Positions 1 to 64,000 of a stretch of 64,000 nt of DNA are shown here, piece by piece. Numbering within the stretch: position 1 is the first letter of the stretch; every line of letters starts with the position of its first letter. The stretch is from an uncultured virus (IMG/VR IMGVR_UViG_3300048006_000261). Taxonomy: Duplodnaviria; Heunggongvirae; Uroviricota; Caudoviricetes. The notes below the pieces were generated by a model. The model did not search any database. It was not told the origin of the DNA and was given only the letters and a program-made list of their open reading frames with translations. The position numbers were made by a program, and so were the translations under genes. The stretch lies in IMG/VR virus record IMGVR_UViG_3300048006_000261; one strand, 5' to 3'.

Positions 1-122
1 AATATCTTTATTATCGTTTAGGTATATATTACAACGCACGCCGTCAAGCTTTGGTTGTATATAGGTTGGTTGGTTAAAGTCACAGCGTTTTTCGCTGAAC
101 TTATGGGCTAACATTGGTTTTT

Positions 123-413
123 TCATAGGTTGTCTAGTTTTTTTTGTATTATATTTAGTTTGTTTTTTATTATTGCAGCTTTTCTGTACTGCTCTTTGTC
201 TTCGTACAAATTTAATAGTGTCATTAGCCTAGCTAACTCAGATATAAGAAACTCTTCGTCTGTTTCTTTAAAAGGTATTTGACCTTTTATTATTTCGTTA
301 ATAGACATAGGAGACATAGCATGAACCTCGTTCTTCATTCTGTAAAGAAGTTTATCTAGTACTAAGTCTGCAATTGTATCTAACATATCGTCATCTATAT
401 TATCGTACTTCAT
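123..413 (-). CDS. Hypothetical early protein with UVR-like C-terminus
   Basis: 96-aa ORF; C-terminal EQYRKAAIIKNKL resembles a UvrB/C helical motif; the true start may be further downstream because this ATG lies inside a promoter-like motif. Confidence 0.5.
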   Translation of the reverse strand: MKYDNIDDDMLDTIADLVLDKLLYRMKNEVHAMSPMSINEIIKGQIPFKETDEEFLISELARLMTLLNLYEDKEQYRKAAIIKNKLNIIQKKLDNL

Positions 414-867
414 TCGTATTTAATTTGTTATAGTTAGTATATTCATATTCATCTCTAGACCATTTTTTGATCACATCATCTACTTTGTTTACAAATACAC
501 ACTCATTAGTATATTGATTCCAACAAGTTATAAACACGTCAGGTTTACCTGTCCATATAATATAAGTATAATGATGATCTATTCTGTCATGAGAAGGATA
601 TAAGTATTGGCTATTGTAATGAAAGTCTTTTACTAAGTGTGATGCTATTCTTGATCCATCACCAAAGCTTGTAAAACCTTTTACCTCTTGCATATGCTTA
701 ACCCAGTTAGCAAGCTCTACAGCTCTATACTCAGGGTAACCATCGTGATGTAAATACATATTTACATAGCTATCGTCACTGACTACACTTGGGTTACAAG
801 CAAAGCCTAGGTCATTGTCTTCCGCAGTCGACCTTGGTACTACCATTGTTACATTTCTTGTTGCCAT
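400..867 (-). CDS. Phage hypothetical protein (YLHHDGYP motif)
   Basis: 155-aa ORF tightly packed with its neighbours. Confidence 0.6.
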   Translation of the reverse strand: MATRNVTMVVPRSTAEDNDLGFACNPSVVSDDSYVNMYLHHDGYPEYRAVELANWVKHMQEVKGFTSFGDGSRIASHLVKDFHYNSQYLYPSHDRIDHHYTYIIWTGKPDVFITCWNQYTNECVFVNKVDDVIKKWSRDEYEYTNYNKLNTNEVR

Positions 868-868
868 A

Positions 869-1159
869 TTAATCTAGTAATTTCATATAAGCTTTAGGAT
901 TTTCTGATCTAAACCAGTCCATACCTTTAATTAATTCTTTTCTTAGTTTAGTTATATATGGATCTTCTACATCTGAGTCGTTATCAAACGTTACTTCTAT
1001 AGTATAAGTAGCACCCATTATAAAGTCATACATACTAGCTTCTGCTCCGGTTAATAGGCAACTTTCACCACTAAATGGATTTGTTACCTCTTCTGGTGAG
1101 CTGTACCAGGCGCCGTTAAACCATTTTGGTTTAGATTGGTTGCTCTTCGTATCCTTCAT
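869..1159 (-). CDS. Hypothetical early protein
   Basis: 96-aa ORF in the tightly packed minus-strand run. Confidence 0.6.
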   Translation of the reverse strand: MKDTKSNQSKPKWFNGAWYSSPEEVTNPFSGESCLLTGAEASMYDFIMGATYTIEVTFDNDSDVEDPYITKLRKELIKGMDWFRSENPKAYMKLLD

Positions 1160-1592
1160 CTATAAGTATATCTTTAATTTCTTGTTCTGTTATTTCACAA
1201 ATACCTTGGTATATTTCGCTGAACATATCTGAGTACCAGTACTCATCTATAAAATCATCCGCTACATATATAACAGAATCTATACGACCCATACCTCTTA
1301 TTGCATCTTCTAATTCTGTAGCTAAATTACTATCATAGTAATGTACATGTTCACCTACGCATATATTTCTATCATCATACGTAGCAATATAAACTTCGTA
1401 GCCATCTGCCGTTGATTCAGGGTAAACATAATAGTCTGCGTTTTGTGTGTAGTCATTAGTAATTTCTACATCATAGTATTTTAATACTGCTTGTTGCACA
1501 AACTCTTCATCTTGTATCTTGTCACCGTCAGTTGGTAAACCTCTTTTGATCATTTCTTTTTCTATGATCTCGTCTGTTATATATTTTTTCAT
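1131..1592 (-). CDS. Acidic hypothetical protein
   Basis: 153-aa D/E/Y-rich ORF overlapping its neighbours. Confidence 0.6.
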   Translation of the reverse strand: MKKYITDEIIEKEMIKRGLPTDGDKIQDEEFVQQAVLKYYDVEITNDYTQNADYYVYPESTADGYEVYIATYDDRNICVGEHVHYYDSNLATELEDAIRGMGRIDSVIYVADDFIDEYWYSDMFSEIYQGICEITEQEIKDILIDEGYEEQPI

Positions 1593-1828
1593 GATTTATC
1601 AATTATTTTTTCACCGTACATAAAGCTGTAGCAATCTAGTTCCCAACTGTTTAAGTCACCGTAGGTTAATATATCTCTAACTTCATAGACATTTAGTTCC
1701 GACCACATCATTTTTGACATAAGCGTATACTTTAGTCTTTTAGCGCTATCGTATTTTCTAGCACTAGCTTTTAAACTTGTTTTAACGTCGGGCAATAGTT
1801 TGTCGTAGACGGTTTTAATTTTTGTCAT
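1589..1828 (-). CDS. Hypothetical early protein
   Basis: 79-aa ORF just downstream of the promoter-like motif at 1854-1886. Confidence 0.6.
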   Translation of the reverse strand: MTKIKTVYDKLLPDVKTSLKASARKYDSAKRLKYTLMSKMMWSELNVYEVRDILTYGDLNSWELDCYSFMYGEKIIDKS

Positions 1829-1885
1829 AGTTTTATTTATTTTTAATTACATTTATATAATCGTTTAGCATTCGTATTTGTTTTG

Positions 1886-1958
1886 TTGCGGCAGAAGGAT
1901 TCGAACCAACGACCTCATGGTTATGAGCCATGCGAGCTGACCACTGCTCTATACCGCA
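1886..1958 (-). tRNA. tRNA-Met (CAT), initiator-like D arm
   Basis: Minus strand: acceptor TGCGGTA/TGCCGCA, D arm GAGCAGTGGTCAGCTC, anticodon arm CATGG-CTCATAA-CCATG, T loop TTCGAAT; T stem GTTGG/CCTTC has two U-U mismatches; CCA not encoded. Confidence 0.85.
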
Positions 1959-1965
1959 AATAAGT

Positions 1966-2044
1966 TACCGGCTGTCACTACAACTGGCTTTGTACAACTG
2001 ATACCTCAAGGAAGCCGAGACGTCGATTTACTGTTAAGCCGGTA
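1966..2044 (-). ncRNA. Putative small structured RNA A
   Basis: Closed by 8-bp TACCGGCT/AGCCGGTA; inner GGCTT/AAGCC; abuts the tRNA; strand inferred from neighbours. Confidence 0.4.
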
Positions 2045-2052
2045 TTATATTA

Positions 2053-2140
2053 AGAGAGATGTGCCCACGAAGTACTTCGCTTACGTAAATCCGCCGTTGT
2101 TTTGTCGACAAGTATATCTCTGCATATCTGCCATCTCTCT
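2053..2140 (-). ncRNA. Putative small structured RNA B
   Basis: Closed by 9-bp AGAGAGATG/CATCTCTCT; internal palindromes; strand inferred from neighbours. Confidence 0.4.
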
Positions 2141-2145
2141 GTTAG

Positions 2146-2231
2146 TGGAAGTGGGCGGAGTCGAACCGCCGTTTGAGATACTGTCTTGCCATAGTCGGCG
2201 AAGATACTGTCTCACTTACCTTATCACTCCC
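2146..2231 (-). ncRNA. Minimal tmRNA-like tRNA-like domain (no tag reading frame)
   Basis: Acceptor GGGAGTG/CACTTCC-A with G3-U70 and A73, T arm GGCGG-TTCGACT-CCGCC, unpaired D region, long hairpin in place of an anticodon arm. Confidence 0.7.
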
Positions 2232-2234
2232 ATT

Positions 2235-2399
2235 TCGAGGCACCAGTTGTGGACAGGTAGTTAACTAGTATTGTCATTTATCCACACTTTCTGTTTTGTT
2301 GAAGTTATAAACTTCACGGAGCCATCCGGTACTCTTTCAACCGTTCCAACCGTTTGTTCTTACCCTTCAACTAACGTGACCTGTATGCCGCCACCTCGA
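2235..2399 (-). ncRNA. Putative structured RNA C (about 165 nt)
   Basis: Ends pair TCGAGG/CCTCGA, nested ACAGGT/ACCTGT; lies 3 nt from the tmRNA-like 5' end. Confidence 0.4.
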
Positions 2400-2484
2400 T
2401 TGCTAGCTATTCACTTATGTGTAATCATCGAGCCGTTTCTCACATCCCGCTAAGGAATTACGCCTTTAATCATACCTAATTAAG

Positions 2485-2661
2485 TTACTCGTCTAGCGGG
2501 TTTCTTGTTTTATCATATAGCTTTACAGCTTCTCTAATATCTTTTATATCATAATCTATTAGTATTCTGTATGCTTTTCTGTTTGGCGCATGTGTGTATA
2601 GCACGTCTTTGTGCTCTTTTTCTTCTTGCATCTCAAACCATTTTTTTACTGAATCACTCAT
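2485..2661 (-). CDS. Small hypothetical protein (58 aa, not in ORF track)
   Basis: MSDSVKKWFEMQEEKEHKD...RNPLDE*, overlapping the stop of the upstream ORF. Confidence 0.55.
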   Translation of the reverse strand: MSDSVKKWFEMQEEKEHKDVLYTHAPNRKAYRILIDYDIKDIREAVKLYDKTRNPLDE

Positions 2662-2863
2662 ATATATTTAAGTATTTATTAGCGAGTTTACCGATAACGA
2701 GCTTCATCAAGTAACTATGAGCTTCGTTTATATCTGGTGTAGAGCTTAGTAATGACTTAGCATCGCTACCGGTTAATGTCCACTCGCATATTCTGTATAT
2801 TTCTTCTACTGCTTCATGTGTAGCTTTATCAGCTAACATATCAAATTCTTTAGTTTTACTCAT
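2654..2863 (-). CDS. Hypothetical early protein
   Basis: 69-aa ORF. Confidence 0.55.
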   Translation of the reverse strand: MSKTKEFDMLADKATHEAVEEIYRICEWTLTGSDAKSLLSSTPDINEAHSYLMKLVIGKLANKYLNIYE

Positions 2864-2876
2864 AGTTTTATATTTA

Positions 2877-3089
2877 TTATTTTAGACATGTGCCATAACC
2901 TCTGCGAGCGCCTAGCTTTCTGATACGTTTCGCCTGTTCTTTCGGCATAATCTGAATGGTATTACCGGTTTTGTGGTAAGTGACAGCAATACAGCCATAT
3001 GGCTCGGTAGTGCTACATTCGACGCAAGAGGTATAACCTAGTGCTAAACGCTGTGGAGGTATTGTATTATTACATTTACATTTTTTCAT
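2877..3089 (-). CDS. Small zinc-finger protein (DksA/TraR C4-like)
   Basis: CKC...IPPQRLALGYTSCVEC resembles the TraR/DksA zinc-finger pattern IP..RL......C..C. Confidence 0.55.
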   Translation of the reverse strand: MKKCKCNNTIPPQRLALGYTSCVECSTTEPYGCIAVTYHKTGNTIQIMPKEQAKRIRKLGARRGYGTCLK

Positions 3090-3098
3090 ACAAATATA

Positions 3099-3521
3099 TT
3101 ATCGTGCTATTTTCGTATTTGTTTTGTAATTTCTTAAATAAAATTCTAACATAAATTTAAGTCTTGCCATACCGCTATATATTTTAGCTCTTGATATAGT
3201 TGTATATTTTTTAGTTATAGTTTTGTCACCTTCTAAAAATACCCACCTTTTCTCACGTTTATATGTAGGATTTAGTTGATAATTAGATGAACAAGAGTTT
3301 TGGTTTCTAACATAGCCAGTTTTAAACACAGCAAGTCTTAAATTTTCACCGTTTTTATATCTTCTTCTTGATGGTACAGGAAATTCAAACTCTCTTGTGC
3401 CATTTATTGCTTGTCTTTGTGTAGTTATTTCTTTAATATTATACTCGACTAGTAATGCTCTTGCAAACGAGTCTTCTAACATTTGTTGTTCTTGTCTCCA
3501 AGTGTATTTAGATTTGGTCAT
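3099..3521 (-). CDS. Hypothetical early protein
   Basis: 140-aa ORF. Confidence 0.6.
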   Translation of the reverse strand: MTKSKYTWRQEQQMLEDSFARALLVEYNIKEITTQRQAINGTREFEFPVPSRRRYKNGENLRLAVFKTGYVRNQNSCSSNYQLNPTYKREKRWVFLEGDKTITKKYTTISRAKIYSGMARLKFMLEFYLRNYKTNTKIAR

Positions 3522-3738
3522 TGTAGTAAGGTTTAGTATAGTTTACATTAGGTTTTATAGATGCAGCGACACTTTGTCTGAACTGCCATTCTCTTTTACG
3601 ATAATCATAGTCTGTACACCATTTTTTGTATGCAATAGTGCGTGTAGATTCACCGTACTTAGTTTCGAAATCTGTTACTTCTTTGAGTTTAGCAGCAATT
3701 TGATCTGCTGGATAATCTTTAAATTCTGAATTATGCAT
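3508..3738 (-). CDS. Hypothetical early protein
   Basis: 76-aa ORF overlapping the next gene. Confidence 0.55.
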   Translation of the reverse strand: MHNSEFKDYPADQIAAKLKEVTDFETKYGESTRTIAYKKWCTDYDYRKREWQFRQSVAASIKPNVNYTKPYYNDQI

Positions 3739-4261
3739 AGTAGTGATCGCCGATTTTACAGTAGTTAGTATATTCTTTTACGTAAGGTATTCTTGTTACT
3801 ACTTTGTCACCTAGCCTTATATTTTTAGGTTGATCAAAGACGTCATAAGTAAGTATTTTTAATGATTTCATATTTTAATTTATTATATTATCGTGCTTTA
3901 TTCGTATTTATATTGTATTTTCTATACCAATTATCTTCTATCATCATTATTTCTTGACGAGTTAGCTTTAGTATTTTTTTACTTGTATGTTTTCTAGAGC
4001 GTGCCATAGTGTACATCAGTATATTCTTCAATTGTTACATATTTTTGTAGATCGTGAGAGTATATCATACCATCAATCACATGCTCGTCACTGAATGACC
4101 ATACTTTTTCGTGTTTAAATTTTCTCATAGTTTATTAGTTGATTTGTAGAACTTTATTCTGTCAAGAACATCTTGTCTAGTTATTTTATTTTCCATTTGT
4201 TTACCGATATAGTAAGTCATATCGATTTCTTTACCGTTTTCACACGTCAATACCCACTTCA

Positions 4262-4456
4262 TTAGTTATATATTCCGAAGTTAGCATTAGAAGCATCGAT
4301 CTCACCTGTTAGTAAACCTACTATCATGAATAGTATTCCTGAAACCGCCATTGGCATTAATACTCCGAAGGCTAATAGCTCAAAAGCTAGTTCTGTTACT
4401 GATTTACCTTTTACATAGTTGTACACTTTATTCTGTACGAATTTAATTTTACTCAT
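4262..4456 (-). CDS. Small single-pass membrane protein
   Basis: 64 aa with a hydrophobic segment; promoter-like motif 20 nt upstream. Confidence 0.55.
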   Translation of the reverse strand: MSKIKFVQNKVYNYVKGKSVTELAFELLAFGVLMPMAVSGILFMIVGLLTGEIDASNANFGIYN

Positions 4457-4676
4457 AGTTATTTATTTATTACGTTTATATTATCGATTAGTTGTCGTAT
4501 TTAGTTTGTTAGTAGAAGTCATAGTAGATATCAGTTACGTGAGCTCGCTCATCATAAGTTAGTTCATTCCAATGCTTTTTGTATAATCTGAAAGAGATTT
4601 TTAGTAGATATGTATTTCTATGTGCCATATTATTATATTTAATTAGTTACTGATAACACTCTGTTACCTTAGTTAG

Positions 4677-4717
4677 TAGACATGGTGAGAATCGAACTCA
4701 CGTTAACCATTATGTCT
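4677..4717 (-). ncRNA. Mini tRNA-like element (acceptor stem plus T arm only)
   Basis: AGACAT-AATGGTTAAC-GTGAG-TTCGATT-CTCAC-C-ATGTCT-A. Confidence 0.5.
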
Positions 4718-4774
4718 TTACTTGTTCGCAATTTATACTGTTAGAAACAAGTGGAACTCACAGTGAAGTTAAAG

Positions 4775-5002
4775 TTATACTAACTCTTTACCTCTTACTA
4801 TTAACGGAATGTTATTAGTAGCAGTGTACGACTTGTACTTTAACCAACATGGTAAGTTAGTTAGTGTATCTTTCATTATTGAAAATACTTTGTCGTGATT
4901 GTAAATTATCTTGTCACCTTTTTTGTTAGTGAATTCGAATGTTACATTTTTTCCGATTAGTGATTGTCTTACAACAAATCTTTTAGTGATTAAATTACTC
5001 AT
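4775..5002 (-). CDS. Hypothetical protein, first gene of the early arm
   Basis: 75-aa ORF downstream of the motif at 5039-5071. Confidence 0.6.
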   Translation of the reverse strand: MSNLITKRFVVRQSLIGKNVTFEFTNKKGDKIIYNHDKVFSIMKDTLTNLPCWLKYKSYTATNNIPLIVRGKELV

Positions 5003-5102
5003 AGTTATTATATTTATTTATTATTAATTAGTTACATAAGTATAATCGAATGTGTATCGTATTTGGTTTGTAAAAGTATATGTATTGTTTAGTAAATGAA
5101 TA

Positions 5103-5193
5103 TGTCATTATGTCATTGCGCACTGTGTCACGTTGTCATACAATAATAAATAAGTTTGTCATGTCATTGTGTCATACATATGTCATTGTGTCA
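5103..5193. repeat. Cluster of nine TGTCA direct repeats in the divergent intergenic region
   Basis: TGTCA at 5103, 5111, 5126, 5134, 5157, 5162, 5170, 5181 and 5189. Confidence 0.7.
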
Positions 5194-5453
5194 TACGTGA
5201 AATGTATATAGAAAACTATGTAGCGAAGCGAGTTTAGTTGTCTGGTTGTACACGGTTAGCATAGGAAATACGGCGGCAAACGGATTATACAGGTGGGGCC
5301 CGGTAAAATAAAAGGACTTTCCATTTTGGCAGGGTGGTATAGGGGAGGGGGGCAACACAACTCCCCAAAATATCTTACATTTTTTTTTATGACATTAGCC
5401 TCTAATAGTATACTAGTAACAGGCAAGTGTCACTTTTAACTTTACTTTACTTT

Positions 5454-5475
5454 ATGTGATTATACTAGTATCAAC
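5454..5475 (+). promoter_or_regulatory. Putative late promoter motif ATGTGAnTATAnTAnTAT
   Basis: Close copy at 20833-20856 and weaker copy near 39765; each is upstream of plus-strand genes. Confidence 0.4.
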
Positions 5476-5488
5476 AAATACATAAACT

Positions 5489-5722
5489 ATGCCTAAGCAG
5501 AAATTGTCCGCAAGAGCTGCAGCGGCTAAAAAGAAAAGAGACCTAGCAGCTGCCAACACACGAAGAAGAGAGAAGATGAGAGCTGAAAACCAACGTAAGA
5601 GAAGAGCAGCTAAGAAAGCAGGTAAAAACATAAAAGGTAAAGACTATGACCACAAAACCAGAAGATTTACCAGTATAAAAGCGAACCGTGGAAACAGAGG
5701 ACACGGTACGAAGAAAGAGTAA
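5489..5722 (+). CDS. Small highly basic protein
   Basis: 77 aa, K/R-rich; KDYDH...ANR resembles a degenerate HNH-like motif. Confidence 0.6.
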   Translation: MPKQKLSARAAAAKKKRDLAAANTRRREKMRAENQRKRRAAKKAGKNIKGKDYDHKTRRFTSIKANRGNRGHGTKKE

Positions 5723-5754
5723 CCAAACCTCTGCTAACCTAAAATACCATAAAC

Positions 5755-6075
5755 ATGACGTATTTTTATTACAAGACTAATACGTGGAATAGTCAACCAC
5801 AAATCTCCGAAGAACAAATAAAACTTTGGAAACACCTTTCAGAAAAGAAAAACTGGAGGATAGTACAATTACCAAATGGTTTTTATCAAACAGAGTACAA
5901 AGACATCGATTGTCCTTGTAATCCTGAAGATGATACATGCTGTGAAAAATGGCATGATGTTACAAGAAGAGAAACTATGGACGGAGCAGAAGCTGCAATT
6001 GATGGAAGCATCGAGCACTATGCTAAGAAAGTAGACTTCTTAAAAGGACCAAAAGTAGTTAAGACATTTAAGTAA
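5755..6075 (+). CDS. Hypothetical protein
   Basis: 106-aa ORF. Confidence 0.65.
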   Translation: MTYFYYKTNTWNSQPQISEEQIKLWKHLSEKKNWRIVQLPNGFYQTEYKDIDCPCNPEDDTCCEKWHDVTRRETMDGAEAAIDGSIEHYAKKVDFLKGPKVVKTFK

Positions 6076-6094
6076 TTAATTAAAATCAAATTTA

Positions 6095-7666
6095 ATGGAA
6101 TTTAATCAACCTAGCGAAATTGTCAAAGATCTTTACTTTGGTGATGAAGCTAAATCAAAAATTATGAATGGTGTAGATAAACTAGCGAAAGCTGTTAAAT
6201 CTACTCTAGGTGCCTCAGGTAAGTGCGTAGTATACGAAGATGGATTAGGCAGACCAGTTATAACTAAAGATGGTGTAACTGTAGCTGATTCAGTAGTACT
6301 AATGGATCCTGTAGAAAATATAGGTGCAACACTTATTAAAGAAGCATCGAAAAACACAGTGAAGGAAGCAGGTGACGGTACCACTACGGCTATCGTCCTT
6401 GCTGAATCACTATTAAAAGAGGTCAACTCACAAGTAAAGTCTAACGATAGTATAAGAGATATAAAACATGGCATTGAAACAGGATATAAAAAGGTTGTGG
6501 AATACCTTTCAGAACACAGCAAAGCAGTATCTGGCGATCAGCTTACAAGCGTTTCAGCAATTAGCTGCAACAATGACAAAGCTTTGGGGCAAATTATTGC
6601 AGAAGCTTACAAAAAAGTAGGTAAGGACGGTGTAGTGCTGATGGAGGAGAGCGAAAGCGATGAAACCTACACAGAGATAGTAGAGGGTGTACAGTTCGAT
6701 AGTAGCTTAACATCACCTCACTTTGCTACAAATAAAGATAAAATGGTGTCAGAACTAGAAAACCCAGCGGTTTTAATAGTTTCATCACCTATACCTAACA
6801 TAAGAAAGATACAAAGTGTATTAGAATATGTTATAAAGAAAAGAAAACCTCTACTTATTATAGCAGAGGTTGACCAACAGGTCAAATCAGCGTTACTAAT
6901 GAACAAAGTTAAGGGTAATATCAATGTTAATATCATAGATCCACCTGGTTTTGGCCCTAGTAAAGCAGATACAATAGAAGATTTAGCATTTTTAACTGGA
7001 GCGCAAGTTATGAACGAAGAGCTTGGAGACGATTTAGATCTGATCCAGCCAGATTGTTTGGGTGAAGTAGTAAAATCTGTCACAGATAACAGAACTACAG
7101 TCCTTACAACTGGTTTAAAAGCGGTAGACCTCGAAGAAAGGATAAAAGATGTTAAAAATAAGATTAAAAAAGAGAAAAAACCTTATTTTAAGAAAAGATT
7201 ACAAGACAGATTAGCTATGTTAAGCGGTTCTGTTGGTATAATTAACGTAGGTGCTGATTCTAAAGTAGAATTAAAGGAAAAAAAGGATAGAGTTGAAGAT
7301 GCTATCTATGCAGTTAAGGCTGCATTACAAGAAGGTATTGTTTCTGGAGGTGGAATAGCACTATTAAACGCTGCTAATTCAATAAAACCAGATAATACTG
7401 GCGAAAAAATACTAAAAACTGCTATTTTAGCACCTTTTAAAACTATTTTAGACAATGCTGGTATAGTTTTAATAAAAACTCCTACAAAAATAGGGTATGG
7501 TATAGATGTAACAACCGGAAAAGAGGTTGATATGATAAAAAGTGGCATAATAGACCCAGTCTTAGTCACAAAGACAGCACTAAAGAATGCAGTTAGTGTT
7601 GTTTCTACTATAATTTCTGCAGATTGTGTAATCTCTAATATAAGAATACCAAATGCAAGCAGTTAA
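6095..7666 (+). CDS. groEL: Phage chaperonin GroEL
   Basis: ITKDGVTVA, AGDGTTTA, KKDRVEDA, EGIVSGGG and GIIDP motifs; no GGM tail. Confidence 0.97.
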   Translation: MEFNQPSEIVKDLYFGDEAKSKIMNGVDKLAKAVKSTLGASGKCVVYEDGLGRPVITKDGVTVADSVVLMDPVENIGATLIKEASKNTVKEAGDGTTTAIVLAESLLKEVNSQVKSNDSIRDIKHGIETGYKKVVEYLSEHSKAVSGDQLTSVSAISCNNDKALGQIIAEAYKKVGKDGVVLMEESESDETYTEIVEGVQFDSSLTSPHFATNKDKMVSELENPAVLIVSSPIPNIRKIQSVLEYVIKKRKPLLIIAEVDQQVKSALLMNKVKGNINVNIIDPPGFGPSKADTIEDLAFLTGAQVMNEELGDDLDLIQPDCLGEVVKSVTDNRTTVLTTGLKAVDLEERIKDVKNKIKKEKKPYFKKRLQDRLAMLSGSVGIINVGADSKVELKEKKDRVEDAIYAVKAALQEGIVSGGGIALLNAANSIKPDNTGEKILKTAILAPFKTILDNAGIVLIKTPTKIGYGIDVTTGKEVDMIKSGIIDPVLVTKTALKNAVSVVSTIISADCVISNIRIPNASS

Positions 7667-7910
7667 TTATTACATAGTAGTAGAAAAGATCAAAGAAAAG
7701 CCTAAGAAAGTTGCTGGTTTAATTTTAACAGAAAAAACAGACAGTGACAATAGGTATATAAAAGCAAAAGTTGTAACAAAAGGTAACTTAGTCGAGGGTA
7801 TTAATGACAATAGCATTATATACTATGATAAACACGCTGGACACGGTATACACTGGAAAAATAAACTATTGCAAGTTATAAAAATACAAGATGTAGTTTT
7901 AGTAGAATGA
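7653..7910 (+). CDS. groES: Co-chaperonin GroES
   Basis: 85 aa, GLILT mobile loop, directly downstream of groEL. Confidence 0.85.
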   Translation: MQAVNYYIVVEKIKEKPKKVAGLILTEKTDSDNRYIKAKVVTKGNLVEGINDNSIIYYDKHAGHGIHWKNKLLQVIKIQDVVLVE

Positions 7911-8347
7911 AACTAAGTCCACAAGATTTAAGAGATATTGGCTTACTAAAGTATTACAGGCTCGTTCGTAAATGGGCCTGTAAAACTTATAAGCTAAATG
8001 ATGCTGATTTAGAACTTTTAGTGTATTTAGATTGCAAATCGCGATTTACACGTAATAGCTTTATAGATGGCTCTTATACTTACAGTTGGGATAAAAACCG
8101 CTGGGAACGTCTAAGGCAACAAGGTTGGATAGAAGTTTGGAGGCATCGTAACCGCACTACAATTAAATATAGTATATACAAAACATCATTTAAATGCTCT
8201 CAACTTATATCCCGTATATACAGAATTCTATTAGGGGAAGAGGATATACCCACTTCAGAAAGAAACATATTTTTTAACAATAAATCATATACTGATAAAG
8301 TTTATAACAAAGCTATAGATGATATGATAAAAGACAAAAACAGATAA
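7907..8347 (+). CDS. Hypothetical protein, possible winged-helix regulator
   Basis: LNDADLELLVYL...RLRQQGWIEV pattern resembles MarR-like wHTH. Confidence 0.45.
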   Translation: MKLSPQDLRDIGLLKYYRLVRKWACKTYKLNDADLELLVYLDCKSRFTRNSFIDGSYTYSWDKNRWERLRQQGWIEVWRHRNRTTIKYSIYKTSFKCSQLISRIYRILLGEEDIPTSERNIFFNNKSYTDKVYNKAIDDMIKDKNR

Positions 8348-8349
8348 TT

Positions 8350-8883
8350 ATGGCAAACATATTCCAAAACCCGGGAATTAAAAACAACCCAGAAAAAGGT
8401 AGATACTCAGATCCTATTATTCCAGGAATGGGTTCACCTTACAATAAAAGAGGTTGTAAATCATCATACAAGCAAGTGAGTCCAAAAGGAACCATGCCAG
8501 CGACCGTAGAAGATGACTATCAAGAAGAGGGTAGACGCAATCATGTAAAACACCCAACTCTTACTGTTGGTGGTAAACCTTTAGAATATAATCCTAAATT
8601 TGATCCAAATAAATTAATTACCGATCAAAGTGAGAAATCAGATAGAGAGTCACAAAAAAGTAACAATAAGCAAACAGCGTCTCAAGTTAATGCGTTTGGC
8701 CCAGGTTCTAAACTAGCAAAAGAAAATCCTGCTAAAGCTGCAAATATATTTAACGGTATAAAAAGCAACAATAAGCAGGTATTTAAAAACCCAATGGGAA
8801 GAGGTATTAATACTTTACAAAGTCAAGATAACCAAAAACCTTGCAATTGTGCAAAAAAATTAGACAACTGTAACTGTGGGTAA
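8350..8883 (+). CDS. Hypothetical low-complexity protein, possibly virion-associated
   Basis: 177-aa N/K/P-rich ORF. Confidence 0.55.
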   Translation: MANIFQNPGIKNNPEKGRYSDPIIPGMGSPYNKRGCKSSYKQVSPKGTMPATVEDDYQEEGRRNHVKHPTLTVGGKPLEYNPKFDPNKLITDQSEKSDRESQKSNNKQTASQVNAFGPGSKLAKENPAKAANIFNGIKSNNKQVFKNPMGRGINTLQSQDNQKPCNCAKKLDNCNCG

Positions 8884-9586
8884 CATTATAAATAGAGTAA
8901 AAGCTGCACAAGGCTTAAAGTTTCCACCAAACCAAGAGGTAACTATGAACGCCGATGGTAGTGGTGGACCTATATCTATTAATAAACAGACTGACTGGAA
9001 AAGTTGGGGACACGGTGCTTTAGATGTTTTAGGTATGGTACCTGCTTTTGGTAACATAGCAGATGGTATAAATGCAGCTTGGTACTTAGCAGAGGGTGAT
9101 TTAAAGAATGCTGGTTTATCAGGTGCTGCCGCAATACCAGGTCTTGGATTACTTGGTGGTGGAGCAAAATTAAGTATGAAAGCTGCGGGTGCTATGAATG
9201 ATATTAATAAAGCTAGAAAAGTAGCTAAACATACAGATCCTTCAGCAGTTAAGATAGCTTCAAAACTTTATTCAAGTGGTGGTAAAAAAATAGTAAATGC
9301 TTTACCAGAAGTAGTTAAAGATAATATAAGGCAAGTACCAAAAAATATAAAAAAGAATTTTAAAGAAGGTAGTAAGTTTAACATATTTGGAAATAGACCT
9401 GTTAAACTAACTAAAGCAGATAAAGTTTTAGAATATGGTGCTCCCGGTTATGGTTTTGTGGATGGTGTTTATAGAGGAGCAACTGGTCAAACAGAACCTA
9501 TAGAACCTGGTAGTTATAAAAAACAAAGATATATGGGTGGTGTTGCATCATCTAATAGACAAAGCTTAAAATCTTATAAACAATGA
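8876..9586 (+). CDS. Protein with pre-toxin TG (PT-TG)-like segment
   Basis: HGALDVLGMVPAFGNIADGINAAWYLAEGD...AGLSGAAAIPG. Confidence 0.65.
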   Translation: MGNIINRVKAAQGLKFPPNQEVTMNADGSGGPISINKQTDWKSWGHGALDVLGMVPAFGNIADGINAAWYLAEGDLKNAGLSGAAAIPGLGLLGGGAKLSMKAAGAMNDINKARKVAKHTDPSAVKIASKLYSSGGKKIVNALPEVVKDNIRQVPKNIKKNFKEGSKFNIFGNRPVKLTKADKVLEYGAPGYGFVDGVYRGATGQTEPIEPGSYKKQRYMGGVASSNRQSLKSYKQ

Positions 9587-10014
9587 GTTTTAAATTAAAG
9601 AGTAAAGCAGAATTATTTGGTTTAAGAACTATTGTCAATGGTAACATACCTGTTTTTAACAAAAAACTAGATCCAGGTGTAGTTGCTGAAGCAAATAGAG
9701 ATAATACTATATTTGTAGCTGAAGAAGCTCCTGATAGTTATTTAAATGCTAATCTTACTTTAGAAGAGGAGATGGAGCATATATACCAGATGAAACGTGG
9801 TAATCAATATACTAATGAACATATTATTGAAAACACACCATCTGAATTTAATATATATAAAAGAGAAGGTACTAAAATGATACCTATTACTAACAAAGCT
9901 GGTAAGTCTTTTCAAGAAGGAGATGCAGGTGCATCATGGGAAGCAGAAGCTAAAGCTAACGCTAAAAACAATATAAACAATGTACAAGACATGGTTTCAA
10001 AGGCAAAAAGCTAA
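9583..10014 (+). CDS. Zincin-like protein with a variant HExxH site
   Basis: EANRDNTIFV...LEEEMEHIYQM...WEAEA. Confidence 0.45.
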   Translation: MSFKLKSKAELFGLRTIVNGNIPVFNKKLDPGVVAEANRDNTIFVAEEAPDSYLNANLTLEEEMEHIYQMKRGNQYTNEHIIENTPSEFNIYKREGTKMIPITNKAGKSFQEGDAGASWEAEAKANAKNNINNVQDMVSKAKS

Positions 10015-10300
10015 TTCACCTTATAGAGCATCAGCTGCATTAATTGATGGAGCTGCTAGCATTGGTAGAGGTGTGCCTATAGCAGACTCTGCTGCAGAGC
10101 TAAAGCCAAAATCTCAAAAATCAAATAATTATAATCCGCCTGGTCAAGACCAAAACGAAGGTGAAGACACAGACGCTGTTGCTTTAAAAGCTTTAAAAGA
10201 TAGTTTATTAAATGAAACAGACGAAGCTAAAAAAGCTAAAATCCAAGAACAAATAAATGCACTTGAAGTTTCAATTGCAGCTAAAGAACAAACAAAATAA
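9980..10300 (+). CDS. Hypothetical protein
   Basis: 106-aa ORF with a coiled-coil end. Confidence 0.55.
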   Translation: MYKTWFQRQKANSPYRASAALIDGAASIGRGVPIADSAAELKPKSQKSNNYNPPGQDQNEGEDTDAVALKALKDSLLNETDEAKKAKIQEQINALEVSIAAKEQTK

Positions 10301-10304
10301 TATT

Positions 10305-12149
10305 ATGGCATCACCAATAACACAAAGAGTAAAATCGTACGCTAAACAAGTAGTAATCGATCAAGACAAACTTAAAATAGGAGGTACACCTGGAGTAGAA
10401 GATGTAGTTACTAAAATAAATAAAGATCTAGGTGTCACATTCACTGGAGAAGACGGTGGAGATCAGTACGTAAAAGACATAACAGCTGAAAGAGACAGAA
10501 GACAACCTAATATGCCTCTTCAAGATTATATGAAGTTAAAAGACAGACAAAATGCTCAGTCTGGTTCTGTTGGATTTCAAGGTACCGAAAATGGTGAAAA
10601 CGTAGATGCTACACAGTGGAGCAACCAAGATGTTGAATATGGTAATAGAGAAGAAGAACAAATAATTAAAGGGTCAGAAGGTAAACCTGGTGTAGACGCT
10701 TATTTAGATCCTCAGTTTAAAACTAACTTAAGTAGAAGCCAAGCTGCTAATCAAAGAAGAAGAGAAAACATGCTTGATAGATCTACTAAAAGAGATAATA
10801 AAAGAAACTACAGACTATTAAAGAAAACAAAAAGAAAAGTTGGTTCTTTAACACCTGAGCAACAAAAGCAATTTGATTACTTAGAAAAAAATAGATTTAC
10901 AGGTGGTCAAATGAATGACTATAACAAAGATTCTAGTGGTAATATAACTGGTAATAAACTGCAAGATGGTAGTTCTAGCTTGAATAACCCTATTGGTTGG
11001 ACAGAGCAAACCTCTGGTACTGGAAAAGGTGGTCAAACACAAGCTACACTTGCAAATATAGAAAGATATAAGAAAGAATACGGTGTTGAGCCAACAATAG
11101 TAGATGGTAATATTAGTTTCCAAAAGCAAAATGCTAAAAGTGGATATTCACAAAAAGGTTATAGTGGTTATCAAAACGCGCCTTCACCTAAAAAAAATAA
11201 GATTTATGGTAAGATTGGTGAAGCTATAGGTGGAATTGTTGGTAAATTTTCTAAGAAGAAAAAAATAGATTTTAAATCTACAAACACTAAGTTAAGTAAA
11301 GATCCTAAACAAATTGGAGATGGTAGAAACTTACCAGATATTAAAAAACCAAAACCATCCTCTGGTGGTGGAGCAACGGGAGGTTCAATTGGAGGTGCTT
11401 TGAAAACCATTGGTCAAATCGGTTTAGGTGCTACACTTGGATATGGTGCGGCTAAAATGTTATTAGGTTCTACTAACAAACCAGATAACAATCCGAATCC
11501 AAGCCCTGAGCCTTCAAAACCTAAAGTGTCTTACGATGAAGCTTACAAAAATAGAGATAGAAAGACATATGGTCATATGAATAAATCTAACTATATAAAA
11601 GAAGCTAAAAGACAAAACGATGTATTTGCTAAGACTGGCAAATGGGATTATAAGAACGCTCCTAAGGATCCAGGACCAGTAAGTTCTATTAAACCTTCTA
11701 AAGTAGCACCAGTATCAAGTGGTGCACTTGAGGTTAAAGCTCCTGTGAATTTAGATAAAATATCTCAACCAGAAAGAAAAAAACCTATTATTAGTAATAA
11801 ACAAGAAAAAGCTAATAATAAGTTAGAAAGATTACAAGGTAGAAAAGTAACACCAAGACGTCAAAACAGGATAGCTAAACAACAAGATAAAGCCGCGGGA
11901 TTAAGTAGAGGAGAAGTTAGAAAAAACAAGCTAATGAGAAAAGCTGGTAACATGCCTTCTGAATCTCAATCATCAATATCTATGCCAAGAGTAATGACTG
12001 GTGCACAATACAACCAAGTTAAGAAATTAGGTAATGGAAGTGCTATAGACGCTGTAACAAGTGGTAAGGTAACAATACAAGGATTAGAAGATCAATTAAA
12101 ATCGGCTAGTGGATTTAGACAAAAAGGCTGGTCAGGTTATCAAAAATAA
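10305..12149 (+). CDS. Large basic low-complexity protein, probable internal virion protein
   Basis: K/G/Q-rich; likely start MASP at 10305. Confidence 0.55.
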   Translation: MASPITQRVKSYAKQVVIDQDKLKIGGTPGVEDVVTKINKDLGVTFTGEDGGDQYVKDITAERDRRQPNMPLQDYMKLKDRQNAQSGSVGFQGTENGENVDATQWSNQDVEYGNREEEQIIKGSEGKPGVDAYLDPQFKTNLSRSQAANQRRRENMLDRSTKRDNKRNYRLLKKTKRKVGSLTPEQQKQFDYLEKNRFTGGQMNDYNKDSSGNITGNKLQDGSSSLNNPIGWTEQTSGTGKGGQTQATLANIERYKKEYGVEPTIVDGNISFQKQNAKSGYSQKGYSGYQNAPSPKKNKIYGKIGEAIGGIVGKFSKKKKIDFKSTNTKLSKDPKQIGDGRNLPDIKKPKPSSGGGATGGSIGGALKTIGQIGLGATLGYGAAKMLLGSTNKPDNNPNPSPEPSKPKVSYDEAYKNRDRKTYGHMNKSNYIKEAKRQNDVFAKTGKWDYKNAPKDPGPVSSIKPSKVAPVSSGALEVKAPVNLDKISQPERKKPIISNKQEKANNKLERLQGRKVTPRRQNRIAKQQDKAAGLSRGEVRKNKLMRKAGNMPSESQSSISMPRVMTGAQYNQVKKLGNGSAIDAVTSGKVTIQGLEDQLKSASGFRQKGWSGYQK

Positions 12150-12153
12150 ATAG

Positions 12154-12552
12154 ATGAGTAAGTTATTAGCTAAATTATTCGGCGGAGCCGGTGGAAGTAT
12201 ATTAGAAAAATTATCAGGCGTTGCCGATAAGTTTATACAAACTAAAGAAGAAAAAGCTCAGTTTGAAAAAGAGATGACTGAGATAATGATAAAAGCTGAA
12301 GCTGAGATGCAGAAAAATGTAACTGATCGATGGCAGGCTGATTTACAACACGGTAACTGGCTAACTAGATCAGTGAGACCGTTGGTACTTATATTTTTAA
12401 TTGTTTCTACAGTATTGTTAGTTTTTATCGATAGTGGAGCAATTGGTTTTAATGTAGAACAAAAATGGACAGATCTTCTACAGCTTGTTTTAATCACCGT
12501 TATAGGTGCTTATTTCGGTGGACGAAGTTTTGAAAAACTAAAAAAGAAATAA
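12154..12552 (+). CDS. Holin (3TM/GTA holin-like)
   Basis: RWQAD...WLTRSVRPLVL...YFGGRSFEK with hydrophobic segments. Confidence 0.8.
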   Translation: MSKLLAKLFGGAGGSILEKLSGVADKFIQTKEEKAQFEKEMTEIMIKAEAEMQKNVTDRWQADLQHGNWLTRSVRPLVLIFLIVSTVLLVFIDSGAIGFNVEQKWTDLLQLVLITVIGAYFGGRSFEKLKKK

Positions 12553-12555
12553 ATA

Positions 12556-12906
12556 ATGGCTAGAATAAATAACTATGCACAAGACGCCAGTGTTACTGAT
12601 AATGATAAACTCTTAGGATCTGACGAAAATGGAAATACTAAAAACTTTAGTTTATCAAGTCTTAGTGCTTTTTTTGCTAGCAACGTAGGTGTAAAAAAAC
12701 ATCATCAAAACAATGCATCCGCCACTTGGACCATAACACATAATCTAGACTTAGTAGATTACCTACCTTGTATTAATGTCAAGTTATCGGGTGGAGGAAC
12801 TTTTAACAATGTTCAAGCTATGGGCATTGTTACTTATTTAACAAAGGATTCATTAAGAATTAATTTTTTGAACGCAAAAAGCGGATATGCATACTTAAAA
12901 AAATAA
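12556..12906 (+). CDS. Tail fibre-associated protein
   Basis: ASATWTITHNL and SGYAYL motifs typical of phage fibre modules. Confidence 0.6.
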   Translation: MARINNYAQDASVTDNDKLLGSDENGNTKNFSLSSLSAFFASNVGVKKHHQNNASATWTITHNLDLVDYLPCINVKLSGGGTFNNVQAMGIVTYLTKDSLRINFLNAKSGYAYLKK

Positions 12907-12946
12907 AACAACAACTAATAATTAATAAATAACTTAAACAACAACA

Positions 12947-14986
12947 ATGGCAATACCTATTTTAAATCACATGGACTTCGGCAATGCAGCCGAAATTCAA
13001 AACGTACTGCTCCACACAACTGGTTCTGGTGATGTCACGTCGCCTGGTACGGGGCAAATTATTTATGATTCAGGCACGGTAAAAGTGTATAATGGATCTG
13101 CATGGTTATCACTAGCTTCTGGCGGTGGTACTAGAACAGTGCAGATAGACACTAACGGTGATGGATCTGTAAACAACACATTAGAAACATCAGAAAACTT
13201 AGTTCTTAAAAAAGGATCTGGCGTTACACTAGCAGAAGTTGGTGGTGTAGTTACAATATCAGCTAACAGCACATTAACACAAGAACAAGTTGAAGACTAT
13301 GTTGGTGGAATGCTTGATGGTACTGAAACTGGTATATCTGTATCTTATGACGATACAAATGGCAACTTAGACTTTGTAATTGGAGCTGGTGATATTGTTC
13401 ACTCAATGCTTGCTGATGATGCGGTTGATGCTGATAACTTAGCTTCAGACGCTGTTGTTACAGCTAGTATAGTTGATGCAAATGTTACTACAGCTAAAAT
13501 AGCTGATGCTAATATAACAATGGCTAAGCTAGCTAATATAGCTACAGATACTTTCATAGGTAGAACTGCTGCTAGCGCTGGTGTTCCAAAAGCTTTATCA
13601 AAAGCTGAAGCATTAGCAATACTTAATGTAGCTGATGGTGCACAAGTAAATGTTTCTGGTGATTCTGGTAATGCTGCTATTTATGACAATAGTGGAACGC
13701 CAACTTTAAAGAGTGGAATAACACAAGCTGAAATGGCAACGGCACTCGGTTATGAAGATGGTGCAACTACAGATCAAACAGCTGCAGAAATAAGAACTTT
13801 AGTTGGAACTGGTAATAATAACTTTGTACCAGCTGCTGGATCAAACGGAGAGTTCTTAAAACATGATGGTACATTTGGTACTCCATCTTATACAACTAAT
13901 AGTGACGTAGATGTATCTAACGCTAACTTATTAACCAGATTAGCTGCGTTACAATCTGCAAGTGGTGCTGCTGATGAAAATATAGTTATAGGTACTGATA
14001 GTGGTGATACAATAGTAATAACTGGTAACTTACAAGTTTCAGGTACTACTACAACTGTAAATTCAACCACAGTAAGTCTTAACGATCACAATATAGTACT
14101 TGATAGTGGAAACAGTACAGCAGCTGTTGTTAACGGCGCTGGTATTACACTTGAAGGTGGTTCTGGAGATGATGCAACATTTACATACAGTACAACAGGA
14201 CCTAAGTTTGAATTAAAACTTGGATCAAGTTATGAAGACTTACAAGTTGATCAGTTAATCGCTGCTTCATTAGATATATCTGGAAACGTTGATGTTGATG
14301 GAACTTTAGAAGCTGACGCAATAACTCTTAACGGAACAGCTTTAGGTGCATTAGCATTATTAGGCACTGTAGCTGCGGGACAAATTGATTCTAACGCGGT
14401 AACTACTGCTAAAATAAACGCTGATGCTGTAACTAAAGCTAAAATTGCTGATAACGCAATTGATTCAGAACATTATACAGATGGTTCTATTGACAACGCT
14501 CACATTGCAGATGCTACAATTGAAAATGCTAAATTAGCAAACTCTGCTATAACAATAGATGGTTCTGCTATTTCATTAGGTGGTTCAATAACAACAAACA
14601 ACACTCAAAGATCTGTAGCTTCAGTTGCTGAGGTACAAACAGGTTCTGATAATACAAAAGTTGTAACACCTCTTAGATTAGCTCAAGCTAAAAATGTTGT
14701 TCAAGTTATTGATGTTTCATCTCTACATGCTACTCAACTAAACGCTGTAATACAACATGATTTAGGTACTAAAGCACTACAGGTAACGGCTCAATATAAA
14801 GGTGCTGCTGCAGATTATCGACAAGTTATAATTGATTGGACTACAAACTCAGATACTAGTGGCACAGACAGTGATAACCACATTTTAGTGCAATTTGCAA
14901 AAGTTCCTGAGTATGATGTAACTGTTCAAATACACAGTAAAGAAAACGCTGCAACTGCAACAGGTATAACGTATCCAACATCTTAA
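12947..14986 (+). CDS. Tail fibre protein
   Basis: VTTAKIAD repeats, GNLQVSGTTTTVNST, KVVTPLRL. Confidence 0.8.
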   Translation: MAIPILNHMDFGNAAEIQNVLLHTTGSGDVTSPGTGQIIYDSGTVKVYNGSAWLSLASGGGTRTVQIDTNGDGSVNNTLETSENLVLKKGSGVTLAEVGGVVTISANSTLTQEQVEDYVGGMLDGTETGISVSYDDTNGNLDFVIGAGDIVHSMLADDAVDADNLASDAVVTASIVDANVTTAKIADANITMAKLANIATDTFIGRTAASAGVPKALSKAEALAILNVADGAQVNVSGDSGNAAIYDNSGTPTLKSGITQAEMATALGYEDGATTDQTAAEIRTLVGTGNNNFVPAAGSNGEFLKHDGTFGTPSYTTNSDVDVSNANLLTRLAALQSASGAADENIVIGTDSGDTIVITGNLQVSGTTTTVNSTTVSLNDHNIVLDSGNSTAAVVNGAGITLEGGSGDDATFTYSTTGPKFELKLGSSYEDLQVDQLIAASLDISGNVDVDGTLEADAITLNGTALGALALLGTVAAGQIDSNAVTTAKINADAVTKAKIADNAIDSEHYTDGSIDNAHIADATIENAKLANSAITIDGSAISLGGSITTNNTQRSVASVAEVQTGSDNTKVVTPLRLAQAKNVVQVIDVSSLHATQLNAVIQHDLGTKALQVTAQYKGAAADYRQVIIDWTTNSDTSGTDSDNHILVQFAKVPEYDVTVQIHSKENAATATGITYPTS

Positions 14987-15001
14987 TAATACAAATAATA
15001 T

Positions 15002-15031
15002 AGACGGTACCTTCGGGTGCCGTTTGTATTT
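15002..15031 (+). terminator. Rho-independent terminator
   Basis: AGACGGTACC-TTCG-GGTGCCGTTT followed by a T-rich tract. Confidence 0.7.
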
Positions 15032-15047
15032 AATTTAAATAAACAAT

Positions 15048-15485
15048 ATGGCAATACCAATTCTATCTGACGTTGGAATAAAAGGCAGTCTTACTATAGA
15101 CGGAGACTTTAGTTTTCAAAGGCAAGGTTCAAAATCAATAACTCACAGTAGTGGTGTTTTTGCTATTGACTTTAGTGATGATGCTAATTATTATATATGC
15201 ACAGTTGTTAATGAATCATTTGTTGATCACAGTATTAGTTTTTCAAACATTAGTGGTAATGTTGGTCAGTCTGGTACTATTATAATAAATAACCCCAATA
15301 TAGTATCTACAAATTTTATTAGTTGGGACAGTCCGGCTTTACCAAGTACAGCTTACACACCAGGTGGAAGCGCTATAACATTTGGATCAGGTAGCCAAAC
15401 AATAGCTGTAATGACTTATTTTATAGTTTCATCCACAAAAGTATTAGTTAACTACGTATCAGGTTTCTCCTCATACCCACAATAA
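15048..15485 (+). CDS. Tail fibre adaptor-like protein
   Basis: Shares the MAIPIL N-terminus with the 12947 fibre; beta-rich. Confidence 0.55.
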   Translation: MAIPILSDVGIKGSLTIDGDFSFQRQGSKSITHSSGVFAIDFSDDANYYICTVVNESFVDHSISFSNISGNVGQSGTIIINNPNIVSTNFISWDSPALPSTAYTPGGSAITFGSGSQTIAVMTYFIVSSTKVLVNYVSGFSSYPQ

Positions 15486-15494
15486 AATTAGCGT

Positions 15495-18110
15495 ATGAAC
15501 TTTCTCTGGAGTAAAATTAATTTTTTCAGTAAGTCAACCAGTAGATCAACAACAAAATCTACAGGAACCAGTAAGAGTACGACTACTACGTATAACACTA
15601 GTACAACAACAGCTTATAATACTAGTACAACAACAGTTAAGTCTACAACTACTGCTTACAGCACTTCTAGAGCTACAGCTACTAGTAGAAGTACAAACAC
15701 TACTATATCTACTAATAGATCTACAACAACAACATTTTCTACATCAACAGTTGTTTCAACAAGTAAAAATACTACTACTACTTTTTTAACATCAACTACA
15801 ATTGCAACTAGTAGAAATACAACTACAGTTTATACTACAAATTACAATACGTCGACAATAACGTCAACAATTACTATAACTGTATTTAATACTAGCACGA
15901 CTACAACTTTTAATACTAGTACGTTAACTTCTTTTAACACAGCGTTTAATACGTCTACCGTAACGGTTAAAACCACATCTACATCAAGAAGTACAGTTGT
16001 TAGCACTAGTAGAAATACTACTACTACTTTTAATACATCTACTGTTACAACTGTAGATACGGCTAGAAACACTACTACTACTTACACAACTACATACAAC
16101 ACGTTTTTAGGAAATACGTTAAAATCAACAGCTACTATATACAACACTAGTACAACTACTAATAGAAATACAACTATTAGCACTAGCAGAAGCACAACAA
16201 CAACTTTCGCTACTAGTAAAACAACTTTAGAAAGTAGAAATACAACAGTTAGCACTAGTAAAAGTACAACTACAGTATTTAATACGTCTACAACAACTAT
16301 ATTTAGTACTACAACAACTTTTGCAACGAGCAGAAATACTACTGAATCAAGAAACACTACTACCGCGTATTCTACTACTACTGTTTTTAATACTACTAAA
16401 AGTACAACAACAACATTCAACACCAGTACTACTACAGTTTATTCAACGACAACAACTTTTAACACGTCTAGAGCAACAATAGAGCAAAGGTCTACTACAA
16501 CTGTTTATACTACGACTACTACTTTCAACACTAGTAAAGCAACTACAACAAGTAGAGCTACTACTATATCAACTAGTAGATCAACTACGACAACTTTTGC
16601 AACGTCAAGAAATACTACTGAAAGTCGAAGTACAACTACAGTGTTTGCTACTACGACAGTATTTAATACATCTAGAACTACTACAACCGTATACACAACT
16701 ACATTTGCCACTAGTAGAAACACTACAGAATCTAGAAGTACGACAACCGCATATTCCACTAGTACTGTTTTTAATACTACTAAAACTACGACTACCGCTT
16801 TTACAACAACATTTGCGACATCAAAAAATACCACAGAGAGTAGAACAACAAATACAGTTTATGCAACTATCACAGTGTTTAATACTAGTAAATCAACAAC
16901 TACTATATTTACAACTACTATTGCTACGTCTAGAACAACTACAACAAATAGATCTACAACTACAACATACACAACAAACACAGTATTTAACACTAGTACA
17001 ACTACAACAACTACTTTTGCTACAAGTAGATCAACAGCTGAAAGTAGAAGCACAACAACAAGTAGATCAACAACTACCGCGTTTAACACATCTACTATAA
17101 CTGTATTTAATACATCTACTACGTTTAACACTAGTAGAAGCACGACGACTACGTTTAACACTACTAGATCAACAACTACAACGTTTGCTACATCTAGATC
17201 AACATCAACATCTAGGGTAACTACAATAGCAACTAGTAGATCAACAACTACTACATTTGCTACTTCAAGAAACACTACTGAATCTAGGAGTACAACGACA
17301 ACATATACGACAACAACTACATTTAATACAAGTAGAGCAACAACAGAGAGCAGATCTACTACGACTACTTATACAACTACCACGACGTTTAACACTAGTA
17401 GAAACACAACTGAAAGTAGAAGTACAACTACAACTTATAGCACTACAACTACGTTTACAACTGGTATATCAACAACTAGAGGAACTAGCAAGTCAACAAC
17501 AACAGCTTACAATACTACAACATCGTTTAACACAACTTACGCTACAACATATACAACAACATTTAACACAACGTATATAACAACGTTTAACACAGCGGCT
17601 AGCGTTACGGCTTTTAGCTCAACAGCTGCAAGTAATTTTAATGGTGCGTGTAATGCGTTTATGGGAGCTACATATTATGGAACAAACGTTTCTAGTGGAT
17701 TACCCCAAGCAAATAGCTATGTGTATACAAACTCTGCTGGTACATCAGCATTGGCTGGAGCATGGTATGGAGCTCAAGATGCTATTGCATTTAGTCCAAC
17801 ACATAAATATAAAATAATCAGTGGTGGTCAGGTTGCGGGAGCTCCTACCTCATGTGGCGGTGGTGGTGGTTTTCCTTCAGACAGAAAATTGAAAAAACAT
17901 ATTAAGTTAATAGGCAAATCTAATAAAGGTATAAATATATATAGCTTTGAATTTAAAAAAGGTATATATGCTGATAAATTTGCTGGTGTATGGCAAGGTG
18001 TTATGGCTGATGAAGTTGAACATATTGATGGAGCTGTACTAAACCACAGAAACAGTAAGTGGGTTGACTATAGTATGTTAGATGTAGAATTTAAAACAAT
18101 TAAATCATGA
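15495..18110 (+). CDS. Thr-rich repeat fibre protein A with C-terminal peptidase S74 intramolecular chaperone
   Basis: About 690 aa of T/S-rich repeats, then SDRKLKKHIK...GVMADEV...VDYSML. Confidence 0.85.
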   Translation: MNFLWSKINFFSKSTSRSTTKSTGTSKSTTTTYNTSTTTAYNTSTTTVKSTTTAYSTSRATATSRSTNTTISTNRSTTTTFSTSTVVSTSKNTTTTFLTSTTIATSRNTTTVYTTNYNTSTITSTITITVFNTSTTTTFNTSTLTSFNTAFNTSTVTVKTTSTSRSTVVSTSRNTTTTFNTSTVTTVDTARNTTTTYTTTYNTFLGNTLKSTATIYNTSTTTNRNTTISTSRSTTTTFATSKTTLESRNTTVSTSKSTTTVFNTSTTTIFSTTTTFATSRNTTESRNTTTAYSTTTVFNTTKSTTTTFNTSTTTVYSTTTTFNTSRATIEQRSTTTVYTTTTTFNTSKATTTSRATTISTSRSTTTTFATSRNTTESRSTTTVFATTTVFNTSRTTTTVYTTTFATSRNTTESRSTTTAYSTSTVFNTTKTTTTAFTTTFATSKNTTESRTTNTVYATITVFNTSKSTTTIFTTTIATSRTTTTNRSTTTTYTTNTVFNTSTTTTTTFATSRSTAESRSTTTSRSTTTAFNTSTITVFNTSTTFNTSRSTTTTFNTTRSTTTTFATSRSTSTSRVTTIATSRSTTTTFATSRNTTESRSTTTTYTTTTTFNTSRATTESRSTTTTYTTTTTFNTSRNTTESRSTTTTYSTTTTFTTGISTTRGTSKSTTTAYNTTTSFNTTYATTYTTTFNTTYITTFNTAASVTAFSSTAASNFNGACNAFMGATYYGTNVSSGLPQANSYVYTNSAGTSALAGAWYGAQDAIAFSPTHKYKIISGGQVAGAPTSCGGGGGFPSDRKLKKHIKLIGKSNKGINIYSFEFKKGIYADKFAGVWQGVMADEVEHIDGAVLNHRNSKWVDYSMLDVEFKTIKS

Positions 18111-18670
18111 GTGCATATATAAACGAAAACCTAATAAGTACCCACGATGGTACTAAATTTGAAATAATAAAAGAAACTAAAACCTCTGTAGAAGATGGTA
18201 CAACACAATTTGTGATGTCACATTTAAAATATAAATCTGATGTTTACCATAGATATTATAACTCTTTGTATACTGCTAAAATAAAAGCAGGTGATTGTAA
18301 TAGTTGTGGTTTTGATAACAGTATTTTTGATAATGCAGTTTGGGGTGATGTTTTAATATTAGGACTTGGTTTAGGTTCTTTTCCTGAATATGTAAAAAAT
18401 ACTAAATCACCAACAAGTGTGGACGTTGTTGAACAAGACTCTGAGATAGTTTCTATTGTAAACTGGATGCATAGTGATATAAATGTAATAACACATGACG
18501 AGTGGACTTACTCAACAACAAAGCTATATGATTTAATATTGGTAGATATTTTTGCAGAACCAAACGATGTATCTGACGATCATAAGACAGCGTTAAGAAA
18601 TAATTATATTAATAACTTAAAGACAGATGGTAAATTACTAATACAAATATCTGGCGATATAATAACTTAA
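18107..18670 (+). CDS. SAM-dependent methyltransferase (spermidine-synthase-like Rossmann fold)
   Basis: VLILGLGLG, VDVVEQD, YDLILVD motifs. Confidence 0.8.
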   Translation: MSAYINENLISTHDGTKFEIIKETKTSVEDGTTQFVMSHLKYKSDVYHRYYNSLYTAKIKAGDCNSCGFDNSIFDNAVWGDVLILGLGLGSFPEYVKNTKSPTSVDVVEQDSEIVSIVNWMHSDINVITHDEWTYSTTKLYDLILVDIFAEPNDVSDDHKTALRNNYINNLKTDGKLLIQISGDIIT

Positions 18671-18672
18671 CT

Positions 18673-20814
18673 ATGCCTAATACTACAAGAAGCACATCAA
18701 GAAGCACATCACAATCTACTATAAGAAACACGAGTAGAGGTACGTCAAGAAGCACCGCTGAAAGTAGAAACACTACAACGTCTTTTAACACTACTTATAT
18801 TTCTTATTTTTCTACAAGTAGAAGCACACTTGAGTCTAGAAATACTACTACTACATACACTACAGCTACGACGTTTAATACGTCTAGAGCTACGACTGAA
18901 AGTAGATCTACTACGACTACGTATACTACGACTACTACTTTTAATACGTCTAGAGCTACAACTGAAAGTAGGTCTACTACCACTACCTACACAACTTTAA
19001 CTACGTTTAATACTAGTAAAAGTACAACTACATTATTTAATACTAGTACCACGACTGTATTTAATACAACAACTACATTTAACACTACTAGGTCTACTAC
19101 AACTACGTTTGCCACATCTAGAGCTACTACAACAACTTTTGCTACTAGTAGAACTACATCAACGAGTAGAGCAACAGTAATAGCAACTAGCCGTAATACA
19201 ATTACCGCGTTTAGTACTACTACACTGTATACAACAACAACAACATTTAATACTACTAGAGCTACAACTACTACTTTTGCTACTAGCAGAAACACTATAG
19301 AAAGTAGGTCTACTACTACGACGTTTACGACTACAACTGCTTTTAATACTTCGACGCTAACGTCTAGAGCTACAACTACTACTTTCGCTACGGATAGAGT
19401 TACAATTGAATCTAGAAGTACAACCACGGTATATACTACTAATACGGCTTTCAATACATCAACTGTAACTACTAAGTCAACTACAACTACCTTTGCTACA
19501 TCAAGAGCTACAATTGAGCAAAGAAGTACAGTAACAGTATACACTACTAGCACAACATTTAACACAAGTACTATAACTAGTAAGTCAACTACAACAACAT
19601 TTACTACAACTAGAAGTACAGCAACCTCAAGGTCTACCACTACGACATATACTACTAACACAGCTTTTAACACTAGTACAGCTACTATAACTGTGTTTAA
19701 CACTAGCACAACTACAGTATTCTCGACAACGACTACTTTTGCTACAAGTAGATCAACAACAGAGCAAAGAGCTACAACAACAGCATACTCTACTACAACC
19801 ACTTTTAATACTAGCACGGTAACAACAGAACAAAGAACCACTACTGTGTCTACCACTAGATCAACTGTAACTACATTTGCAACTAGTAGAGCTACAATAG
19901 AATCTAGATCTACAACTACGGTATACACAACAAGTACTACTTTTAATACTAGTACTGCTACATTAACTAGTAGAGCAACTACAATATCAACGTCTAGAGC
20001 AACTACTACAGTTTATAATACGTCTACTTTAACTACGTACAGTACGACTACAACTTTTAATACCAGTAAATCCACAACAACTACGTTTAATACTAGTACT
20101 AATACAGTATACACTACGTCTCAACAAACAATGAGGTTAACTGATGTTCAAGCCGCTACGTATAGAAATACAACTAGATCAACTAGTACTATAACAATAA
20201 CTCATTATAATACTAGTACAACAACGGTTGTATCTACAAGTAGAGCAACTAGTACTGTGTTTAATACTAGTACATCAACTGTATTTAGTACAAACACTAC
20301 TTATACAACAACTTATAATACTAGCACTACTACATCTAGAAACACAACTGTTAGTACATCTAGAAACACAGTTCTAAAAAGTACAGCAAGAGATACGACT
20401 ACTGTTTATACAACTGTTTACAATACATCTACAACAACGCAAACAATAACTATAACAGCTTTTAACACGTCTACAAACACAGCAACAACTAGAGCGACAA
20501 CAACAGTTTATAACACTAGTACAAATACAGCAACAACTAGATCGACAAGTACTGTTTACAACACTACTACAGCTACAGTAACTACGTTTAACACGACTAC
20601 TACTTTTAACACAAGTACTACAACTAATACAAATCACGTTACTGTTTATAACACATCAACGTCAACAGTTTTTAATACGTCTACAGCTACAAGCACTGGT
20701 TTTAATACAACAACTACGTATACGACTACGTATACAACTAACACTGGTAACTATGTTAACTTTAATCAATTTGGGCAATTAGGTACTAATCCGTTTCAAG
20801 ATAATAACGAGTAG
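18673..20814 (+). CDS. Thr-rich repeat fibre protein B, antiparallel partner of protein A
   Basis: 713 aa, almost entirely T/S-rich repeats punctuated by F/Y/R/K. Confidence 0.8.
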   Translation: MPNTTRSTSRSTSQSTIRNTSRGTSRSTAESRNTTTSFNTTYISYFSTSRSTLESRNTTTTYTTATTFNTSRATTESRSTTTTYTTTTTFNTSRATTESRSTTTTYTTLTTFNTSKSTTTLFNTSTTTVFNTTTTFNTTRSTTTTFATSRATTTTFATSRTTSTSRATVIATSRNTITAFSTTTLYTTTTTFNTTRATTTTFATSRNTIESRSTTTTFTTTTAFNTSTLTSRATTTTFATDRVTIESRSTTTVYTTNTAFNTSTVTTKSTTTTFATSRATIEQRSTVTVYTTSTTFNTSTITSKSTTTTFTTTRSTATSRSTTTTYTTNTAFNTSTATITVFNTSTTTVFSTTTTFATSRSTTEQRATTTAYSTTTTFNTSTVTTEQRTTTVSTTRSTVTTFATSRATIESRSTTTVYTTSTTFNTSTATLTSRATTISTSRATTTVYNTSTLTTYSTTTTFNTSKSTTTTFNTSTNTVYTTSQQTMRLTDVQAATYRNTTRSTSTITITHYNTSTTTVVSTSRATSTVFNTSTSTVFSTNTTYTTTYNTSTTTSRNTTVSTSRNTVLKSTARDTTTVYTTVYNTSTTTQTITITAFNTSTNTATTRATTTVYNTSTNTATTRSTSTVYNTTTATVTTFNTTTTFNTSTTTNTNHVTVYNTSTSTVFNTSTATSTGFNTTTTYTTTYTTNTGNYVNFNQFGQLGTNPFQDNNE

Positions 20815-20870
20815 TTAGAAAAGCGTAATAATATGTGACTATAGTACTATAACAAATTAAATTTAATTAT

Positions 20871-21770
20871 ATGGAAATGTTTAACGAGCAGGAGCTTAAG
20901 AAAAGAATAGGTCCTCTTAAAAAAGCTGACAGTCTTTATGACTTAGAACAAGTTGAAGGATATGTCATTAGAAAGTGCCAAGAAAATGGCTTAGAAACTA
21001 GCTATGATGTAATGGCAGAAGAAATGCCATACTTTAAAACAATGGCGTATACCGAGTATGCAGGTAATTTTTACCTTCAACCTTTAAATTTTAAAATGCG
21101 TAACGAACAAATGATCGACGCTTGGCACGATAACGAAAGTGAAGTGCTAGACTATTCTTCTTGGTTAGTAAAAAAAGTTGTTGATAGCAACGCTAACAAG
21201 TATAAATACAGAAAAGAAGAATTGGACAGATTTCCTCCTAAGGACTATTTAATAATTTTACCGGGTTCTAACAAACTTAGAGAAAATGTTTGCTTAAATA
21301 GATTAAAGCACATTGTAAACACCCACGGTAATAATGTTTTATTCAAACCACACCCTATAACTACACACCAAATAATTGGTGAGTTAAAAGACTTTTTTGG
21401 TGAAGAGAATATTCTTCCTAAAAATGTAGACATGTACTACTACATGCAGAAAGCTAAAGGCGTTTATTCAACTCATATAAGTGAAAGCCCTTTGTTTGCT
21501 GGTGTATTAGGTAAAAATATAGAACCTGTGGATGTTTGGAACGATATACAGAGAGGCTCATTCTACTGCATAAATAGTTTCCTTTATCACAATCAAAAAA
21601 ACATAGTAGAATACGTAAACAAGACATTTTCTAGTTACAAGTCTGGTATAATAAATCCAAACGTAGATAAAGACTGGAAAACTAAAGTTGATAAATATAT
21701 TAGCTACGTGTGTGAAAAAAGAGATAGATACAAAAACTGGTACATATCTTCACCAGCAAAAAAGAAGTAA
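20871..21770 (+). CDS. Putative GT-B glycosyltransferase (KpsS/capsule-synthesis-like)
   Basis: VLFKPHP followed by ...STHISES...GVLGK, a pattern typical of CMP-sugar transferases. Confidence 0.5.
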   Translation: MEMFNEQELKKRIGPLKKADSLYDLEQVEGYVIRKCQENGLETSYDVMAEEMPYFKTMAYTEYAGNFYLQPLNFKMRNEQMIDAWHDNESEVLDYSSWLVKKVVDSNANKYKYRKEELDRFPPKDYLIILPGSNKLRENVCLNRLKHIVNTHGNNVLFKPHPITTHQIIGELKDFFGEENILPKNVDMYYYMQKAKGVYSTHISESPLFAGVLGKNIEPVDVWNDIQRGSFYCINSFLYHNQKNIVEYVNKTFSSYKSGIINPNVDKDWKTKVDKYISYVCEKRDRYKNWYISSPAKKK

Positions 21771-21793
21771 AATTTTAATTAAATAATAATATT

Positions 21794-22078
21794 ATGGCAA
21801 CATATAAGAAAAAACCAAAAGCAGTAGATTTAAAACCTAAGTCTATAACAGAAGAAGAGTTAAAAGTTATAAGAACTTTTGTAGACACGTTAAACCAACT
21901 ACAAATGAAAGTTGGAGGTTTAGAAGTTCAAAAAAATGCGTTAGTAGTGGAAGTTGCAAAAACCCAAGCTAACCTTTACAAGAACAATGATAAGCTGAAA
22001 GAAAAATACGGTGACGTTTCTGTTAATATTCAGGACGGAACTATAAAAGAGTTACCTAAAGATGAAAAATCTAATTAG
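21794..22078 (+). CDS. Coiled-coil hypothetical protein
   Basis: 94 aa, heptad pattern. Confidence 0.6.
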   Translation: MATYKKKPKAVDLKPKSITEEELKVIRTFVDTLNQLQMKVGGLEVQKNALVVEVAKTQANLYKNNDKLKEKYGDVSVNIQDGTIKELPKDEKSN

Positions 22079-22283
22079 AAAAATAAGTATAGGTAAAGAC
22101 TATAAAAACGAAGCTATGCACTATTCCGTAGGCCAAGAGGTCTACGGTGGTCATACGATTTGTGATATAATAGAAGAAGATGAAAAGTTTAGTATTTACA
22201 TTATGAAAAAAGAAGAGGTTTTGCCTTGGAAAGATTTTAATAAAAATATGGCAATAGCCGTAGAATACAATTTAGAATATTAA
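22062..22283 (+). CDS. Hypothetical protein
   Basis: 73-aa ORF coupled to its neighbours. Confidence 0.65.
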   Translation: MKNLIRKISIGKDYKNEAMHYSVGQEVYGGHTICDIIEEDEKFSIYIMKKEEVLPWKDFNKNMAIAVEYNLEY

Positions 22284-22867
22284 TGCAAGGATTATTTAAC
22301 TTTGTAGTTAAACCAAAAGGATCAAGATACAATAACGTAAAAAAAATAGGTGATAAAGAGCTCATATTAAACGCCGAGATATTTAGTCATCAGTACGTTA
22401 ACAGAGAAGCTATAGTTGTTTCTTTGCCTAAAATTGTTAAAACAGATATAAAAGTAGGTGACACTGTTATTATACACCACAATGTTTTTAGAAGATGGCA
22501 CGATCAACAAGGTGTAGAAAAAAACAGCAGATCTTATTTTAAAGAAGATAAATATTTTGTTAATACAGATCAAATATTTTTATACAAACAAAAAGGTAAA
22601 TGGTCAAGTCAAACTGATTATTGCTTTGTAAAACCTTTACAGTCAGACAATATATATGACGATAAAGAAAAACCATTGATAGGCGTTGTTAAATATACTA
22701 ACAAGCATTTAAATATAAACGAAGGAGATTTAATAGGTTTCACACCTAATAGTGAATACGAGTTTGTAATTAACGGTGAGAGATTATATAGGGTTTTATC
22801 TAAATTTATTACAATCAAATATGAATATCAAGGAAACGAAAAAGAATATAATCCAAGCTGGACATAG
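22283..22867 (+). CDS. Tandem GroES-like protein
   Basis: Two GroES-like halves (FVVKP...IKVGDTVI; FVKP...INEGDLIGF...INGERLY). Confidence 0.6.
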   Translation: MQGLFNFVVKPKGSRYNNVKKIGDKELILNAEIFSHQYVNREAIVVSLPKIVKTDIKVGDTVIIHHNVFRRWHDQQGVEKNSRSYFKEDKYFVNTDQIFLYKQKGKWSSQTDYCFVKPLQSDNIYDDKEKPLIGVVKYTNKHLNINEGDLIGFTPNSEYEFVINGERLYRVLSKFITIKYEYQGNEKEYNPSWT

Positions 22868-23096
22868 AGCTGTTGATGAATTAATAAAGGTTGCAAAAGA
22901 GCCTATAGTAGAAACAGACGACGATATATCAGCTGATAGATTAAAAAACGCGGCTGCAACTAAAAAGCTAGCTATATTTGATGCTTTTGAGATATTAAAT
23001 AGAATACAAGATGAGCAAGACATGTTAGATAATAAACCTAAAAAGGAAGAGGAAAAGTCTACTTTTGGTGGTTTTGCAGAAAGAAGATCTAAATAA
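22821..23096 (+). CDS. Probable terminase small subunit
   Basis: Small helical ORF immediately before terL; likely start MNIKETK. Confidence 0.5.
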   Translation: MNIKETKKNIIQAGHRAVDELIKVAKEPIVETDDDISADRLKNAAATKKLAIFDAFEILNRIQDEQDMLDNKPKKEEEKSTFGGFAERRSK

Positions 23097-25300
23097 TGTA
23101 CGAGCAAAGTTTATATAAGGTTATAGAACCTATTAAAATAAACACCATAAAAAGGCTTAACAAAAAAAAAGCCTGGAAGTATGGTTATAACAAAGAGCAT
23201 GATCTAGTTGTTATAAGTAAAACCGGTAAGATCGGTGAGGTGTATAGCATACAGAATTTGAAAATAGCATTGCCGCAGGCAACTGATATTAATAAATTTA
23301 AAAGTGATAAGTGGGAGGTTACACCACAACCTAAAGCTTTATCTCGTTTAAAAACTATATTTGACTGGAAAGATATACCAAAAGATTTTAAGGAAAAACA
23401 TATAGATTACATAGAAAAAGAGTTTAAAAGAAGAGAAGAAGGTTTTTGGTTTTATAACAAAGGAAAAGCTACTTACATAACCGGTACTCACTATATGTAT
23501 CTACAGTGGTCAAAAATTGATGTTGGTCAACCTGATTTTAGAGAAGCAAATAGATTATTTTATTTGTTTTGGGAAGCTTGCAAAGCTGATACTAGATGTT
23601 ATGGTATGTGTTATCTTAAAAATAGAAGATCTGGGTTTTCATTTATGGCATCAGGAGAGCTAGTAAATATGGCTACAATATCAAGTGATGCTAGATTAGG
23701 AATATTATCTAAAACTGGACCAGATGCTAAAAAAATGTTTACTGACAAGGTTGTACCTATATCAGTCAACTACCCTTTCTTTTTTAAACCGATTCAAGAT
23801 GGTATGGATCGACCTAAAACAGAATTAGCATACAGAGTTCCAGCTTCTAAATTAACTAGAAGAAAGATAGAAGCAGGTAGTGACGATCATGATTTACAAG
23901 GATTAGACACTACTATTGACTGGAAAAATACAGGTGACAATAGTTATGATGGTGAAAAGTTAAAACTATTAGCTCACGATGAAAGTGGTAAATGGGAAAG
24001 ACCTAATAATATATTAAACAATTGGCGTGTTACAAAAACATGTCTTAGGTTAGGTAGTAGAATTATTGGTAAGTGCATGATGGGATCAACGAGCAACGCT
24101 CTTGACAAAGGAGGTGATAACTTTAAAAAACTGTATAATGGGTCAGATGTTACAAAAAGAAACAGAAATGGACAAACAAGTACAGGACTCTATAGTCTGT
24201 TCATTCCTATGGAATGGAACTACGAAGGATTCATTGATTCTTATGGACTACCTGTATTTGACACACCAGAAGAAGAAGTTAAAGGGCCTTATGGAGAATA
24301 TATCGATACAGGTATCATCGAACACTGGCAAAACGAAGTCGACGGCTTAAAAAATGATGGAGATGCTTTAAATGAATTTTATAGGCAATTTCCTAGAACT
24401 GAAGAGCACGCTTTTAGAGATGAAACACAAAACAGTATATTTAATTTAGCGAAAATATACGAGCAAATAGATTATAACGAAGAGCTAAATGCGCCATTAA
24501 CTAAAGGTAATTTTCAATGGGTTAACGGTATTAAAGATACTAAAGTTATATTTTACCCAGATTCAAAAGGTAGGTTTAAGGTTAGCTGGACACCTAAGTT
24601 TGAATTACAGAATAGACATATAATAAAAAATGGAATTAAATACCCTGCTAACGAACACATGGGTTCATTTGGATGTGACTCTTATGATATATCTGGTACT
24701 GTTGATGGTAGAGGATCTAAAGGTGCTTTGCACGGGTTAACAAAATTTAGTATGGAAGATTGTCCTCCAAACTCTTTCTTTTTAGAGTATATAGCTAGAC
24801 CTCAGACTGCTGAGATCTTCTTTGAGGACGTTCTAATGGCACTTGTGTTTTACGGGATGCCTATACTAGCAGAAAATAATAAACCACGTCTATTGTATTA
24901 TTTAAAAAGGCGAGGTTACAGAGGTTATTCTATGAATAGACCTGATAGAACTTGGAACAAGTTGTCCACAGCTGAAAAAGAAGTAGGTGGTATACCAAAC
25001 TCAAGTGAAGATATTAAGCAAGCTCACGCTGCTGCTATTGAAATGTATATACAAGATCACGTTGGTAAAAAGAGAGATGGATCCCACGGTGATTTATATT
25101 TTAATGAAACATTGCAAGACTGGGCTAAGTTTGATATAAATAACAGAACAAAATACGATGCTGCAATAAGTTCGGGATTAGCTATAATGGCTTGTAACAG
25201 ACATTTATATAGACCGCATGCAGACATAAAAAAACAAAAACTAAACATAAACATATCAAGATATAAAAACAAAGGTATGCACTCAAAACTAATAGATTAA
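23096..25300 (+). CDS. terL: Terminase large subunit
   Basis: LKNRRSGFS Walker A-like, HDESGK Walker B, GSTSN, RNase H-type GCDSYD and KYDAAI. Confidence 0.92.
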   Translation: MYEQSLYKVIEPIKINTIKRLNKKKAWKYGYNKEHDLVVISKTGKIGEVYSIQNLKIALPQATDINKFKSDKWEVTPQPKALSRLKTIFDWKDIPKDFKEKHIDYIEKEFKRREEGFWFYNKGKATYITGTHYMYLQWSKIDVGQPDFREANRLFYLFWEACKADTRCYGMCYLKNRRSGFSFMASGELVNMATISSDARLGILSKTGPDAKKMFTDKVVPISVNYPFFFKPIQDGMDRPKTELAYRVPASKLTRRKIEAGSDDHDLQGLDTTIDWKNTGDNSYDGEKLKLLAHDESGKWERPNNILNNWRVTKTCLRLGSRIIGKCMMGSTSNALDKGGDNFKKLYNGSDVTKRNRNGQTSTGLYSLFIPMEWNYEGFIDSYGLPVFDTPEEEVKGPYGEYIDTGIIEHWQNEVDGLKNDGDALNEFYRQFPRTEEHAFRDETQNSIFNLAKIYEQIDYNEELNAPLTKGNFQWVNGIKDTKVIFYPDSKGRFKVSWTPKFELQNRHIIKNGIKYPANEHMGSFGCDSYDISGTVDGRGSKGALHGLTKFSMEDCPPNSFFLEYIARPQTAEIFFEDVLMALVFYGMPILAENNKPRLLYYLKRRGYRGYSMNRPDRTWNKLSTAEKEVGGIPNSSEDIKQAHAAAIEMYIQDHVGKKRDGSHGDLYFNETLQDWAKFDINNRTKYDAAISSGLAIMACNRHLYRPHADIKKQKLNINISRYKNKGMHSKLID

Positions 25301-25303
25301 AAA

Positions 25304-27730
25304 ATGGCAGAATCAATATCAAAAGGTTATTTCCCAAGTCAGGTTGTTAGCGACTCTGAGAAGATCGGGCTTGACTACGGTTTAAAGGTTGCCAAAGCTA
25401 TAGAAGCGGAATGGTTTAAACGTGATTCTGGTACTAATAGATTTTATAACAACCAAAACGAGTTTCATAAGTTAAGGTTATATGCTAGAGGAGAACAATC
25501 GATACAAAAATATAAAGATGAATTATCTATAAATGGTGATTTGTCTTATCTTAATTTAGACTGGAAACCAGTTCCTATAATACCTAAGTTTGTTGATATT
25601 GTAGTTAATGGTATGGCCGAAAGAACATACGATATAAAAGCATATTCTCAAGATCCTTACGGTATGAGTAAGAGAACAGAGTATATGGAATCTGTAATGA
25701 GAGACATAGAAACTCAAGAGCTTATAAAGTTTGCTCAAGACTCTTTAGGTATAAACTTACAGGAAAATCCACCTGAAAAACTACCCGATAGTGAAGAAGA
25801 GTTAAGTTTACATATGCAACTTAGTTACAAGCAAGAAGTTGAACTAGCAGAGGAACAAGCCATAACAACTATATTAAATGGTAATAAGTTTGAAGAAACA
25901 AGAAAAAGATTATTTTATGATTTAACAACTATTGGTATAGCTTGTGTAAAAGATAAATTTACAACAGCTGAAGGTATTAAAGTTGAATACGTGGATCCTG
26001 CAAATATAGTTTACTCTTATACTGAAAATCCTTATTTTGAAGATATATATTACATTGGCGAGGTAAAAACAATACCTATAAATGAATTAAAAAAAGAGTT
26101 TCCTAATTTAGATGAAGAGCAACTTTTAAAAATAAAAAAGCAACCTAATCAAAAATCTAACTTTAGGTATACTACAGCTAGCACTAACGATAACAACGAT
26201 AATAACACTGTAGAGGTATTATACTTTAATTATAAAACTTACATGAATGAAGTTTATAAAGTTAAAGATACTATGAGTGGTGGTAGCAAAGTTATATTAA
26301 GAGATGATACTTTTGATCCACCAATACAAGAAATGGTTGGTCAATTTGAGAAAATTGAAAGATCTTTAGAGGTTTTATATGAAGGAGCTTTGGTTTTAGG
26401 AACAGATAAATTGCTTAAATGGGAAATGTCTAAAAACATGATGAGACCTAAAAGTGATTACACTAAGGTTAAAATGAATTATAATTTAGTGGCTCCTAGA
26501 ATGTATAAAGGTAAAATTGAGTCTTTAGTAAAGCGTATAACTGGTTTTGCTGACATGATTCAATTAACTCATTTAAAAATACAACAAGTATTATCAAGAA
26601 TGGTGCCAGATGGTATTTATCTAGACGCTGACGGTTTAGCTGAAATAGATTTAGGTAACGGAACTAATTATAATCCACAAGAAGCGTTGAATATGTTTTT
26701 TCAAACTGGTTCCGTAATAGGTAGATCGTTTACGTCAGAAGGAGATATGAATCCTGGTAAAATACCTATTCAAGAAATAACAAGTGGTAATGGTGGTGGT
26801 AAAATACCTGTGTTAATACAGAATTACAACTACTACATGCAGATGATTAGAGATACAACCGGCTTAAACGAAGCTAGAGATGGTAGTACTCCTGATTCTA
26901 GAGCTTTAGTTGGTGTTCAAAAACTAGCCGCTGCTAATAGTAACACCGCTACTAGACATATATTGAACTCTGGCTTATATCTTACAGCTGAATTAGCTGA
27001 ATCAATATCATTAAGAATATCTGATATATTAGAATACTCTCCAACAAAAGAAGCATTTATACAAAAAATAGGTGGTCATAATGTTGGTACGTTAGAAGAT
27101 ATAGCTAGTTTACATCTATATGATTTTGGTATATTTTTAGACGTATCTCCTGATGAAGAAGAAAAATCATTACTTGAAAACAATATACAAGTTGCTTTAG
27201 GTCAGCAAATGATAGATCTTGAAGATGCTATTGATTTAAGAAATATTAAAAATGTCAAGCTTGCTAATCAATTACTAAAAGTAAGAAGAAAAAAGAAAAG
27301 AGAAAGAGACGAGTTGCTACAACAAAAAAATATAGAAACTCAAGCAAACGCTAATGCACAAGCTCAAAAGATAGCTGCAGAAGCTGAGGTACAAAAAAAC
27401 CAAGCTTTAATGCAAAGCACTATGCAACTTGAAGAAGCCAAAATGATGCTAGATCAAAAGAAAATGCAACAAGAAGCTATAATCAAGAAAGATCTTATGA
27501 ATCATGAGTTTATGATTAATATGAGACTTAAAAACATGGAGCTTAACATAGGCAAACAAAAAGAAACAAATAAAGAAGATCGTAAAGATGAAAGAACTAG
27601 AATACAAGCTAGTCAACAATCTGAGCTAATAGATCAAAGAAATAACAATAAAGCACCTAAAAAGTTTGAATCAATGGGTAATGATAGTTTAGGTAACCTA
27701 GGTAATCTAGGTAGTTTTGACCCAAGATAA
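25304..27730 (+). CDS. Portal protein
   Basis: 808 aa after terL; PIIPKFVDIVV; coiled-coil C-terminus. Confidence 0.85.
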   Translation: MAESISKGYFPSQVVSDSEKIGLDYGLKVAKAIEAEWFKRDSGTNRFYNNQNEFHKLRLYARGEQSIQKYKDELSINGDLSYLNLDWKPVPIIPKFVDIVVNGMAERTYDIKAYSQDPYGMSKRTEYMESVMRDIETQELIKFAQDSLGINLQENPPEKLPDSEEELSLHMQLSYKQEVELAEEQAITTILNGNKFEETRKRLFYDLTTIGIACVKDKFTTAEGIKVEYVDPANIVYSYTENPYFEDIYYIGEVKTIPINELKKEFPNLDEEQLLKIKKQPNQKSNFRYTTASTNDNNDNNTVEVLYFNYKTYMNEVYKVKDTMSGGSKVILRDDTFDPPIQEMVGQFEKIERSLEVLYEGALVLGTDKLLKWEMSKNMMRPKSDYTKVKMNYNLVAPRMYKGKIESLVKRITGFADMIQLTHLKIQQVLSRMVPDGIYLDADGLAEIDLGNGTNYNPQEALNMFFQTGSVIGRSFTSEGDMNPGKIPIQEITSGNGGGKIPVLIQNYNYYMQMIRDTTGLNEARDGSTPDSRALVGVQKLAAANSNTATRHILNSGLYLTAELAESISLRISDILEYSPTKEAFIQKIGGHNVGTLEDIASLHLYDFGIFLDVSPDEEEKSLLENNIQVALGQQMIDLEDAIDLRNIKNVKLANQLLKVRRKKKRERDELLQQKNIETQANANAQAQKIAAEAEVQKNQALMQSTMQLEEAKMMLDQKKMQQEAIIKKDLMNHEFMINMRLKNMELNIGKQKETNKEDRKDERTRIQASQQSELIDQRNNNKAPKKFESMGNDSLGNLGNLGSFDPR

Positions 27731-27758
27731 TAATCGTTTAATTTTATAATATTATATT

Positions 27759-28991
27759 ATGGCAGAAAAAGAAAAGCCGCAAGAGGTTGTAGAAGAAATT
27801 CAACCAGTTGCACAAGAACAAGCAGCAATCAAAGATAGTGAAACTATAACTGATGCTAAAATCGAAGCTCCTATAAAAGAGGGTGGAGATATGAAAATGA
27901 AAGAAAAACCTAAAAGACCAAAGCAATTAGTCAATCAAAATGAAGACAACGATGCTATTAAGGTTGATCTTTCAAAAAAAGAAGAAGTTACTCCTGTAGA
28001 AGAAACAGAGGTAAAAGATACACCTGTTGTCGAGCAAGAGGTTAAAGAAGAAGAGCAAACTTCAGTAGTTGAAGAGATTACAAATGAAGAAGTTGAAGAG
28101 CAAACAGAGGAGCTACAAGAACAAGTAGAAGAAGCTGTACAAGAAGCTCAAGACACATCTGAACCATTACCAGAAAACATACAAAAAGTCGTGGACTTTA
28201 TGAATGAAACTGGCGGTAGCTTAGAAGAGTATGTTAGATTAAATCAAGATTACTCTAAAAAAGATGATAAATCTTTACTTAAGGAATACTACAAGCAAAC
28301 AAAACCTCATTTAAATGATGATGAAATTGGTTTCTTAATGGAAGACAATTTTGAATATGATGAAGAAGTTGATGAGGATAGAGATATTAAAAGAAAAAAA
28401 TTAGCGCTAAAAGAGCAAGTTGCCAGTGCTAAAAGCCACTTAGACGGGCTAAAGTCTAAATATTACGAAGAAATTAAAGCTGGAAGCAGGTTAGCGCCTG
28501 AGCAAAAGAAAGCAATTGATTTTTTCAACCGTTACAATCAAGAAGCAGAAACTACACAAAAGGTAGTTCAGGAACAACAAACCAACTTTTTAAATAAAAC
28601 CAACGAGGTTTTTAACGATAAATTCAAAGGTTTTGAATATAATATTGGTGAAAAAAAGTTTAGGTTTAATGTAAAAGATAGTGACAAGGTTAAAAATGAC
28701 CAAAGCGATATTAACAATTTTATTAAGAAGTTTCTTGATAAAAATGAAAATATGAGTGATGCTAAAGGTTATCATAAATCTTTATTTACTGCTAATAATC
28801 CTGACGCTGTAGCGAAACACTTTTACGAACAGGGCAAAGCAGATGCTATCAAGGATAGTATAGCTAAGTCTAAAAACATCAACATGGATCCTAGGGAAGC
28901 ACAGTCAAATGTGATACCTACTTCTGGTTGGTCTGTAAAAGCTGTTCCTGGTGATACAGTTTCTGATTTTAAGATTAAGATTAGAAAATAA
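27759..28991 (+). CDS. Scaffolding-like protein
   Basis: Acidic disordered N-terminus, located between portal and capsid. Confidence 0.65.
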   Translation: MAEKEKPQEVVEEIQPVAQEQAAIKDSETITDAKIEAPIKEGGDMKMKEKPKRPKQLVNQNEDNDAIKVDLSKKEEVTPVEETEVKDTPVVEQEVKEEEQTSVVEEITNEEVEEQTEELQEQVEEAVQEAQDTSEPLPENIQKVVDFMNETGGSLEEYVRLNQDYSKKDDKSLLKEYYKQTKPHLNDDEIGFLMEDNFEYDEEVDEDRDIKRKKLALKEQVASAKSHLDGLKSKYYEEIKAGSRLAPEQKKAIDFFNRYNQEAETTQKVVQEQQTNFLNKTNEVFNDKFKGFEYNIGEKKFRFNVKDSDKVKNDQSDINNFIKKFLDKNENMSDAKGYHKSLFTANNPDAVAKHFYEQGKADAIKDSIAKSKNINMDPREAQSNVIPTSGWSVKAVPGDTVSDFKIKIRK

Positions 28992-29017
28992 CATTAACAA
29001 TTTAAAAATTAAAAATT

Positions 29018-30439
29018 ATGGCATTAGCTGGAACAGGCGCGGAGTTATCGCACTTAACGCCGAGACCGAATAAAACTTTATTTGGTTCAAATTATTTATC
29101 AATCGCTGGCAACGACTTTAATTTCACAAAACAATTCCTACCGGAAGTTTATGAAAAAGAAGTTGAAAGATACGGAAACAGAACTATTTCTGGTTTCTTA
29201 TCTATGGTCGGTGCTGAAATGCCTATGGCTTCTGACGAGGTCGTATGGTCTGAACAAGGTAGAATCCACGTAGCTTACGACGATGTCGTAGGTACTGACG
29301 TTTCTGCAAACTTACTAACATTTTCTGCTGCTCACTTACTAAACATTGGCGATACTATTATCGTTAGCAAAGGTGGTGCAACATTAAAATGTTACGTATC
29401 TGCTGTACCTGCTGCAACTACAATTACTGCGCAACCTTATACTGCTGCTGATATTTCAAGTATCGGTTCTGATGGTGTTGCTGCTGTAAAAGTATTTGTT
29501 TACGGTTCAGAATATGCAAAAGGATCAAGCAACGCTGGTAACAAAAAAGATGCAACATTTACTTCTTTCTCGAATAAGCCAATTATTCTAAGAGACAAGT
29601 ACAGTGTAAATGGATCTGACACTGCTCAAATTGGGTGGGTCGAAGTTGCTACTGAAGCTGGTACTTCTGGATACTTATGGTACTTAAAATCTGAGCACGA
29701 AGCAAGAATTAGATTTGAAGATCAATTAGAAATGGCTATGATTGAAGCTGAGAAAAAAGCAGGATCATCTGCTATCTCTGCTGCAGGTATTTCTGGATCT
29801 GAAGGTCTTTTTGCTGCTATTAGCTCAAGAGGATTAGTATACAACAACGCTGATTTTGATGACCCTATTTCTAGTGGAGTTCACGTTGGACTTGCTGAAT
29901 TTGATAGCATCTTACAAGAGCTTGACAAGCAAGGATCAATTGAAGAAAACATGATGTTCTTAGACAGAGCTACGTCTCTATCTATTGATAACATGCTTGC
30001 TGCTCAAAATTCTTACGGAACTGGTGGTACTTCTTACGGAGTATTCAACAACTCTGAGGAAATGGCGTTAAATTTAGGTTTCTCTGGTTTCAGAAGAGGT
30101 TCTTATGACTTCTACAAAACTGACTGGAAATACTTAAATGATTCAACTACTAGAGGACTTGTAGCTGATATTGAAGGTGTTATCGTTCCTGCTGGAACTT
30201 CAACAGTTTACGATCAGATTATGGGTAAAAACATCCAAAGACCATTCTTACACGTTAGATACAGAGCTTCTGAAGCTGACGACAGAAGAATGAAATCATG
30301 GATCACTGGTTCAGTTGGAGGTAACTATACAAGCGACGAAGATGCAATGAACGTACATTTCTTATCTGAGAGATGTTTATGTGTTCAAGCAGCTAACAAC
30401 TTTGTATTGTTAAAATCTACTGATGGTATCCAAGGATAA
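29018..30439 (+). CDS. Major capsid protein
   Basis: 473 aa; position, strong codon bias and a downstream terminator. Confidence 0.85.
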   Translation: MALAGTGAELSHLTPRPNKTLFGSNYLSIAGNDFNFTKQFLPEVYEKEVERYGNRTISGFLSMVGAEMPMASDEVVWSEQGRIHVAYDDVVGTDVSANLLTFSAAHLLNIGDTIIVSKGGATLKCYVSAVPAATTITAQPYTAADISSIGSDGVAAVKVFVYGSEYAKGSSNAGNKKDATFTSFSNKPIILRDKYSVNGSDTAQIGWVEVATEAGTSGYLWYLKSEHEARIRFEDQLEMAMIEAEKKAGSSAISAAGISGSEGLFAAISSRGLVYNNADFDDPISSGVHVGLAEFDSILQELDKQGSIEENMMFLDRATSLSIDNMLAAQNSYGTGGTSYGVFNNSEEMALNLGFSGFRRGSYDFYKTDWKYLNDSTTRGLVADIEGVIVPAGTSTVYDQIMGKNIQRPFLHVRYRASEADDRRMKSWITGSVGGNYTSDEDAMNVHFLSERCLCVQAANNFVLLKSTDGIQG

Positions 30440-30451
30440 TCAATAGTACTT

Positions 30452-30495
30452 AAAAGGTAAGGGTGCTTCGGCACCCAACCCTTTTATTTTTTTTA
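30452..30495 (+). terminator. Rho-independent terminator
   Basis: GGGTGC-TTCG-GCACCC followed by a long T tract. Confidence 0.85.
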
Positions 30496-30519
30496 TAAAC
30501 TTTTTAATTATATTATATT

Positions 30520-31296
30520 ATGTCACAAGTAAAACAAGCCGTTGGAGTACCAGTAGGTACACAATGGGAAATAAAAGATAGAATTTACTATCTAACAACA
30601 AAGGAACAACCATTAGTTTTTTCTTTGCCTAGTAAACATACTAGAAGAAAACCATTATTATGGTTCGATACAGAAGCGGGTTTTCAAAAAGAATTAAGAT
30701 ACGCTACTAATCAACCATCACCATTGGTAGATGAACAAAAAGGTATGGCCACTTTAGGTCGTATAGTTTTTAGAGATGGTGCTTTAACAGTACCTGCAAG
30801 AGAGCAATCTTTACAAAAAATGCTTTCAATTTATCACCCTCTTAAAAATGTTATATATCAAGAACATAACGAGGTTGAGATAGCAAGTGATGACTTAGAT
30901 TACATGGAGCTTGAAATAGAAGCTTTAACTATAGCTAAAGATTTAGATTTAGATATAGCTGAAGGTATATTAAGAGTAGAGCTTGGAAGTAAAGTCACAA
31001 AAATGACATCCAAAGAACTAAAGAGAGATTTACTTTTATTTGCTAAAAGAAATCCAGCTTTATTTATAAGCTTAGCACAAGATGAAAATGTACAGCTAAG
31101 AAACTTTGGTATCAAAGCAGCGGAAGCAAACTTGATTAAATTGTCGCCTGATAATAGACAGTTTACTTGGGCTAGCAACGGCAGAAAACTAATGACAGTG
31201 CCATTTGATGAGCACCCATATTCAGCATTAGCTGCGTGGTTTCAAACAGATGAAGGTTTAGAAGTCTTTAGTAATTTAGAAAAAAGATTAAAATAA
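30520..31296 (+). CDS. Phage protein following the capsid gene
   Basis: 258-aa ORF. Confidence 0.6.
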   Translation: MSQVKQAVGVPVGTQWEIKDRIYYLTTKEQPLVFSLPSKHTRRKPLLWFDTEAGFQKELRYATNQPSPLVDEQKGMATLGRIVFRDGALTVPAREQSLQKMLSIYHPLKNVIYQEHNEVEIASDDLDYMELEIEALTIAKDLDLDIAEGILRVELGSKVTKMTSKELKRDLLLFAKRNPALFISLAQDENVQLRNFGIKAAEANLIKLSPDNRQFTWASNGRKLMTVPFDEHPYSALAAWFQTDEGLEVFSNLEKRLK

Positions 31297-31310
31297 CAAT
31301 CACTTATAGA

Positions 31311-31337
31311 GGTAACCATCTCTGTGAGGTGGTTACT
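31311..31337 (+). other. Intergenic hairpin
   Basis: GGTAACCATCTC-TGT-GAGGTGGTTACT, no U tract. Confidence 0.55.
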
Positions 31338-31356
31338 TACTATAAAAAAAATAAAT

Positions 31357-32082
31357 ATGGCAGTTAGTGTAGATACAGTTTATCAAAGAGTTTTAGCAAT
31401 AGCTAACAAAGAACAAAGAGGTTATATAACACCTCAAGAGTTTAACTTGTTTGCTAATCAAGCTCAATTAGATATATTCGAACAATACTTTTATGACTTG
31501 GATCAATTTTTAAAAATGCCTGGTAATGATTCGGTTCATGCAGACATGGTAGATATTATTCAAGAAAAAATAGATATATTTGAAAAATACAGAGCAGCCG
31601 TAGTTATGGCAGACGGTGGTGTAGGTACTTTACCAGATCATTATCGTATGGGAGAATTATATACTAATAAATGTGGTAGTTATGTTGAGATTGAAAAAAT
31701 AAATCAAAACGAAATACATCACATATTAGCATCCCCATTAACAAACCCAACAACAACATATCCTGTTTATGTTAGAAACTCAGGATCAACAGCTATAAAT
31801 AGAAAAAGATTAATACAAATTTATCCAACAACAATAGGTGCAAGTGACACAGTTGTGTGTAACTATATAGCTAAGCCAATTAAAGTACAATGGGCTTATA
31901 CTACTGTTTTAGATGAAGCTCTTTACAATGCTACACTTGCTGTAGATTTTGAGCTACATGAGTCTGAAGAGTCTGAATTAGTTATAAAGATATTAGAACT
32001 AGCTGGTATAACGATAAAAGATCCTCAGCTTTATCCAATAGCCGCTCAAGAAGAAGCACAAAACGTCCAACAAGAAAAATAA
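31357..32082 (+). CDS. Tail tubular/ring protein
   Basis: ITPQEFNLFANQAQ; position in the head-tail module; likely start MAVSVD. Confidence 0.65.
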   Translation: MAVSVDTVYQRVLAIANKEQRGYITPQEFNLFANQAQLDIFEQYFYDLDQFLKMPGNDSVHADMVDIIQEKIDIFEKYRAAVVMADGGVGTLPDHYRMGELYTNKCGSYVEIEKINQNEIHHILASPLTNPTTTYPVYVRNSGSTAINRKRLIQIYPTTIGASDTVVCNYIAKPIKVQWAYTTVLDEALYNATLAVDFELHESEESELVIKILELAGITIKDPQLYPIAAQEEAQNVQQEK

Positions 32083-32088
32083 CAGAAC

Positions 32089-33192
32089 ATGCCTTTATTC
32101 ACAGGAACACAACAGCAATATTACAACAACGCAAATCAGTTTACGGTAGATTCTACTATAAACTCAAACAGTTATGTTACATTAACGTTTAACCCTTTAC
32201 CAACAGCTGAAGGTGATTTTGATGTATTTATTAACGGAGATCAATTAAACGAAAGTTTATATTCATATAACAGCTCTAATGGTAGAGTTACATTTGTGTC
32301 TAGTGCTAATCCTGCTGTTGGTGCGGTTGTAATAGTTAAACAAAAATCACTAGAGGAGAGTTTAGGTAATTACGAGCATATAACGTTAAAAGATATTGTT
32401 CAAAATTTCATAATAACATATGTAGGTGAAGACAAGCTGTTGCCAAAAGCAAGAAGAACAGATGTAATGTTTCACGCTCAAAGAGGTATTCAAGAGTTAA
32501 ACTACGATACATTAAGATGTGAAAAATCACAAGAAATAGAAATACCACCATCCCTTAAAATGAAGTTACCTCACGATTATGTTAATTACGTTAAGGTAAG
32601 CTGGAGAGATGGCTCTGGTATTGAAAGAATAATATATCCTGCTTATAAAACAGGTAACCCAACTGCAATACTTCAAAGCAATGATTTTGAATATGTTTTT
32701 ACAGACGGTGGTGAAATACTACAATCATTTGAATCAGAAACTTGGAAACAATTTAAATTAACAAGCTCTTCAAATACTTCAGACAACCCTAGAGATGATG
32801 ATCAATACGACGCTACTTTAGCGCAGGGTAGAAGATATGGTTTAACACCTGAGTATGCGCAAGCAAATGGTGTATATTACATAGATCACGCTAAAGGTTT
32901 TATACATTTTAGCTCTGATTTAAATGACAAAATAATAACACTAAAATACATAAGTGATGGATTAGCTGTTGATGGAGATTCAGTTGTACATAAATTTGCT
33001 GAAGATGCAATATACAAATACATGATACACGCTATGTTAGCGGCTAGAACATTAGTTCCTGAGTATTTAGTAGCAAGATTTAAAAAAGAAAAGTTTGCCG
33101 CTATAAGAAAAGCAAAAATAAGATTAAGTAATATAAAAGCTGAAGAAATTTCTCAAGTATTAAGAAATAAATCTAAGCAAATAAAACACTAA
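32089..33192 (+). CDS. Structural ring/adaptor protein
   Basis: LPHDYVNYVKV, ITLKYISDG. Confidence 0.6.
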   Translation: MPLFTGTQQQYYNNANQFTVDSTINSNSYVTLTFNPLPTAEGDFDVFINGDQLNESLYSYNSSNGRVTFVSSANPAVGAVVIVKQKSLEESLGNYEHITLKDIVQNFIITYVGEDKLLPKARRTDVMFHAQRGIQELNYDTLRCEKSQEIEIPPSLKMKLPHDYVNYVKVSWRDGSGIERIIYPAYKTGNPTAILQSNDFEYVFTDGGEILQSFESETWKQFKLTSSSNTSDNPRDDDQYDATLAQGRRYGLTPEYAQANGVYYIDHAKGFIHFSSDLNDKIITLKYISDGLAVDGDSVVHKFAEDAIYKYMIHAMLAARTLVPEYLVARFKKEKFAAIRKAKIRLSNIKAEEISQVLRNKSKQIKH

Positions 33193-33197
33193 CACAT

Positions 33198-36100
33198 ATG
33201 CCAGATATTAAACATCACTTCCGTTTAGGTAAAATGAATAAAGACCTGGACGAAAGATTAGTACCTAATGGAGAGTATAGAGACGCTCTTAACATTGAGA
33301 TTTCTACATCTGAAGGTAGCAATGTTGGTAGTGTTCAAAACATTAAAGGTACAACGCAAATATTAGGTAAAGCGTATGACTCGAATAAAAAAGTTATAAC
33401 TGATAATTGGAATACAGATAGCTTTGGTTTAACTAACGCTATTTGTGTTGGTACTAAACTAAATAACGAGCACGATAGAATATACTGGTTTATAAAAGCT
33501 GACGAAGCCGATTGCATAGCCGAGTATGATGATGCTAGCGGTGTAATATCACCGGTGTTGGTAGATACAAATAACATACTTGATTTTAAAGCAAGTACAT
33601 ATATAACAGGTATAAACGTTCTAGATGGTATGTTAATGTGGACGGATGGTGAAAAAGAACCTAAAAAAATAGATATAAGTGTTTTTAAATCTGGTTGTAG
33701 TTCTAATTTTACAACACACACTAAATACACTGGTCAAATAATAGCTTCTTCAGATCTAGCTTCTTCTTCTAGTTTTACAGAAGAACATATAACAGTAGCT
33801 AAAAAAGCGCCGATGGGTAAACCAACATTAGTAATGAGCTCTTCTACAAGAGGTGGTATTGGTACAGGCACATCTACAGTTGTTATAAGTAATGCTGTTA
33901 ATACAACTTTCACAGATACAGAAGGTGTTGCTAAAGATGCTGGGACTGTTTTAAACTTAACTTTTTCACCACTACCAAATTGGCAAGCAGGTGATATAAT
34001 AACTTGTACGTCTATATATGAAGAATTAGGACAACAAGAAAATCTTGAAATAAAACTATTAATAAATAGTATAAGTGCATCTAACGTTTTTAATTGTACA
34101 ATACAAAGTATACCAGTTGAAATACCTTATATACCATTAACATGGGAAGCTATACTAAGTGAAGAGGGTGTACTTTTTGAAAAGAAATTTGTAAGCTTTG
34201 CTTATAGATGGAAATATTACTCTGGTGAATATTCTACGTTTTCACCTTTTAGCGAATTAGCTTTCTTACCTGACACTTTTGAATATTTATCTACCAACGG
34301 TTATAACGATGGTATGATAAACAACTTAAGACAATTATCAATAAACATAACAGAATCAAGACCTATTGACGTAGAAGAGGTTGATATACTATATAAAGAG
34401 ACAAACAATAGTAATGTATATGTCGTAGACACGCTTAAGTACGCTTCTGATGGCACTTTTCCAACAGAGTATAAGTTAGAGTCAGAAATAATAAGTAAAG
34501 TTGTAGAGTCTAATCAAACACTTCGCCCTTGGGATAACGTTCCAAGAAAAGCTACCGCTCAAGAGGTTACAGCAAATAGACTTATATACGCTAACTACTT
34601 ACAAAACTACGATATACCTGATTTTAACTTACCGAATATCAGCATGAGCATTTCACAAGCTGCTATTACAACGGTTAAAGAACCTCAGTTATCAATAAAA
34701 TCACTTAGAACTTATCAAGTTGGTGTTGTTTATTTAGATAAATACAACAGACAATCACCTGTTTTTACTAGTGCAAATGCTTCTAAGCAAACAAGTAAAG
34801 ATTATGCTAAAACAGTAAATAGCATAAACGTTAGTTTAAGTAATCAACCACCAGACTGGGCTACGCATTTTAAATACTACATAAAAGAAACTTCTAATGA
34901 ATATTACAATTTAGCTATGGATAGATATTATCTAGCTGAAGATGGTAATGTTTGGTTAAGCTTTCCTTCATCTGAAAGAAACAAAGTAGATGAAGAAACT
35001 TATTTAATATTAAAGAAAAAACATGACTCTGATGATTTTGTTGCAACAAAGTCTAGATATAAAATACTAGATATATCTAACGATGCACCTGATTTTTTAA
35101 AGTTAAAAGAAAGAGCCATAGCAACTGGTGATGTAGAAGCTAGAACTTCAGGTATACCTCAAATAGGTAGTGTGTCGTTTGAGTTTAGAGGTCCAAATCC
35201 TCAAACTAATCCTAGCTTTGGTGAAGGTTTTTCATCAGACGCTGTTATACAAATTGCTAATGGTGGTGTTAAATCAGATAAATACAAGGTTGTTAGTGGT
35301 GGTCCAACTGGTGATACAGACGATACAGGATCAAATGAGTCTAAAGAACATATATATAAAGTAACTTTAGAAGAACCTATTAAAACTGGTGATACTATGG
35401 TTTCTGGTATATCCGCTGGTGATAGCTTTGAAATTATATTATTTGAAGAAAAATTTGAAAGAAAAGCTGAGTTTTACGGTAGATTTTTTGTAAAAATAAA
35501 TAGAGATAGTAATTTTGATACTAATATTATAGCTTCTTTTCCAGAAGAAGATGAGCAATTTGGTATAATAGAAACTAGAACTATTTTTGGTAACGCACAA
35601 AACACGGGTGCTGGCTCCTCTAGACAAGAGGCTTCTTGGTTTGATACAGCAGACAGAAGACGAAGTAGATGGGTTACACAAGACAACAATGGCCATCCAA
35701 AGCTTGGTCAAAAGAAAATGACGTTTTATTTTTGCGGATCACCAAAAAGTAGATCAACATCATTTGATAAATCAAACACTATAAATAACTTTTTAAAATT
35801 AATAGAACTACAAGGTACTCTTTTTAGATTTAAAGGTAGTCAATCGGATGCGTTAAGTCCAATATATGAAATAACTAAAAACGCGCAAGAAGATAGAAAG
35901 TATAAATATAGAAGAACATCTGGAAAAAGGTATCAATCAGCAAAAAGAAGACAATACAACTTAGAGTTTAAAAAGAAAGACAGTACTGATGGTTATACTG
36001 ATCCTTTTACATATCCAACTAGCGGTAATCCAACTAATTATATTAGTGAAATACAAATAATGCAAAATGTTGTTAGTGCTGATGTAGAAGTTTTAACATC

Positions 36101-39100
36101 AAGTAATCCAGCAATTTGGGAAACAGAACCTAAGGAATCAGCTGAGTTAGATATTTATTACGAAACTGGTTTGTCTAGACCAATATCACAACATGGTTCA
36201 ACACATGTTTTAGACTTTAAAAATTGTTATTCGTTTGGTAACGGCGTTGAGTCTGATAGAATAAATGATGACTTTAACGCGCCTAGAATGGGTAAAGGTG
36301 TTAAGGTTTCAGCTGTTTTAGATGAACCTTACGAAGAAGAAAGAAGAAAGAATGGTTTAATATACTCAGGTATATTTAATTCAACTAGTGGTATTAATAG
36401 GCTTAATCAATTTATACAAGGTGAAGCTATAACCAAAGATTTAAACCCACATTATGGTGGTATACAAAAGTTACACGCTAGAAATACAGACTTAATAGTA
36501 CTTTGCGAAGATAAGTGTTTAAAAGTTTTAGCTAATAAAGACGCAATATTTGAAGCAAACGGCAACCCACAATTAACAGCTACTAATAAAGTTTTAGGGC
36601 AAGCAGTACCTTTTATAGGTGAATACGGTATATCAAAAAACCCAGAGTCTTTTGCTTCATATGCTTATAGGTGTTATTTTACAGATAAATCAAGAGGCGC
36701 TGTTATTAGATTATCAAGAGATGGTTTAACGGCTATATCAGATGCTGGTATGGAAGATTTCTTTAAAGATACTTTACCAGGTTCAACATTAATACTAGGT
36801 AGTTACGATGGCAGTAAAGGTTTATACAATTTAACTTTAGATGGTCAAACGGTTTCTTTTGATGAAAAAGTAAAAGGTTTCCCTAGTTTTAAATCTTTTG
36901 TACCTGAGGGTGCTTTGTCTTTAAACAACAAGTACTATTCTTTTAAAACAGGAGAATTATTTGTACATGAAAATGATATTAGAAATAATTTCTATGGAGT
37001 ACAGTATGAATCATCTGTTACTCTTTTAATAAATGAAATGCCAGAAACTATTAAAGGTTTTAAAACATTAAACTATGGTGGATCCTTATCAAGAGTTTAT
37101 ACAAATAATTATGACAATGCTACCTCTACTAACACTAAGGGTTGGTACTGTGATCATATACACACGGACACTCAACAAGGTTTTATAAAAGAGTTCAAGA
37201 AAAAAGAAGGTAGGTTCTATAATCACATTAAAGGTGAAGCTACAACGTTAGAGAATTTAGATTCAAAAGAATTTAACGTACAAGGTATAGGTCAATTAAC
37301 AGCTATATCTGGTGATCTAGCTCTTAGTGATAAAACAGTTACAGTAAGCTTAACTGGTATAGCTAACACAACTAATCCAGGTTCTACATTTGACGTTGAG
37401 GTTGGTACTGAAATACATAGTACTAACACACATGTGTTTATAACTATAACTCCTGATACTGGTTCTACATTAACCGCTAGTGACTTAAGTGTAAGTTCTA
37501 CAGGTACTTATGTTAGCAGTGTAGTATTTGTTCAAGATGGTCTTAATGTTAAAGCAAAAGTAAGCTTTACAGATGGTGTTAACATGCCATCTAGTAACTT
37601 AGCTATTAATTTAGCTGTAACAGGTGATGGCGCTTTAAATAAGTACAAGCTAGAAAACTTAGTTATAATAGATCAAAGTGACGGTAACATAACACAAACA
37701 GTTAGTTATGCTGGTTCAGGAAATAACGAAACAGCTAATCCAAGTGGTAATCAACTAGGTTATCAAGCTAACTACACTACACAAAATACAGTTGCTACTG
37801 TAACTATAGATTTAGCTACCGGTTATAACTTTAACGAACAACCTAGTTTTAAAATAACCGTAGAGGATAACGATCCTGAAAGCTATTATGTTATAACACA
37901 TCAAGATAAGGATGTTAGTAACAATAATATAACTATTGGTGTTGGTGGTAAAGTTTTAGCTGATGTAGACAAAAGAGTGTATACTGTAGCTTATAAATTC
38001 CCTGCACAAGATACAAATAAAAACGAAATAATATTCCACAGTAAGTCTGTATTGGAAAATGCTGCTGATGTAAACAAAATAAGTGGATATGATTTAGTTG
38101 GTGGTAACACCGTGGGTAGATTTGCTCAAACAAAAGAATTAAAAATATTTGGAGCTATAGGTGCTGACTTTAGAGTTAAAAACTTTACAACATCAACAGC
38201 TAGTACATCGGGATCTAGCACAACTTTAACTTTAACAGCTGTAAACAACGACATTAAAGTAGGTATGTTGGTTACTGGTACTGGTATAAGTGGTACTGTA
38301 ACTGTGGCCGGTGTAAATGGCACGTCTATAACACTAAACACAGCACAAACAATTAGTAGTACTACTATAACATTTTCTGAATGGTGGAATGGAACAACGT
38401 TTGTTGGATCTGAGACTGATTTAGAAATACCTTCAACTGGGTTTTCTTTAGTATCAATACCTTTCTTTGAAACTACTGTTTCTAAAAGATATTATATACT
38501 TATTGAAGCTATAAGTCCAACAACTTTGCTACCTATAACACCATCAAGCACTGGAGATCCTGTTTTACAAGGAAATGTATACAGCTCTTCTAATGTTGTT
38601 CAAAACCCATTTTACATAAATCAACTTGCGAATGTAGATTTAACGCTAGGTATGGCAGCAACTGCTGATTTCACTGTAACATCTAGTAATATTACAAAAA
38701 CATATATAGCTAATTTGCACACAGACGAAGACTCTGACGTTGCTAGTTTTAGCTTAAGCTTAACAGCAACAGCTACTGGAAATATTACAAAATTAAGAGA
38801 TCCAGAAATAGAAGACTGGTCTAACTACTTATCTACAAATTCTGATGATATAGACTTGTTTTCAAATGGTTTTGAGTTAGACTATCAAACACCTATAATA
38901 GCTATAAATAACACTGCATCACCTAAAACAATAAGTATAACTAGTGACATGCGTGTTAATAAATACGGTAGTGACGACTTAACATCTAACCTAGCTATTA
39001 ATAACTTTGCCTCTATAACTGGTGGATCTGGTGGTGGTGGTTCAAGGTTATATACACCTACAGTTACTGGAGCAGGTGGTGGATTAATACTAGGAGCACA

Positions 39101-39437
39101 CAGAGCAACGTATAACGATGGTAACGGAAATAGTGGAACAGCAGCTAAAAACGTATTAATCGGAACAGCAAGTGGAACTAACTTAACTAGTGGTACTGGT
39201 GTTATGTACGGTAACTTCTATAATAACGGATACAATGATATATCGTTATCAATATCGGCTACACAAGCATCAGCGTTCCATCAAGTAAGTGGATTAACAA
39301 TAACTAAAACAAGTTTAGTAGGTGTTGCGCCGTCACAAGATTTACATTATAGTTGGACAGCTCAACTAGACGAAGTGATCGACTCTGCGTCTGATATGAC
39401 TTTCAATATAGCAGTATCACTTGCTCAAGAACCTTAA
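33198..39437 (+). CDS. Tail stabilisation (muzzle) protein with beta-rich extensions
   Basis: GKMNKDLDERLVPNGEYRDALN N-terminus and YGISKNPESFA, typical of crAss-like/P22 gp10-like proteins. Confidence 0.8.
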   Translation: MPDIKHHFRLGKMNKDLDERLVPNGEYRDALNIEISTSEGSNVGSVQNIKGTTQILGKAYDSNKKVITDNWNTDSFGLTNAICVGTKLNNEHDRIYWFIKADEADCIAEYDDASGVISPVLVDTNNILDFKASTYITGINVLDGMLMWTDGEKEPKKIDISVFKSGCSSNFTTHTKYTGQIIASSDLASSSSFTEEHITVAKKAPMGKPTLVMSSSTRGGIGTGTSTVVISNAVNTTFTDTEGVAKDAGTVLNLTFSPLPNWQAGDIITCTSIYEELGQQENLEIKLLINSISASNVFNCTIQSIPVEIPYIPLTWEAILSEEGVLFEKKFVSFAYRWKYYSGEYSTFSPFSELAFLPDTFEYLSTNGYNDGMINNLRQLSINITESRPIDVEEVDILYKETNNSNVYVVDTLKYASDGTFPTEYKLESEIISKVVESNQTLRPWDNVPRKATAQEVTANRLIYANYLQNYDIPDFNLPNISMSISQAAITTVKEPQLSIKSLRTYQVGVVYLDKYNRQSPVFTSANASKQTSKDYAKTVNSINVSLSNQPPDWATHFKYYIKETSNEYYNLAMDRYYLAEDGNVWLSFPSSERNKVDEETYLILKKKHDSDDFVATKSRYKILDISNDAPDFLKLKERAIATGDVEARTSGIPQIGSVSFEFRGPNPQTNPSFGEGFSSDAVIQIANGGVKSDKYKVVSGGPTGDTDDTGSNESKEHIYKVTLEEPIKTGDTMVSGISAGDSFEIILFEEKFERKAEFYGRFFVKINRDSNFDTNIIASFPEEDEQFGIIETRTIFGNAQNTGAGSSRQEASWFDTADRRRSRWVTQDNNGHPKLGQKKMTFYFCGSPKSRSTSFDKSNTINNFLKLIELQGTLFRFKGSQSDALSPIYEITKNAQEDRKYKYRRTSGKRYQSAKRRQYNLEFKKKDSTDGYTDPFTYPTSGNPTNYISEIQIMQNVVSADVEVLTSSNPAIWETEPKESAELDIYYETGLSRPISQHGSTHVLDFKNCYSFGNGVESDRINDDFNAPRMGKGVKVSAVLDEPYEEERRKNGLIYSGIFNSTSGINRLNQFIQGEAITKDLNPHYGGIQKLHARNTDLIVLCEDKCLKVLANKDAIFEANGNPQLTATNKVLGQAVPFIGEYGISKNPESFASYAYRCYFTDKSRGAVIRLSRDGLTAISDAGMEDFFKDTLPGSTLILGSYDGSKGLYNLTLDGQTVSFDEKVKGFPSFKSFVPEGALSLNNKYYSFKTGELFVHENDIRNNFYGVQYESSVTLLINEMPETIKGFKTLNYGGSLSRVYTNNYDNATSTNTKGWYCDHIHTDTQQGFIKEFKKKEGRFYNHIKGEATTLENLDSKEFNVQGIGQLTAISGDLALSDKTVTVSLTGIANTTNPGSTFDVEVGTEIHSTNTHVFITITPDTGSTLTASDLSVSSTGTYVSSVVFVQDGLNVKAKVSFTDGVNMPSSNLAINLAVTGDGALNKYKLENLVIIDQSDGNITQTVSYAGSGNNETANPSGNQLGYQANYTTQNTVATVTIDLATGYNFNEQPSFKITVEDNDPESYYVITHQDKDVSNNNITIGVGGKVLADVDKRVYTVAYKFPAQDTNKNEIIFHSKSVLENAADVNKISGYDLVGGNTVGRFAQTKELKIFGAIGADFRVKNFTTSTASTSGSSTTLTLTAVNNDIKVGMLVTGTGISGTVTVAGVNGTSITLNTAQTISSTTITFSEWWNGTTFVGSETDLEIPSTGFSLVSIPFFETTVSKRYYILIEAISPTTLLPITPSSTGDPVLQGNVYSSSNVVQNPFYINQLANVDLTLGMAATADFTVTSSNITKTYIANLHTDEDSDVASFSLSLTATATGNITKLRDPEIEDWSNYLSTNSDDIDLFSNGFELDYQTPIIAINNTASPKTISITSDMRVNKYGSDDLTSNLAINNFASITGGSGGGGSRLYTPTVTGAGGGLILGAHRATYNDGNGNSGTAAKNVLIGTASGTNLTSGTGVMYGNFYNNGYNDISLSISATQASAFHQVSGLTITKTSLVGVAPSQDLHYSWTAQLDEVIDSASDMTFNIAVSLAQEP

Positions 39438-39447
39438 TAGATAAAAT

Positions 39448-39765
39448 ATGCCAAATATAACAATGACATTTCCGCACATACAAGATTCAGTACAAACTGG
39501 TGATACGGCTTATTATCAAAACACTAGTGGTACTATAGTGCAAATGGGTGCGGTTACAGCCGTTACTGAAACTAGCGTGAGTTGTAATATAGGTGGTTTA
39601 GTTACTAGACCTACTTCCAGTGACTTTATACTATTTAGTAAAGATAGTAGAGGTAACACTTCCTCAATAAGAGGTTACTTTGCTGAGGTTAAAATGAAAA
39701 ACGATGCTACCACAGCTTGTGAACTATATGATGTTGGTAGTGAAATCTTTGAATCAAGCAAATAA
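39448..39765 (+). CDS. Small tail protein
   Basis: 105-aa ORF following the stabilisation protein. Confidence 0.55.
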   Translation: MPNITMTFPHIQDSVQTGDTAYYQNTSGTIVQMGAVTAVTETSVSCNIGGLVTRPTSSDFILFSKDSRGNTSSIRGYFAEVKMKNDATTACELYDVGSEIFESSK

Positions 39766-39802
39766 TGTGTAATTATAATAATAACTTAAAACTAATAAAA
39801 AT

Positions 39803-40456
39803 ATGATAGGCGCAGCAATGGGTGCAGCACAGGGCATAATTGGAGGACTTACTGGTATAGCCGGTGGGTTAATTGGTGGAGGAAAACGAAGAAGAGAACA
39901 AAGAGCAGCTCAACAAGAATTTAACCGCAACAAAGCAAGATATGAAAACTTAGACACTAGCAATTTAGCTACTGGTCTAGAAAACGCATATGAAGACTTA
40001 ACAGTTAACACACAAGCTGCAGATTTTGCAGCTCAACAACAACAGCAAGCGTTAGCCAACACAATGGGTAGTATGCAAGGTGCAGCTGGTGGTAGTGGTA
40101 TTGCTGCTTTAGCACAAGCTATGGCTGGTCAACAATCACAAAACTTACAAAAAGCTTCAGCTAGTATTGGTATGCAAGAATCATCAAACCAGATGAAAGC
40201 AGCTCAAGGAGATATGACTGTTCAAAGCATGGAACTACAAGGTGCTCAACAATCTAGAGCTGCAGAGTTAGATAAAACAGAAACATTACTAGGTATGTCA
40301 CAACAAAGACTTGGCGCTGCTAATCAAGCTAGAGATAAAGCAACACAGTCTTTAGTGTCTGGTATAGGTAGTCTTGCGGGTGGAGTTGGAAGTGCGGTTG
40401 CAGGAGGAGAAGGAGATAGTTTTATGGGTAAATTAACATCAGGATTAGGATTTTAA
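39803..40456 (+). CDS. Probable ejection (pilot) protein
   Basis: G/A/Q-rich with glycine-zipper ends. Confidence 0.6.
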   Translation: MIGAAMGAAQGIIGGLTGIAGGLIGGGKRRREQRAAQQEFNRNKARYENLDTSNLATGLENAYEDLTVNTQAADFAAQQQQQALANTMGSMQGAAGGSGIAALAQAMAGQQSQNLQKASASIGMQESSNQMKAAQGDMTVQSMELQGAQQSRAAELDKTETLLGMSQQRLGAANQARDKATQSLVSGIGSLAGGVGSAVAGGEGDSFMGKLTSGLGF

Positions 40457-40468
40457 TATAAAAAAAAC

Positions 40469-41677
40469 ATGGCAAATCAAAACTTAATTAAAGGAGCATA
40501 TATGGGACCGCAAAACGCGGGTATAGCTGACTTATATTTAAATAGCATAGCTAAGAAACAAGGCAGGATGCCTGGTAGATATGGTGGTAATATACCTGTG
40601 CCATACGGAGCTATGCAAAAATTCTTAAATAAAAAAGTTGATACTTACATAGACAACTTACCACCTGGTTATGAAGTTGAAAAACTACCCGCGTACATGA
40701 GGCAAGGTGTTACTAATTGGTCTAAAGATATGCAGTTACAAGCTGGTAATTTCGCTAGATTAATGAAGAAAACAAAACCTGGATCTGCTGAATATATAAA
40801 CGCTAACTCTATGTTTAATGATGTAAAAAATCAATTTAAAAATATAAGCTCAAATTTAGATCAGTTTAAAGCTTCTAAAACAGAATTTTTAAAAGACTAT
40901 GATAGTAAAACAATATCAGAAGGAGCTAACACAGATCAATTAAAATTACTTTATTCAGGTCAGCCTAGCTACAGTTTAATAAATGGTCAAGTAAAATATC
41001 AACTTGAAGACGGAAGCATGGTAGACGGCAATAACCTACCTAAGTATTTTAACAAAAATTCTGATGGCGCTAATAAATTAATGCAACTTAACGAATCATC
41101 TTATAATTCTGGAACACAATGGGACGATTATCAAAGATCAATGTATGAAAGAAAAGTTAGAAATATTGTACAAGAAAAAGGTAGAGAGGGTTTACTATCT
41201 TTAGCAACAGATAACTTCTTAGATGAGCCTATAATAAGTAAGGATCAGCCAGAAAGTTGGTTGTTACAAGAAGAAAATCACGATCAACTTCAACAATACG
41301 TTATAGACAAATATGTTAACGGTATGGAGGAAGCTGCTAACAATGGTTATCAAAAAAAGAAATCAAAAACATCGACAAGTGGCGGAGGTAATGCTCAAGG
41401 AGCTTTAACTTCTGTAGAATATAGAGATCAATACTGGGGAAGTGGTAATTTAAATATGATTACAAATGAACCAGGTTGGCCAACTACACATGAGGTTGTT
41501 GACAATGGAGATGGAACTTTTGATGTTGTATATAGATCTAGAGATAACGCACCTATAAAAGTTTTAGGAAAAAATTTAGACCCAACAAACCCAGATCATA
41601 AAAGATATTGGGACAATATAATTGGTGGTGGAAACACCACGGCATCATCATCTAGTATAGATCCAAACTCAATATAA
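40469..41677 (+). CDS. Probable ejection/internal virion protein
   Basis: 402 aa, helical, lies between the pilot and the giant protein. Confidence 0.55.
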   Translation: MANQNLIKGAYMGPQNAGIADLYLNSIAKKQGRMPGRYGGNIPVPYGAMQKFLNKKVDTYIDNLPPGYEVEKLPAYMRQGVTNWSKDMQLQAGNFARLMKKTKPGSAEYINANSMFNDVKNQFKNISSNLDQFKASKTEFLKDYDSKTISEGANTDQLKLLYSGQPSYSLINGQVKYQLEDGSMVDGNNLPKYFNKNSDGANKLMQLNESSYNSGTQWDDYQRSMYERKVRNIVQEKGREGLLSLATDNFLDEPIISKDQPESWLLQEENHDQLQQYVIDKYVNGMEEAANNGYQKKKSKTSTSGGGNAQGALTSVEYRDQYWGSGNLNMITNEPGWPTTHEVVDNGDGTFDVVYRSRDNAPIKVLGKNLDPTNPDHKRYWDNIIGGGNTTASSSSIDPNSI

Positions 41678-41678
41678 T

Positions 41679-44600
41679 ATGGAAGAACTTTATAGACAAC
41701 TATATGCTAAGTATAGTCCAGGTCTAAGTCAAGAAGAGTTGAATTCTAAACTTCAATATGCTTCTGAACAAGATCCAGGAGAGTTTATTAATGCGTTTTA
41801 TCAAAAATACACAGGCTCAGGTCCGAGCGAAGAACAAGCAAACTACATATCGAACTATATTAATCAACCTGAAGAACCTTCTAATAGGGAAAAAATTATA
41901 GAGATGGAAAAGGAGCCAAGCTTCTGGGATCTTTATAATCCTTTTTCAAAAGCTGATAAGATAAAATCTATGAACGATGCTTTAATTGACATAGATGGTG
42001 AGTATAATCAAAATGAAATAAATGAGATAATTGCTCAAAACGATAAATATAGACCTATAGCCGATTATACTAAAGATTTTCAAAAAGATATAGAAGATAA
42101 AAGAAGAAAATTTAGATTAGAAAACGGAGAAGAGCCAAATATGTTTGAAGACACAGCTATGGCTTTTCAAGCTTTTGGTAATAATCCAAAACAAGCTTTG
42201 TTAACAACGTATGAGTCTTTAATTCAAAACCCTATATCTTTATTTTCTGGTGACAAAAGAGCTTTAACAATGAGTGCTGTTGTTGCTGGGGCAAATGCTA
42301 TGAGAAAACAAAGAACATTAAGTGGTAAAATTGGTAGTTTTGCTGGAAGTATGTATGCACTTGCTCAAGGTCAAGTTGATTCTGCTTACGCTTTAGATGA
42401 ACTACTAGTTGAAGAGTTGGGCCAAGGTTATAGCGGCGAAGATTTAAAAGCTTTAATGGAGGACAAAGATAGATTTCAACAACTAAGATTAGCCGCTCTT
42501 GGTAAAGGTGCTACTACAGCAGCTGTTGATAAGCTAGGTGTTAAACTAAGTGTTAATAGATTTGGTAAAGCAAATACGGCTGTGCAAAAAGCAACTGGTA
42601 GTAAAGTGTTAGGTATCGGCGCTGGATTTGGAGCTGCTATTGGCACTGAAGGTACACTTGGTGCTGTTGCTGAAGCTACTGGTTCTGTTGCTAAAGATGT
42701 TATAGCTGGTAAAACATTAGATGAAGCCATAAGCAGTATAGATGGTGTTGAACTTGCTGGTGAATTTTTAGGTGAAGGTGTTGTTGGTGGACCAATAGCA
42801 TTAAGCCAAGCATTTAATGATATAGGTACTTCTCAATATACTTTAAACGGTAAAGAACATAGCCAAGCAGATTTCATGAATCTAACAGGTGCTATGACAG
42901 ACGAACAATTAGCTCAAATAACTTTTGATGTTAAAAACAACAGTTCCATATTAGAAGGCTTAGAAGCTAGAAGAAAAGATGGTGTTATAAAAAATAACCT
43001 AGATACTAGAGTTACTGATGAAGGTGATAGAACAAAACTTTTTGAATTAGAAAAAGAATTACAAGGTTTAGAATCAAAAGGCTCAGTAACACAATCTCAA
43101 AAAAATCAGATAAGCAACAAGAAAGCTGAGATAAAAGACATAACTAATAGTTATTTTGAAAGAAACAAACAATTAGAAGAAAATAAAAAAGCCACAGAGC
43201 AAGCTCAAGTTAAACAAGTGTTAGGTGCTGACATAGCTGAAGGCATGGGTGGTAAAACAGAAATTTTATCACAAGAAGAAATTAAAAATAAATATGGAGA
43301 TGAAGCATCTAATGGTGCTGGTTTTATAACTGAAGATGGTAAAGCTGTATTAAACAAAGACGTATCATTAAATAATGGCATGTTAAACGTTGCTGCTCAC
43401 GAGTTTATTCATCAAGCTTTAAACGCTAGATTAAATAACAAAGCAACTAGCGCTGTAGCACAAAAAGCTATAGAAAAGTTTAAACAAAACATGTCTAAGA
43501 ATAACGCTGATATTCACGCTCAAGTTTTAGACCAGTTTAAAAAACGTAAATACACTAATGAAGAAGTTACTGGTGTAAACTCAGATGAGTACTTGGCTCA
43601 GCTAGCAGATCTAATGTCAAAGGATAAAAGTATAGCTAGAAAAATACAAGGCAAAGGTAGAATAGAATCTTTTATAGACAATGTTAAAGATCTTATATCA
43701 GAAGCATTAGGTATACCTAAAGCAGAGCTTAACTTTGAAACAGCAGATGACGTTACAAACTTTATGATAGCTCACAACAAAGCTTTCGCTAATAAAAAAG
43801 CAGATAAAAGATTTAAAAAGTTCACTAGTGAAAAACTAGCAACGACAGGTAAGAGAAAATTTAGTAAAGTAAACTTAGATCAAGATGCTGATCCTGGTCC
43901 TATAGTAGATGCTTTAACTAAAGGTGCTAAAACAAAAGCTGAGTTTCAAAGTGCTAACGGTGGGTTTGGACAAGTGTATGAAGCTATAATAGATGGTGAC
44001 TTTGATAAGCTATTTGGATCTGGTCTAAATAAGCAACAAAAAGATTTAGCAAGAGAAGAATTAGCAAATAGATTAGTTAACTATGATCCATCTAAAACAC
44101 CTAGTTTATATAAATGGTTTGGTAGTAACATAGTATACGCTAAAAGAGAAGCTAACAAAGCTTTAGCTATAGAAGCTAAAAAAGATAAACAGACTAAAAG
44201 TATCGATCAAGCTAAGAAAAACGCTGAGGGTGATTCTTTTGCTACTCAAATAGAAGACACCACAGAGTTAACTCCTGATGAAATACTAGATTTAAAACTA
44301 GCAGAAGAAAGAAAAGCTAAACAAGCTCCTGTAAAAGTCAAAGAAACATTAAGAAGAAAGATGGGCTTTGAAAGAGATGGTAAAGTTCACAATAGAATTA
44401 AAAAAGCTATTAAAACAAATATTCTTAGAAAAATGATGGTTACAAGATCAGCATTGAAAAAAGATATAGCTACTGGTCAATACAAGAAAGGTGATAAAAT
44501 AACTGAAGCTGTAGATATAACAGATTTAAGATGGCAAAAAGAAATAAGTAGAGCATTAGGTTTAGACTTACAAGAAACTATGTATGAAGTTATGGGTAGA

Positions 44601-47600
44601 AGTACTGTAGATTATACTAACTTTTTAGATCAATTTATAGAAGAAGCTTTTGAAATGATGGATCAAAACTTAATAAACAATAGATACAAAGATCTCGTTG
44701 TTAAAGTTATTGATAGACAAGGCTCAAAACAATCATCATTAGATAAAAAAGTTAAAAGCAAAACAGCTGGTAATGCTAAATTTGAAAAAGTACCAAAAAC
44801 TAAAGAAGAATTAATACAATATTTTTTAAAACGTGGTAGAAAAGAAAGTTTAGCTCAAGTACTAGCTATAGAGTTTGCTCACGATGCTACTATGGAAGTT
44901 TTAGCTGAACCAGAAATAATGAGTAAAGCTGAGCAAGTACTAGTTAATAAAGGTAACTTTAAAAATCAAGCACTAAGATCTATTATAGGTAAACAAATAG
45001 GTAGAGACCCAGATTTAAAGTTTAGTAAGGTTGATGGTACTAAAATTGTTGAGAAGTTAAATAAAGATAATCTTGACGTAACTAAAGCTAATGTAAAAAA
45101 TACTATCGCATCTTTGTTACCTGACGAAACAAAAGCAGAAATACAGAGATTAACAAACGATATATATAACCCTATAAAAAGATTTATAGAAAAAGTTATT
45201 GGAGAAGACAAAGGTGTAAACATAAATGTAGATGAATTTTTAAAGGCTGATAAGCAGTTAAAAATTACTGACGCAGAATTTTCGAATAGCTTGCTAAAGC
45301 TGTTTACAGGTGAAACCGGTAAGATGCAAACCTATTATGATCCAGGTTCAGCAACAGTTACTAAAGGTAGAACAGCAACAGTTGACTACTTACACAGTAA
45401 GTTTAAGCCTGATATGAGCGAAGCAGAAGTTAAAGCAGCTATAAAAATCCTTGGTTTACATAGAAAACATAATACATCAGCTGGTGTAAATAAACAAAGA
45501 GCGGCTAGATACTATCAGTTCTTTTATGGATCTCAAGATTTTAACGAAACTGTTGTTAAGCCTTTAGAAAAATACGGTATAACTTACGCTGAAAATATTT
45601 CATATAAAAAAGATGGTGAAGTTAATTCTGTAGTTACTAAATACTTTTTTGATGGTAAAGAAATACAAACCTTAACAGCTCCATCTACATCTACGCTTGA
45701 TGGTAAAAGAAAAACAGCAAAACAAAGGTTTCAAGATAATTACAAAAAACAATTTGAATACACTGATCCAGCTTGGAATGAAGCAAATTCTTACATTAAG
45801 TATATAGTTAAATCAAAAAAAATAGATCCAGTAGTTAAAGCAATGCTAGCGACAACTATGAAACAAGATATGCAAGGATTATTTAAGTCCGCTGCGCCTG
45901 TAGAGTTTTTCTTTGAGGGAAAACACAAGGGTCCTAGAACATACGAACACATGCTGGCAACTCAATTTGCATTAACTAGATTAGTATTGTTTTACGATGG
46001 TAAAAGTAAGCTTACACCAGATCAGTTAAAAGCAAAATACAAAGTAGCTATTATACCTAAGGTTATGGACGATAATATAAACATACAGTTCAGACAAGGT
46101 ACTATAGCTGATATAGTTAAAGATCCTATAGATAAGAGATATTATAATCCAGCAACTTGGGGTTATAAAAATATTTTTGCTATAAAATCATTAAATCCTA
46201 AAAAGCCAGAGGTTCTTGGTCAAGGTTGGGTTTTAACAGATGCTCAAGCTTCTAAAATAGCTACACCACAAGAGAGAGCTTTAATGATGGCTAAAGATAA
46301 TGTTATAGCTAAATTCTCTAAGGTTGAAAAAGGTATGAGCATATTTGATTTTGATGACACGTTAGCTCAGTCAAATAGTAAGGTGGGTGTTACGATGCCT
46401 AACGGTAAAAAGAGAAAAATCACTGCCACTGAGTTTGCTGTTGAATCTGCTGACTTAGAAGCTGCTGGAGCTGCATTTGATTTTAGTGAGTTTAATAAAG
46501 TTATTGATGGTAAGAAAGGACCTTTCTTTGACTTAGCTCAACAAATAAACAGTAAGTTTGGTAATAAAGATATATATGTACTAACAGCAAGACCACAAGA
46601 AGCCGCTTACGCAATACATGCGTTTTTAAAAGGTATGGGATTAAATATACCTATAGAAAATATAACTGGTTTAGAAGATGGTAAAGCATCCGCTAAAGCC
46701 AACTGGGTTGTAAATAAAATAAACAGTGGTTACAATAACATATTATTTGCTGATGATGCAATAAAAAACGTACAAGCTGTAAAAGAAGTTTTAGAAGCTG
46801 CTAATGTTAAAAATGATGTTAAGCTAGCTCAAGTTAAATTTAGTAAAACACTAGATGAAAACTTTAACACTATATTAGAAAGAAAATCTGGTATTAATAA
46901 AAATGAAGAATATAGTAGAGCAGCTGGTAAAGCAGCTGGATTAGGTAAAGGTAAGTATAAATTCTGGATGCCACCTTCAGCTGAAGACTTTGTAGGTCTA
47001 ATGTACAATATGCTACCTGAAGGTAAAGCTGGAGAAAAATCTTTTAAATTCTTTACACAAGCTTTAATAGATCCATACTGGGCAGGTGTAAGATCATTAA
47101 ACGCGGCTAAGCAAGCTTTAGGTAATGACTTTTATGCTTTAAAGAAAAGATTTCCAAAAGCTTTCAGATCATTATTAAAAGATGTAGGCTATAAACAATA
47201 TTCAAACGAACAAGCCATAAGAGTTTATTTATGGAATAAAGCTGGTTTTGAAATACCAGGTATGTCTAAAGTTGATATAGAGAAGTTATCTGATATAGTA
47301 AGAAACAATCACAACATGAGAGGTTTTGCTGATCTTGTTGGCGCTACAACTAAACTAGAAGAAGGTTATATAAAACCTGGTCAAGACTGGGTTAGTGGTA
47401 CCATAGCTTATGATTACTTTAGTATAGCTCAAAAAACAAATAGAAAAAAGTATTTAGCTAATTGGATAGAAAGAAAAAATGAAATATTTTCTGAAAAGAA
47501 CATGAATAAAATTGAAGCTATATATGGTGAAGATTATAGAAGTGCTTTAGAAGATATATTATGGAGAATGGAAAATGGTACGAACAGAACCACCGGTAAA

Positions 47601-48872
47601 AACAAACTAGTTAATAGTTGGATGAATTGGGTTAATAATTCTGTTGGTGCTATAATGTTCTTTAACAGTAGATCAGCTATACTTCAGACAATATCTATGA
47701 TAAACTTTATAAATTGGTCTGATAATAATCCATTAAAAGCTGGTATGGCTTTTGCTAATCAACCACAGTTTTGGTCTGATTTTAGTATGATATTTAATTC
47801 AGACATGCTAAAACAAAGAAGAGCTGGATTACAGAGTGATGTTAACGAGGCTGAGATAGCTCAAGCTGTCGCTGGTAAAACAGATAAAGCTTCTGCAGCT
47901 ATATCTTATTTATTGAAAAAAGGTTTCTTACCTACACAGATGGCGGATAGCTTCGCAATATCAATGGGTGGTGCTAGTTTTTATAGAAATAGATTTAATA
48001 CATATAAGAGTCAAGGTATGACTGAAGCACAAGCTAAAGATAAAGCTTTTGCTGATTTTGCTAAAACATCTGAAGAATCACAACAATCTGCTGATCCTGC
48101 TTTAATATCACAACAACAAGCTGGACCGCTTGGTAGACTAGTACTTGCGTTTCAAAACACACCAATGCAGTATGCTAGGTTAATTAAAAAAGCTGTTCTA
48201 GACATTAAAAATGGTCGTGGAGATGTAAAGACTAATATATCCAAAATACTATATTATGGTGTATTACAAAATATAATATTTTCCACTTTACAATCTGGTT
48301 TATTTGCATTAGCTTTTGATGATGAAGAAGATGAAGAGCTAACACAAAAACTAGAGAACAAAAAGCTAAGAGCGTTAAACACTTCTCTTGATAGTTTACT
48401 AAGAGGTGGTGGTGTATACGGCGCTGGTATATCTACTATAAAAAACATGATACTTCAATTTAATGCTCAAAATGATAAAGGTTATAGAGCAGACCACGCT
48501 TATACAATGATTGAAGCTGTCAACTTGTCTCCTCCGATTGGTAGTAAGATTAGAAAAATTTACTCAGCTACACAAACATATAAGTTTAATAAAAAGATTA
48601 TACCTCAAATGGGTATGGGTATTGATAACCCAGCTTATTTAGCTATAGCCAATATAGTATCTGCTACTACAAACGTACCTTTAGATAGAGCTATAATGAA
48701 ATTAAACAACTTAAGAGCTGCTGCTGATTCACAAAATCAAGCTTGGCAAAGAGTTGCTACGTTTTTAGGTTGGAACACTTGGGATGTTGGTGTTAAAAAC
48801 ACCGCTGTTGAAAAAGCTAAAGCTAAAAATAAAAAATCATCTAGTAAACGAAAAACTAAATACAGAAAATAA
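41679..48872 (+). CDS. Giant multidomain ejection (polyvalent) protein with zincin, sigma70-like and HAD domains
   Basis: HEFIH...EYLA; NYDPSK..SLYKW and SID...IEDTT; IFDFDDT/LTARP/FADD; repeated KFSK(V/T) linkers. Confidence 0.75.
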   Translation: MEELYRQLYAKYSPGLSQEELNSKLQYASEQDPGEFINAFYQKYTGSGPSEEQANYISNYINQPEEPSNREKIIEMEKEPSFWDLYNPFSKADKIKSMNDALIDIDGEYNQNEINEIIAQNDKYRPIADYTKDFQKDIEDKRRKFRLENGEEPNMFEDTAMAFQAFGNNPKQALLTTYESLIQNPISLFSGDKRALTMSAVVAGANAMRKQRTLSGKIGSFAGSMYALAQGQVDSAYALDELLVEELGQGYSGEDLKALMEDKDRFQQLRLAALGKGATTAAVDKLGVKLSVNRFGKANTAVQKATGSKVLGIGAGFGAAIGTEGTLGAVAEATGSVAKDVIAGKTLDEAISSIDGVELAGEFLGEGVVGGPIALSQAFNDIGTSQYTLNGKEHSQADFMNLTGAMTDEQLAQITFDVKNNSSILEGLEARRKDGVIKNNLDTRVTDEGDRTKLFELEKELQGLESKGSVTQSQKNQISNKKAEIKDITNSYFERNKQLEENKKATEQAQVKQVLGADIAEGMGGKTEILSQEEIKNKYGDEASNGAGFITEDGKAVLNKDVSLNNGMLNVAAHEFIHQALNARLNNKATSAVAQKAIEKFKQNMSKNNADIHAQVLDQFKKRKYTNEEVTGVNSDEYLAQLADLMSKDKSIARKIQGKGRIESFIDNVKDLISEALGIPKAELNFETADDVTNFMIAHNKAFANKKADKRFKKFTSEKLATTGKRKFSKVNLDQDADPGPIVDALTKGAKTKAEFQSANGGFGQVYEAIIDGDFDKLFGSGLNKQQKDLAREELANRLVNYDPSKTPSLYKWFGSNIVYAKREANKALAIEAKKDKQTKSIDQAKKNAEGDSFATQIEDTTELTPDEILDLKLAEERKAKQAPVKVKETLRRKMGFERDGKVHNRIKKAIKTNILRKMMVTRSALKKDIATGQYKKGDKITEAVDITDLRWQKEISRALGLDLQETMYEVMGRSTVDYTNFLDQFIEEAFEMMDQNLINNRYKDLVVKVIDRQGSKQSSLDKKVKSKTAGNAKFEKVPKTKEELIQYFLKRGRKESLAQVLAIEFAHDATMEVLAEPEIMSKAEQVLVNKGNFKNQALRSIIGKQIGRDPDLKFSKVDGTKIVEKLNKDNLDVTKANVKNTIASLLPDETKAEIQRLTNDIYNPIKRFIEKVIGEDKGVNINVDEFLKADKQLKITDAEFSNSLLKLFTGETGKMQTYYDPGSATVTKGRTATVDYLHSKFKPDMSEAEVKAAIKILGLHRKHNTSAGVNKQRAARYYQFFYGSQDFNETVVKPLEKYGITYAENISYKKDGEVNSVVTKYFFDGKEIQTLTAPSTSTLDGKRKTAKQRFQDNYKKQFEYTDPAWNEANSYIKYIVKSKKIDPVVKAMLATTMKQDMQGLFKSAAPVEFFFEGKHKGPRTYEHMLATQFALTRLVLFYDGKSKLTPDQLKAKYKVAIIPKVMDDNINIQFRQGTIADIVKDPIDKRYYNPATWGYKNIFAIKSLNPKKPEVLGQGWVLTDAQASKIATPQERALMMAKDNVIAKFSKVEKGMSIFDFDDTLAQSNSKVGVTMPNGKKRKITATEFAVESADLEAAGAAFDFSEFNKVIDGKKGPFFDLAQQINSKFGNKDIYVLTARPQEAAYAIHAFLKGMGLNIPIENITGLEDGKASAKANWVVNKINSGYNNILFADDAIKNVQAVKEVLEAANVKNDVKLAQVKFSKTLDENFNTILERKSGINKNEEYSRAAGKAAGLGKGKYKFWMPPSAEDFVGLMYNMLPEGKAGEKSFKFFTQALIDPYWAGVRSLNAAKQALGNDFYALKKRFPKAFRSLLKDVGYKQYSNEQAIRVYLWNKAGFEIPGMSKVDIEKLSDIVRNNHNMRGFADLVGATTKLEEGYIKPGQDWVSGTIAYDYFSIAQKTNRKKYLANWIERKNEIFSEKNMNKIEAIYGEDYRSALEDILWRMENGTNRTTGKNKLVNSWMNWVNNSVGAIMFFNSRSAILQTISMINFINWSDNNPLKAGMAFANQPQFWSDFSMIFNSDMLKQRRAGLQSDVNEAEIAQAVAGKTDKASAAISYLLKKGFLPTQMADSFAISMGGASFYRNRFNTYKSQGMTEAQAKDKAFADFAKTSEESQQSADPALISQQQAGPLGRLVLAFQNTPMQYARLIKKAVLDIKNGRGDVKTNISKILYYGVLQNIIFSTLQSGLFALAFDDEEDEELTQKLENKKLRALNTSLDSLLRGGGVYGAGISTIKNMILQFNAQNDKGYRADHAYTMIEAVNLSPPIGSKIRKIYSATQTYKFNKKIIPQMGMGIDNPAYLAIANIVSATTNVPLDRAIMKLNNLRAAADSQNQAWQRVATFLGWNTWDVGVKNTAVEKAKAKNKKSSSKRKTKYRK

Positions 48873-48874
48873 CT

Positions 48875-50080
48875 ATGAGAAAACTAATAACTATAATAGC
48901 ATTACTTGTGTATAGCAACATAAGCGGACAGTTTTTAAAAGAAGTTTATAAAGACTTTTTAAAATACGGTACGGTGTATGTGGCTGGAGACGTAAATAAT
49001 CCTCAAATGGAGGTTAAAGAATATTTTGTTAGAACAGATCCTCAGGATTTTTATGGTATACCAGATGTTATAGACGAAACAACGTACCACCCTTATGATT
49101 ATAGGTTTGGTTTTGGTATACGTAAATTAGCTAGATTTGGTTACGAAAATAAACCAGGTAATTTTTGGACAGGTGATGCAGACATTGAAAAACAAACAGC
49201 TTTATCAGCACCAACATCAGCTGTTAAAGGTTTAGAGTATTTGTTACATTGGGAAAAAGAAAGACAAAACGGTGATGAGTTTACTAATAAAAGATTATTT
49301 GTAAGACATACTGGTAAATATCACATCGCTAAATTTGAATCAAGAGAATCAGGTAACGTAGGTTTTGAGTATACTTCTGGTGAGATAAGAGCTAGATTAC
49401 CTATTGGTAAAAAATTAAGTATATCCGCAGGTGCAATATATAGAACGCATCAACAACCTTACGGATATAATCCAATTGAAATATGGTTAAACGAAACTGA
49501 AATGTATACGGATCCTAATACGGGTCAAGAATTTGAATACCCAGCTAACCCTTGGTATTCGCTAGGTTTTTTATATGGTTATGACGATATATACTATTCG
49601 TCTAACGACGAAAATGGTAACTCAACTTCTGATTGGTATTGGGTTGATGGTGACGGTAGTATAGTTGCTTATACGGATTTACAGTTTAGAGACGAAGTAT
49701 TTGGTGATTTAATGAACAGATTTAACAATGAAGCTTGGGACGAATTAGAGCCATTTGCAGAAATTGCCCCTATTGTCGGAATTGATTTTTACCACTATAA
49801 ATCTAATTTTTGGTTACATGCTTACGCTAACTACATATTACCTTATCATAAGTATGTTAAAGGTAATGTAGATTTTAGTTATTTACATCGTAATAGTTGG
49901 GGTAAAGGTGGTCACAACAATCAACTTGCGGGAGAGCAATGGGACGATTATCAAGCTGGTTTAATGTTTGGTTGGAAAGTTAGTAAATCAATAGGTGTAT
50001 TCATAGAAGGTGAATATACTAAGTTTTGGGATAGTGAAATATATAACAGTAGCGTTGGACTTAATTTTACATTTAAATAA
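48875..50080 (+). CDS. Putative outer-membrane beta-barrel protein
   Basis: Signal peptide, aromatic-rich amphipathic strands, C-terminal VGLNFTFK. Confidence 0.65.
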   Translation: MRKLITIIALLVYSNISGQFLKEVYKDFLKYGTVYVAGDVNNPQMEVKEYFVRTDPQDFYGIPDVIDETTYHPYDYRFGFGIRKLARFGYENKPGNFWTGDADIEKQTALSAPTSAVKGLEYLLHWEKERQNGDEFTNKRLFVRHTGKYHIAKFESRESGNVGFEYTSGEIRARLPIGKKLSISAGAIYRTHQQPYGYNPIEIWLNETEMYTDPNTGQEFEYPANPWYSLGFLYGYDDIYYSSNDENGNSTSDWYWVDGDGSIVAYTDLQFRDEVFGDLMNRFNNEAWDELEPFAEIAPIVGIDFYHYKSNFWLHAYANYILPYHKYVKGNVDFSYLHRNSWGKGGHNNQLAGEQWDDYQAGLMFGWKVSKSIGVFIEGEYTKFWDSEIYNSSVGLNFTFK

Positions 50081-50385
50081 TGGAAGAGTTATCAGAAAAG
50101 TCACAAGTAAAACTTGACATAAAAACATTAATAGGTATAATCGTAGGTATTGTATCTGTAGCTGGTATATGGTTTGATCTAACAGCAAAGATAAGCACTA
50201 TAGATAGTCAGCTTGTTAGATTAGAATATAACCAAACCTTAAATGATGAGTTTAGAATAAAATGGCCCAGAGGTGAAATGGGTGCTTTGCCAGATGATGC
50301 TAAGCAAGATTTAAGAATTGAATACCTGCAGAAAGATGTAGAAAAACTTATAGCAACAATTGAAGAACTAAAACAAAAAAAGTAA
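50080..50385 (+). CDS. Membrane-anchored coiled-coil protein
   Basis: One TM segment plus coiled coil; similar to the next gene. Confidence 0.6.
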   Translation: MEELSEKSQVKLDIKTLIGIIVGIVSVAGIWFDLTAKISTIDSQLVRLEYNQTLNDEFRIKWPRGEMGALPDDAKQDLRIEYLQKDVEKLIATIEELKQKK

Positions 50386-50705
50386 TGGCAAAGAATTTAG
50401 ATGAAAATTATAAAATAGGTTTAGACATCGATGGTGATGGTAAACCAGATTTTGGTTTATCAATAAAAACAATAGGAGCGTTAGTGTTTGGTATAGTATC
50501 ACTAGCTGGTGTTTGGTTTAGCTTAAAGGCAGATATAGCTTTAGCTATGGAAATGCCTGAGCCTACTATATCTAAAACAGAGTGGGAGTTGAAAGACGAG
50601 TTAATACGTAACACTATCATGGACACTCAAGATGACGTAGAAATGATATTAGAAAAACTAGATAAGCTAGACGAAAGAATATACGAAATACAAAAAAATA
50701 GATAA
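50385..50705 (+). CDS. Membrane-anchored coiled-coil protein
   Basis: IKTIGALVFGIVSLAGVWFSL resembles the previous gene. Confidence 0.6.
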   Translation: MAKNLDENYKIGLDIDGDGKPDFGLSIKTIGALVFGIVSLAGVWFSLKADIALAMEMPEPTISKTEWELKDELIRNTIMDTQDDVEMILEKLDKLDERIYEIQKNR

Positions 50706-51115
50706 TGAAATATTTAATTTTAATTTTAATACCATTTTTATCTTTTTCACAATCAGATGTTCCTGATAAATACTGGTTAACTGATGATAATTTTGAAGAT
50801 GTAGTTTCTGGTAATTCTGCTTTTGGAGATGATGATGATCAAACTATTCTTATAGAGTTTTGGGCAGATTTTAATAAAGAAAATTGCTTTAATGAATGGG
50901 AACAAGTAAAAGATGCTTTATATTATAGAGTAGATATATCTAAAGCCGCTAAAGCTAAAAAAGAATATAGAATACGTATGGCGCCAACTTTGCTAATATT
51001 TAAGGGTGGTGAAAAACAAGCAACGTTTAAAGCTGGACTAGACTTGTTGCTACCAACAGATCTAAATGAAATACAAGAAACAATAAACGAGATTAACACA
51101 GCAAGTAAATTTTAA
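50705..51115 (+). CDS. Secreted thioredoxin-fold protein lacking CxxC
   Basis: LTDDNFE, LIEFWADF, APTLLIFKGG; signal peptide. Confidence 0.7.
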   Translation: MKYLILILIPFLSFSQSDVPDKYWLTDDNFEDVVSGNSAFGDDDDQTILIEFWADFNKENCFNEWEQVKDALYYRVDISKAAKAKKEYRIRMAPTLLIFKGGEKQATFKAGLDLLLPTDLNEIQETINEINTASKF

Positions 51116-51582
51116 TGAAAAACATAAGTAAACATGTAACCTATAAAGAAGGTACTTATAGTAACACAGCTAATAGACTTGGTTTAGCAAATGATCCTAC
51201 AGAAGAGCAATTAGAAAATATGAAGCTAGTTGCAGAAAAAGTGTTTGAACCTCTTAGAGAGCACGTATCGCATCCTATAAAGATTAATTCGTTCTTTCGT
51301 GGACCTCAACTTAACAAAGCTATTGGCGGAAGTCACTCGTCACAGCATTGTAAAGGCCAAGCTATAGATATTGACGATAGCTATGGTAACTCTACTAATG
51401 CTTATATGTATGAGTGGATAAAGAAAAACCTAGATTACGATCAAATGATATGGGAGTTTGGCACTGATGAAAACCCAGACTGGGTACATGTTAGCTTTGT
51501 AAACGAAGGAGTGAATAGAAATAGATGCTTGAAAGCTTATAGAAAAGAGGGATCAAGAAAAACTTATTATAAAATTATATAA
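51115..51582 (+). CDS. Endolysin, peptidase M15A
   Basis: INSFFR...LNKAIGG..SSQHCKGQAID...WVHVS. Confidence 0.9.
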   Translation: MKNISKHVTYKEGTYSNTANRLGLANDPTEEQLENMKLVAEKVFEPLREHVSHPIKINSFFRGPQLNKAIGGSHSSQHCKGQAIDIDDSYGNSTNAYMYEWIKKNLDYDQMIWEFGTDENPDWVHVSFVNEGVNRNRCLKAYRKEGSRKTYYKII

Positions 51583-51583
51583 A

Positions 51584-52009
51584 ATGACAAACAGAAACAA
51601 AAGAATTTTTATTAGATGCGTAGGACTAGGATTTTTTTTAACACTACTATTTGGTTGTGGTACTTACAATAACCAACCTAAAATACAAGTAACACATGTA
51701 CTAGCTGTTACTGAACAAGGTGATACATTGAGATTACCTATAAGTATGATTAAACCTAATGTATACTATAACGTAATATCATATCCTAATAGATATTATG
51801 GTAATTGGTACAATGGTTATTACCGACCTAGTTATAACAACTACAGACCTATATACGCTCCTAGCAGTGGTTCAGGTTCTAGTAACAATAATAATAATAA
51901 TAATAACAATAACAACAACAATAATAACAATAAGCCTGATCCTAGACCAACGCCAGACATTATAGTAAGACCAAGTGGTGATGTTCTAAAAAAGAAAGGT
52001 GGTAATTAA
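51584..52009 (+). CDS. Lipoprotein with poly-Asn tract, possibly spanin-like
   Basis: LLFGC lipobox; AAT/AAC microsatellite. Confidence 0.55.
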   Translation: MTNRNKRIFIRCVGLGFFLTLLFGCGTYNNQPKIQVTHVLAVTEQGDTLRLPISMIKPNVYYNVISYPNRYYGNWYNGYYRPSYNNYRPIYAPSSGSGSSNNNNNNNNNNNNNNNNKPDPRPTPDIIVRPSGDVLKKKGGN

Positions 52010-52015
52010 TTAATT

Positions 52016-52336
52016 ATGGAAAGTGTATACAAAGGAAAAGGATGTGGACCACAAGCATTAGGTTCACCTAATAAAATGATTAGTAAGATAGCTAAAGTTG
52101 CTAGTAAAGCTAAAGAAATAGATCAAGCTTATAGAAAAGAAGCTGCGGATGCTAAAAAAGATCCTGACTATTTAAAGTTTATGATTGATAATGAAGCTCC
52201 AGACTCTTCTAATAAAAAGAAAGCTAACTGCTGGAAAGGCTATAAAGCTGTAGGTAAAAAGAAATCACCTAGCGGTAAGAAAACTAAGGGTGGTAAAGTT
52301 AAAATGGTTAACAACTGTGTTAAGATAAAGAAGTAA
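52016..52336 (+). CDS. Basic hypothetical protein
   Basis: CWKGYKAVGKK...VNNCV motif. Confidence 0.6.
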   Translation: MESVYKGKGCGPQALGSPNKMISKIAKVASKAKEIDQAYRKEAADAKKDPDYLKFMIDNEAPDSSNKKKANCWKGYKAVGKKKSPSGKKTKGGKVKMVNNCVKIKK

Positions 52337-52620
52337 TGTTTAACTTACCAGAATCAACCTTTTTAAAGAAAGGTAAAATAAGAAAAACTACTAAAGGCAA
52401 AGGCCGTAACTTCAGAACAAAAGAAGAAGGTGCGGGTATGACATCTAAAGGTGTCAAAGAATATAGAAAGAAAAACCCAGGCAGTAAACTAAAAACGGCT
52501 GTAACAGGTAAAGTAAAACCTGGTAGTAAAGCCGCTAAGCGTAGAAAATCTTTTTGTGCAAGATCAAAAGGTTGGACAGGTGAAAGAGGTAAAGCTGCTA
52601 GACGTAGATGGAAGTGTTAA
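52336..52620 (+). CDS. Basic phage protein
   Basis: RRKSFCARS...ARRRWKC motif. Confidence 0.65.
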   Translation: MFNLPESTFLKKGKIRKTTKGKGRNFRTKEEGAGMTSKGVKEYRKKNPGSKLKTAVTGKVKPGSKAAKRRKSFCARSKGWTGERGKAARRRWKC

Positions 52621-52724
52621 TATGAAGTTTTTTGATTTAAATAACAATGGTAAATATGATTGGTGGGAATATATAATACCTATTATATTGCTACTATGTG
52701 TTGAAGTTGTAGCTGAAGTTATAG

Positions 52725-53510
52725 CTAAATTTTTGATATTTTAGAATACTTAGGAGCGCTTCTAATTAGCTTCTCATCTGTCATCCAACCATCATATTTT
52801 AACAACTTAGTATCTAAGTCGCTTAACAAATGCCAATTAATATCTCCTCTTCTTTTTAAGAAAGAAACATACTCTTGTTCTAGATTTTTATCATGAGCAG
52901 ATTTTTGCATTGCATAACAAGGTAAATGCCAACTATGAGGATCAGCCGCACTTAATCTCCCTGCCTTATCAGATAATCCAGGTACACTTACTGTTTTAGC
53001 AAAGAAATCAAAACCTATAAGATCAATACTTTTATAGGTTTTTACTTTTTGTAGAAACCATAACAATGTTATAAATCCAGCGCTAGGTCTTAAATCGTTA
53101 GACAGCATATCTTTACCGAACATACTCATTATATCTATAATTTCTTCATCTGTATACATCATTGTGTATAGCATACCTTGTGGTAGTCTTTTTTCTATTT
53201 CCCAATTTTTAAGCTGCAAATTACCTCTACATCTGTTAACTAGTATTTTAGATTTTTTAAATTTACCTTTTTCAAAACGGTTTTTATTCTTATACCACTC
53301 AGGAGCTCTAAATTGACCAGTAACCCATATATCACATTTCTCGCCTATAGACTTTTCTTGTTCTGGTGTTGCAGATATAGCTCTACCAAAGCGAACAATA
53401 ATATCGTAGGAATCTATAGTCTTACCAAGCTTATGCTTCATAATTTCTACAGAGTTACCTACGAATACTATTCTTTTGTTTTTTACAAACTGTTGTATAT
53501 CTTCCACCAC
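52725..53510 (-). CDS. GT29 (sialyltransferase)-like glycosyltransferase
   Basis: VGNS...IDSYDIIVRF, RPSAGF, LIGFDFF and H....EQE resemble sialylmotifs. Confidence 0.7.
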   Translation of the reverse strand: MVEDIQQFVKNKRIVFVGNSVEIMKHKLGKTIDSYDIIVRFGRAISATPEQEKSIGEKCDIWVTGQFRAPEWYKNKNRFEKGKFKKSKILVNRCRGNLQLKNWEIEKRLPQGMLYTMMYTDEEIIDIMSMFGKDMLSNDLRPSAGFITLLWFLQKVKTYKSIDLIGFDFFAKTVSVPGLSDKAGRLSAADPHSWHLPCYAMQKSAHDKNLEQEYVSFLKRRGDINWHLLSDLDTKLLKYDGWMTDEKLIRSAPKYSKISKI

Positions 53511-54160
53511 TCTTCAGATAATTCAGAATCTTTATACTCATCAAACCAAGGTCCACCTTCTGTGTAATGAATAGCTCTTGCGTTTGTCTTAGTTATTTCA
53601 TCAATACCAACTAACATATTATATCTTTTAGGTATTTCACCTATATCATTTTCATTTAAAAATTTAAACTCATGTAGTTGAGAAGCCGTTGCATTGTCTA
53701 GATATTTTTTAGATAATTTTCTATTTAACCTATTACAGTTAAATAACATCAACGAGCTCCAGTTTTTCTTTGGATAAGACTTGTTGTTAACTCCATTCAT
53801 TTTGTTAGACTTAACTTCATAGTCATCATGTTTAACTACTGATATTGGTTTATCACCTAGGTATATACTAACTTCTCTAGGATCTACTCTCCACAAGAAA
53901 TCGTTATCACAAAACAAAGCATAACCCTTGTAGTTCATTAACATTGGCACATAAAATCTAGTAAAAGAAAACTCAGTAGATTCTCCTTCTATATCTTCCC
54001 TGCCATAAACTCCTATTTCTTTTAATTTAGATTTATCTAAATAAGTTATATTAGCTTCTGGCCAATATTTTAATATTGAAGCTTTACAAACTTTTGTTGC
54101 TTCAGGGTATCTTGAGTCATGCCCTATAAAAATTTTAATACTTCCTGGTTTTTTATTCAT
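53483..54160 (-). CDS. GT-A (GT8-like) glycosyltransferase
   Basis: STEFSFTRF, FCDND (DxD), NWSSLMLFN, HYTEGGPW. Confidence 0.8.
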   Translation of the reverse strand: MNKKPGSIKIFIGHDSRYPEATKVCKASILKYWPEANITYLDKSKLKEIGVYGREDIEGESTEFSFTRFYVPMLMNYKGYALFCDNDFLWRVDPREVSIYLGDKPISVVKHDDYEVKSNKMNGVNNKSYPKKNWSSLMLFNCNRLNRKLSKKYLDNATASQLHEFKFLNENDIGEIPKRYNMLVGIDEITKTNARAIHYTEGGPWFDEYKDSELSEEWWKIYNSL

Positions 54161-54506
54161 TATTTACTTTTTTACCTGATGTTTTTCTTATTATATCATC
54201 GTGATTAAACTCTGCCCAATATAATTCAAATGCAACTCCAGATTCTTTACCTTCAAACTGATGATACTTACCTGGTTTAACCATTGTAAAATCACCTGCT
54301 TTTAATATGGTTTCGTCAACAAGACCTTGATCGTCTTGCCATACTCTTATTATCATCTCTCCAGACTCTACAAAAAAACCGTTCCATTTAAATTTATGTT
54401 CGTGCTCTGAGCACTTGTATCCTTTATTAAATTCTATTCGGTGAAACTCTAATACACCGTTCTTGTGTATCATCTCTGTTGCACCCCATATCTTTCCTGC
54501 TTTCAT
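54153..54506 (-). CDS. Cupin, sugar isomerase-like
   Basis: CSEHEHKFKWNGFFVESG...PGKYHQF. Confidence 0.75.
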   Translation of the reverse strand: MKAGKIWGATEMIHKNGVLEFHRIEFNKGYKCSEHEHKFKWNGFFVESGEMIIRVWQDDQGLVDETILKAGDFTMVKPGKYHQFEGKESGVAFELYWAEFNHDDIIRKTSGKKVNNE

Positions 54507-55321
54507 TTCTTTTGATTATGTTTAAAGTAAGGCTTTCTCCAGTTTTGTGAATTTATTGGGAACCTTCTATTTATTATTACTTGTTTTTTTGGTTTTTCTA
54601 ACACATCGTGTAGATCAATCCATTCGTGCCTCTTGTTATCAGCTCTGTTTGTTATCTTAAACTTTTCTAAACTTTGATTATCTTTATTAGTAAAGTGAAC
54701 ACTACATAATATTCTAGGTCCTATAGTTTCTACCTTGTGAAACTGATATTGAGGTATGTAAAGCATATCACCCTCGTCTAATATAAACTCTTCTAATATT
54801 TCTTTAGGCTTGTTAGGTACAAACTCTTTATATATCGTCCATTTAACTTTACCGCTTTGGTGAAACAAAAAATTATCAGTAGCATCACCGTGAGCAGGAA
54901 AGCTTTTAGATCCAGCTTTGGGTGAAACATATACATTAACTTGACCTTTTTTAAAGTACCTTTCAAACTCAAAAACAACATCTAACAATTGTTTACTTTC
55001 GTATTCAGCAAATGGTATTACAAATGATTTACCTTTTTTCCAAAAATTATGTATACCTGCTTTGGTAAACATAGGTTGATTTGATTTTTTTCTTTTAACT
55101 TTATCAAAACACCATCTTTCATCTTTATCGTTATAATCAAGAACCTGAAGATGAGGTACGTTAGGGTATCTGTTTATGTACTTAGTTAAATGACCCCAGT
55201 GAAACAAATCTTTAAATTTATTTCTTCTAATAACTAAATGTTTTTTACCCCAGTACTCTTTAAAAAATAAGTCTATTGGTATTGGATCTAGTATTTCTTT
55301 TAATGTTATTTCTTTTTTCAT
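54503..55321 (-). CDS. JmjC 2OG-Fe(II) oxygenase (YcfD/RoxA-like)
   Basis: FFKEYWGKK, AHGD (HxD), GDMLYIP...H. Confidence 0.8.
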   Translation of the reverse strand: MKKEITLKEILDPIPIDLFFKEYWGKKHLVIRRNKFKDLFHWGHLTKYINRYPNVPHLQVLDYNDKDERWCFDKVKRKKSNQPMFTKAGIHNFWKKGKSFVIPFAEYESKQLLDVVFEFERYFKKGQVNVYVSPKAGSKSFPAHGDATDNFLFHQSGKVKWTIYKEFVPNKPKEILEEFILDEGDMLYIPQYQFHKVETIGPRILCSVHFTNKDNQSLEKFKITNRADNKRHEWIDLHDVLEKPKKQVIINRRFPINSQNWRKPYFKHNQKK

Positions 55322-55324
55322 ATT

Positions 55325-57046
55325 TTATCCGTCGCAGCTTAAACAGTTAGGGTCTATCGCTTGTTTAGCTATATCACCTCTAAGAACTGATTCAGTTCTC
55401 ATGTAATATAAAGTTTTAATTCCTTTTTTCCATGCATCTAAATGAACCTTATTTATAAATTTAGGTTCTGCTTCTGATGGAAAAGCTAAGTTCAAACTAA
55501 CAGATTGATCTATGTATTGTTGTCTTATTCCTGCTTGATTAATTAGTTCAAGTTGATTTATTTCTTTGAAAGTTTTGAAGACTTCTTTGAGTGGTATATC
55601 GTGATCGCCCAATGTAATTTTCTCTAATGCTTTTACGCCCTGCACCGAGCCCCCGTCCTTTAATATTTGGTCCCATATTTTTTTATTGTTTAAATTGTTT
55701 TCTTCTAATACTTTTTCAAGAGTTGGATTTTTACGTATGAAAGTGCCTTTCGCAGACTGGTCTGTAAAAACATTAGCAGCCCAAGGCTCAATTCCAGGAC
55801 TAATATTCCCAGATAACTTACTGTTACTAACAGTAGGAGCAATAGCTCTAAGATGAGTGTTCCTAAATCCTGTGCCAACGCACCATAGTGGTTCGTTAAA
55901 CGCTTCAGCCAAAGCCATACTAGCTCTTTCCGATTCAATTTTAATTTGACTAAAAATTCTTCTTGTTTCATATTGTGATAATAAACCTTCAAAAGGTAAT
56001 CCTTTTTGTTGTAAGTAAGTATGCCATCCAACTACGCCTAAACCAAGTGCTCTACCTTTTTCAGCAGATCTTACTGAGTTTTCAAACCCTCTTCTATTTT
56101 TTGCTTTCTGTATAAACTCTTCTAATACACCATCTAAAAACCATATACTATCGTATATTAAATTACTGTTTTTCCACTCATGATATTTAGCTAGATTTAA
56201 ACTAGATAAACAACAAATAAAACTATGGTTTTCATCTGTATGTAATGTAATTTCACTACATATATTAGTCATATGTACTTTTAAAGCATTATCTTTATAA
56301 GCAGAAGGATTATTCTTATTAACGTTACCTTTAAACATTATATAAGGCTCTCCTGTAGCTTTACGCTTCTGTAATAGTTTACCCCATTTACGTCTAGAAA
56401 CTTTATCTCCATCTCTAAGCTTTCTCATAAACTTATCACCAACTACAGCACATTGGTGTAGGTTAAGTGATTGTCTATTTACATCTCCTTTAGGTTCTCT
56501 TATTTCTAACCAGTCTTCAAAATCAGCATGTTCAATATTTATATTAACAGAGGCAGCACCTCTTCTAACTGACCCTTGGTTTGTAGCTAGTATTGTAGAG
56601 TCATATATCTTACAAAAAGGCACAACACCATCTGATGTACCATTGCCTGTTATATTAGCACCTGCAGGTCTAATTTGATTTATACCTATACCAACACCTC
56701 CACCGTGCTTGGCTAGTAACATCATTTCTAAATTCTTTTGGCCTATATCGATTATGCTATCTGCAACATCAATACCAAAACAACTTATTGGAAAACCTTT
56801 ATCAGTACCAGTGTTACTAAGCACAGGGCTAGCAAGACAAAGCCAACCTTTCCAGATGTAATCAAAAAAGATGTCCTCCATTTCTTTTTTCTGTAATCTA
56901 TTCGCAACTGTTTTAGCAACTCTTCTGTACGCTTGTCTTGGTGTTTCATCTTCTAATAAATATCCTCCTTGTATTGTTTTTTTATATACGTCGGACTCTG
57001 CCCAACTTGGGTAATCTATACCCTTTTTCCATCTATTGCTCCACAT
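55325..57046 (-). CDS. nrdA: Ribonucleotide reductase class I alpha subunit
   Basis: ISCF, TNICSEI, AIAPT, KTLYY, C-terminal CLSCDG; no ATP cone. Confidence 0.95.
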   Translation of the reverse strand: MWSNRWKKGIDYPSWAESDVYKKTIQGGYLLEDETPRQAYRRVAKTVANRLQKKEMEDIFFDYIWKGWLCLASPVLSNTGTDKGFPISCFGIDVADSIIDIGQKNLEMMLLAKHGGGVGIGINQIRPAGANITGNGTSDGVVPFCKIYDSTILATNQGSVRRGAASVNINIEHADFEDWLEIREPKGDVNRQSLNLHQCAVVGDKFMRKLRDGDKVSRRKWGKLLQKRKATGEPYIMFKGNVNKNNPSAYKDNALKVHMTNICSEITLHTDENHSFICCLSSLNLAKYHEWKNSNLIYDSIWFLDGVLEEFIQKAKNRRGFENSVRSAEKGRALGLGVVGWHTYLQQKGLPFEGLLSQYETRRIFSQIKIESERASMALAEAFNEPLWCVGTGFRNTHLRAIAPTVSNSKLSGNISPGIEPWAANVFTDQSAKGTFIRKNPTLEKVLEENNLNNKKIWDQILKDGGSVQGVKALEKITLGDHDIPLKEVFKTFKEINQLELINQAGIRQQYIDQSVSLNLAFPSEAEPKFINKVHLDAWKKGIKTLYYMRTESVLRGDIAKQAIDPNCLSCDG

Positions 57047-57047
57047 A

Positions 57048-57299
57048 TTATGTTATTAAGTGTTTTATCCAAGCAAATAAACCATTAAGGTTTAATGCTA
57101 CTAAATTCCATTGTTTTCTTGATCCTGTCTGTACCATAACACAAATAAAACCTATTATATATAACCAAGGTTCTAATGTCCATTGTGCGGCTACTAGAAA
57201 ACCGGCACCCATATATCCAATACGGGTTGCCATCCTTTCTAATACTGTTAATTGTCTTTTTCTTTCGACAAGAAACTTTTTAAATTTATAACTTACCAT
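57048..57299 (-). CDS. Small membrane protein between nrdB and nrdA
   Basis: 83 aa, hydrophobic. Confidence 0.6.
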   Translation of the reverse strand: MVSYKFKKFLVERKRQLTVLERMATRIGYMGAGFLVAAQWTLEPWLYIIGFICVMVQTGSRKQWNLVALNLNGLFAWIKHLIT

Positions 57300-58261
57300 A
57301 CATCTTCAAAATCTTCTCCTTCATTCGCCTTACTATAGTCAGTCGACCTAATCGCGAAAAAATCAGTGTGGGTATGACCCCCAGTAAGATGATAGAACCA
57401 ATCCAAATTACCCGCTGCTTTTTCGTCATATGAGAAGTACGATCCGAGATCCACGTAACCAAGTTCTTGTAATTTTTCATTAGTTCTTTTTCTTATAAAT
57501 TGTTTTAGGTCATAAGACTTTATACCATCTATATCACCCATTTCAAACATCTTTTCTATATACTTTTCTTCTAATTCAACCATTATCTTAGCTGCATCTA
57601 CAATATCTTCTCTACAGTCTTCTAATAAATCTTTATCTTCTTCGCACATGTGTCTAAACAATTGACAACCCATACGGCTGTGTAAAGATTCATCTCTAAC
57701 TGACCATTTCATTTGTTGGCCAATACCTTTAAGTAAATTACGTAGCTGAAAGCTATACAAAACGGCAAAAGCAGAGTATAAAGAAACTCCTTCTGCGAAA
57801 GCAGAGAAAACAGCCAGTGACTTTGCGATACCTCTTTTATCGTCGCCATCATATGCAACGAGGTTATCAAAACGCTCAGCCGTAGCTGGTTCATGAAGAA
57901 ACGCTTCATAATCTTCTAGTTTTAATGTTTCGTTTAAATAACTATATGCTACAGCATGTACAGTTTCCTGTGAGCCAAACATCATAGCCATTTGTTGTAT
58001 CTCGTGCTTTGGAAACCACGATACTACTTTCTGAGTCCAGTAATCACTTACTGCACATTCAGTCTGAGCAAAACCTAGTAAGATGTTTCCTACTAGGTGT
58101 TTCTCTTTTGCTGTTAAAGACTCGTTCCAGTCCTTAACATCTCCACTCATAGGTATTTCAGTATGTAACCAAAATGCTTGAGCTTGTTTTAACCAACCTT
58201 CAGTATAGTACTCAGGGTAGTCAAATGGTTTATATGCAATACGTTTGTCGAATAATCCCAT
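57293..58261 (-). CDS. nrdB: Ribonucleotide reductase class I beta subunit
   Basis: QETVHAVAY, EGVSLYSAF, RDESLH. Confidence 0.95.
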   Translation of the reverse strand: MGLFDKRIAYKPFDYPEYYTEGWLKQAQAFWLHTEIPMSGDVKDWNESLTAKEKHLVGNILLGFAQTECAVSDYWTQKVVSWFPKHEIQQMAMMFGSQETVHAVAYSYLNETLKLEDYEAFLHEPATAERFDNLVAYDGDDKRGIAKSLAVFSAFAEGVSLYSAFAVLYSFQLRNLLKGIGQQMKWSVRDESLHSRMGCQLFRHMCEEDKDLLEDCREDIVDAAKIMVELEEKYIEKMFEMGDIDGIKSYDLKQFIRKRTNEKLQELGYVDLGSYFSYDEKAAGNLDWFYHLTGGHTHTDFFAIRSTDYSKANEGEDFEDVW

Positions 58262-58262
58262 G

Positions 58263-58403
58263 TTAATAATATAAAGTTAAACAAATATCAAATACGCCCA
58301 CGTAAATTACGTGATCTATCTTATTACCATCTGGGTACTGTCTGTATCCAAATAATATTCCATTAAATAAGCCAAAGCTTAATTCCCAATTACTTTCTTC
58401 CAT
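58263..58403 (-). CDS. Small hypothetical protein (46 aa, not in ORF track)
   Basis: MEESNWELSFGLFNGILFGY...LTLYY*, fills the gap exactly. Confidence 0.55.
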   Translation of the reverse strand: MEESNWELSFGLFNGILFGYRQYPDGNKIDHVIYVGVFDICLTLYY

Positions 58404-58848
58404 CTATTTTTTTTATTAGTTCTACGGTCATATCACATTCTTTTTGGTTTTGAGGTTTATACAAAGTAAAAGGTCCTACTCTATCATTTGCTATCAGCCT
58501 TTTAAATAATTTCCATCTCATTGGAAAAGACTCATTAGCTCTACCCTTTGTTTCAATTATAAAACCTTTACCTATAAAATCAGGTGTGTATTTTATATTT
58601 AAAATCTTTTTATTACCTCTATTTTTATATTCACCTTTACCATTGCCGCATCTTTCGTATGCTTCAAAAGGGAAATCAAAACCCTCTACTAGTTCAAATG
58701 TTTGTCCTTCGTAAAGAGCTTTAATGTTCGCTTTTTTTAAAGCCATGTACATATAACGTTCTAGTCCTGACGCAAAAGTAATACCGTCGTAAGTTATTTT
58801 CTTTGACTGTACAGGACCTTTTTTTCTTTTATAAAACTTCTTTTTCAT
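58390..58848 (-). CDS. T7 endonuclease I-like PD-(D/E)XK nuclease/resolvase
   Basis: FASGLE, YTPDF, IIETKG. Confidence 0.8.
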   Translation of the reverse strand: MKKKFYKRKKGPVQSKKITYDGITFASGLERYMYMALKKANIKALYEGQTFELVEGFDFPFEAYERCGNGKGEYKNRGNKKILNIKYTPDFIGKGFIIETKGRANESFPMRWKLFKRLIANDRVGPFTLYKPQNQKECDMTVELIKKIDGRK

Positions 58849-59116
58849 TGACGTCTATATTAGTTACATCTGCTGTGAATCTTTTATAGGCTACTTCTTC
58901 TATTTCATCGTTTAAACATCTTCTAGCTGCTTGTATGTACAGTATTGCATCCATTAATTCTTCTTGTACATCAATAAGAAATCTATTAAGATCTTTTTCT
59001 TCACCCTCAATCTCTTGCATCATTGTAGCGCCATATTTCTTTTGGCCTATTAAACTACGTTCGTCCATCTTTTTTAAGACTTGTTGAACTATTTTATCTT
59101 CTGTTTTAATCCTCAT
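58829..59116 (-). CDS. All-alpha NTP-pyrophosphatase-like small protein
   Basis: GQKKYG...QEELMDAILY. Confidence 0.5.
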   Translation of the reverse strand: MRIKTEDKIVQQVLKKMDERSLIGQKKYGATMMQEIEGEEKDLNRFLIDVQEELMDAILYIQAARRCLNDEIEEVAYKRFTADVTNIDVNEKEVL

Positions 59117-59912
59117 CTTTCACAAATGTTCCGTTAATCATCTTGCCTGTTCTCTTGTTTATCACGTCGTATGCTGTTGCTATACACCTTTCAATTTTAA
59201 CACCTTCTAAATGTGCTAGATTTGTGAGTACAACAACCATATCACCAATAGCATCTATAACTTCTGGCTTATCCTTCTTTAATAAAGCCTTTGCAAGTTC
59301 TCCAGCTTCTTCTTGTAGTTTAACATATTGTGTGTGTGAATTACCCTGTTGATATAATCCTCTTATTAATGCCCATTTTCTAATTTTATCAAATATACTT
59401 GATTTGCTAGTGGCTGATTCATTGTGTAACATTTCATGAACAACAGCGTGTTCATATTCAATAGGGTTTTTTTGAAAGTTTGACATAGCTTTATTATATA
59501 CGTAGCTTCTGTCATTGTTAAACATAGAGGTTTTAACGTTTTGCATGATCCAATTAATTAGATCTAATGTTAGTTTAAAATCCCCGTGTTCTGTTTCCCA
59601 TGCCATACCAATGTTATCCATTAGTTGTCCTTTAAGTTTATTGACTGGACAAGGAAAAGTCGTGGTTTGTTCGGTCACGTTTATCTTCATATTTTTATTT
59701 GGTTTAAGGTTTCTATAAGGTACTAGATCTACTCTGTACCCATACTCTTTTTGTCTCTCAAGCTCTAAACAAGATATATAATCTATATCCTCTGAGCTTT
59801 CTAATATTTCATACTCATCAGGTGAATATCCTTGTTGAACTGTGACCCGGTTATTAAGATCACAGGTAACGCCAATTTTTTTACCTGGTATATGATATAA
59901 ATAATATGTCAT
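59106..59912 (-). CDS. MazG-like NTP pyrophosphohydrolase with GIY-YIG-like N-terminus
   Basis: KLQEEAGEL...DAIGD; N-terminal YYLYHIPGKKIGVT. Confidence 0.75.
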   Translation of the reverse strand: MTYYLYHIPGKKIGVTCDLNNRVTVQQGYSPDEYEILESSEDIDYISCLELERQKEYGYRVDLVPYRNLKPNKNMKINVTEQTTTFPCPVNKLKGQLMDNIGMAWETEHGDFKLTLDLINWIMQNVKTSMFNNDRSYVYNKAMSNFQKNPIEYEHAVVHEMLHNESATSKSSIFDKIRKWALIRGLYQQGNSHTQYVKLQEEAGELAKALLKKDKPEVIDAIGDMVVVLTNLAHLEGVKIERCIATAYDVINKRTGKMINGTFVKDED

Positions 59913-60550
59913 AATTTGTCGTTATATATATGCATGTTATGTGCGTGATGGTAATACCATCCGACGTCAATAGACAGTCTCTCTGCAATCATTTTTTGTA
60001 ATGATGAAAATTGATATTGATCGTTACAGAAACCGTACCAGATGTCATTAGAACGCATATAAACAGACATATTTAGTTTATTGTCTATTATTGTAAATTG
60101 TATTGCATAGGTACAAGGTGTATCGTTACGATACTTATCAAACTCTTTGCAATCATATATACTAATAGCCGCGTGTCTAGTATTGGGGTTTTCTCTTAAT
60201 TTACCAACTACATAATCTATTTGATTATTACGTTGCCATTGATAACCGTAGTTACTATTTACTTCTCTATCGCTATTAGCCATCTTTTCCCATATAGGTG
60301 GAACTTTACCATACAGTTCACCTAACTTGTCTATACTAGGATCGCCTGATAAATACCATTGCCATTCGGCTTCTGCATATTCATGAGACCATTTTCTGAA
60401 TTTGTTTTTGATATGATTGTCTAATGGATCTTCTATTGTGAAGCCTACATTAAACAAAGCTTTAGTATTATCAAAATCTACACCTTCAGTAATTAAGTCG
60501 TGCATTACACAGTTGAAAGCCTCGTTTGCATTTAAAAATTTATTTCGCAT
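59909..60550 (-). CDS. Thymidylate-synthase-family enzyme, dCMP hydroxymethylase-like
   Basis: YGYQW, DTPCT, MRSNDIWYGFCND (Asp at the specificity position), HIY; likely start MRNKF. Confidence 0.8.
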   Translation of the reverse strand: MRNKFLNANEAFNCVMHDLITEGVDFDNTKALFNVGFTIEDPLDNHIKNKFRKWSHEYAEAEWQWYLSGDPSIDKLGELYGKVPPIWEKMANSDREVNSNYGYQWQRNNQIDYVVGKLRENPNTRHAAISIYDCKEFDKYRNDTPCTYAIQFTIIDNKLNMSVYMRSNDIWYGFCNDQYQFSSLQKMIAERLSIDVGWYYHHAHNMHIYNDKL

Positions 60551-60794
60551 ATTTTTCGTAATAATATTTATAATAGTTAAATATAACTTCCCATAGTTCT
60601 CTGGAATCATAGTATTTAGGTGATCTGTTGACCTTACCATTTATCTGTATATCTATATACCAACTCATAAAGTTTTCTTTACAAAATGGAGATATGTATA
60701 TTCCATTGTTTATACACCAATGATAGCATTTAAATTCGTAGCTATCATATGAGTATGCGGGTTGTTTTTGTTTTTTCTTTCTCATGCTTCCCAA
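60540..60794 (-). CDS. Hypothetical protein
   Basis: 84-aa ORF. Confidence 0.6.
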   Translation of the reverse strand: MGSMRKKKQKQPAYSYDSYEFKCYHWCINNGIYISPFCKENFMSWYIDIQINGKVNRSPKYYDSRELWEVIFNYYKYYYEKYAK

Positions 60795-62500
60795 GGCATT
60801 GGCTCAGTTTCATCTACAGCATTTAACTGTGGTATAAATGAACCAGACCTGTGTTCCCATGTAAAAAACGATTCAGCGCCATTTTCACCTAGATTTTGAA
60901 ACTTACATTTTAATACTTTTACTTTAGTATTTTTAGCTTCATAATCTCTATGTACTAACAGACCGTGATAACTAGCATCATACCATTCACCACCACCTTT
61001 TATGTTGTACATTGTAGGTTCTTCTATTTTACCATCTTGGCCTTTATACATTTTAGTTGGATGTGCTACTATAAACGTTAAAACATCATACTTTTTACAA
61101 AAGGCTTCTATCTTTGCTAGATAGTCCATAGTATATCTGTTCACATCATCTGAAACTGCATTTGTATCTCTAACCTTATTAAACGGATCAATAACTAAAC
61201 ATTTAATACCTTTACGTTTAACTAGCTCAGCACCTTTACGTAATACTGATTCTAAGCTATACTTATCCATATCTATAAAATAATAGTTATCATTTACATG
61301 ATCTGAAACTTCTTTCCATTTGCTATTACCTATATCACCAGGCGCAGGCATATCACCCCAAGTCTTACGCATAAGCTTGTGGGCGTGTAAATAAATAGGT
61401 GCGTTTTCAGGACTAGCAAAAGCTGTCTTCCAACCATACTGTTTATTATAACCAACTACCATCTGATCAACGAAGTCAGACTTTCCGCTACTAGGTATCC
61501 CAGTAACAGTGATGAACTGCCCAGTATAAGTACTAAAAACATCGTCAAAATTAGACAGCCCAACTTGGAAGCCAGGTTTGAAACCATTTTTAACAAAATC
61601 TTTAAGTTCATTTTCTATATTTTTTAGTGTTGTTACATTTTCTAAAGGTACTGGTTGCGCCGTGTGTATAGCAGAACGTAAAGCATCTACTCCGTGTTTT
61701 AGTAAATACTCGTTAGAATCTTTGCAGTCTACAAAATCTACTATAAAACAATTTTCAGCACCTAACCTACGTATAAACTCTTGTTTAAGCATTTGGCCAG
61801 GTTCATCAGCATCAACCGCTAGTATTATCTTTTCTTTGTCATCAAAATAATCTATACAGTTATCAAGATAGTCTAAATTATTGTGGTTTAACGTTGCACC
61901 GTTTGGTACTGATATTACGTTAGGCACACCTGCCTCGTGTAGGGCTAGAACGTCCATTTCGCCTTCAACTATAACACAACTGTTATGACCTACAATACTG
62001 TTAATATTGTAAAATACTTTTTCAGCTCCTTTGTATAGTTTAAAGTTTTTACGTCCATCTCTATATTTTACATTGATAAGTTGATTACCTATGTAATAGT
62101 TAAATTTTATTGTATTCTCAGTCTTACCTGTCTGTGGCATAAACTCAGGACCCTCGCTGACATCTAAGTCAATGAGAGTCTTCTGAGATATACCTCGAGA
62201 CTTAAACCAATCAACAACTTTACTACTTGGTACCGTAAGCTCTTGAGCTACAGGGCGAACGTATTCACGATCGCTAGTACCTTTACGTTGATACGTGTGT
62301 AGTTGAAAAGTTGAATCACAGTTGTGACAAGTACCGAGACCACGTTCCCAATCATAAGAAGCACATTTAAGCTTTTTGTTTTTAGGCTTTCTAGTGTGTG
62401 AGCACAAAGGACAAGTCCCTTGCGTCTTACCAACTTCTAGCTTGTGTTGATTGAACTCATCAATCTTAAACCCATTGATCTCTATTTCTTCTACTTGCAT
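60782..62500 (-). CDS. Primase-helicase (T7 gp4/Twinkle-like)
   Basis: Zn finger CPLC...CHNC, TOPRIM EGEMD and DAD, GIPSSGKS, IDPFN, VAHP. Confidence 0.92.
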   Translation of the reverse strand: MQVEEIEINGFKIDEFNQHKLEVGKTQGTCPLCSHTRKPKNKKLKCASYDWERGLGTCHNCDSTFQLHTYQRKGTSDREYVRPVAQELTVPSSKVVDWFKSRGISQKTLIDLDVSEGPEFMPQTGKTENTIKFNYYIGNQLINVKYRDGRKNFKLYKGAEKVFYNINSIVGHNSCVIVEGEMDVLALHEAGVPNVISVPNGATLNHNNLDYLDNCIDYFDDKEKIILAVDADEPGQMLKQEFIRRLGAENCFIVDFVDCKDSNEYLLKHGVDALRSAIHTAQPVPLENVTTLKNIENELKDFVKNGFKPGFQVGLSNFDDVFSTYTGQFITVTGIPSSGKSDFVDQMVVGYNKQYGWKTAFASPENAPIYLHAHKLMRKTWGDMPAPGDIGNSKWKEVSDHVNDNYYFIDMDKYSLESVLRKGAELVKRKGIKCLVIDPFNKVRDTNAVSDDVNRYTMDYLAKIEAFCKKYDVLTFIVAHPTKMYKGQDGKIEEPTMYNIKGGGEWYDASYHGLLVHRDYEAKNTKVKVLKCKFQNLGENGAESFFTWEHRSGSFIPQLNAVDETEPMPWEA

Positions 62501-62509
62501 TTAATTTAA

Positions 62510-62602
62510 TTAAAATTCTTCTTCGTCTCTACAATCTGGACATATGTCGCAGAACAAATACTCGTCCTGCGTCATACCTTGTCCACATATTTCACATTCC
62601 AT
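62510..62602 (-). CDS. 30-aa zinc-finger microprotein (not in ORF track)
   Basis: MECEICGQGMTQDEYLFCDICPDCRDEEEF*. Confidence 0.55.
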   Translation of the reverse strand: MECEICGQGMTQDEYLFCDICPDCRDEEEF

Positions 62603-62913
62603 TAAAATGGTAGATCATCTGCAACAGCCGCAGACGGAGCTGGAGCTTGTTGTTGTTGATCATCTCTTGGTGCAACCGCGACGTTATCGCCGTTCGTCCA
62701 TACTACCTTTACATTACCTAAGTAAGTCTTAGCAGTTTTAGCATCTCTTTCCTCTTTTGACTGTTGAACAGACACAGGACCTTGATTGCCAAACTGATCT
62801 AACTCATCGTTTAATGTAATAGTTATCGGTAAGTATTTACCTTTCTTACCTATAATAATTTTATCCTTAGGTATAGCGTTAAGGTTTATACTTGTTGCTA
62901 TTATACTTGCCAT
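62602..62913 (-). CDS. Single-stranded DNA-binding protein-like
   Basis: C-terminal DDLPF tail; likely start MASIIAT. Confidence 0.7.
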   Translation of the reverse strand: MASIIATSINLNAIPKDKIIIGKKGKYLPITITLNDELDQFGNQGPVSVQQSKEERDAKTAKTYLGNVKVVWTNGDNVAVAPRDDQQQQAPAPSAAVADDLPF

Positions 62914-62914
62914 A

Positions 62915-63097
62915 TTATGCGTATTGATTAATTTGATTAAACATTCTCGCCATCTGATCCTTAGTAGCACCAGTGGTTCTTCGTAGATTATCTACTGCTT
63001 TAACATGTGTTTGGTTCGTGTAAAAATTGTTTACACTAGTTTCCATACCTGTTACTGAACAAACTCTAGTTTGCGTTTTTTTAGTTCTTCTTGCCAT
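62915..63097 (-). CDS. Hypothetical protein
   Basis: 60-aa ORF. Confidence 0.55.
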   Translation of the reverse strand: MARRTKKTQTRVCSVTGMETSVNNFYTNQTHVKAVDNLRRTTGATKDQMARMFNQINQYA

Positions 63098-63107
63098 AAT
63101 TATTATA

Positions 63108-63851
63108 TTAAAGTGTTTTGCTTATGAAATATTGTTTAGGATCGAAACCCTCGGATTGGTAGAACAGCTCATAAGCTTTTTCTGCTCTATCAACCTTGTC
63201 TTTACCTGAAGCATAAAACTCAGGTGAGCAATCAAATATTCCTATTTGATGTGTTGTTTTGTCTATTACTATAAATATCATGTCGTAGCCAAATAACTTT
63301 CTGTATATGTAAGCCTGTGAATCGTAATTGTATTTAGAAGCTGACCATCTAAATTTTTGTATATCAGCTGTGGTTTTTAAATCAACCACTAGTTTTTCTG
63401 CATGATTTACTATATCAGCTTTACCTTTCCAAACATAATCATTTACTTTACCTACACCTGGTACTTCGTAATCAATTTTTACTTTGTTATCAGTACCTCT
63501 TATTAAGTCTCTACAAACCTCATTGTTTAGCATTTTGTCTGTCATTAACTCTATGCCATCAACCTCATGTTGTAATAAACACAACTCGCCACCCGACATT
63601 TCTTTATACATCTTAGTATTTCTACTTGATGATTCTACAATCTTATACTTTTTAAGCTTGTCTGGCTCAAGTATACATGTGTGAAAGTAACCACCTACAA
63701 GAAATGCAGAGCTAGGTTTACTTGGCTTTTTAAACGCTAGTGGGTTATTAAGCAAAGTACCTATATCTGAGTTGCTCAAGTATTGCCTTCCAAAGTCGCC
63801 ATAATAATGTTCATCATTTTCTAACTTTTTCAGGATCTCTTTTTTGTTCAT
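63108..63851 (-). CDS. RecE/exonuclease VIII-like PD-(D/E)XK nuclease
   Basis: GGYFHTCILEP, KGKAD, VDLKTT, YDSQAYIY. Confidence 0.85.
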   Translation of the reverse strand: MNKKEILKKLENDEHYYGDFGRQYLSNSDIGTLLNNPLAFKKPSKPSSAFLVGGYFHTCILEPDKLKKYKIVESSSRNTKMYKEMSGGELCLLQHEVDGIELMTDKMLNNEVCRDLIRGTDNKVKIDYEVPGVGKVNDYVWKGKADIVNHAEKLVVDLKTTADIQKFRWSASKYNYDSQAYIYRKLFGYDMIFIVIDKTTHQIGIFDCSPEFYASGKDKVDRAEKAYELFYQSEGFDPKQYFISKTL

Positions 63852-64000
63852 ACTATAGTGTTAATAATTCTTTCTCAATTAATTCATCGAGAGCATATTT
63901 ATTTTTAATAGTTTCTACTTTACCACCTGCTTTTACATAATCTATAGCTTTTTGATAAGCTGGATCTTTCTTTGAGGTTAAAGTTGGTTTTTTAGGTACG

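Follow-up and report, generated by a model that had tools for sequence, protein, structure and literature searches.

A CDS-less tmRNA gene in an RNA island of an uncultured phage and its apparently exchangeable central hairpin

What kind of RNA is specified by an 86-nt stretch of an uncultured phage genome, and what could such an RNA do in an infected cell? The stretch lies on the minus strand of 64,000 nt of viral DNA (IMG/VR record IMGVR_UViG_3300048006_000261), the whole of which is referred to here as the window. A preliminary description had read it as a tmRNA-like RNA with alanine identity and without mRNA-like domain, acting either as a decoy for SmpB or in ribosome rescue without tagging. 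Base-exact readout of the minus strand from 2231 to 2146 gave an 86-nt RNA identical to the sequence transcribed there. Position p of the RNA corresponds to window coordinate 2232-p, and the following parts were recognized:

2146..2231, minus strand: the complete tmRNA-like CDS-less RNA, consisting of a tRNA-like domain (TLD) and a cargo hairpin (sequence, fold, Rfam tmRNA ends, own covariance model, covariation)
2225..2231, minus strand: 5' strand of the acceptor stem, GGGAGUG, RNA positions 1-7 (sequence, fold)
2215..2224, minus strand: unpaired D-region analogue of ten bases, AUAAGGUAAG, RNA positions 8-17 (invariant columns, Rfam consensus)
2174..2214, minus strand: helix-2-like cargo hairpin M1 of 41 nt, closed by UGAGA/UCUCA, RNA positions 18-58 (fold)
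2154..2173, minus strand: invariant AAC junction, RNA positions 59-61, and T arm at 2170-2154, RNA positions 62-78 (alignment)
2146..2153, minus strand: 3' strand of the acceptor stem, CACUUCC, with discriminator A73 (A86 of the RNA, at 2146), RNA positions 79-86 (sequence)

The acceptor stem has seven base pairs, G1-C72, G2-C71, G3-U70, A4-U69, G5-C68, U6-A67, and G7-C66, and both proposed determinants for alanyl-tRNA synthetase (AlaRS), G3-U70 and A73, are present. CCA is not encoded; A73 is directly followed by CUAA. Within the D-region analogue, A8, G12, G13, U14, and A15 are invariant among 16 sequences, and A8, G12, and G13 correspond to conserved positions of the Rfam tmRNA consensus. 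The T arm reads GGCGG/UUCGACU/CCGCC. Hairpin M1 carries AGACAGUAUCU twice, at 2212-2202 and 2186-2176, and these copies flank a UCUUCGCC/GGCAAGA stem. The same layout is obtained as minimum-free-energy fold (-30.9 kcal/mol, z -2.86), with one out of 200 shuffled sequences being as stable. The fold bears out the unpaired D region and the helix-2-like stem that had been proposed, and the combination of a T arm bearing a tRNA-type T loop with a GG-containing D region lacking a D stem is that of tmRNA. The preliminary description had also held that a short closing hairpin replaces pseudoknots and tag reading frame. The replacement was borne out; the hairpin itself, being a conserved and recurring module, is more than a mere cap.

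The assignment to the tmRNA class was examined with the Rfam model. Against 2231..2143, RF00023 scored 35.7 bits (E 1.3e-12, 801 bases searched), while its gathering score is 47. Only the first ~17 and the last ~35 model positions were aligned, and about 300 central positions were skipped. The Infernal comparison with the tmRNA model that had been suggested, in an output limited to the best family of each clan, thus recovers both ends of a tmRNA at a sub-threshold score, and since the score is below the cut-off, a scan of the window at gathering threshold lists tRNA-Met only. No stop codon is found after nt 20 in any of the three frames, so that the RNA has no tag reading frame. Pseudoknots PK1-PK4 and the long helix 2 are absent, with 41 nt forming one hairpin between the D region and AAC. 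ARAGORN called tRNA-Met at 1885-1958 of the window and neither tmRNA nor tag. It also found no tmRNA in 20 of 21 loci sharing the 22-nt 3' end described below, nor in 17 further loci. The sole exception (L095; loci are numbered with the prefix L) is a full tmRNA of another phage, 446 nt long, for which ARAGORN also predicts a tag peptide. The canonical junction UUCGAC...GGAC at the base of helix 2 is missing from the window RNA. The Rfam tmRNA consensus, the L095 RNA, and the full tmRNA of Cellulophaga phage Calle_1 (362 nt, 86.6 bits with RF00023, ending in A-CUAA) have UUCGAC/UUUGAC...GGAC at this place, the window RNA GGUAAG...AAC; recognition by SmpB is therefore not assured.

Two other classes were considered and dismissed. 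A tRNA-Ala would require a D stem and an anticodon arm, whereas here the D stem is lacking, the 41-nt hairpin has no 7-nt anticodon loop, and ARAGORN as well as the Rfam tRNA model remained silent. A two-piece (permuted) tmRNA does not fit either, as the 5' acceptor strand lies ahead of the T arm within a single unit closed by a hairpin. We conclude that the window RNA is a CDS-less ('TLD-only') tmRNA specified by the phage; the gene is genuine, and its kind has been described before. As a consequence for annotation, genes of this type are overlooked by ARAGORN and at Rfam gathering thresholds.

Conservation was analysed in viral contigs. The exact 22-nt 3' end of the window RNA is present in 21 IMG/VR stretches, 19 of which also share the 5' end (GGGAGUGAUAAGGUAAG or a one-base variant), while the central hairpins differ widely in sequence and length. 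A covariance model, R1, built from 16 distinct sequences, gave 78.6 bits on the window RNA and 21 matches of at least 62 bits in 99 sources, with more members among 81 loci retrieved by a degenerate 3' pattern. A structural scan of all collected loci yielded 44 distinct sequences. Leaving aside an artefact nested in L011, these are 43 short TLD RNAs of 57-147 nt, all of which end in A. The homologues come from dozens of uncultured viral contigs, and the GC content of viral contigs with look-alike RNAs spans 35-71%. When phage records were searched with the RNA by blastn, the matches were T-arm-sized only (E 0.3-0.9), and at this sensitivity no cultured phage record contains it.

In an alignment of 35 rows, fitted to R1 and including the non-intact L158 and L132 (ends of longer tmRNAs) as well as a degenerate second copy in L096, 96.6% of the cells are paired versus 73.8% after shuffling of columns, and none of 500 shuffles reached the observed value. 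With slid partners, only 42-59% of the cells are paired. Changes on both sides were seen for all five scored helix-2 pairs, for T-stem pairs 2 and 3, and for acceptor pair 4:69 (AU 19, GC 10, CG 5, UG 1). Relatives therefore show the covariation that had been asked for, with compensatory changes in all three helices. The RNA is conserved far beyond chance, and TLD-only RNAs appear to be widespread in marine flavophages, which is a new point. Judging from the sequences, tandem occurrence of such RNAs, detected in L100 and L096, is another one.

Could the locus be a functionless relic, a decayed phage tmRNA or an attP-type copy of a host ssrA 3' end? Degenerate copies do exist (L096:1501-1595, with a broken acceptor stem, and L032), and the full tmRNAs in L095 and L087, both larger phage fragments, carry a 22-nt 3' end identical to that of the window RNA. 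Decay is largely refuted by covariation, since helices throughout the RNA show compensatory changes and both of its ends are conserved. An attP site would need the 3' part alone, and no integrase was found among 60 window ORFs or in the relatives G006 and G001. Among species-representative bacterial genomes, the 22-mer has a single match, in a 903-bp contig that is itself a phage fragment. With the 22-mer missing from representative bacterial genomes and no integrase present, the attP version was dropped, and a relic of any kind is considered extremely improbable.

The 3:70 pair deserves separate consideration, because the identity rules of AlaRS, valid for tRNA-Ala and tmRNA, predict selection for a wobble pair at this position. 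G:U is found in 31 of the 35 aligned rows; the exceptions are A:U in L100:1344-1423 and L158 and unpaired residues in L096:1501-1595 and L132. Conservation of G3-U70 in homologues had been named beforehand as one of the points on which the preliminary reading should stand or fall, and the outcome favours that reading. The pair is retained in 40 of the 43 distinct sequences, A3:U70 being present in L100:1344-1423, L032, and L206. For most loci, U70 and A73 were set by the search pattern, and only G3 is informative there. A small unbiased set is provided by the window and six relatives anchored on GroEL. Five of these relatives (L003, L011, L012, L024, L051), representing three acceptor variants, have G3:U70 and A73; in the sixth, L032, the pair is A3:U70 and the T loop is unusual. 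G3:U70 is likewise kept in all three acceptor types, GGGAGUG, GGGCGUG, and GGGGGUG. Two A3 forms each have a counterpart that shares the cargo and has G3 (L279 for L100, L209 for L032), which argues that A3 forms are recent derivatives. Retention of G3:U70 beside a covarying 4:69 pair fits selection for recognition by AlaRS. It points to a need for charging with alanine and offers a clean target for mutation.

This strictness bears on what the RNA may do. In one scenario, the alanylated TLD RNA, together with SmpB, would enter stalled ribosomes and accept the nascent chain without tagging it, and resolution of the complex would follow either from drop-off with peptidyl-tRNA hydrolase or from the action of an ArfB-type factor. 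Ribosomes would be freed for phage translation, and phage proteins made from damaged mRNAs would be spared. The fold, the Rfam ends, and the covariation are as compatible with rescue of this kind as with competition for SmpB. Strict G3:U70 retention favours it, as charging then matters, which a passive SmpB sponge does not need according to the section of PMC4131195 concerned with this question. For the CDS-less tmRNAs of jakobid mitochondria and of two plastids, a part in dealing with incomplete mRNAs is assumed in the corresponding passage of PMC11915505. Homologues of release factors, Pth, or ArfB were not detected among the 60 window ORFs scanned, however, and the experimental statement on a DS6A-like molecule in the relevant parts of PMC4131195 and PMC11915505 is one of inhibition and not of rescue. 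Moreover, Calle_1, a related podophage of Flavobacteriia, and larger phages carry full tagging tmRNAs, so that tagging as such is not avoided by related and larger phages. Taken together, rescue without tagging is regarded as a close competitor of the SmpB-titrating role but, on balance, as unlikely.

The genomic surroundings were inspected for further hints. The window is phage DNA of ~33% GC from a podophage and encodes GroEL, large terminase, portal, virion proteins, ribonucleotide reductase, thymidylate synthase, and a primase-helicase. Tblastn searches with terminase and portal detected 87 phage records (Flavobacterium 68, Cellulophaga 15, Tenacibaculum 2, Maribacter 1, uncultured podovirus 1), with at most 45% identity to cultured phages. 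Since the nearest cultured relatives infect Flavobacteriia, a host belonging to this class is likely. Megablast of window positions 1-12000 against phage records gave no match. The genome of one relative, G006, is complete; it measures 67.5 kb and has terminal repeats. By Pfam, SmpB, integrase, AlaRS, peptidyl-tRNA hydrolase, and CCA-adding enzyme were not found among 60 window ORFs, and neither SmpB nor integrase was found in the relatives G006 and G001. The phage is lytic-looking and has no SmpB of its own.

The RNA gene sits in an ORF-free island of 650 nt (1829-2484), flanked by small minus-strand ORFs. Beside the TLD RNA, the island contains:

1885..1958, minus strand: tRNA-Met (CAU), CCA not encoded (ARAGORN, Rfam)
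1965..2040, minus strand: module M5, free-standing, with closing helix CCGGC/GCCGG (homology to the L281 cargo)
2050..2140, minus strand: module M4, AGAGAGAUG ... CAUCUCUCU (fold z -2.52; conserved in L103)
2232..2300, minus strand: conserved upstream leader (BLAST coverage of 15-24 loci per 20-nt bin versus 5-7 in adjoining coding DNA)
2296..2376, minus strand: module M3, a GUUGAAG/CUUCAAC stem with GGUAAG and a core like the L024 cargo (fold, homology)
2421..2475, minus strand: module M2, free-standing, 55 nt (identity to the L011 cargo)

From its conservation, the leader at 2232..2300 is a possible promoter or RNase P leader. Between 1500 and 3000, no sigma-70-like promoter site was predicted, and two terminator-like sites are both located on the opposite strand. 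Six RNA-library runs include part of the window stretch, and in four of these runs, from three studies, RNA-library contigs span the RNA and its neighbours; such contigs are no proof of transcription. Summed depth is higher over 2160-2423 in X16, to which related phages with the same conserved parts may contribute.

Comparison of the central hairpins among each other and with the island modules revealed an unexpected pattern. Four scaffolds whose acceptor and T stems differ from those of the window RNA (L163/L242, L051/L244, L267) carry the M1 cargo almost unchanged, which makes five different scaffolds together with the window RNA; the copy in L051/L244 has a 46-nt insertion in the loop. A 15-mer of M1 occurs in 39 viral-contig stretches, mostly as chance matches in coding DNA, and TLD RNAs among these matches are confined to L242, L244/L248, and L267. 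M2 (2475-2421) stands free in the window, and its 55 nt recur with 100% identity as cargo of the L011 TLD RNA; it is also the cargo in L283 and a free hairpin with different closing helices in L279, L280, and L281. The cargo of the L024 TLD RNA corresponds to the core of M3 (2376-2296), and M5 (2040-1965), whose closing helix covaries, has its counterpart in the cargo of a 123-nt TLD RNA from L281. Conversely, the L092 cargo is free-standing in L100 and L102, between TLD RNA and tRNA-Met. From these sequence relationships, the central hairpin appears to be a conserved, exchangeable module shared by several scaffolds, with sister modules standing free, and this point is new as well. Many other cargos share no sequence and resemble simple helices. 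An Rfam search with the modules at E<=10 gave nothing beyond noise. The cargo motif AGACAGTATCT has two further matches in the window, each with one mismatch (1.7 expected by chance), and no target site was recognized.

Such an arrangement raises the possibility that the structured modules are the functional parts and that the TLD serves as carrier, supplying ends made by RNase P and RNase Z/CCA addition as well as stability. TLD and tRNA would then punctuate a polycistronic precursor into small RNAs, and an effect on trans-translation would be secondary. The five M1 scaffolds, the exchange of M2, M3, and M5 between free hairpins here and TLD scaffolds elsewhere across differing and covarying closing helices, and the free L092 cargo all speak for a carrier. 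The same holds for the tandem TLD RNAs in L100 and L096 and for the position of tRNA-Met, which in many relatives begins 4-6 nt downstream of the TLD RNA. For a mere processing handle, on the other hand, conserved G3:U70 and a tmRNA-type D region would be superfluous, many of the cargos have nothing in common at the sequence level and seem to be plain helices, and none of the modules matches an Rfam family beyond noise. A pure carrier is therefore judged quite improbable.

A further and more novel reading is also rated unlikely. The TLD may be a vehicle, that is, an alanine-chargeable scaffold compatible with SmpB and EF-Tu that swaps structured modules at helix 2, the same modules also working free-standing in the neighbouring island. 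Cargo such as the hairpin with its double AGACAGUAUCU internal loop might in this way reach SmpB or the ribosome or be kept stable there, or it might gain no more than protection and processing by the tRNA machinery. If true, the vehicle would be a natural counterpart of engineered tRNA scaffolds and would have a function beyond titration of SmpB. In the literature consulted on tmRNA-like RNAs, no description of module exchange between TLD scaffolds and plain helices was found; if functional, it would represent a new use of the TLD.

The best explanation for a CDS-less tmRNA gene in this setting is that its product and host tmRNA are rivals for SmpB and stalled ribosomes. By analogy with the DS6A precedent described below, this role is given about an even chance. 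We infer transcription, processing, charging, SmpB binding, and an effect on trans-translation for the window RNA, in the following order of events. The RNA would be co-transcribed with the phage tRNA-Met from the ORF-free island, as suggested by their location on the same strand. RNase P would cleave the transcript at G1, an endonuclease would cut the 3' side after A73, and CCA would be added by the host, because none is encoded here or in the adjoining tRNA-Met. Host AlaRS would charge the RNA with alanine through G3:U70 and A73, and host SmpB, and EF-Tu, would bind it in the way the TLD of tmRNA is bound. Having no resume codon, tag frame, or pseudoknots, the RNA cannot template a degradation tag and would compete with host tmRNA, by which tagging of nascent proteins would be damped or bypassed in the infected cell. 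What counts against competition, besides the divergent junction and the three A3:U70 sequences, is the sharing of modules among scaffolds and the presence of free-standing sister modules, for which a pure SmpB sponge has no need.

Decoys could also be directed against host defence. Systems that sense or cleave tmRNA or tRNA-like RNAs, via SmpB-like domains or as t(m)RNA nucleases, might be diverted by the RNA. CoCoNuT restriction systems have SmpB-like OB folds predicted to bind tmRNA, as the part of PMC11090510 dealing with these folds states, and fragments of t(m)RNA are employed by an anti-CRISPR of a staphylococcal phage according to the corresponding part of PMC11662646. This idea, an analogy, is seen as very improbable, since neither a link to such a system nor a partner protein was found in the window or its relatives.

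Whichever role applies, the family to which the window RNA belongs is widespread and well-supported, has a testable identity element, and shows a modular architecture that is undescribed. From the widespread covarying family and the look-alikes across the same broad GC range, manipulation of host rescue or tagging by a small RNA may be a common phage strategy.

How does the window RNA relate to known systems? With canonical tmRNA (RF00023) it shares acceptor stem, T arm, D-region architecture, and G3:U70, and CCA is likewise not encoded in the Calle_1 tmRNA. It differs from canonical tmRNA in lacking pseudoknots, resume codon, and tag frame, in its junction, and in a score below the Rfam cut-off. 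Viral tRNA-like elements that are linked to small structured RNAs or lie beside them are known from phage T4, with the stable RNAs of its tRNA cluster, and from murine gammaherpesvirus 68, with its chimeras of tRNA-like and pre-miRNA elements. These offer a functional analogy for the carrier role, as tRNA-processing enzymes set their ends; they are not tmRNA-like and have no alanine identity, and no homology is claimed.

CDS-less tmRNAs of jakobid mitochondria were reportedly described by Jacob et al. in 2004. The passage on such RNAs in PMC11915505 names jakobid mitochondria and two plastids (~65-bp genes). The comparison with tag-less organellar tmRNAs drawn in the preliminary description holds in that a tRNA-like domain without mRNA-like domain is common to both. 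The organellar RNAs are non-viral and organelle-encoded, their SmpB is nucleus-encoded, and no modular cargo is described for them in that passage of PMC11915505.

The closest counterpart is found in mycobacteriophage DS6A, whose ssrA is listed as "TLD only" in Table 2 of Hudson, Lau and Williams 2014 (PMC4131195). A DS6A-like molecule, chargeable or not, strongly inhibits tmRNA, perhaps via SmpB titration, a finding that the relevant section of PMC4131195 attributes to Mao et al. 2009 and that is repeated in the DS6A entry of the 2025 tmRNA database paper (PMC11915505). A literature search for phage TLD-only or tmRNA-like RNAs turned up only these DS6A statements, a precedent that the preliminary description did not mention. 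Two papers considered as precedents were set aside, as the one on AcrIIIA1 concerns host t(m)RNA fragments and the one on an OM43 phage a full two-piece phage tmRNA. The DS6A gene was located at 28478-28560 of JN698994. It gives an ends-only match of 43.2 bits with RF00023 and has G3:U70 and A73 followed by CUA. Both RNAs are phage-borne and about 80 nt long, with a stemless D region, a T arm, a hairpin-closed helix 2, and no tag frame, and both show ends-only, sub-threshold matches to RF00023 (35.7 versus 43.2 bits), no encoded CCA, and an A-CUA ending. In DS6A ssrA the junction is canonical (CGAC...GCAC) and the closing loop measures 20 nt, whereas the window RNA has GGUAAG...AAC and a conserved, exchangeable cargo. 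DS6A is a temperate siphophage of 69% GC with an integrase; the window derives from a podophage of ~33% GC without integrase and with an RNA island including a tRNA. Since R1 had no match in DS6A (61,589 bases, E<=1), the two RNAs are of the same kind and not detectably homologous, and by sequence they are probably of independent origin. The window RNA is not the first tag-less phage tmRNA and is thus less novel than initially assumed. DS6A, the single named case of a CDS-less phage tmRNA in those parts of the literature that were found, is now joined by a covarying family in abundant marine phages of Flavobacteriia.

Apart from the TLD RNA itself, the window's 86-nt tag-less tmRNA-like RNA, the ORF-free RNA island contains further structured elements, all on the minus strand.

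1965-2040, minus strand: structured module, free-standing in the window
2050-2140, minus strand: structured element (fold z -2.52) with the closing strands AGAGAGAUG/CAUCUCUCU, located between TLD RNA and tRNA-Met
2296-2376, minus strand: structured module, free-standing in the window
2421-2475, minus strand: M2, a module made up of a conserved core of approximately 47 nt and a closing helix

The cores of the two free-standing modules recur as cargo, the hairpin in the helix-2 position, of TLD RNAs on other viral contigs, that of 1965-2040 in L281 and that of 2296-2376 in L024. The latter module possesses its own 7-bp stem (GUUGAAG/CUUCAAC) followed by GGUAAG, and in this respect resembles a TLD without T arm. 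The element at 2050-2140 is kept in the phage fragment L103, where its inner hairpin covaries. M2 was likewise detected inside TLD scaffolds, in L011/L282 and L283. Its core follows the pattern GAUUAAAGGCGUAAUUCCUUAGCGGGAUG.GA.AAACGGCUCGAUGA, its base UGAU/GAUGA resembles tandem G-A pairs, and the closing helix varies and covaries among the window, L279, L280, and L281. The only Rfam match to M2, sR16 at 14.8 bits, was regarded as noise, and M2 may represent an undescribed RNA motif.

TLD RNA genes also occur in tandem, at 1344-1522 of L100 and at 1501-1737 of L096. In the first case, an A3:U70 copy of the GGACGUG type is located immediately 5' of a G3:U70 copy. In the second, the T stem of the first copy contains an insertion and the acceptor 5' strand of the second copy is broken.

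A still smaller tRNA-like element was predicted upstream of the phage GroEL gene.

4676-4722, minus strand: mini tRNA-like element consisting of acceptor stem, linker, and T arm, and nothing else
6095-7666, plus strand: phage GroEL (phrog_5725, E 3e-141)

The mini element combines a 6-bp acceptor (AGACAU/AUGUCU), the linker AAUGGUUAAC, and the T arm GUGAG-UUCGAUU-CUCAC. It ends in A-CUAAC like the TLD RNA, but position 3:70 differs, being A3:U70. By itself, its fold was not significant (z -1.05). Synteny is apparent in L002, L060, and L067, each with the element 1.4-1.9 kb upstream of GroEL, and the acceptor sequences covary across loci (UGACAU/AUGUCA, AGUUAUG/CAUAACU). GroEL relatives are encoded in 563 IMG/VR stretches; the window's marine phage group is therefore large. 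Among the 80 best GroEL loci of these, six showed a TLD RNA (L003, L011, L012, L024, L032, and L051) within the fetched flanks, many of which are short.

Two adjoining ORFs were found elsewhere in the window.

54153-54506: cupin ORF
54503-55321, minus strand: ORF with JmjC_2 domain (E 2.4e-15)

Since JmjC_2 proteins include ribosomal-protein hydroxylases, the latter may be another phage gene touching the translation apparatus.

Some phages encode full-length tmRNAs.

L095, 1077-1522: full-length tmRNA, 62.2 bits
L087, 1498-1886: full-length tmRNA, 77.2 bits
L231, 1501-1862 (NC_062744.1, 42950-43311): full tmRNA of Cellulophaga phage Calle_1

L095 and L087 are partial sequences from much larger phages, for which CheckV gave a completeness of 30% (of 68 kb) and 14% (of 43 kb), respectively. 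The 22-nt T-arm/acceptor 3' end of their tmRNAs is identical to that of the window's TLD RNA, and this 22-mer was absent from all representative bacterial genomes searched. The Calle_1 tmRNA ends in ...CGCCUCC-A-CUAAUAA, CCA not being encoded. Because the A-CUAA ending is common to this tmRNA and the TLD RNA, the sequences suggest a 3'-processing context shared in Flavobacteriia phages.
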